Shown here: positions 1-18,433 of the stretch, piece after piece
Layout: each line of letters opens with the position of its first letter
Position numbering within the stretch: the stretch's first letter is position 1
From: Candidatus Odinarchaeota archaeon
GTDB taxonomy: Archaea; Asgardarchaeota; Odinarchaeia; Odinarchaeales; Odinarchaeaceae
NCBI GenBank assembly: GCA_038826135.1
Contig: JAWBON010000022.1
Span: 1 to 18,433, forward strand
DNA length: 18,433 nucleotides
Direction: 5' to 3'
Notes under the pieces: generated by a model
The model's input: the letters and a program-made list of their open reading frames with translations, nothing else
The model's database searches: none
Told to the model about the DNA's origin: nothing
Program-made: the position numbers and the translations under genes

Positions 1-837
1 CTGAAAAAAGTTTTTAAAATATATCTTCGGAGGTGAAAAATGCAGTTTAAAGATTGAATTAAAATATTTATAGTAGTTTTTAACTGTAAAATTAAACTTT
101 GAATTATTATAGGCTGCTAAATCATCTAAAAAAACAGTTCTTAAAATTTTTTTAAAAAAAGGTATAGTATCTTTTGCTTTTACACTTCGGCCAGTAATGT
201 AAAAATAACAGTTAATCAGAGACCACTTAACAGCCTCATACAAGTATCTCCAAACCCGTTTAAAACAGTTAACAATCGTAAAAACCAGGTATAAGAGACT
301 GCATAACTTAAATGATTTAACGATTTGAAAGAAGTCTAAAGGTTTTTTAAGATTTTTAAGATCGTATTCTTTACCGTAAACTATCTTGTAATTTGAGAAA
401 ACCGAGTTTAAAACAAGCCTCTCCGGAACTAAAAGTCTAGATAGAAAACGGTTAACGTTAAAAATTCTTGGAAAACAAGCTGATAAAAGATCTTTTTCAG
501 AGCATATGAAAAACGATTTAAACATACCGGTCCCTGTCTCGAAAAAATAAAGTAAACGATCGATAAAACCAGAAAAACCTGAATTAAAGAAAAAGTTTTG
601 AACACCAGTCATAGCCGCAGTGATACTTTTCCGCTGCCTAGCATTCACAGACCCGTCTACAATTATTAAAACATCAATATCACTCAACTGATTCATTACA
701 CCGCCTTTAACAGCGGAGCCGAAAAGAATTATTGAAACAGGGAGAAAACCAAGCTTTACCTTAACAGTTTTCAGAACTAGATCCAAGTATTTTTTAATAT
801 GATTTTGAACACTAAAACTTTGAGGAGAAGACCCCAT
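1..837 (-). CDS. Nucleotidyltransferase domain protein (Pol-beta/MNT-like N-terminal domain plus helical C-terminal region); 3' end outside window
   Basis: Hand translation of the minus strand from ATG at 837 is open for 279 codons to base 1: MGSSPQSFSVQNHIKKYLDLVLKTVKVKLGFLPVSIILFGSAVKGGVMNQLSDIDVLIIVDG... It carries the hG[S]-x11-D-h-D nucleotidyltransferase signature (G40-S41, D53-I-D55). An AGGAG Shine-Dalgarno lies at 849-845. Not in the supplied ORF track. Confidence 0.85.
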   Translation of the reverse strand, partial: MGSSPQSFSVQNHIKKYLDLVLKTVKVKLGFLPVSIILFGSAVKGGVMNQLSDIDVLIIVDGSVNARQRKSITAAMTGVQNFFFNSGFSGFIDRLLYFFETGTGMFKSFFICSEKDLLSACFPRIFNVNRFLSRLLVPERLVLNSVFSNYKIVYGKEYDLKNLKKPLDFFQIVKSFKLCSLLYLVFTIVNCFKRVWRYLYEAVKWSLINCYFYITGRSVKAKDTIPFFKKILRTVFLDDLAAYNNSKFNFTVKNYYKYFNSIFKLHFSPPKIYFKNFFQ

Positions 838-1016
838 ATTATAGCTCCTAATTAACGGTGGGATACTAGTATTTATTAGTTTAACATTATAAAAAATTTA
901 ATCACCCGCATTTATAGCTTTTAAATCTTCTAAAAATTTCATGTATAGTTTAAAAAATAGAATGTCTTTAAAGAGTTTTGAGAAATAAGCTAATATTATA
1001 AGCGGTGAGAGCCCGG
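838..1016. promoter_or_regulatory. AT-rich divergent intergenic region with candidate archaeal TATA boxes
   Basis: Lies between two divergent starts. Candidate TATA-like hexa/octamers: TTTATAAT on minus (893-886), and TTTATA (911-916) and TTTAAAAA (949-956) on plus. SD-like GGTGA at 1004-1008. The region is AT-rich, so individual boxes are uncertain. Confidence 0.4.
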
Positions 1017-3194
1017 ATGAGTCTTAGAGCGCTTGAAGTAGCAGGGGTTGATGCGAGACTTATAAGAAGACTTATTGAGATAGGGGTTGAGGGTTTAACA
1101 GATATTCAAGAGCTAGCTGTAAAGAAAGGATTATTCCGGAGAAAAAACATTTTCATATGCGCTCCCGCTTCATCAGGTAAAACGCTTTTAAGCTATATAA
1201 CCGTGCTGGCGATGGCTTTAAGAGAGCCTAAGTCTAAGGCGGTTATCCTGCTGCCGTTAAGAAGCCAAGCTGATGAGGTAAACATGTATTTGAACAGGGT
1301 TTACGCTGTTTTAGGTTTAAATATTATAAGACTTTCAGATAAATCTCAAGCCAGGCTGGCTGACTCTAATATTATTATTGGAACATTTAAAGAAATGGAT
1401 GAAGCACTACTAGTAAATTACAGCTGGCTATCGGATCTTTCACTAATAGTGGTGGATGAATTCCAGCTGCTCGGACAGCATGAGAAAGGCGGGTTGCTTG
1501 AAAACCTGATTCTAATATTAATTGAAAGATTCAAAGAAACCCAGTTTATCTATTTATCTGATATTATCGGAAACGCTTTTGAAATATCAGAGTGGCTGGG
1601 TGCTGAACTAGCTCAGACATACTCGCATTTAATACCAGTCCGTTACAGTATCCTGCTAGATAAGAAAGATAATAGCGTTCTTTATAGTATAGTGGAGGAG
1701 ACTGTTAAAACAAACGGTCAAATAATAGTATTCACTGAAAACCTGGAACAGGTTATAGAATTATGCGGAGAATTTAAAAAACATTTTAAAAGTTTAATCG
1801 GTGAAGGCCAGGTTAATGAAGTTAAAATTAAACTAGATATTCTCAGAGAGAGAGGTGAGAACACTTATACTAGAGAGTATTTAAGTTATTTTCTAAAATA
1901 CGGGATAGGTTTTCACACTCCGGGTTTATCACCGCTTGAAAAACTGATAGTTGAAGAATTATTCAACTCTAAGATATTGAAAGTTGTTGTGTCCACACCG
2001 GAGATAGGGGCGGCTGTAAACATGCACCCCCGTGTGATCGTGTTTAAAAACACTCAATACAAAACTGGTTTAGAAAACAGGGAGCCGGCTGAACCTAGAT
2101 TTTTAAACCCTAATATCATCCACAACATATTCGGTAGAGCCGGAAACTATAAGTATGATAAAGAAGCCTATGGGATAATATTAGTTTACGATGAAAAAAT
2201 AAAAGAATTTGTTGAAAAACGTTTCTTCAAGAAAAATATCAGAGGCGAGCTTCTTCCAAGATATGATTATTTGAAAAGCATGCTATTAAACAATAATTAT
2301 ATAGAATACATGCTCACTTATTTAGCAACTCAATATGATAAGATGGGGAAATCGCAGTTAACAGAGCTTTTTGAAAAATCGTTATATTATCGGCAGGCTA
2401 GCTTAGATGAGAAAAAGAGAGTGAGTGAATATTTTAATATCATAGAGGCGGATAAAGCAGTTCGTAATAGAACAGATTATTCTACAAGAATGAATGCTAT
2501 GAAAACAAGTTTCAGCATGCTATCAGATATTAATTGTGATGAAAACAGAGTAGAGGCTTCGATCATAAGCCCTACAAGTCTTAGAAAACATAAATTATAC
2601 ATTTTTGGAAACGGTTATATGAGTTGCGACTGCGAGTATTGGAGGTTTAAAGCCTCCCGGGAGGGAAAACTCTGTAAGCATTTAGCAGCACTGATATTAA
2701 TAGCGGGAGAGGGCAAAATCTCCAGGCAAGCCTCCGATATAGTTTTAAAAGCGTTGAATCCACGCAGCCTAATATTAGATCTAGCATTAAAAAATTATAT
2801 AAGAATAAGCGAGGATGCGATTACGCCAACAGATAAAGGTAGACTCTGCGCTTATACAAGCATACCCCCGTCACTTTTAACCTCACTAATAACAATATTA
2901 GAGAGTAAAATAGATGATAAAACCAAGTTTCTTAAATGTTTAATAGAGGTTATCAGAAACAGTCTGGTTGAACTACCATACTCGTCTTCTAAAAGCCAGA
3001 GTGCATTAGAATATTTAACAGGGGTGATTGAAGAAAACCCGGCTGGTTTTGAACCCGGGGATTTTAAAAAACTTTTAAACTATATTGAATGGGTTTTCAA
3101 CTCGCTTACAATGATAATAAAATATCTTGGTAAAAAATGGTTAGAAGATGAATTGTTAAAGTTTAAAGAGAAATTGTATGAGCAAACAGGATAA
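1017..3194 (+). CDS. Hel308/Ski2-like SF2 helicase paralogue with degenerate motifs and an inserted SWIM zinc finger
   Basis: Q-motif LTDIQ, Walker A APASSGKT, motif II region VVDEFQ, GIGFHTPGL, GRAG, and a Hel308-like ratchet segment (EPGDF...EW). CxC-x13-CxH at 2625-2681. ATG 1017 preferred over GTG 1005 because GGTGA (1004-1008) sits 8 nt upstream of it. Confidence 0.85.
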   Translation: MSLRALEVAGVDARLIRRLIEIGVEGLTDIQELAVKKGLFRRKNIFICAPASSGKTLLSYITVLAMALREPKSKAVILLPLRSQADEVNMYLNRVYAVLGLNIIRLSDKSQARLADSNIIIGTFKEMDEALLVNYSWLSDLSLIVVDEFQLLGQHEKGGLLENLILILIERFKETQFIYLSDIIGNAFEISEWLGAELAQTYSHLIPVRYSILLDKKDNSVLYSIVEETVKTNGQIIVFTENLEQVIELCGEFKKHFKSLIGEGQVNEVKIKLDILRERGENTYTREYLSYFLKYGIGFHTPGLSPLEKLIVEELFNSKILKVVVSTPEIGAAVNMHPRVIVFKNTQYKTGLENREPAEPRFLNPNIIHNIFGRAGNYKYDKEAYGIILVYDEKIKEFVEKRFFKKNIRGELLPRYDYLKSMLLNNNYIEYMLTYLATQYDKMGKSQLTELFEKSLYYRQASLDEKKRVSEYFNIIEADKAVRNRTDYSTRMNAMKTSFSMLSDINCDENRVEASIISPTSLRKHKLYIFGNGYMSCDCEYWRFKASREGKLCKHLAALILIAGEGKISRQASDIVLKALNPRSLILDLALKNYIRISEDAITPTDKGRLCAYTSIPPSLLTSLITILESKIDDKTKFLKCLIEVIRNSLVELPYSSSKSQSALEYLTGVIEENPAGFEPGDFKKLLNYIEWVFNSLTMIIKYLGKKWLEDELLKFKEKLYEQTG

Positions 3195-3268
3195 AAATAA
3201 TAGTCACGGTTTAAAATTATTAAATCTACCGATGAAGTTAAAAACTTGTGAGACATTAGTAGAGAATT

Positions 3269-5218
3269 ATGCCTTTAAACTTAACTTATAAGATACTTAA
3301 AGATCATTTAGTTGAAGGGGAGCTTGTTAAAGGTGAAGAGATAGGTGTGAGAATAGATCGAACATTAACACAGGATGCCACAGGCACATTAACCTATCTT
3401 CAATTCGAAGCATTAGGTTTAGATAAAGTTCGAACAGAATTATCTGTCAGCTATGTGGATCATAACACTCTTCAAACAGATTACATGAATGCTGACGACC
3501 ATAAATATTTGCAGACTGTAGCTGCAAAGTATGGCATATATTTCTCTAAACCAGGTAACGGTATATGCCATCAAGTTAATCTGGAACGGTTTAGTAAACC
3601 GGGTAGAATCCTTTTAGGCTCTGATTCTCACACTCCAACATGCGGCGGTGTTGGAATGCTTGGGATAGGGGCTGGAGGCTTAGATGTAGCTGTAGCTATG
3701 GGAGGAGGTTTATTTTATTTTAACACCCCCGCTGTTCTAGGCGTTGAGCTGACGGGTAGGAGAAAACCATGGGTTTCAGCGAAGGATGTTATATTAGAGG
3801 TTTTAAGAAGGCTTACAGTTAAAGGTGGCGTGGGGAAAATAATAGAGTATTACGGGGAGGGTGTTAAAGATTTAGATGTGTATGAGAGAGCGACTATTAC
3901 AAACATGGGTGCGGAGACAGGGGCGATAAGCTCGATATTCCCCTCAGACGAGATTACAGGAGAATTCTTCCAGCTTCAGAGAAGACCTCAAGACTGGGTT
4001 AAACTTGAAGCTGACGAGGGGTGCGAGTACGATGAGTATATGAGAATAAATTTAGCTGAATTAGAACCTATGATCGCGATACCTCATAGTCCGGGAAACG
4101 TTAAAAAAATAAGCGAGGTTGAAGGGTTGCCTGTCGACCAGGTTGCAGTCGGCAGCTGTACAAATTCATCTCTGAAAGATCTTATGATAATTGCAGCGAT
4201 ACTTAGAGGTAAAACCGTGCATCCTGATGTTAGCTTAACTATTTCACCTGGTTCTAAGCAAATCCTTGAGGAAATAGCTAGAAACGGTGTACTAGCTGAT
4301 TTAATAGCTTCAGGGGCTAGAATACTTGAAACAGCTTGCGGTCCCTGCATCGGCATGGGGCAGGCTCCAAGAACTGGCGGTGTTTCTCTGAGAACGTTTA
4401 ACAGGAATTTTAAAGGTAGAAGCGGAACAGAGGATGCTCAGGTATTTTTAGCAAGCCCGGAGGCGGCTGCAGCTGCAGCTTTACATGGGAGGATAACAGA
4501 TCCTAGGAGGCTGGGAAGCTACCCATCCGTGAAGCTTCCGAAGGAAATTAATGTAAACGATAATTTGATAATAAAACCTCCTAAAGACTCTTCTAAAGTA
4601 GAGGTGGTAAGAGGGCCTAACATAAAGCCTATACCAGCTAATACGCCTCTGCCGGAGAATATAATTTTAGAAATTATACTTAAAGTCCGCGATAATATAT
4701 CTACAGATGAGATACTGCCTGCGGGTGTGAAAGTCTTGCCGTTAAGAAGCAATATACCGGCTATAAGCGAATACTTGTTTAAACCAATAGATCCCACGTT
4801 TATAGACCGGGTGAAAAAGAAGAAGGGAGGGGTGATATTAGCGGGTGAAAATTACGGTCAAGGTTCCAGTCGTGAACATGCAGCGATAGTGCCGATGTAT
4901 CTTGGAGTTAAAGTGATCATAGCTAAATCATACGCGCGAATACATAGAGCGAACTTGATAAATTTCGGTGTACTACCGTTACAGTTAACCGATCCATCAG
5001 ATTATAATAAAATAGATCAGGGAGATATATTGAATATTAAGAATATAAGAAAGCTGCTTGAAGACGGCAAGCAGACAGTGGATGTTTTAAACACTAGTAA
5101 ACGGTTAATATTCAAAACAAAACATGATTTAACACCCAGACAGGTGAAGATAATATTAGCAGGCGGGCTTTTAAACTATGTAAGAGAAGCCAACATATCC
5201 AGGTCTGGAAATAGGTGA
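3269..5218 (+). CDS. acn: Single-chain aconitate hydratase-family protein (short Aquifex/archaeal-type, C-terminal swivel domain)
   Basis: 649 aa. Motifs TQDATG, DHN, PGNGICHQV, GSDSHT, three [4Fe-4S] cysteines (GSCTN; ACGPC), NRNFKGR, and swivel-domain GENYGQGSSREHAA. Confidence 0.9.
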   Translation: MPLNLTYKILKDHLVEGELVKGEEIGVRIDRTLTQDATGTLTYLQFEALGLDKVRTELSVSYVDHNTLQTDYMNADDHKYLQTVAAKYGIYFSKPGNGICHQVNLERFSKPGRILLGSDSHTPTCGGVGMLGIGAGGLDVAVAMGGGLFYFNTPAVLGVELTGRRKPWVSAKDVILEVLRRLTVKGGVGKIIEYYGEGVKDLDVYERATITNMGAETGAISSIFPSDEITGEFFQLQRRPQDWVKLEADEGCEYDEYMRINLAELEPMIAIPHSPGNVKKISEVEGLPVDQVAVGSCTNSSLKDLMIIAAILRGKTVHPDVSLTISPGSKQILEEIARNGVLADLIASGARILETACGPCIGMGQAPRTGGVSLRTFNRNFKGRSGTEDAQVFLASPEAAAAAALHGRITDPRRLGSYPSVKLPKEINVNDNLIIKPPKDSSKVEVVRGPNIKPIPANTPLPENIILEIILKVRDNISTDEILPAGVKVLPLRSNIPAISEYLFKPIDPTFIDRVKKKKGGVILAGENYGQGSSREHAAIVPMYLGVKVIIAKSYARIHRANLINFGVLPLQLTDPSDYNKIDQGDILNIKNIRKLLEDGKQTVDVLNTSKRLIFKTKHDLTPRQVKIILAGGLLNYVREANISRSGNR

Positions 5219-5240
5219 TTACACTCGTATTTTATTAAAG

Positions 5241-5921
5241 CTATAATTGCAGCCTGTTGCATTTACTTATCCTTATAGCAAAGTTTTCTAACAGTTCATA
5301 TCCGTATTCTGTCTGAGAGACTTCAGGGTGGAATTGAACACCCCAGATTCGATTATGAATATTAAAAGCTTCTACACTGCAGTTAAGGCTGTGCGCTATT
5401 GTTTGACCACCTAAGGGAAGCTTTTCCACCTCGTCGGTGTGAGAGGCCCAAACTTGTAGTTTACTGGGAATATTATAGAATAACGGGTCTTTAGGTTCAT
5501 CTATTATCAGTTCAGCTAAACCGTATTCGCTTTTACTCCCTCTTTTAACGTAGCCATCAAGTTGGTGTGCGATCAATTGGTGACCGTAGCAGATGCCGAG
5601 TATTTTAAGCTTGGAGCTTCTTAAAATGTTTAAGTCACATATTGGAGCGTTCTTCTCGTATACAGAGTTAGGACCGCCGCCGAGAATCACACCTTTAACG
5701 TGGAAGTCAAGCAGCTGCCGGTATGTTGCAGTGTAAGGCAGTATTTCCACGTTTATATCAAGTTCTTCAAGCATTCTTTTTATAAGATGCGTGTACTGGC
5801 CGCCGAAGTCAAGTATCACGATATCTATGTTTTCACGGTCATAGACGTGTTTGTCCATTATCGTAGAGATTTTAGCTTTATCAATTTTTTCAATCATTGT
5901 TTGAGAAGAGTCTTGAAACAT
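5241..5921 (-). CDS. guaA: GMP synthase, glutamine amidotransferase subunit (archaeal split GuaA subunit A)
   Basis: ILDFGGQY, GGGPNSVY, catalytic GICYGHQ, SH-x-D and QFHPEV. ATG 5921 chosen because AGGTGG lies 5 nt upstream; the ORF track starts at GTG 5930. Confidence 0.9.
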   Translation of the reverse strand: MFQDSSQTMIEKIDKAKISTIMDKHVYDRENIDIVILDFGGQYTHLIKRMLEELDINVEILPYTATYRQLLDFHVKGVILGGGPNSVYEKNAPICDLNILRSSKLKILGICYGHQLIAHQLDGYVKRGSKSEYGLAELIIDEPKDPLFYNIPSKLQVWASHTDEVEKLPLGGQTIAHSLNCSVEAFNIHNRIWGVQFHPEVSQTEYGYELLENFAIRISKCNRLQL

Positions 5922-5930
5922 TAAAACCAC

Positions 5931-7016
5931 CTATGTTACCAGCTCCCTTATTCTATTCTGCTTGCATCCTTCGCGAATCTCTCTTGCGATACGCCTGCCC
6001 ATATACATGGGTTCACTGAATTGAAGATATGTATATGGGGAGTAACCTATCGCCACATTGCAGCCGGCTACAATCCTACATGATACTTCGAAAACTATTA
6101 ATTTAAGACTCTCTGTGCAAATTGTCTCTAAACAGAATGGGCCTATTAAACCTGGTGGGGCGATTCGGCGGGAGGCTTCTAAAACTTTTTCACCTAACTC
6201 GTAAACCTGTGAGAGAAGCGATTCCCGGAGAAGCACCATGAAGTTACCTATCACCGTGTAGGTTGCTTCTATTTTAGCTTCAATCTGGTCTGAGGCTGGT
6301 ATTCTTGAAAGACCGTCTACATTAGACTCGTATCTTCTATCCGCTCCGAGAAATTCAAGCCGGTTATTTAGCGGGGAGTAGAAATAGTGCAGGTAAACAG
6401 GTGCACCTAGAATATATTCTTGTATTTGAGGCTCTTTAAGATCTTCCTCGGATATGTGACCTTTACTAAGCATTTCCTTAGCCTTTCTCTCATATGATTC
6501 AAGGTTGTTTGCTAGAAAGTAGCCTCGACCTCCCTTAGCGCGGGGGAATTTCGTTATTGTAAGTGTGTCTATTTCATCAGGCCGCCTGAATGTTTTAGGA
6601 ACAGGGACACCGGATAGTTTAAGCCATTTATCCTGCATTTCCCGGTGAGACTCCCATGTGAGTAACGCCCTGTTTCCGAAAATAGGAAGCTGAAAAGACT
6701 CCTCTATTTTCTCCGAGCCTATATACGCGTTGAAAGAGCCGTGCGGTATTATTATAGAATTCATAGATAACAGCTTCTGTTGAATGCTGTCATCTAATAT
6801 TTGGCTTAAATCATCTAGTAGAATATACTCGTCTACAATTGGAAAATGGTCGTAAACTTTTTTCCTAGCATGCTCGCAAATGCACACGGTTGTAAAACCT
6901 TCTTCTTTAGCGCCTTTAAAAATATTTAGAGCAGAATGGCTTCCAATAGTCGCTATATGTAACTTGCGTGGATCGTATTTTTCAACTGTTTTCTGAACGC
7001 TCTCTCGAAGTATCAT
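5931..7016 (-). CDS. purP: PurP, formate-dependent FAICAR synthetase (ATP-grasp)
   Basis: IATIGSHSAL, PHGSF, KGGRGYF, DRRYESN, GPFCLE, and RIVAG...SPY...MGRRIAREI match the archaeal PurP family. ATG 7016 (361 aa) preferred, downstream of the purM stop and a purine-rich SD-like tract. Confidence 0.92.
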   Translation of the reverse strand: MILRESVQKTVEKYDPRKLHIATIGSHSALNIFKGAKEEGFTTVCICEHARKKVYDHFPIVDEYILLDDLSQILDDSIQQKLLSMNSIIIPHGSFNAYIGSEKIEESFQLPIFGNRALLTWESHREMQDKWLKLSGVPVPKTFRRPDEIDTLTITKFPRAKGGRGYFLANNLESYERKAKEMLSKGHISEEDLKEPQIQEYILGAPVYLHYFYSPLNNRLEFLGADRRYESNVDGLSRIPASDQIEAKIEATYTVIGNFMVLLRESLLSQVYELGEKVLEASRRIAPPGLIGPFCLETICTESLKLIVFEVSCRIVAGCNVAIGYSPYTYLQFSEPMYMGRRIAREIREGCKQNRIRELVT

Positions 7017-7029
7017 ACAGTCCCTTCCT

Positions 7030-8094
7030 TTAATATGAAAGTTCTTCTCCACTAGAAGTTTTTAGTTTAACACCGGGTTCTTTAACGACGCGGCCTAGAA
7101 TAATTGGTTTTAAGCCGTGCGCTCTACATGATTTAATCACTTCAGTTTCATTCTCAGATGGGGTTATAATGCAGAAACCTATACCCATGTTAAACGTCTT
7201 ATACATTTCATAACTGTCCACTCCACCCCACTCTTGGAGACAGGTAAATATTCTAGGAGGCTTAGGCATGTTAAGCTCAAACCCTAGTTTCCCTTTAGTT
7301 ATTCTCATAAGTTTCGTAAACGCTCCACCAGTTATATGAGCTAACCCGGTTACAAGATTATTCTCAACCAGCGGTAAAACCTCTTGAACATATATTCTAG
7401 TAGGGGTTAACAGTATTTCCCCCAAGGTTTTAGAGCCGCTCAACGGCTTTGAATTTAAATCTATTTTTCTCCGTTCAATTATTCTTCTGATCAATGTATA
7501 ACCGTTAGAGTGAAAGCCGCTGCTCGGTAAACCTATCACAATATCACCGGGTTTCACCCTGTCGCCTAGAACTATGTTTTTCGTGGCCAGCACACCGGCG
7601 CGGCGCGCGGCTAAGTGGGAGCCTGAGCCGGGTTTAACCCCTGTTATCACATCAGGCATGATAGCGGTTTCCCCGCCTACTATCGCCGCTCCAGATTTTT
7701 TAGCCCCTTTAACAAGGCCTTTCATTAACTGCTCCGCTAGCAGATGGTTAGATGCCTCTAAGGCTATGTAGTCTACTATAGCCACAGGCTCAGCCCCGCA
7801 GCATACTAGGTCATTTACATTCATAGCGACACAGTCGATGCCTACAGTATCATACTTATCCATTGTTTGAGCTATGAGAACCTTGGTGCCCACACCGTCA
7901 GCGTGTAAGGCGAGAGCTGTTGTCGCGGAGATATTTAGAAGAGCGGCGTAGTGCCCGTACTCGTTTAACAGTTCACCGAACTTATTCCTTCTTAAATTAA
8001 ATGTTGAAGTGATAAGCCTGCCTATCCGTTTATGAGCTTCTTTAGCAAGGTTAATATCAACTCCTGCGCTCTTATAAGTCATCTTAAAGTTCAT
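7030..8094 (-). CDS. purM: Phosphoribosylformylglycinamidine cyclo-ligase (AIR synthetase)
   Basis: TYKSAGVDI, DGVGTK, AMNVNDL, GGETA, SSG-x-HSNG, AHITGG, TFNMGIG. Residues 159-171 deviate from consensus (see findings). Confidence 0.95.
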   Translation of the reverse strand: MNFKMTYKSAGVDINLAKEAHKRIGRLITSTFNLRRNKFGELLNEYGHYAALLNISATTALALHADGVGTKVLIAQTMDKYDTVGIDCVAMNVNDLVCCGAEPVAIVDYIALEASNHLLAEQLMKGLVKGAKKSGAAIVGGETAIMPDVITGVKPGSGSHLAARRAGVLATKNIVLGDRVKPGDIVIGLPSSGFHSNGYTLIRRIIERRKIDLNSKPLSGSKTLGEILLTPTRIYVQEVLPLVENNLVTGLAHITGGAFTKLMRITKGKLGFELNMPKPPRIFTCLQEWGGVDSYEMYKTFNMGIGFCIITPSENETEVIKSCRAHGLKPIILGRVVKEPGVKLKTSSGEELSY

Positions 8095-9439
8095 ATCTAT
8101 ATCCTCTCAGTTCTTTAACAGCGCGCTCCACCTGCTGGATCGCGGTCCCTATATATGAGGACGGGTCCAGCCATTTATCAAGTTCAGCCGGTGATACAAG
8201 CTTAGATAACGTGGGCTCTTGGAGAAGAGCTTGTTTAAAATCTATTTTTTGAGTCCAAGATTTCATAGCGCATATCCTTAATATTTCATGGGCTTGCTGT
8301 CTACCTAAACCTTTGTTAACAAGCTCTATCATTATTTTCTCAGCCATTATCAGGCCTCTGGTTAAGTTAAGATTTCTCAGTATATTATCCTCGTCTAATT
8401 TGACTCCTTTCAGTATTTGAGTTAACTGTCTAAGCATATAGTCTAAGAGTATCATGTTCTCGGGGATGATTATACGTTCAGGAGCGGAGTTTGTGAGATC
8501 CCGTTCATGTTCTAGTGCAGTGTTTTCAAGCGCTGGAAAAGCGTTAGCTATCAGTATACGGGATAAACCGCATATTCTCTCGGATTTGTGAGGGTTTCTT
8601 TTATGAGGCATTGTTGAAGACCCTACTTGGGTTTGCTTAAACTCCTCCCAGACCTCACCTATCTCGGTTCTCTGAAGGTTTCTAAGCTCTTTACCGATTT
8701 TGTTAAGTGTAGCGGCTACAAGACTTGTAAATAATATAAGCTCCGCTATTCTATCGCGTTGAACTATTTGGTTAGATGCTTCAGCTGGTTTTAAACCTAG
8801 TTTACCCATAACCAACTCCTGTATTCTAAATCCTTTCTCCCCGAAGCCGGCCATTGTACCGACAGCCCCAGTCATTTTACCGACTAAAACTCTAGGAGTT
8901 AGCTGGGTTAATCTTATTATATGCCTGTGGATTTCATAAGCCCATATAGTGAATTTTAAACCAAACGTTGTTGGCAGAGCATGCTGGCCGTGTGTTCTAC
9001 CCACACATACGGTTTCCTTATATTTATCAGCTAAGTCCACTACTACATTCTTAAGATTGATAAGATCCTCTGTTATTATTTTAATAGCATCCCTTAATTG
9101 AAGAGCGGTAGCTGTATCCTCGATGTCATAGCTTGTAGCTCCAAGGTGAACGTAATCGCCAGCTTCACCTTCACAGACTTCTGTTAAAGCTTTAACCATA
9201 GCCATAAGATCGTGATGTATTTGCTCCTCTATTTCTTTCACACGCTTCACTTTAACGTATTTTAACGAGGCTTTGCGGGTTATTTCTTCAGCCGCCTTGC
9301 TTGGTATGTTACCAACCTCCGCGTGTGCTTGAGCTAAGGCGGCTTCAACTTCAAGCCATTTCTGAAGTCTAGACTCCTCTGTGAATAATGACCTCATTTC
9401 AGGGTAACAGTACCTGTATTCAATCGGGTGAACATACAT
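8084..9439 (-). CDS. purB: Adenylosuccinate lyase
   Basis: HPIEYRY, HHDLMA, HLGATSYD, GRTHGQHA, the fumarase-superfamily signature GSSTMPHKRNP, and HERDLTNS. GGAGG SD upstream. Confidence 0.96.
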   Translation of the reverse strand: MYVHPIEYRYCYPEMRSLFTEESRLQKWLEVEAALAQAHAEVGNIPSKAAEEITRKASLKYVKVKRVKEIEEQIHHDLMAMVKALTEVCEGEAGDYVHLGATSYDIEDTATALQLRDAIKIITEDLINLKNVVVDLADKYKETVCVGRTHGQHALPTTFGLKFTIWAYEIHRHIIRLTQLTPRVLVGKMTGAVGTMAGFGEKGFRIQELVMGKLGLKPAEASNQIVQRDRIAELILFTSLVAATLNKIGKELRNLQRTEIGEVWEEFKQTQVGSSTMPHKRNPHKSERICGLSRILIANAFPALENTALEHERDLTNSAPERIIIPENMILLDYMLRQLTQILKGVKLDEDNILRNLNLTRGLIMAEKIMIELVNKGLGRQQAHEILRICAMKSWTQKIDFKQALLQEPTLSKLVSPAELDKWLDPSSYIGTAIQQVERAVKELRGYRYEL

Positions 9440-9450
9440 TTTACTTCCTC

Positions 9451-9864
9451 CTATACTTCGGTTCGCTTAGTTAGGTTAAGTATTCTCTTAGCTAATAGAG
9501 CAGCGTTTTTGCCGTTATCTATACCAACCGTTGCTACAGGTACCCCTGGGGGTGTTTGTGTGATTGACAGAAGAGCGTCTAAACCGCCTAGTTTAGCTGA
9601 AACAGGAACACCGATAACAGGTTTCTCAGTATAGGATGCGACAACACCGGGTAGAGCTGCAGCTAACCCGGCTATGCAAATATAGATTTTGAATTTATTA
9701 TCGTTCTCTTTAATATATGTTCTCAGCTTCTCAGGGTCTCTGTGAGCGCTAATATAGTTGACTTCATAAGTTATCTTCTCCTCGTCGAGTGTGGAGGTGA
9801 CTTTCTCCACTATTTCACTATCCGACTTGGAGCCTGCGAGTACAGCTACATCTATTTTACTCAA
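9451..9864 (-). CDS. purE: PurE, N5-CAIR mutase / AIR carboxylase
   Basis: [43 protein letters not shown] start with GAGGTG SD at 9875-9870. Confidence 0.95.
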
Positions 9865-9890
9865 TATCCCACCTCACATGATTATTAGAG

Positions 9891-9902
9891 TTTTAAATAT
9901 AA
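9891..9902 (-). promoter_or_regulatory. Possible internal TATA box upstream of purE
   Basis: TTATATTTAAAA on minus in the 51-nt gap, the largest in the operon, about 27 nt upstream of the purE start. No clear BRE. Confidence 0.25.
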
Positions 9903-9915
9903 TAGAGTTAGCGGT

Positions 9916-10836
9916 TTATATTTTATGGGATTTTATGAATTTTTCAAGCTCTTCAAGATAGGGGAGCCCTCCTCTAGCTCCCATATATTTCACTTTTAAA
10001 GCAGCTGCAGCTACACCCATATAGCCTGCTTCGAATAAGCTTTTATTATTTAATAAGCCTGTTAGGAAACCTGCTGTGAACGCGTCACCTGCACCGGTTG
10101 TGTCTTTAACTTCAACTTTTATAGCCGGGATCATGTATGTCTGCGATTTATCAGCCACCATGCAGCCTTCAGATCCTAGTGTTATAGCCAGTGTTGAAAC
10201 ACCTAGTTGAAACAAAACATTTTTTATATTATCTAAGCCCTCGACGCTGAATATTCTAACAGCCTCATTATATGAGGAAACATATATGTCAGTGTTCATT
10301 ATGATGGGTTTAGCTTTAGCTAAACCCTGGTTTGCAATCAACGCGCCCGGGTTTAAAGCGGTTTTTAAACCATGTTCTTTAACTTTTCTTGAAAGATCTG
10401 ATAGAAATTTAACATTTTCCAAGCTAGCCATATATATTAGACGGGTTTTTAGCAGGGATTCCAATTCCACCTCGCTTATCGAGAGAGTGTTAGCAGCGCC
10501 TGAATACGCGAACATTCTCCGGTCTCCCTTAGAATCCACAGCGATGAAGCATAAACCTGTCGGAGTGTTCTTGGATCTTAATATTAGAGATGTGTCCACA
10601 CCTTCATCCTTGAATTTTTTCACTATCAGGTCGCCGAAAAAATCTACTCCTACTTTTCCTAGGAAGGATACTTTTAACCCGAGCCTGGAGCATGCTACAG
10701 CAGTGTTAGCGGCTGAGCCGCCGTATTCTATTCTAAGATTCGGCACGTATGTTTCATCATCCGAGGCGGGGAACCTGTCGACTGAAGCCACTAAGTCTAT
10801 GAGAGATGCTCCAACAGAGATCAAATCAAATTTCAC
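9916..10836 (-). CDS. PfkB/ribokinase-family carbohydrate or nucleoside kinase
   Basis: GGSAANTAVACSRLG (PfkB signature 1), GKVGVDFFG, and DTTGAGDAFTAGFL (signature 2 with the catalytic Asp). GTG start with GGAGG SD. Confidence 0.92.
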   Translation of the reverse strand: MKFDLISVGASLIDLVASVDRFPASDDETYVPNLRIEYGGSAANTAVACSRLGLKVSFLGKVGVDFFGDLIVKKFKDEGVDTSLILRSKNTPTGLCFIAVDSKGDRRMFAYSGAANTLSISEVELESLLKTRLIYMASLENVKFLSDLSRKVKEHGLKTALNPGALIANQGLAKAKPIIMNTDIYVSSYNEAVRIFSVEGLDNIKNVLFQLGVSTLAITLGSEGCMVADKSQTYMIPAIKVEVKDTTGAGDAFTAGFLTGLLNNKSLFEAGYMGVAAAALKVKYMGARGGLPYLEELEKFIKSHKI

Positions 10837-10859
10837 GCAGCCAATCCTCCTCTCACACG

Positions 10860-11945
10860 CTATCCTAACACTCCAACCCAGCCTCTAACAGTTTTCCTCA
10901 TATTCTTCTGAGCTTTTATAACCTCTTCAAGCAAATCCCGGTCAGCGTTTCGCAAATCATCTATACGTGGTATAAATTTATGTTCAATAAAGTATCTTTT
11001 CGTCTCCTTTGATAAGAGTGAATCCGGTATTTTCGCAGGGTTATCTTTAAACTCGGAGTATTTTTCCGTCCACGCTTCCAGCCAGTCCCAGATTCTATCA
11101 TGGTTTTCGAATATAGGATATGAGCCCATCTGGTTCGGTGATGTTACAGCTATGTTAGCGTTAGGAACAGAGTACTGGTTGCCGTTAAAGCTTATGGCTA
11201 CACCGTTCTCTCTTTTCACTCTTGACAGCATGTTAATATCTGTTATAGAGTCCCCTACCGCCACTATCTTGTTTAAAGGATAATTATAGTCTTCAGCGAT
11301 CTCTAACATAGCTTGCTCCTTCCTGGTTCCCCCTCTGACAGTAACCTTCATCATTATCTTAGTATATTTCGAACTTGTTTTAAAGAAAAACTGGTTTAAA
11401 TCATCGACTACGGCGTCCAATCCTTTAGAAAGATATTTCGGGAATATTGTGTCGATTAATGTTTTAACAGCGGGTTTGATTTCACCAAGCTCTTTTTTTA
11501 AATCACCTACAGGGAACTCTGTGCAATACACATTAGTTAAGGGGAGACTTATAAGAGAGGCGATATTATATGCGTGTTGTTTATAACTGGTGGATATTAC
11601 GTAAACCCTCCAGTCTCGGAGAAGTTGCTTAATTATATCGGTGATTCCGGGAACAAGACCAGGGTTAGCCTGCGATATATTTGTAAGCTCACCGTCTGTG
11701 AAATAGTATATGTAGAATGGAGCTAAAAGCCTTAAAGTATCTCCTGGTTCATAGCTCTCAACACCGAGGGAGCGGGTTATCTTAGGATTTTCTATAAGGT
11801 AGTCGTCATAGTTGCTTATCATCTGGTAGAATAAGTCCAGTTTAGGGCGGTTGAGTTTAACCTCTAATTTTTTAAATAAATCAGCTGCGAAATCCACGTA
11901 GCTTATAGGTCCCTCAAGATCCCATACTGTAAGCTTCAAAAACAT
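10860..11945 (-). CDS. HAD-superfamily hydrolase, EhaR/COG4030-like (DxE motif I)
   Basis: Motif I WDLEGPIS, motif II ISTSY, motif III Lys (TRKEQ), and motif IV GDSITD. YEPGDTLRLLAPF resembles the EhaR-like family as recalled; this family assignment is not verified by search. Confidence 0.75.
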   Translation of the reverse strand: MFLKLTVWDLEGPISYVDFAADLFKKLEVKLNRPKLDLFYQMISNYDDYLIENPKITRSLGVESYEPGDTLRLLAPFYIYYFTDGELTNISQANPGLVPGITDIIKQLLRDWRVYVISTSYKQHAYNIASLISLPLTNVYCTEFPVGDLKKELGEIKPAVKTLIDTIFPKYLSKGLDAVVDDLNQFFFKTSSKYTKIMMKVTVRGGTRKEQAMLEIAEDYNYPLNKIVAVGDSITDINMLSRVKRENGVAISFNGNQYSVPNANIAVTSPNQMGSYPIFENHDRIWDWLEAWTEKYSEFKDNPAKIPDSLLSKETKRYFIEHKFIPRIDDLRNADRDLLEEVIKAQKNMRKTVRGWVGVLG

Positions 11946-11961
11946 ACCTCTTCCATATTTT

Positions 11962-13263
11962 CTAACCTAATAATTGTTTCATGTGATCTATTCGCTTCTG
12001 AATTAGTTTACGGGTACCTATATCCCTCCTATGAAATAGTTCCCCTCCTATATAGCAGATAGAGCTTTCAGCGATCCTCTCAGCCTGTTCAAGATCAGAG
12101 CCCACACCGAGAACTGCAATACTTCTAGAGGTTGTGGTTAATATTTTACCGTTTTTCTCAGATACAGATGCGTAGTAGACTCTTCCACCAAGGTTTTCTA
12201 TCTCCTGCTCGTCCACGTTAACCTCGGTGGGCACCGGGCTCACCGGATAACCTACAGGTGCAAGATATTTAACCACGGTAGCCTTATTTTCGAATGCAAC
12301 ATGCTTCTCGGATAGATTTCCATCTAGTATTTTAAGACATATATCTGTGAAATTTGTTTGAAGAATGGGGAGAATATTTATAGCTTCAGGGTCTCCGAAT
12401 CTGGAGTTGAATTCCACCAGTCTAAGACCGTTTCTTGTAAGCATGAATTGACCGTAAAGAATCCCTTTATAACTGATTCCGGTCTCTTTTTTCACAGCTT
12501 TAACAGTCTTCTTCAATATATCTAATGCTACGGGAATATAACTGGAGTCTATAAAAGGCAGAGAGTGATCCGGGCAGCTGTATGATCCCATCCCTCCTGT
12601 GTTCGGCCCGTTATCTCCTTCGTAAGCTCTTTTATGATCTTGAACAAGCGGGCTTCCCACAACATGCTCACCGTCGACAAATGCTTGCAACGTGAATTCC
12701 TCACCGTCCAATTTCTCCTCTATAACAGCTTTGCTACCACTGGTAACTATTTCTTCAATGTATCTCTCAGCTTCAACTATGTTGTTTAAATGTTCACCTA
12801 ACACTTTCACACCTTTTCCACCTGTTAAACCATCCGGTTTAACAACTATGTTACCATGCTCTTGAAGATATTTTCGAACATTATTCATGTTCTCGAAAAC
12901 CCTGTATTCCAGGTTTCCTGGAATATTATATTTAGTTAAAAGAAGACGGGTGAAAGATTTACTGGATTCAAGCCTTGCAACAGTTTTACAGGGTCCTACG
13001 CACTGGACACCCGAATCCTCCAGTTTATCCACTAATCCCTCAGCTAAAGGGTCTTCAGGCCCTATTATACAGAAGTCAACATTTTTCGCGTAGTCTACTA
13101 TATCATCAAAATTGTTTAGTGAACCTATTTTAACATCTTCAGATAGACGGCTGATCCCGGGATTACGCGTCTTCATATAGGCGTATAGTCGAGCACCGCT
13201 TTTAACTAGACTTTCAGCTATAGCGTGTTCTCTAGCACCTTGACCGATCAAGAGCACTTTCAT
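11962..13263 (-). CDS. purD: Phosphoribosylamine-glycine ligase
   Basis: GQGAREHA, IGPEDPL, LESSK, KPDGLTGGKGV, QDHKRAYEGDNGPNTGGMG, EFNSRFGDPE, HRRDIG. ATG 13263 follows a GGTGA SD; the ORF track starts at 13284. Confidence 0.96.
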   Translation of the reverse strand: MKVLLIGQGAREHAIAESLVKSGARLYAYMKTRNPGISRLSEDVKIGSLNNFDDIVDYAKNVDFCIIGPEDPLAEGLVDKLEDSGVQCVGPCKTVARLESSKSFTRLLLTKYNIPGNLEYRVFENMNNVRKYLQEHGNIVVKPDGLTGGKGVKVLGEHLNNIVEAERYIEEIVTSGSKAVIEEKLDGEEFTLQAFVDGEHVVGSPLVQDHKRAYEGDNGPNTGGMGSYSCPDHSLPFIDSSYIPVALDILKKTVKAVKKETGISYKGILYGQFMLTRNGLRLVEFNSRFGDPEAINILPILQTNFTDICLKILDGNLSEKHVAFENKATVVKYLAPVGYPVSPVPTEVNVDEQEIENLGGRVYYASVSEKNGKILTTTSRSIAVLGVGSDLEQAERIAESSICYIGGELFHRRDIGTRKLIQKRIDHMKQLLG

Positions 13264-14710
13264 CAACACACTCACCGCCTTCATCCTTATGCGTAAGCTT
13301 CTTCTGTTTAATATTCTTGGCTTTCATATTCGGGTAGCATCCTGTAAGGCAGGCTAAGCAGAGTCTGTTTCGATCAACCCCTATAGCGTCTATTAAGCCT
13401 TCAAGAGACTGGTAACCGAGACTGTCAGCGCCGATGTCGGCTCTTATCTCCTCCACAGATTTGTTAGCGGCTACCAGCTCCTCTTTACTCGGAAAGTCTA
13501 TACCCATATAGCATGGAGATATAATCGGTGGACAGCTTACTCTTAAATGAATTTCTTTAGCCCCAGCTTTCTTAACAATGTTAACTATTCTCCTAGAGGT
13601 TGTGCTTCTAACGATACTGTCATCAACTAAAATAACACGTTTACCTTTTATAGCGTCTTTAACAGGATTAATCTTCAATTTAACATACCGTTCTCTAAGC
13701 TCAGGGTACGGTAGGATGAAAGTCCGCCAAATTGACCTGTTTCTAATAAGGCCTTCAACTAAAGGTATACCTGATTGTTGTGAATATCCTATAGCGGCAA
13801 CTCTGCCAGAGTCAGGGATAGGAATCACAGCATCAGCTTTCACAGGGTGGATTTTAGCCAAGTTCACACCGAGTTTCATTCGAACATCGTGAACAGAAAC
13901 CCCGTTAACAATAGAGTCCGGTCTCGCGAAATAAACGTATTCAAACATGCAGTGAGCTGTCGGCTGAAGGGAGTTAGATGACTCGAAGACCTGGCGTGGT
14001 TCAAGCCGGCTGTTATTGATAGCAAGTATCTCACCAGGGTTAACATCCCGAAGATAGTTTATTTCCAGTATGTCGAATACAACTGTTTCAGATGATATAA
14101 CGTATGAGCCTTTATCTAATTCGCCTATTGATAAAGGTCTGAATCCGAGAGGATCTCTTATAGCGTACAGTTGACCAGTATTATTCATTAAAACCATTGA
14201 GTAAGCTCCTTGGAGGAGCTCCATGGTTTTCTCAATCGCTTTATTATAATTGCAATCTGTTTCTATAAGATAGGATATCATAAGATGCGCTATAACTTCT
14301 GTGTCAGCGTCGGATGTGAACGTGTGACCGCGCCGTATAAGATTCTTTTTCAACTCTATGTGGTTTGTTATATTACCGTTAAAAGCTAAAGCGAACTGTG
14401 TGTCTCCTATGTCAATAGTGTATGGTTGAATATTAGCCTCGTTGCTGGAGCCTGCTGTAGAGTAACGTGTGTGACCTATACCTATATTCCCGAATAATCT
14501 GGCCAAACTATCCTCGGGTATAGCTTCATCAACACCGCCCATACCTTTAACAGATCGTATACTTTTACCTGTGAGAACGCTTATGCCAGCAGACTCCTGA
14601 CCCCTATGCTGTAGAATAAGCAGGCCGTCATATAAAAGATGGGCTACGTTGAAATCCCGGCTTGAAGAGTATACGCCGACGACCCCGCAAGCCTCTTTCA
14701 AGTCATCCAT
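13232..14710 (-). CDS. purF: Amidophosphoribosyltransferase ([4Fe-4S], propeptide type)
   Basis: Short propeptide then CG (Ntn nucleophile), QHRGQESAG, GHTRYST, RDPLGFRPL, CMFEYVYFARPDS, VDDSIVR, PCYMGID, CLAC. Confidence 0.96.
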   Translation of the reverse strand: MDDLKEACGVVGVYSSSRDFNVAHLLYDGLLILQHRGQESAGISVLTGKSIRSVKGMGGVDEAIPEDSLARLFGNIGIGHTRYSTAGSSNEANIQPYTIDIGDTQFALAFNGNITNHIELKKNLIRRGHTFTSDADTEVIAHLMISYLIETDCNYNKAIEKTMELLQGAYSMVLMNNTGQLYAIRDPLGFRPLSIGELDKGSYVISSETVVFDILEINYLRDVNPGEILAINNSRLEPRQVFESSNSLQPTAHCMFEYVYFARPDSIVNGVSVHDVRMKLGVNLAKIHPVKADAVIPIPDSGRVAAIGYSQQSGIPLVEGLIRNRSIWRTFILPYPELRERYVKLKINPVKDAIKGKRVILVDDSIVRSTTSRRIVNIVKKAGAKEIHLRVSCPPIISPCYMGIDFPSKEELVAANKSVEEIRADIGADSLGYQSLEGLIDAIGVDRNRLCLACLTGCYPNMKAKNIKQKKLTHKDEGGECVDESALDRSRC

Positions 14711-16926
14711 TTACTAACACCCATATATCTTGGTATAGTTTCATAGTATAGCTTCCTCAGCCTCCGCGTTGAGCAGCTGATTCTACTCATCTTATATTTG
14801 AATTCGAATCTCCCCGAGTCTGTAACTTGACCTATATTTTTAACAGGAATATTATCCTTCTTGAAGATTTCAATAATCGAGCCGACATTTTCCTTTTTAA
14901 CTGTGAGAATATAGCGGCCGTGACTTTCCGAGAAGAGTATTTCATCAAACCTCAGTTCAGGCTCCCCTAACCCGTCTAAATTTACTGTAGCTGAAAGATT
15001 ATTCTCCATCCCCATTTCAACAAGGCTTATAGCAATTCCACCTCGGAAACAGTCATGAGCTGCTGAAAGTTTACCTGTTCTAACAGCCTTCAAAACAGAT
15101 TTAAGCGTGACAGCTTCTCGCTCAAGGTTTACCACTGGGGCTTTACCTCCTTGAAGCTTATGATAGAAATTATAGTATTCAGAACCCCCCATTTCCCGAT
15201 GGGTTAAACCAACCATCAGTATGATATCACCAGCCTGCTTAAAACTCATAGTGGTTATATATGATAGGTTTTCTATTAATCCCACTGTGAGAACCACGGG
15301 GCATGGTTTAACAACACGCGCGCTAACCTGGTCTTCATTATAGAAGCTTACATTACCGCCTATACATGGGATGCCTAGTTTAAGAGCGTAGTCTGTTAAT
15401 CCTTTAATAGTCTCGTTGAAGCACCATAAAACCTCGGGGTTCTCAGGATTACCGAAGCTTAGACAGTCCACCCATGCTAAAGGTTCAGCTCCCGTTACAG
15501 CTACATTCCTACAGGACTCAGCTAAAGCCCCAGCTCCCCCATTATACGGGTCAAGGTATGAGTGACTGGGGGTGGCGTCTGATTTAGCCGCTACAGCTTT
15601 ATTTCTACCTATCACGCGGAGAACAGCCGCGTCAGCTTGGCCAGGTTTGACAACAGTTCGATCACCAACTTCATGATCATATTGCCGGTACACCCATGCT
15701 TTAGACGCTAGGTTCGGTGAACCGGCTAGTTTGTATACCACATCCGCTAAGTTCTCAGGCATAGCGGGAGGATTTAAATCAGCAAGCTTATCAATATAAG
15801 CGGGTCTCCTTATAGGCCTGTTTAAAACAGGCGGGTCTGAAAGCATTTTAGAAGGAACCTGAGCTACTAAACACCCGTTTTTATAAACATTCACTTTTTG
15901 AGTGTGATTAATCCTTCCAATTATACTATATGGAACCTCGTATTTATCAAAAATCCTTGTTACCTTATCCACACCTTCAGGTTTAACAACAAATAACATT
16001 CTCTCCTGGGATTCAGATATCATGATTTCATAAGGGATCATGTTATCCTCTCTTAATAGTATCTTGTTAAGATCTATTTGCACGCCTGTTCCGCCAGCCC
16101 CGGACATTTCTGAGGATGCACAGGTAAGCCCTCCGCCGCCTAAATCTTTTAAACCGCTGACATAACCTGTTTTAACAGCTTCTAAAGTAGCCTCTATTAT
16201 AAGCTTCTTCGTGAACGGGTCTCCTATCTGCACCGCAGGCCTATCAGCTTCAGACTCCTCTGTTAAAACCCGTGAAGCGAATGTGACACCGTGTATTCCA
16301 TCCCTTCCTGTTGAACCCCCCATAAGTATTAATACATCTCCAACATTCTCAGCTACACTTAAAGCTATATCGCTTCTCTTCGCGAATCCTAAGCAACCTA
16401 CATTCACCAGACAGTTATTCTCATAACTATCGTCGAATTCAACATCCCCGCCAACAGTTGGCACACCTATACAATTACCGTAGTCGCTTATACCTTTAAC
16501 AACATATTCGAAAAGCCATTTAGAATGATTACTAGTTAATTCACCGAATCTGAGATTATTAAATAATGCAACAGGTCTGGCCCCCATGCAGAGAACATCA
16601 CGCACTATGCCGCCTATACCGGTAGCCGCACCGTTATAAGGTTCTATAGCTGATGGGTGGTTATGTGTTTCAACTTTAAATACAGCAACATCACCGTCGT
16701 TGATATCTATGACACCCGCATCCATACCCGGGCCTACAACAACACGCGGACCCTCCCTGGGAAGCTGTTTAAGAAATGGTTTAGAAGACTTATACGAGCA
16801 GTGCTCAGACCACATAACATCTATCATACCTGCTTCAACCTGGTTTGGTTCCCGGCCTAGCATTTTTTTGACCTTCTCAACCTCCTCCTCAGTTAGATTA
16901 ACTTTAACACCGTCAATAACAGGCAT
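14698..16926 (-). CDS. purL: FGAM synthase subunit PurL (small type)
   Basis: WSEHCSYKSS, HNHPSAIEPYNGAATG, TGRDGIHG, VQIGDPF, KDLGGGGL, SESQERM, QYDHEV, GGNVSFYN. Confidence 0.97.
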   Translation of the reverse strand: MPVIDGVKVNLTEEEVEKVKKMLGREPNQVEAGMIDVMWSEHCSYKSSKPFLKQLPREGPRVVVGPGMDAGVIDINDGDVAVFKVETHNHPSAIEPYNGAATGIGGIVRDVLCMGARPVALFNNLRFGELTSNHSKWLFEYVVKGISDYGNCIGVPTVGGDVEFDDSYENNCLVNVGCLGFAKRSDIALSVAENVGDVLILMGGSTGRDGIHGVTFASRVLTEESEADRPAVQIGDPFTKKLIIEATLEAVKTGYVSGLKDLGGGGLTCASSEMSGAGGTGVQIDLNKILLREDNMIPYEIMISESQERMLFVVKPEGVDKVTRIFDKYEVPYSIIGRINHTQKVNVYKNGCLVAQVPSKMLSDPPVLNRPIRRPAYIDKLADLNPPAMPENLADVVYKLAGSPNLASKAWVYRQYDHEVGDRTVVKPGQADAAVLRVIGRNKAVAAKSDATPSHSYLDPYNGGAGALAESCRNVAVTGAEPLAWVDCLSFGNPENPEVLWCFNETIKGLTDYALKLGIPCIGGNVSFYNEDQVSARVVKPCPVVLTVGLIENLSYITTMSFKQAGDIILMVGLTHREMGGSEYYNFYHKLQGGKAPVVNLEREAVTLKSVLKAVRTGKLSAAHDCFRGGIAISLVEMGMENNLSATVNLDGLGEPELRFDEILFSESHGRYILTVKKENVGSIIEIFKKDNIPVKNIGQVTDSGRFEFKYKMSRISCSTRRLRKLYYETIPRYMGVSKWMT

Positions 16927-17634
16927 TTAACGACCACCATTAAAAGATTTTATAAGAGATTCGAATATCAGCCGGCCGTGCTCAGTACGGTATGGGCTGA
17001 GAACTGTTTCAGACGCTCGCTCAGGATGAGGCATCAAACCGACAACGTTCCCTTCAAGATTGCATATCCCGGCTATATTATCCATAGAACCATTAGGATT
17101 AGCCTCTCTTGATTCAACCCCGGATTCGTCAACATATTTAAACACGATTTGATCATTATCGTAAAGCTCTTTAATTCTCTTACGCGTGTTCACATACCGG
17201 CCTTCCTTATGAGCTATAGGTATTCTAATAATAGAGGATTTTTTAACATATCTTGTAAAAGGTGTCCTAGTGGTTTCCACACGGAGATTAACCCATTTAC
17301 ATACAAATGTTAAACAGTCGTTTTGAAGCAGCGCACCGTCTAATAGTTTAGCTTCAATCAGTATTTGAAATCCGTTGCAGATTCCAAGCACAGGTTTACC
17401 CTCAGCAGCCATTTCTCTCACATGCCGCATAGCTGGACTGTAAGCGGCTATCACACCAGCTCGAAGGTGATCACCATATGAAAAACCGCCGGGCAGTATG
17501 ACAGCGTCATAGTCACCGCTGTTAAATTCTTTATGCCAGACTAGGCTAGTTTCCTGTTTCAAAACATCTTTTAAAACGTGGAGGGCATCATAGTCGCAAT
17601 TTGACCCGGGGAATTGTATTATAGCTATTTTCAA
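16927..17634 (-). CDS. purQ: FGAM synthase glutaminase subunit PurQ
   Basis: FPGSNCD, PGGFSYGD, GICNGFQIL, NPNGS, GLMPHPER. TTG start overlaps the purS stop (TTGA), with an AGGAG SD. Confidence 0.96.
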   Translation of the reverse strand: MKIAIIQFPGSNCDYDALHVLKDVLKQETSLVWHKEFNSGDYDAVILPGGFSYGDHLRAGVIAAYSPAMRHVREMAAEGKPVLGICNGFQILIEAKLLDGALLQNDCLTFVCKWVNLRVETTRTPFTRYVKKSSIIRIPIAHKEGRYVNTRKRIKELYDNDQIVFKYVDESGVESREANPNGSMDNIAGICNLEGNVVGLMPHPERASETVLSPYRTEHGRLIFESLIKSFNGGR

Positions 17635-17897
17635 CTAGTACTCTCCTTTAAAACCATACTATAAGTATGAGCTACAGGATTATACAGTCTAAGATCATTA
17701 ATCATTTTCACAACGTAGTTTTTAGCTTCCTCAGCATTATTAGCGGAAACCTTTATTCTCAGAAACTTACCTGTTCTAACAGAGTTAATCAGTTCATAGC
17801 CTGCTTTATGCATTAAGTCGCGCATTATAGTCATTCCTTCCGGATCCTTAGCGTACGGTTTACTTTCAATAACAACCTCTATAATATATTCATTCAA
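17631..17897 (-). CDS. purS: FGAM synthase subunit PurS
   Basis: 88 aa with DPEG, VRTGK and LYNPV, positioned between purC and purQ. TTG start overlaps the purC stop. Confidence 0.92.
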   Translation of the reverse strand: MNEYIIEVVIESKPYAKDPEGMTIMRDLMHKAGYELINSVRTGKFLRIKVSANNAEEAKNYVVKMINDLRLYNPVAHTYSMVLKESTS

Positions 17898-18433
17898 CTT
17901 TCAAGACCCTCTTGTAAAGGTTCTTCACCTGTTATTACTTTAAAAGTCTCTATATATGTTTCCCTAACTTTATCCAAGCTGTCACCGCTCCTGTAACCAT
18001 CTTTATCGAAGGCTATTCCACCATCTGGAGAGGACCAAAGCCTCATAGAATCCCCGTTCAACTCGTCACCTATTATAAGTTCATCTTTTTTTAAACGTCC
18101 GAACTCAATTTTAAAGTCTACAAATATTAGATTACGCTTCTTAAAGAAGTCTTTCAGAACATTATTAGCTTTCAAAGTGTATTCTTTAATCTGAAGTGTT
18201 TCTCTCTCTGAAGCGATGTTGAGAGCTTGAATATGGTATTCGTTAAGCATAGGGTCGTGTAATTCATCAGATTTATAGAAGAACTCGATTATCGGTGGTT
18301 TAAGCTGCTGGCCTGTTTTAAAGAATGGGAGTTTTTTAACAAGATGACCTGCCGCTATATTTCTGCAGACAACCTCTATTGGAAGCATTTGAATTTTTTT
18401 AGCAATGATTATGTTAGGGAAAATATAATCAAC
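17894..18433 (-). CDS. purC: SAICAR synthetase (5' end outside window)
   Basis: The frame stays open from 18388 to the window edge (VDYIFPNIIIAKKIQM...). Motifs PIEVVCRNIAAG, EFFYKSDELHDP, VDFKIEFG, DEL-x-x-DSMRLW, FDKD-x-YR. Confidence 0.95.
   Translation of the reverse strand, partial: VDYIFPNIIIAKKIQMLPIEVVCRNIAAGHLVKKLPFFKTGQQLKPPIIEFFYKSDELHDPMLNEYHIQALNIASERETLQIKEYTLKANNVLKDFFKKRNLIFVDFKIEFGRLKKDELIIGDELNGDSMRLWSSPDGGIAFDKDGYRSGDSLDKVRETYIETFKVITGEEPLQEGLES

Follow-up and report, generated by a model that had tools for sequence, protein, structure and literature searches.

In archaea and animals, recombination is controlled by helicases of the Hel308/HELQ type, and among known organisms the Asgard archaea are the nearest relatives of eukaryotes. 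The locus investigated here lies in a window of 18,433 nucleotides from a Candidatus Odinarchaeota archaeon and encodes a Hel308-like protein in which most of the motor motifs depart from the consensus. This raises the question of whether the gene is decaying, encodes an active helicase of unusual make or has been put to use without catalysis. A preliminary description of the window had proposed a pseudo-helicase that arose by coordinated decay of Hel308. The proposal was evaluated by means of structure models, motif comparison, phylogeny and searches in related genomes.

Gene product and fold

The open reading frame (1005/1017-3194, forward strand) translates without stops, and the database form of the product is 725 amino acids long with its start at the ATG at position 1017. 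An in-frame GTG is found ahead of this ATG, at position 1005. The range of 1017-2200 originally assigned to the helicase covers the two RecA domains; the gene runs on to position 3194 and holds a SWIM insert (Table 1).

Table 1. Coordinates in the window of the SWIM-bearing Hel308-like gene and of the elements discussed in the text.
Feature	Positions	Strand	Basis or comparison
Whole gene, SWIM-bearing Hel308-like paralogue	1017..3194	+	725 aa; ORF list and translation
Q motif (residues 27-34) and motif I/Walker A (residues 49-56, GKT at end)	1095..1184	+	Both kept
Motif II DEFQ (His to Gln), followed by block with R157 to Lys	1455..1502	+	Against 58 relatives
Motif III, SDI versus SAT	1557..1565	+	A182 and T183 changed against 58 relatives
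Motif IV region, invariant Arg replaced by Leu (L243)	1722..1751	+	Arg in 58/58 relatives
Motif IVa, FHTPGL versus FHHAGL	1911..1928	+	A302 is Ala in 57/58, H301 is His in 45/58
Motif V, second Thr to Glu; NMHPR for N-x-P-A-R	1989..2033	+	Against 58 relatives
Motif V-VI segment, at the site of the Hel308 strand-separating beta-hairpin; variable, predicted disordered	2046..2102	+	AF2
Motif VI, N-x-x-G-R-A-G-N-Y; Gln and second Arg gone	2121..2150	+	Q370 and R377 invariant in 58/58
Family-specific linker insertion between RecA2 and winged helix (F-F...G-x-L-x-P-x-Y...S)	2223..2279	+	Alignments
SWIM zinc finger insert, ~130 aa, within the winged-helix domain	2430..2816	+	Alignments, insert model
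Putative Zn ligands C537, C539, C553 and H555	2625-2681	+	Invariant in 51 and in 38 aligned relatives
Winged-helix wing and helical ratchet-like domain 4	2817..3191	+	VIA alignment up to Hel308 residue 644

The AF2 model of the Odin paralogue (pLDDT 87.5, pTM 0.82) contains the four-domain ring of Hel308/Ski2-like SF2 helicases, made up of RecA1, RecA2, a winged helix and a helical ratchet domain. The top structural match was Hel308 of S. solfataricus (2va8_A), with residues 1-723 of the model aligned to residues 1-644 at Z 35.9 and an rmsd of 3.0 Å over 560 amino acids (VIA), and a score of Z 35.5 was obtained against 2zj2. Foldseek with the model resulted in an E value of 1.9e-32 and phmmer of the sequence against P. 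furiosus Hjm/Hel308 (2zj2) in an E value of 6e-40. The NCBIfam Hel308 models scored 135-163 bits, below their cut-offs of 887-1216, and Helicase_dom4_arc was matched weakly at residues 681-719. Pfam Helicase_C had no match in the Odin paralogue and matched 46 of 51 relatives, and no Sec63 Pfam match was found in this single-cassette protein. The lack of a C-terminal HLH domain, pointed out in the preliminary description, was confirmed. The protein ends after domain 4 with no Pfam match for the helix-hairpin-helix of domain 5, and the canonical Hel308 of the same genome reaches roughly 90 amino acids further C-terminally in the alignment.

Motor motifs and selection in Odinarchaeia

The motifs were compared to a set of 58 sequences, comprising 42 SWIM-type proteins and 16 canonical Hel308 proteins. 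The nucleotide-binding elements had been described as retained and are indeed present as Q31, G54-K55-T56 and D147-E148. They are conserved in genus g1, which includes the window's copy, and in genus g2, and Q31, G54, K55 and T56 agree with 56-58 of the 58 relatives. Motifs II, III, IV, IVa, V and VI had all been called non-canonical, and each of the pairings was borne out by phmmer against Hjm: DEFQ for DEIH, LSDII for LSATI, FTENLE for FVNMRR, FHTPGL for FHHAGL, TPEIGAAVN for TPTLSAGIN and GRAGNY for GRAGRP. Positions invariant in 58/58 relatives are altered at R157 (to K), R243 (to L), L330 (to I), P337 (to H), Q370 (to N) and R377 (to N), as are the near-invariant H150 (53/58, to Q), A182 (55/58, to D), T183 (56/58, to I), T329 (56/58, to E) and A302 (57/58, to P). 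Besides the Walker A, DE and Q motif residues, S181, H300, T327, N335, R339 and G-R-A-G are retained. Given that the protein still matches Hel308 at an E value of about 1e-40, motif changes of this kind lie far beyond chance drift. The segment between motifs V and VI, residues 344-362, showed no hairpin in the DSSP string of the AF2 model, with a pLDDT of 44 for residues 351-360, and carries indels and substitutions among orthologues.

A separate canonical hel308 was found in the host genome (848 bits to PRK02362, with a cut-off of 887 on the best model) and, side by side with the SWIM-bearing gene, in all of the 7 Odinarchaeia genomes searched. As the canonical protein is also encoded, the Odin protein is a separate paralogue of Hel308. 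Full-length open frames of the paralogue occur in 7/7 genomes of the class and in additional metagenome lineages, and roughly 230 columns are invariant among five orthologues, the SWIM ligands included. The possibility had been raised that orthologues are canonical and this one copy is decaying. The unusual motifs were found to be common to orthologues at 50-67% identity. YN00 analysis, with the most divergent pairs left out, resulted in dN/dS of 0.09-0.17 for the Odin paralogue versus 0.06-0.10 for Hel308, values that are rough because dS was near-saturated (1.1-2.5). The Odin gene is accordingly under purifying selection, in agreement with the pseudo-helicase proposal, for which this ratio had been named as a check.

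A gene on its way to loss, under relaxed selection and turning into a pseudogene, would explain why dN of the Odin paralogue is about 1.7-2 times that of Hel308, why the Odin proteins sit on long stems in the tree and why no other terminal branch in the genus is as long as that of the host copy (0.23 versus 0.09-0.13). The uninterrupted frames, the low dN/dS, the invariant columns and the confident fold prediction all argue against it, however, and we consider such an explanation scarcely credible. The window's gene does not, on these grounds, appear to be a decaying copy.

The decay had been termed coordinated. Instead, the Odinarchaeia lineages have lost different catalytic residues, resulting in a mosaic pattern. 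Motif II reads DEFQ, DECQ, EECD, DDFH or DETY depending on the lineage, motif III reads SDI, SAN, STN or SSN and the position of the second motif VI Arg is occupied by N, D, K or R. GK[TS] is kept in every Odin lineage seen, at identities of 28-67%, with GKS in one. The mosaic losses together with the constant presence of GK[TS] point to a relaxed constraint on hydrolysis with nucleotide binding retained. The motif IV Arg is still present in genus g2 and in P0124, and on account of having kept motifs IV, IVa and most of VI (R-A-G-R/K) the g2 lineage may still be active.

These observations bear on whether the Odin paralogue could still function as an ATPase or translocase in spite of its non-canonical motifs, for example as a double-strand translocase, annealase or remodeller that requires no strand-separating pin and in which other residues compensate for the lost Arg. 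The retained residues listed above and the motifs kept in genus g2 are in line with this, as is the strong conservation of the altered motifs among orthologues at low dN/dS; the well conserved STPEI, NMHPR and HEKGGLLE could represent a new catalytic arrangement and not a loss. Gln at the motif II position appears compatible with activity, being found in 4 of the 58 comparison sequences, otherwise intact SWIM-type members among them, and a DEXQ-box helicase domain is recognised in Suv3 by Pfam. The first motif VI Arg is kept in the window's copy and is Lys in 3/4 g1 sequences, which may be a partial substitution. An active motor would nevertheless have to operate with six positions altered that are invariant in 58/58 relatives, including the second Arg and the Gln of motif VI, and with a disordered and variable segment at the position of the hairpin. 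Furthermore, in sister Odin lineages even Walker B (EE, DD) is altered, as is Thr in GKT, which is hard to square with selected hydrolysis. A working motor is therefore regarded as unlikely, although it deserves some weight.

The SWIM insert and its Asgard-wide family

The ligand pattern of the insert, C-x-C-x13-C-x-H, corresponds to the SWIM spacing. Pfam SWIM (PF04434) scored 17.7 bits on the Odin paralogue, under the gathering threshold of 19.6, and 8 of 51 relatives matched at E <= 0.01 with a best value of 2e-6. A structure model of the insert (pLDDT 92.9) was searched against 48,161 chains (VIA). This resulted in residues 114-216 of ZSWIM8 as the top match, at Z 7.0 and an rmsd of 2.6 Å over 89 amino acids, with the runner-up at Z 3.5 and Shu2 third at Z 3.4. 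Foldseek with the isolated insert returned nothing at E <= 0.001 (best E 0.18), and the fold was resolved by the exhaustive VIA search alone. The linker insertion between RecA2 and the winged helix is found in every SWIM-type member and is missing from canonical Hel308.

Both the insert and the linker signature are present in alignments of the Odin paralogue, which places it in an Asgard-wide Hel308-like family whose winged helix is interrupted by a SWIM zinc finger. Many families of the phylum gave full-length matches in a profile search, and the source names of members are Odin-, Jord-, Ran-, Baldr-, Loki- and Thorarchaeial. The Hel308 consensus that had served as baseline for the motifs was thus the wrong one, the proper baseline being this family, in most members of which the motor motifs are intact. 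Intact members (for example Promethearchaeum syntrophicum QEE16306, as well as MAG proteins of Baldr-, Jord- and Lokiarchaeia) have the same architecture as the Odin protein and share with it the SWIM insert site, the four invariant Zn ligands and the linker signature. Unlike the Odin protein they carry G-S-G-K-T, DEIH, SAT, the motif IV Arg, FHHAGL, T-T-T-L and Q-x-x-G-R-A-G-R, and some retain a helix-hairpin-helix domain. HHH_5 was matched in 9 of 51 SWIM-type relatives, so that having no detectable domain of this type is common in the family. The intact members are annotated only as 'DEAD/DEAH box helicase', and SWIM-type genes ought to be named neither this nor Hel308. No description of an Asgard Hel308-like family with SWIM was found in the literature and nothing relevant was found on archaeal Ski2-like helicases with SWIM; a division of archaeal Ski2-like proteins into Hel308, ASH and Brr2 groups leaves SWIM unmentioned (PMC10946056).

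A second type of degraded member occurs in Thorarchaeia (type B; for example P0265, loci L058-L065). Like the Odin protein, it has a full-length Hel308-like scaffold with degraded motor motifs and no domain 5, and its SWIM signature, C-x-C-E-x-W...C-K-H, closely resembles that of the Odin protein. It differs in having no Walker A, DExH or SAT, by which it is predicted to be completely dead, and in coexisting with an intact type A copy, whereas the Odinarchaeia have a single SWIM-type gene with P-loop and DE kept. The conservation of type B beside an intact copy suggests that the fold has a function independent of catalysis. By extension, the Odin paralogue could be a nucleotide-independent scaffold that acts through its SWIM and ring surfaces only, with the P-loop as a structural leftover. 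Type B is conserved at full length across many genera without P-loop or DExH. In a tree of the C-terminal half only, a branch with an SH-aLRT of 81 set Odin, Ranarchaeia and Thor-B apart from the other proteins, and holding Thor-B with Thor-A was marginally rejected (p-AU 0.039). The grouping of Odin with Thor-B is, however, weakly supported and appears open to long-branch attraction, and GK[TS] in all Odin lineages suggests continued selection for nucleotide binding. A pure scaffold is consequently considered improbable.

The gene neighbourhood was also inspected. The window holds a nucleotidyltransferase, aconitase and purine genes, in accordance with the order conserved in genus g1, where a divergent nucleotidyltransferase precedes helicase and aconitase beside a purine operon. 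The order is PALP-ThiN-helicase in genus g2, and in Thor type B a divergent PAC2 gene precedes helicase-sucC-sucD. No functional partner conserved across these three contexts emerged. A module of nucleotidyltransferase and helicase was dismissed as the arrangement is confined to g1. A KaiC-like gene is located two genes from the helicase in g1; a link of the Odin gene to RadA paralogues was rejected because this gene is not orthologous to the Rad51/KaiC-like neighbours in other classes (BLAST E > 0.1).

Proposed role and comparison with known systems

With little better than even confidence, we interpret the Odin paralogue as a nucleotide-binding pseudo-helicase, impaired in hydrolysis and translocation, with a role as clamp, scaffold or partner. 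A conserved Hel308 paralogue of the Asgard-specific SWIM family would have become a partial pseudo-helicase in Odinarchaeia. The P-loop has been kept, as has the ring built from RecA1, RecA2, the winged helix and the ratchet domain. The second Arg and the Gln of motif VI are lost, together with the coupling residues of motif III and several residues of RecA2 whose counterparts in Hel308-type enzymes touch nucleic acid. Such a protein, with no helix-hairpin-helix domain and a segment modelled as disordered in the hairpin position, would still bind nucleotide, hydrolyse it poorly or not at all and be unable to track along or unwind DNA efficiently. Its role may then be that of a clamp, scaffold or partner that depends on nucleotide and engages either single-stranded nucleic acid or another repair protein, docking through the SWIM module, and unwinding would be left to the canonical Hel308 of the same genome. 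The pseudo-helicase of the preliminary description fits the loss of catalytic and coupling residues, the retained P-loop and the purifying selection observed, and needs correction as to its baseline and a single decay event; its function is deduced from sequence.

If correct, Asgard lineages keep under selection a second, SWIM-bearing Hel308-like protein in which the motor is being or has already been switched off. The intact, half-dead and fully dead members would then form a natural series in which to study what a Ski2-like ring does without catalysis, and the protein would be a candidate regulatory partner of the Asgard recombination or RNA-handling machinery.

Archaeal Hel308/Hjm (2va8, 2zj2, 2p6r) share the ring with the Odin protein, at Z 34-36 and an rmsd of 3.0-3.4 Å over 560-579 residues with 22-26% identity in the structural alignments, as well as the Q motif, Walker A and DE. 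Relative to them, the Odin protein is altered in the motif II His, SAT, the motif IV Arg, IVa, V and the Gln and second Arg of VI, adds the 130-residue SWIM insert and the linker segment and does without domain 5. A defence helicase of the Hachiman HamB type was also considered and rejected, as PADLOC gave only generic partial HamB/BrxH/Cas3 motor matches, the best HamB match (85 bits) spanning residues 31-197 and hence part of the motor, with no HamA-like neighbour.

In Brr2, a eukaryotic spliceosomal helicase, the C-terminal cassette is a Ski2-like module with a nucleotide-binding pocket but no enzymatic activity, and its part is a regulatory and interacting one (PMC8220420). The Odin model aligned to it at Z ~31. 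In contrast to the Odin protein, this cassette forms a tandem fusion with an active one, has a Sec63 unit and carries no SWIM. Since the structural scores of the two Brr2 cassettes were tied, no specific kinship is indicated and the likeness is one of analogy only. The fold of the insert resembles the SWIM region of ZSWIM8 and, at third rank, Shu2/Sws1, from which the Odin module differs by its location inside a helicase winged helix.

Shu2/Sws1 is a partner of Rad51 paralogues, and a partnership between HELQ and Rad51 paralogues is likewise known. One may speculate, with a good deal of doubt, that the Asgard SWIM-Hel308 family split early into an active form and a dead partner form, fully dead in Thorarchaeia and half dead in Odinarchaeia and Ranarchaeia, that regulates or tethers a Ski2-like motor or a RadA-paralogue complex via SWIM. 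Were this true, the family would provide a stand-alone counterpart of the Brr2-type pair of active and inactive cassettes, or a counterpart of the partnerships that SWIM proteins (Sws1/Shu2) and HELQ form with Rad51 paralogues.

Motifs and predicted structure of the window protein

Domain analysis of the protein, which in its public-collection form comprises 725 residues from the ATG at 1017, recognised a single Pfam domain, DEAD (RecA1), at 63 bits. A sub-threshold SWIM match was obtained at residues 536–561, archaeal helicase domain 4 was matched faintly and Helicase_C gave no Pfam match. Canonical Hel308 identity was rejected, as the NCBIfam Hel308 models scored 135–163 bits against cut-offs of 887–1216 and invariant residues were changed. 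The closest solved relative by sequence was P. furiosus Hjm/Hel308 (2zj2, E 6e-40), and alignment to it reproduced every pairing of altered and consensus motifs listed in the preliminary description, so that the motif observation made there holds.

Motif residues were compared with those of 58 relatives, 42 of the SWIM type (Asgard Hel308-like proteins with a SWIM zinc finger inserted in the winged helix) and 16 canonical Hel308. Among residues identical in 58/58 relatives, R157 after motif II was replaced in the window protein by Lys, R243 of motif IV by Leu, L330 and P337 of motif V by Ile and His, and Q370 and R377 (the second Arg) of motif VI both by Asn. Changes were also found at H150 of motif II (53/58; Gln), A182 and T183 of motif III (55/58 and 56/58; Asp and Ile), A302 of motif IVa (57/58; Pro) and T329 of motif V (56/58; Glu). 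Retained residues were Q31, G54-K55-T56, D147-E148, S181, H300, T327, N335, R339 and G373-R374-A375-G376. As read from the alignment the loss is selective, the putative nucleotide-holding elements being kept. What is lost corresponds to the elements with which SF2 helicases are known to sense the gamma-phosphate, link hydrolysis with movement and grip nucleic acid on RecA2.

An AF2 model built from 35 aligned sequences (pLDDT 87.5, pTM 0.82) matched Hel308 structures with Z of 34–36 over 560–579 residues, followed by Brr2 cassettes and the Pol theta helicase domain at Z ~31. Residues 1–723 aligned to Hel308 residues 1–644, that is domains 1–4 without domain 5, which bears out the earlier remark that the C-terminal domain is missing. 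The separating hairpin of Hel308 lies between motifs V and VI; the 19 residues found there in the window protein vary among orthologues and no hairpin was predicted in them, at low confidence. An insert of ~130 residues (472–600) separates the helices from the wing of the winged helix. The insert was modelled on its own from 38 sequences (pLDDT 92.9), and the model was compared exhaustively with 48,161 chains. ZSWIM8 came first, through its SWIM region (89 aa, Z 7.0, rmsd 2.6 A); the second-ranked chain reached Z 3.5, and third came Shu2, also a SWIM protein. Model and alignment together establish a Hel308-like ring bearing a SWIM module, with the P-loop retained and domain 5 absent, and the alignment establishes loss of the motif VI Gln and second Arg and of coupling and RecA2 contact residues. 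We give slightly better than an even chance to a protein that would bind nucleotide, hydrolyse it poorly and not unwind, and would serve as clamp, scaffold or partner, docking through its SWIM module. With the P-loop in place, a scaffold working independently of nucleotide seems improbable.

Orthologues, selection and canonical Hel308

A full-length orthologue and a canonical Hel308 were found together in 7/7 Odinarchaeia genomes of the genome collection, and one public orthologue belongs to Candidatus Odinarchaeum yellowstonii. The search for a separate hel308 proposed in the preliminary description was successful: the window genome (93% complete, 1.26 Mb in 105 contigs) encodes on another contig a canonical Hel308 that has DEIH, SAT and, as motif VI, Q-x-x-G-R-A-G-R, ends in a helix-hairpin-helix domain and reaches 848 bits on the best-scoring of the Hel308 models. 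It also encodes an 868-aa Ski2-like SF2 helicase with an N-terminal extension of ~210 aa, possibly ASH-Ski2-like, and an Lhr-type SF2 helicase (528 bits to PRK13767).

The non-canonical motifs are common, nearly letter for letter, to orthologues within the genus (65–67% identity) and to a 50%-identical metagenome lineage, so the window gene is not a single decaying copy among canonical orthologues, the case named beforehand as contradicting the pseudo-helicase reading. Orthologues of a second Odinarchaeia genus (28–30% identical over their full length) carry DETY and SSN and retain the motif IV Arg, Y-H-H-E-G-L and R-A-G-R/K, and further Odin lineages carry EECD with GKS, or DDFH with STN. Given these differences the catalytic-residue losses are, judged by motif, mosaic, differing by lineage even in the Walker B pair, with GK[TS] everywhere. 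The window protein could still be an active non-canonical motor, since Gln in motif II is found in intact relatives, the altered motifs are themselves conserved and the second genus is less degraded; we regard this as unlikely, if the strongest alternative to a poorly hydrolysing clamp or scaffold.

Pairwise dN/dS, the comparison suggested earlier, was 0.09–0.17 for the SWIM paralogue versus 0.06–0.10 for Hel308 across the same genome pairs, with dS near saturation (1.1–2.5 in most pairs). Within the genus, dN of the SWIM paralogue was ~1.7–2 times that of Hel308, and in the single pair from the second genus it was more than five times higher (0.153 versus 0.027). SWIM paralogue stems were also longer than Hel308 stems in the tree. 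By these substitution estimates the gene is under purifying selection, with a canonical Hel308 alongside, yet evolves faster than Hel308; that it is undergoing loss is barely credible.

The terminal branch of the own-genome SWIM copy measured 0.23 versus 0.09–0.13 in three congeners, whereas its Hel308 branch resembled those of the congeners. For the genome pair G002/G003 (loci L013, L014 versus L018, L019), dS was 1.35 for the SWIM paralogue and 0.44 for Hel308, at 73% versus 94% amino-acid identity. This mismatch may stem from mixed MAG populations, recombination or very uneven rates.

The SWIM-type family and its Thorarchaeial members

A profile of five orthologues was searched against 1.84 billion representatives. 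C-x-C...C-x-H occurred at the same place in ~50 of the top 150 matches, which are named Odin-, Jord-, Ran-, Baldr- and Lokiarchaeial by source and include the cultured Promethearchaeum syntrophicum. With a 51-member profile, many families of the phylum gave matches over the full length, and other families only partial ones of the canonical Hel308 type. Pfam recognised Helicase_C in 46 of the 51 members, domain 4 in 27 and HHH_5 in 9. In a motor-region tree, built like the others by a quick method, canonical Hel308 formed one starred clade and the remainder were SWIM-type proteins. Most members are intact (G-S-G-K-T, DEIH, SAT, motif IV Arg, FHHAGL, T-T-T-L, Q-x-x-G-R-A-G-R), so motif decay, as far as motifs tell, is confined to some lineages of a larger family. 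No paper describing this family was found in the literature searched.

Three genes of the Hel308-like kind occur in Thorarchaeia. One encodes canonical Hel308, the second an intact SWIM-type protein and the third a degraded SWIM-type protein of 734–811 aa. The degraded type, by its motifs fully dead and conserved across many Thorarchaeia genera, has neither Walker A nor SAT, x-E/D-R-L-D replaces DExH, and its signature C-x-C-E-x-W...C-K-H resembles that of Odin. In a tree of the C-terminal half, a region without any motor motif, it fell on one side of a branch with the Odin groups and a Ranarchaeial protein of partly degraded motifs, at modest support (SH-aLRT 81) and with long branches. Forcing it together with the intact Thorarchaeial type cost 25 log-likelihood units (p-AU 0.039), the tested group having been named after the tree was seen. 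In view of these limits a single old origin of the 'dead' lineage is suggested only, repeated decay being the alternative.

Gene neighbourhood and known systems

Neighbours of the window helicase gene are housekeeping genes, and the nucleotidyltransferase/helicase/aconitase order is kept only within the genus; in the second genus the order is PALP-ThiN-helicase. Downstream of the degraded Thorarchaeial gene there are always the genes for succinyl-CoA ligase beta and alpha, and upstream of it a PAC2 gene diverges (PAC2 <-> helicase-sucC-sucD). Across these three contexts no partner could be read from gene order.

Coordinates of the genes discussed (L, locus; C, contig; G000, window genome)
Feature	Location	Strand	Remark
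NTP_transf_2 nucleotidyltransferase	window 1-837	-	open frame, 279+ codons; runs off contig start; diverges from helicase gene
SWIM-type Hel308-like paralogue	window 1005/1017-3194	+	open frame
Aconitase	window 3269-5218	+	directly downstream of helicase
Purine-biosynthesis cluster	window 5241-18388	-	purS/Q/L/F/D, purE, purB, purM, purC, DUF1246/DUF1297 purP-like; interrupted by PfkB kinase and HAD hydrolase
Ski2-like SF2 helicase, 868 aa	G000:C84 (L003:868-3474)	+	
Lhr-type SF2 helicase	G000:C71 (L004:1-2361)	-	
KaiC/RadA-like gene, same genus	L020:12200-12958	+	two genes from helicase
KaiC/RadA-like gene, own copy	G000:C69:496-1248 (L045)		
Rad51/RecA/KaiC-like ATPases, three other Asgard families	L032:9153-9896; L043:4030-4761; L037:5754-6560	-; -; -	beside SWIM-type helicases
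Degraded Thorarchaeial helicase	L058-L065, ~6001-8217 in most		Thorarchaeota MAG contigs

Within the genus, a 252-aa KaiC/RadA-like gene lies near the helicase, the window contig ending before it. Its P-loop is replaced, F-D-P-G-S-D-E-W standing where G-x-x-G-K-T is expected, and by its motifs it may be a second pseudo-ATPase of this neighbourhood. Intact SWIM-type helicases of several Asgard families adjoin a small Rad51/RecA/KaiC-like ATPase (Pfam Rad51 1.6e-11, KaiC 1.9e-10), often also near a 1100–1650-aa protein with prenyltransferase-toroid and Ig-like domains. Genomes with this arrangement hold only 2–5 such ATPase homologues, and in one of them (G040) the best match lies directly beside the helicase. 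The adjacency is of interest because in eukaryotes Rad51 paralogues have partners both among SWIM proteins (Shu2/Sws1) and in HELQ.

The window protein appears to be a pseudo-helicase specific to its lineage, in a Ski2-like family that seems undescribed in the literature searched. A working likeness may be drawn to the C-terminal cassette of Brr2, which binds nucleotide, lacks enzymatic activity and serves in regulation (PMC8220420). The window protein nevertheless stands outside the Brr2 arrangement, because it is a single cassette without a Sec63 unit and carries a SWIM insert.

What the first reader, a model, noticed from the sequence alone, without database searches (positions are those of the whole stretch)
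9916..11945. EhaR-like HAD + ribokinase two-gene cassette inside the pur operon: candidate undescribed purine module
Seen: a phosphatase-fold gene and a kinase gene are adjacent, co-oriented and tightly spaced (16- and 23-nt gaps) between purD and purE. Recalled, needs verifying: in Methanobacteriales the tail of the eha hydrogenase operon encodes EhaR, an Ftr-like formyltransferase and a ribokinase-like protein. No hydrogenase genes are present here, so the same pairing in a purine operon would imply that EhaR-like proteins are not hydrogenase subunits but half of a mobile phosphatase/kinase unit acting on ribotides. Inference: metabolite repair, export/salvage cycling of toxic intermediates (AICAR/ZMP), or a dephosphorylate-modify-rephosphorylate bypass of a missing step. 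The position straight after purD (GAR producer) points to GAR formylation as one possibility.
Basis: partly seen in the sequence, partly recalled or inferred. Interest (0 to 1): 0.78.

Follow-up and report, generated by a model that had tools for sequence, protein, structure and literature searches.

The report
Phosphatase-kinase pair in purine operon
Two genes inside an Odinarchaeial purine operon, one phosphatase-like and one ribose-kinase-like (relatives have been labelled hydrogenase subunits EhaR and EhaT), always travel with a second-type formyltransferase and are the best candidates for the GAR formylation step of purine synthesis, whose enzyme has been missing in several archaea since 2011.

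Summary
A 361-aa HAD-fold gene (10860-11945) and a 306-aa PfkB kinase gene (9916-10836) lie co-oriented between purD and purE in a 13-gene purine operon of an Odinarchaeia genome.

The HAD belongs to the AF1437/"EhaR" family, which has an invariant DxEGP motif. The kinase is ribokinase-like but scores below the ribokinase cut-off and lacks two residues that contact ribose in E. coli ribokinase.

- **Pairing:** all 26 of 151 sampled Asgard genomes with the HAD also carry this kinase subtype, and 23 carry a divergent Ftr paralog (Ftr2). The own genome encodes Ftr2 on another contig.
- **Purine linkage:** other Asgard families show purF-purD-HAD-Ftr2-pfkB-purL, or purD-Ftr2. The HAD also abuts purD in a CPR bacterium.
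- **Gap:** the own genome and a closed relative have no PurN or PurT.
- **Phyletic pattern:** of 171 Halobacteriota genomes, 68 of the 73 lacking both carry the HAD, against 8 of the 98 that have one.

Best reading (about 50%): HAD, kinase and Ftr2 together provide GAR formylation, a gap in print since 2011. How they do it is inferred, and nothing has been tested biochemically. PurN co-occurs with the trio in some lineages. This scan found the same trio earlier on other genomes, and no paper in the searched library links it to purines.

The parts
10860..11945 (-). AF1437/'EhaR'-family HAD-fold protein (361 aa from the ATG; the likely true start is TTG at 11939, giving 359 aa). Motif I is DLEGP, motif II STS, motif III K209 and motif IV GDSITD.
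9916..10836 (-). PfkB-family kinase (306 aa) of the 'EhaT-type' cassette subfamily. It is ribokinase-like but scores below the ribokinase cut-off.
11962..13284 (-). purD (GAR synthetase), immediately upstream of the HAD gene.
   Evidence: TIGR00877, 451 bits.
9451..9864 (-). purE, immediately downstream of pfkB.
13232..14710 (-). purF (amidophosphoribosyltransferase).
14698..16926 (-). purL (FGAM synthase II), the consumer of FGAR.
16927..17634 (-). purQ.
17631..17897 (-). purS.
17894..18433 (-). purC, with its 5' part cut by the window end.
8084..9439 (-). purB.
7030..8094 (-). purM.
5931..7052 (-). purP (archaeal formate-dependent AICAR formyltransferase).
5241..5930 (-). GMP synthase glutamine amidotransferase subunit, the last gene of the string.

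Best explanation
The two genes are the Odinarchaeial orthologues of EhaR (HAD fold) and EhaT (PfkB kinase). Together with a divergent Ftr paralog (Ftr2, the EhaS type, encoded in this genome at G000:C104:1848-2729) they form one functional module. That module supplies step 3 of de novo purine synthesis, GAR to FGAR, in organisms that lack PurN and PurT.

Proposed mechanism (inferred, not shown): Ftr2 transfers a formyl group from formyl-methanofuran or N5-formyl-H4MPT to the glycinamide amine. The formyl potential of these donors is low. The HAD phosphatase and the riboside kinase therefore bracket the transfer as a dephosphorylate, formylate, rephosphorylate shunt: GAR to glycinamide riboside to formyl-glycinamide riboside to FGAR. 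This costs one ATP, the same as PurT, and the kinase traps the formylated product.

Shown here: family membership, strict co-inheritance of the three genes, their position next to purD and purL, and their complementarity with purN/purT. Inferred: the substrates, the formyl donor and the order of the steps.
For: 1. **No known enzyme for the step.** The own genome (93% complete) has no Formyl_trans_N hit and no PurT above cut-off. The same holds for the closed 1.4-Mb genome G001 of the same genus and all six Odin-order genomes. The rest of the pathway sits in this operon.
2. **The gap is in print.** PMC3261824 section 8 and PMC9012536 report that Archaeoglobi, Methanobacteriales, Methanopyrus and ANME-1 lack PurN and PurT. 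These are the lineages reported to carry Ftr2 (PMC9012536). A. fulgidus (AF1437), M. kandleri and ANME-1 carry the HAD, and Methanothermobacter has ehaR in its eha operon.
3. **Co-inheritance in 151 Asgard genomes.**
   - The HAD is in 26 genomes.
   - The cassette-type PfkB (at least 280 bits) is in those same 26 plus the 3 genomes of family f13.
   - f13 has a diverged DVEGP HAD next to that kinase (hhalign 99.1%).
   - 23 of the 26 have two or more Ftr genes.
   - Inside family f9, 15-16 of 17 HAD-positive genomes have a second Ftr, against 0 of 13 HAD-negative genomes.
4. **Ftr tree.** It splits Ftr1 from Ftr2 with 100/100 support. The own C104 copy, the second A. fulgidus copy and all seven Ftr genes that lie next to the HAD or to purD are Ftr2.
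5. **Position.**
   - f16 genomes carry purF-purD-HAD-Ftr2-pfkB-purL.
   - Closed f13 genomes carry purL-purF-purD-Ftr2.
   - 55 of 62 Asgard loci with enough flank have purD within 3 kb upstream of the HAD.
   - A CPR bacterium has purB-purEC-HAD-purD.
   - A Methanocellales-labelled MAG has HAD-pfkB-Ftr2.
6. **Complementarity in 171 Halobacteriota genomes (170 with purD).**
   - Of 76 HAD-positive genomes, 8 have PurN, none has PurT and 68 have neither.
   - Of 95 HAD-negative genomes, 90 have PurN or PurT and 5 have neither.
7. **Chemistry.** The HAD keeps the nucleophile Asp, motif II Ser/Thr, the motif III Lys and the motif IV Asp residues. The kinase keeps the diol-binding Asp14, the Asn, the Glu and the GAGD catalytic Asp. 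It replaces E. coli RbsK Asn14 and Lys43 with Leu and Ser, and the Ser is nearly invariant in the subfamily. By inference this fits a 1-substituted riboside rather than free ribose.
Against: - No biochemical or genetic test exists for any member.
- PurN co-occurs with the HAD in 12 of 23 purD-positive Asgard genomes (all in family f9) and in 8 of 76 Halobacteriota genomes. The module is therefore not simply a substitute for PurN.
- The counts are phylogenetically clumped, so Fisher tests overstate the signal.
- An earlier pre-registered count in this scan (e1-2408049) found Ftr2 in only 25% of archaea lacking PurN and PurT, without conditioning on purD. It put the bold reading at 40/100.
- If Ftr2 formylates GAR directly, the phosphatase and kinase have no obvious role. 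The shunt is a rationalisation.
- In this genome Ftr2 is not linked to the operon.
- In most Halobacteriota loci the pair has no purine neighbours.
- In family f25, two MFS transporters are interleaved with the pair. That hints at riboside traffic.
- Motif I carries Glu instead of the usual Asp+2, so phosphatase activity is assumed, not shown.
- Labelling data for the C8 origin in Methanobacteriales are inconsistent (PMC3261824).
Confidence: 0.5

Rival explanations
1. Ribotide/riboside cycling that is independent of formylation. The HAD is a 5'-nucleotidase and the PfkB a riboside kinase. Together they buffer, detoxify, export or re-import purine-pathway intermediates such as GAR, AICAR/ZMP or their ribosides (metabolite repair, overflow or cross-feeding).
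For: - An opposing phosphatase/kinase pair sits inside a purine operon.
- In Asgard family f25 two MFS transporters are interleaved: purD-MFS-HAD-MFS-pfkB-purE.
- The kinase looks riboside-specific.
- The pair occurs without an adjacent formyltransferase in this genome and in Altiarchaeia.
- From memory, a PfkB aminoimidazole-riboside kinase is known in Salmonella.
Against: - This reading does not explain the near-perfect co-inheritance with Ftr2.
- It does not explain the position between purD and purL.
- It does not explain the complementarity with purN/purT.
- A pure futile cycle would be costly in a 1.3-Mb genome.
Confidence: 0.2
2. Pentose-phosphate supply for PurF. The HAD acts as a phosphopentomutase-like enzyme (R5P to R1P). 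The PfkB acts as a ribose-1-phosphate kinase that makes ribose-1,5-bisphosphate, either as a mutase activator or as a PRPP precursor.
For: - NCBIfam lists ribose-1-phosphate kinase models among the PfkB hits (134 and 125 bits).
- The Foldseek hits for the HAD include beta-phosphoglucomutases.
- A PRPP synthase gene lies about 3.5 kb from the pair in Altiarchaeia.
Against: - Both R1P-kinase hits are far below their cut-offs of 500 and 330 bits, and the ribokinase model scores higher.
- The own genome has a normal PRPP synthase.
- This reading does not explain linkage to purD rather than purF, or to Ftr2, or the purN/purT pattern.
Confidence: 0.07
3. C1-carrier or formate service for the pathway. 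Ftr2 with the pair either releases formate from formyl-MFR or formyl-H4MPT for the formate-dependent PurP (as the bacterial Fhc complex does), or makes or repairs a ribose-containing part of a C1 cofactor.
For: - PurP in this operon needs formate.
- Ftr homologues act in formate-releasing complexes of methylotrophs (cited in PMC8141765, seen in the listing).
- In Methanobacteriales the genes sit in the eha operon. By my own knowledge, that hydrogenase feeds formyl-MFR synthesis.
- An amidohydrolase recurs beside the module.
Against: - Conserved adjacency is to purD and purL, not to purP.
- Archaea with PurT, which also need formate, lack the HAD in the Halobacteriota sample: 0 of 12.
- HAD chemistry is not known to hydrolyse formamides.
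Confidence: 0.1
4. The proteins are true accessory subunits of an energy-converting hydrogenase, which is the literal meaning of the EhaR and EhaT labels.
For: ehaR, ehaS and ehaT are co-transcribed with ehaA-Q in Methanothermobacter (PMC3087415).
Against: - There is no hydrogenase gene in the window.
- In 127 non-redundant loci the recurrent neighbours are purD, pfkB, Ftr2 and a HEAT-repeat protein, never hydrogenase genes.
- Members occur in CPR bacteria beside purD.
- All three are soluble enzyme folds with intact catalytic motifs.
Confidence: 0.03

Closest known systems
EhaR-EhaS-EhaT, the last three genes of the ehaA-T operon of Methanothermobacter (PMC3087415)
   Same: The three protein families are the same: a HAD of the AF1437 type, an Ftr paralog and a PfkB kinase. 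The genes are tightly coupled and their function is unknown. The host lacks PurN and PurT (PMC3261824).
   Different: Here there is no hydrogenase context. The HAD and the kinase sit inside the purine operon between purD and purE, and the Ftr2 gene is unlinked on another contig.
AF1437 of Archaeoglobus fulgidus (PDB 1Y8A, structural-genomics entry, no assigned function)
   Same: The family is the same: profile E 1e-75, BLASTP 28% identity over the full length at E 1e-30, and Foldseek top hit with TM 0.80. AF1437 carries the same D-x-E-G-P motif I (DWEGP).
   Different: AF1437 is about 50 residues shorter. In A. fulgidus it has no adjacent pfkB or pur gene, although other Archaeoglobi-like genomes keep overlapping HAD-pfkB genes.
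PurN (10-formyl-THF GAR transformylase) and PurT (formate/ATP GAR transformylase)
   Same: They occupy the proposed pathway position, step 3 between PurD and PurL. The proposed shunt would cost one ATP, as PurT does.
   Different: There is no sequence or fold relation. The proposed system has three proteins and a methanofuran/H4MPT-type donor. Neither PurN nor PurT is found in this genome.
Formylmethanofuran:H4MPT formyltransferase Ftr1 (characterised methanogen enzyme)
   Same: Ftr2 has both Ftr Pfam domains (PF01913 and PF02741).
   Different: Ftr2 forms a separate clade with 100/100 support and has not been characterised (PMC9012536). It lies next to purD, the HAD or pfkB rather than next to C1-pathway genes.
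Ribokinase RbsK (PDB 1RKD/1GQT) and other PfkB riboside kinases
   Same: The fold is the same. The diol-binding Asp, the Asn, the Glu and the GAGD catalytic Asp are kept.
   Different: The protein scores 186 bits against the 299.65 cut-off of the ribokinase equivalog. E. coli Asn14 and Lys43 are replaced by Leu and Ser, and the Ser is nearly invariant in the subfamily.
Phosphoserine phosphatase SerB and ThrH (HAD, C1-cap class)
   Same: These are the nearest characterised folds and sequences after AF1437. All four HAD motifs are present.
   Different: Scores are far below the SerB cut-offs. The protein has much larger cap inserts and a C-terminal helical extension with invariant Arg350 and Arg354. 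The Asp+2 position is Glu throughout the family.

Membership tests
AF1437/'EhaR' HAD family (COG4030-type) | Full-length homology to AF1437 and to proteins annotated EhaR. | tested here: met
   The family profile hits 1Y8A at E 1e-75. BLASTP to the A. fulgidus ORF gives E 1e-30 over residues 9-361. Foldseek TMt is 0.80. JGI names homologues 'energy-converting hydrogenase A subunit R'.
AF1437/'EhaR' HAD family (COG4030-type) | Family signature residues: motif I D-x-E-G-P, YDD, PGDTL, GDSITD and F-N-G-N. | tested here: met
   In the 57-sequence alignment A1, D9, E11, G12, D18, G68, T70, L71, K209, D232, S233, D236, N254, N256, R350 and R354 are invariant. All are present in the window protein.
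Subunit of the Eha energy-converting hydrogenase | The gene is encoded in, and co-transcribed with, an eha hydrogenase operon. | tested here: not met
   The window holds only pur genes, an aconitase, a helicase and a nucleotidyltransferase. None of the 127 related loci showed hydrogenase neighbours among the recurrent families.
HAD phosphatase (catalytically competent) | Motif I DxD with Asp+2 as general acid/base, together with motifs II-IV. | tested here: inconclusive
   The nucleophile Asp9 and motifs II (S118/T119), III (K209) and IV (D232, D236) are present. Asp+2 is Glu11 in every member. No activity was measured.
PfkB carbohydrate/riboside kinase family | PfkB fold with the GG motif and the C-terminal DTxGAGD catalytic motif. 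| tested here: met
   PF00294 scores 199.9 bits against a cut-off of 25.8. G39, G40, N44, D245, T247, G248, A249, G250 and D251 are invariant in A3.
Ribokinase proper (RbsK equivalog) | A score above the TIGR02152 or NF008353 cut-off and the full set of ribose contacts. | tested here: not met
   The protein scores 186.4 bits against 299.65, and 158.5 against 341. RbsK Asn14 is replaced by Leu and Lys43 by Ser in the alignment to 1GQT.
HAD / Ftr2 / PfkB trio (EhaR/S/T-type module) | All three genes are present in the genome. | tested here: met
   The HAD is single-copy. The cassette PfkB scores 405 bits to A3. Ftr2 lies at G000:C104:1848-2729 and falls in the Ftr2 clade.
HAD / Ftr2 / PfkB trio (EhaR/S/T-type module) | The three genes are adjacent. 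| tested here: not met
   Ftr2 is on another contig here. In the closed relative G001 it is about 0.9 Mb away from the operon and stands alone. Only the HAD and pfkB are adjacent.
PurN or PurT GAR transformylase | Homology to Formyl_trans_N (PF00551) or to PurT (TIGR01142). | tested here: not met
   Neither window protein matches these families. The genome has no PF00551 hit, and its best PurT-model hits score 44 bits or less against a cut-off of 502.
GAR-formylating system (functional class) | Catalyses GAR (or its riboside) to FGAR. | not testable with these tools
   Only context and phyletic evidence are available.

The most novel reading that the evidence does not exclude
HAD, Ftr2 and PfkB are a third, three-enzyme GAR transformylase system. 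The HAD removes the 5'-phosphate of GAR. Ftr2 formylates glycinamide riboside from formyl-methanofuran or N5-formyl-H4MPT. The kinase re-phosphorylates only the formylated riboside, so that ATP drives a transfer from a donor of low formyl potential. This would fill the archaeal purine gap open since 2011. It would re-assign the 'hydrogenase subunits' EhaR, EhaS and EhaT to purine synthesis. It would also explain why they are co-transcribed with the hydrogenase that feeds formyl-methanofuran synthesis.
Probability: 0.27. Interest if true: 0.88.

Novelty: new variant of a known kind. Interest (0 to 1): 0.74.

Why it matters
De novo purine synthesis is one of the best-known pathways. Yet step 3 has had no assigned enzyme in Archaeoglobi, Methanobacteriales, Methanopyrus and ANME-1 since at least 2011, and the data here add Odinarchaeia and other Asgard families to that list.

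This locus, with its relatives, turns that gap into a concrete experiment on three small soluble proteins. It also removes a 25-year-old mislabel (Eha subunits R, S and T). It would link purine C8 to the methanofuran/H4MPT C1 pool in Asgard archaea, which bears on metabolic reconstructions of the closest archaeal relatives of eukaryotes. If the phosphatase/kinase bracket is real, it would be a new way of making an unfavourable group transfer irreversible.

Tried and rejected
- **Complex prediction, HAD (A2) with PfkB (A3):** no verdict (score 0.00). It counts neither for nor against binding.
- **Fusions as a Rosetta stone:** the 900-970-aa proteins P0158, P0180 and P0391-P0394 join a roughly 550-aa ATP-grasp domain to a distant EhaR-like HAD. 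The only family hit of the N-terminal part is a 35-residue local match to PurT (E 6e-9, PDB 2CZG at E 0.01). Their loci hold no pur genes, so I did not use them as evidence.
- **The search for related loci with the 57-sequence alignment** failed for lack of a conserved stretch. The 12-sequence alignment worked but returned only Asgard loci.
- **Methanobacteriota phyletic test** could not be run.
- **IMP cyclohydrolase as the missing step filled by the pair:** PurO is also not found in these Asgard genomes. From my own knowledge (not tested), A. fulgidus has PurH2 and Methanothermobacter has PurO, yet both carry the trio, so I rejected this idea.
- **Bacterial-type promoter/terminator scan:** nothing informative inside the operon.
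- **Literature searches** for EhaR, EhaS, EhaT, Ftr2, AF1437 and a GAR formyltransferase using methanofuran found no paper that joins them to purines.
Full report
**1. Observation**

The window carries one long minus-strand gene string. In order it is purC (cut by the window end), purS, purQ, purL, purF, purD (11962-13284), a HAD-fold gene (10860-11945), a PfkB kinase gene (9916-10836), purE, purB, purM, purP and the GATase subunit of GMP synthase.

A TTG two codons downstream of the ATG, better spaced from a GAGGT box, fits the 359-aa database copy P0003.

The closest homologues of the HAD are 75-77% identical proteins from Candidatus Odinarchaeum/Odinarchaeia. The window is contig C22 of a 1.26-Mb, 93%-complete genome.

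**2. The two proteins**

The HAD protein matches Pfam only over its C-terminal HAD motifs. Its family is nevertheless well defined.
- There are 2815 homologues in the large database, several named 'energy-converting hydrogenase A subunit R' by JGI.
- There are 420 clusters at 50% identity.
- The one solved member is AF1437 of Archaeoglobus fulgidus (PDB 1Y8A), hit by the profile at E 1e-75, by BLASTP at E 1e-30 and as Foldseek top hit at TM 0.80. After AF1437 come phosphoserine phosphatases and ThrH.
- In a 57-sequence alignment motif I is invariably D-x-E-G-P, so Glu stands where HAD phosphatases have Asp+2. Motifs II, III and IV are intact, and cap residues YDD and PGDTL plus two C-terminal arginines are invariant.

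The kinase is a clear PfkB member (199.9 bits), but it scores 186 bits against the ribokinase cut-off of 299.65. Aligned to E. coli ribokinase, it keeps the diol-binding Asp, the Asn, the Glu and the GAGD catalytic Asp. It has Leu and Ser in place of Asn14 and Lys43, and the Ser is nearly invariant in the subfamily. I read this, by inference, as binding a ribofuranoside with a substituent at C1 rather than free ribose.

**3. The recalled eha connection**

Kaster et al. 2011 (PMC3087415, section 9.4) state that EhaS and EhaT of Methanothermobacter were annotated as an Ftr and a ribokinase. They are co-transcribed with ehaA-R, and their function is unknown.

**4. The pair is one unit, and it has a third member**

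HAD followed by pfkB, with gaps of -50 to +23 nt and many 4-nt overlaps, is found in several groups:
- Odinarchaeia, Hodarchaeota-type and Helarchaeota Asgards;
- Altiarchaeia;
- Archaeoglobi-like genomes and other Halobacteriota.

In 151 sampled Asgard genomes the HAD occurs in 26. A profile of the cassette kinase finds a hit of at least 280 bits in exactly those 26, plus the 3 genomes of family f13. In f13 the gene beside that kinase is a diverged HAD with a DVEGP motif (hhalign 99.1%). This co-occurrence holds even where the two genes lie on different contigs, as in family f9.

The own genome has two Ftr genes. A maximum-likelihood tree splits Ftr1 from Ftr2 with 100/100 support.
- Ftr1 includes the canonical A. 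fulgidus and ANME-1 copies and the own C16 copy.
- Ftr2 includes the own C104 copy, the second A. fulgidus copy and all seven Ftr genes that lie next to the HAD or to purD.

Of the 26 HAD-positive Asgard genomes, 23 have two or more Ftr genes. Inside family f9, the second divergent Ftr is present in 15-16 of 17 HAD-positive genomes and in 0 of 13 HAD-negative ones. In Halobacteriota, 58 of 76 HAD-positive genomes have two Ftr genes, against 12 of 95 HAD-negative genomes with two or more.

**5. Link to purine genes**

- This operon recurs in other Odinarchaeia, and a variant purF-HAD-pfkB-purE occurs in Hodarchaeota-type genomes.
- Family f16 has purF-purD-HAD-Ftr2-pfkB-purL, contiguous and co-oriented.
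- The closed f13 genomes have purL-purF-purD-Ftr2.
- Family f25 has purD-MFS-HAD-MFS-pfkB-purE.
- Most Loki-type genomes have purD, a small HEAT-repeat protein, then the HAD. In 55 of 62 loci with enough flank, purD lies within 3 kb upstream on the same strand.
- A Microgenomates (CPR) bacterium has purB-purEC-HAD-purD.

The module therefore sits where step 3 (GAR to FGAR) belongs, between PurD and PurL.

**6. The gap**

The own genome has no Formyl_trans_N hit and no PurT. The same holds for the closed genome G001 of the same genus and for all six Odin-order genomes.

Brown et al. 2011 (PMC3261824) reported no PurN or PurT in Archaeoglobi, Methanobacteriales and Methanopyrus. Chadwick et al. 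2022 (PMC9012536) repeated this for Archaeoglobales and Methanobacteriales and added ANME-1. The same 2022 paper separately describes an uncharacterised Ftr2 clade in just these groups. Neither paper joins the two facts.

In a sample of 171 Halobacteriota genomes, 170 of them with purD:

| | PurN or PurT present | neither |
|---|---|---|
| HAD-positive (76) | 8 (all PurN, none PurT) | 68 |
| HAD-negative (95) | 90 | 5 |

In Asgard the pattern is weaker. Among purD-positive genomes, 11 of 23 HAD-positive ones lack both enzymes, against 10 of 75 HAD-negative ones, and 3 of those 10 are f13. Twelve f9 genomes have both the trio and PurN. Related genomes are not independent, so these counts overstate the statistical weight.

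**7. Mechanism**

I commit to the following reading. The trio provides GAR formylation (about 50%). Ftr2 is the formyl-transferring enzyme and uses formyl-methanofuran or N5-formyl-H4MPT. The own genome has Mch, a FwdA fragment at a contig end and Ftr1, so the C1 carriers should be present.

A phosphatase and a riboside kinase flanking a transferase suggest a dephosphorylate, formylate, rephosphorylate shunt. It would cost one ATP, as PurT does, and the kinase would trap the formylated riboside. I put this specific order at about 27%.

From memory, obligatory dephosphorylation inside a biosynthetic route has a precedent in riboflavin synthesis. Also from memory, a Glu at Asp+2 occurs in the active enolase-phosphatase E1. 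I verified neither point here.

A note from this scan (e1-2264912) reports the same HAD and kinase with a PurN-fold transferase in Methanomassiliicoccales. If that is true, the pair serves the acceptor side, not the donor side. Co-occurrence with PurN would then be less damaging.

**8. Rivals**

- A salvage, repair or export cycle for purine ribosides (20%). The MFS transporters in f25 hint at it, but it does not explain Ftr2 or the purN/purT pattern.
- Formate release or cofactor service (10%).
- Pentose-bisphosphate or PRPP supply (7%).
- True hydrogenase subunits (3%), contradicted by every non-methanogen context.

**9. Novelty and limits**

No paper in the searched library links EhaR, EhaS, EhaT, Ftr2 or AF1437 to purines. 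This scan had already flagged the same trio in other genomes.
- In Bathyarchaeia and elsewhere: e1-2408049, e1-5072962 and e1-5290329.
- The HAD and kinase with a PurN-fold transferase in Methanomassiliicoccales: e1-2264912.
- In a CPR bacterium: e1-860661.
- The two-gene form in Odin relatives: e1-1453698, e1-5449515 and e1-5422484.

A later check of e1-2408049 put the bold reading at 40/100, which tempers my odds.

What this window adds:
- the split arrangement, with the pair in the operon and Ftr2 elsewhere;
- strict three-way co-inheritance across Asgard families;
- the purD-Ftr2 and purD-HAD-Ftr2-pfkB-purL arrangements;
- a purD-conditioned complementarity count in Halobacteriota.

Nothing has been shown biochemically. 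Methanobacteriota, including the PurT-bearing Methanococcales, could not be sampled, and PurH2 was not checked.

Noticed in passing
G000 whole genome; also G001, G013, G020 and G012: The PurO-type IMP cyclohydrolase (PF07826) is not found in the own genome, a closed Odin genome or three other Asgard genomes. The last purine step may therefore be a second unassigned step. PurH2 was not checked.
   Followed up: partly
L088:9367-9846 and equivalent positions in 64 of 80 Asgard loci: A roughly 160-aa HEAT-repeat protein (PF13646) sits between purD and the HAD gene in most Loki-type Asgard genomes. Its role is unknown. It might be a scaffold.
   Followed up: partly
L178:308-1489 and L179:307-1488 (Asgard family f9): The unlinked cassette-type pfkB of f9 genomes is directly preceded by a 393-aa protein with a weak AIR-synthase-related N-terminal domain, of the PurM/ThiL/HypE superfamily.
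   Followed up: no
L163:3423-4859 and L163:6173-7459 (Asgard family f25): Two MFS transporter genes are interleaved in purD-MFS-HAD-MFS-pfkB-purE. This hints at riboside transport.
   Followed up: no
P0158, P0180 and P0391-P0394; loci L183-L185: These 900-970-aa proteins fuse a roughly 550-aa ATP-grasp domain (only a short local match to PurT) to a distant EhaR-like HAD. They are always preceded by conserved 105-aa and 148-aa ORFs and are not in purine clusters. Standalone forms occur in Aenigmarchaeota.
   Followed up: partly
L098:11084-12160 and L140:9146-10252: An amidohydrolase/adenosine-deaminase-like gene recurs just downstream of the HAD-pfkB(-Ftr2) cluster in two Halobacteriota lineages.
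   Followed up: no
G224 (closed 0.99-Mb genome), L142: This very small closed Halobacteriota genome carries HAD-pfkB-Ftr2 as its only Ftr gene and also has PurN. It is a case where Ftr2 exists without Ftr1.
   Followed up: partly
G000:C16:2439-5360 (L006): This is an RtcB tRNA ligase gene interrupted by an intein with a LAGLIDADG homing-endonuclease domain. It lies next to the Ftr1 gene.
   Followed up: no
window 1-837 (-), 1005-3194 (+) and 3269-5218 (+): The genes flanking the operon are a nucleotidyltransferase-domain protein, a DEAD-box helicase-like protein and an aconitase-family protein. They are unrelated to the finding.
   Followed up: yes
window 13232-13284: The longest purD ORF overlaps the end of purF by 53 nt. 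The real purD start is probably further downstream, because the TIGR00877 match begins at residue 8.
   Followed up: no
P0141/P0424 (Nitrospirota), P0152 (Microgenomates) and P0434 (Parcubacteria): The EhaR-like HAD family also has bacterial members. In Microgenomates it lies between a purE-purC fusion and purD, with two purP genes and folD nearby.
   Followed up: partly
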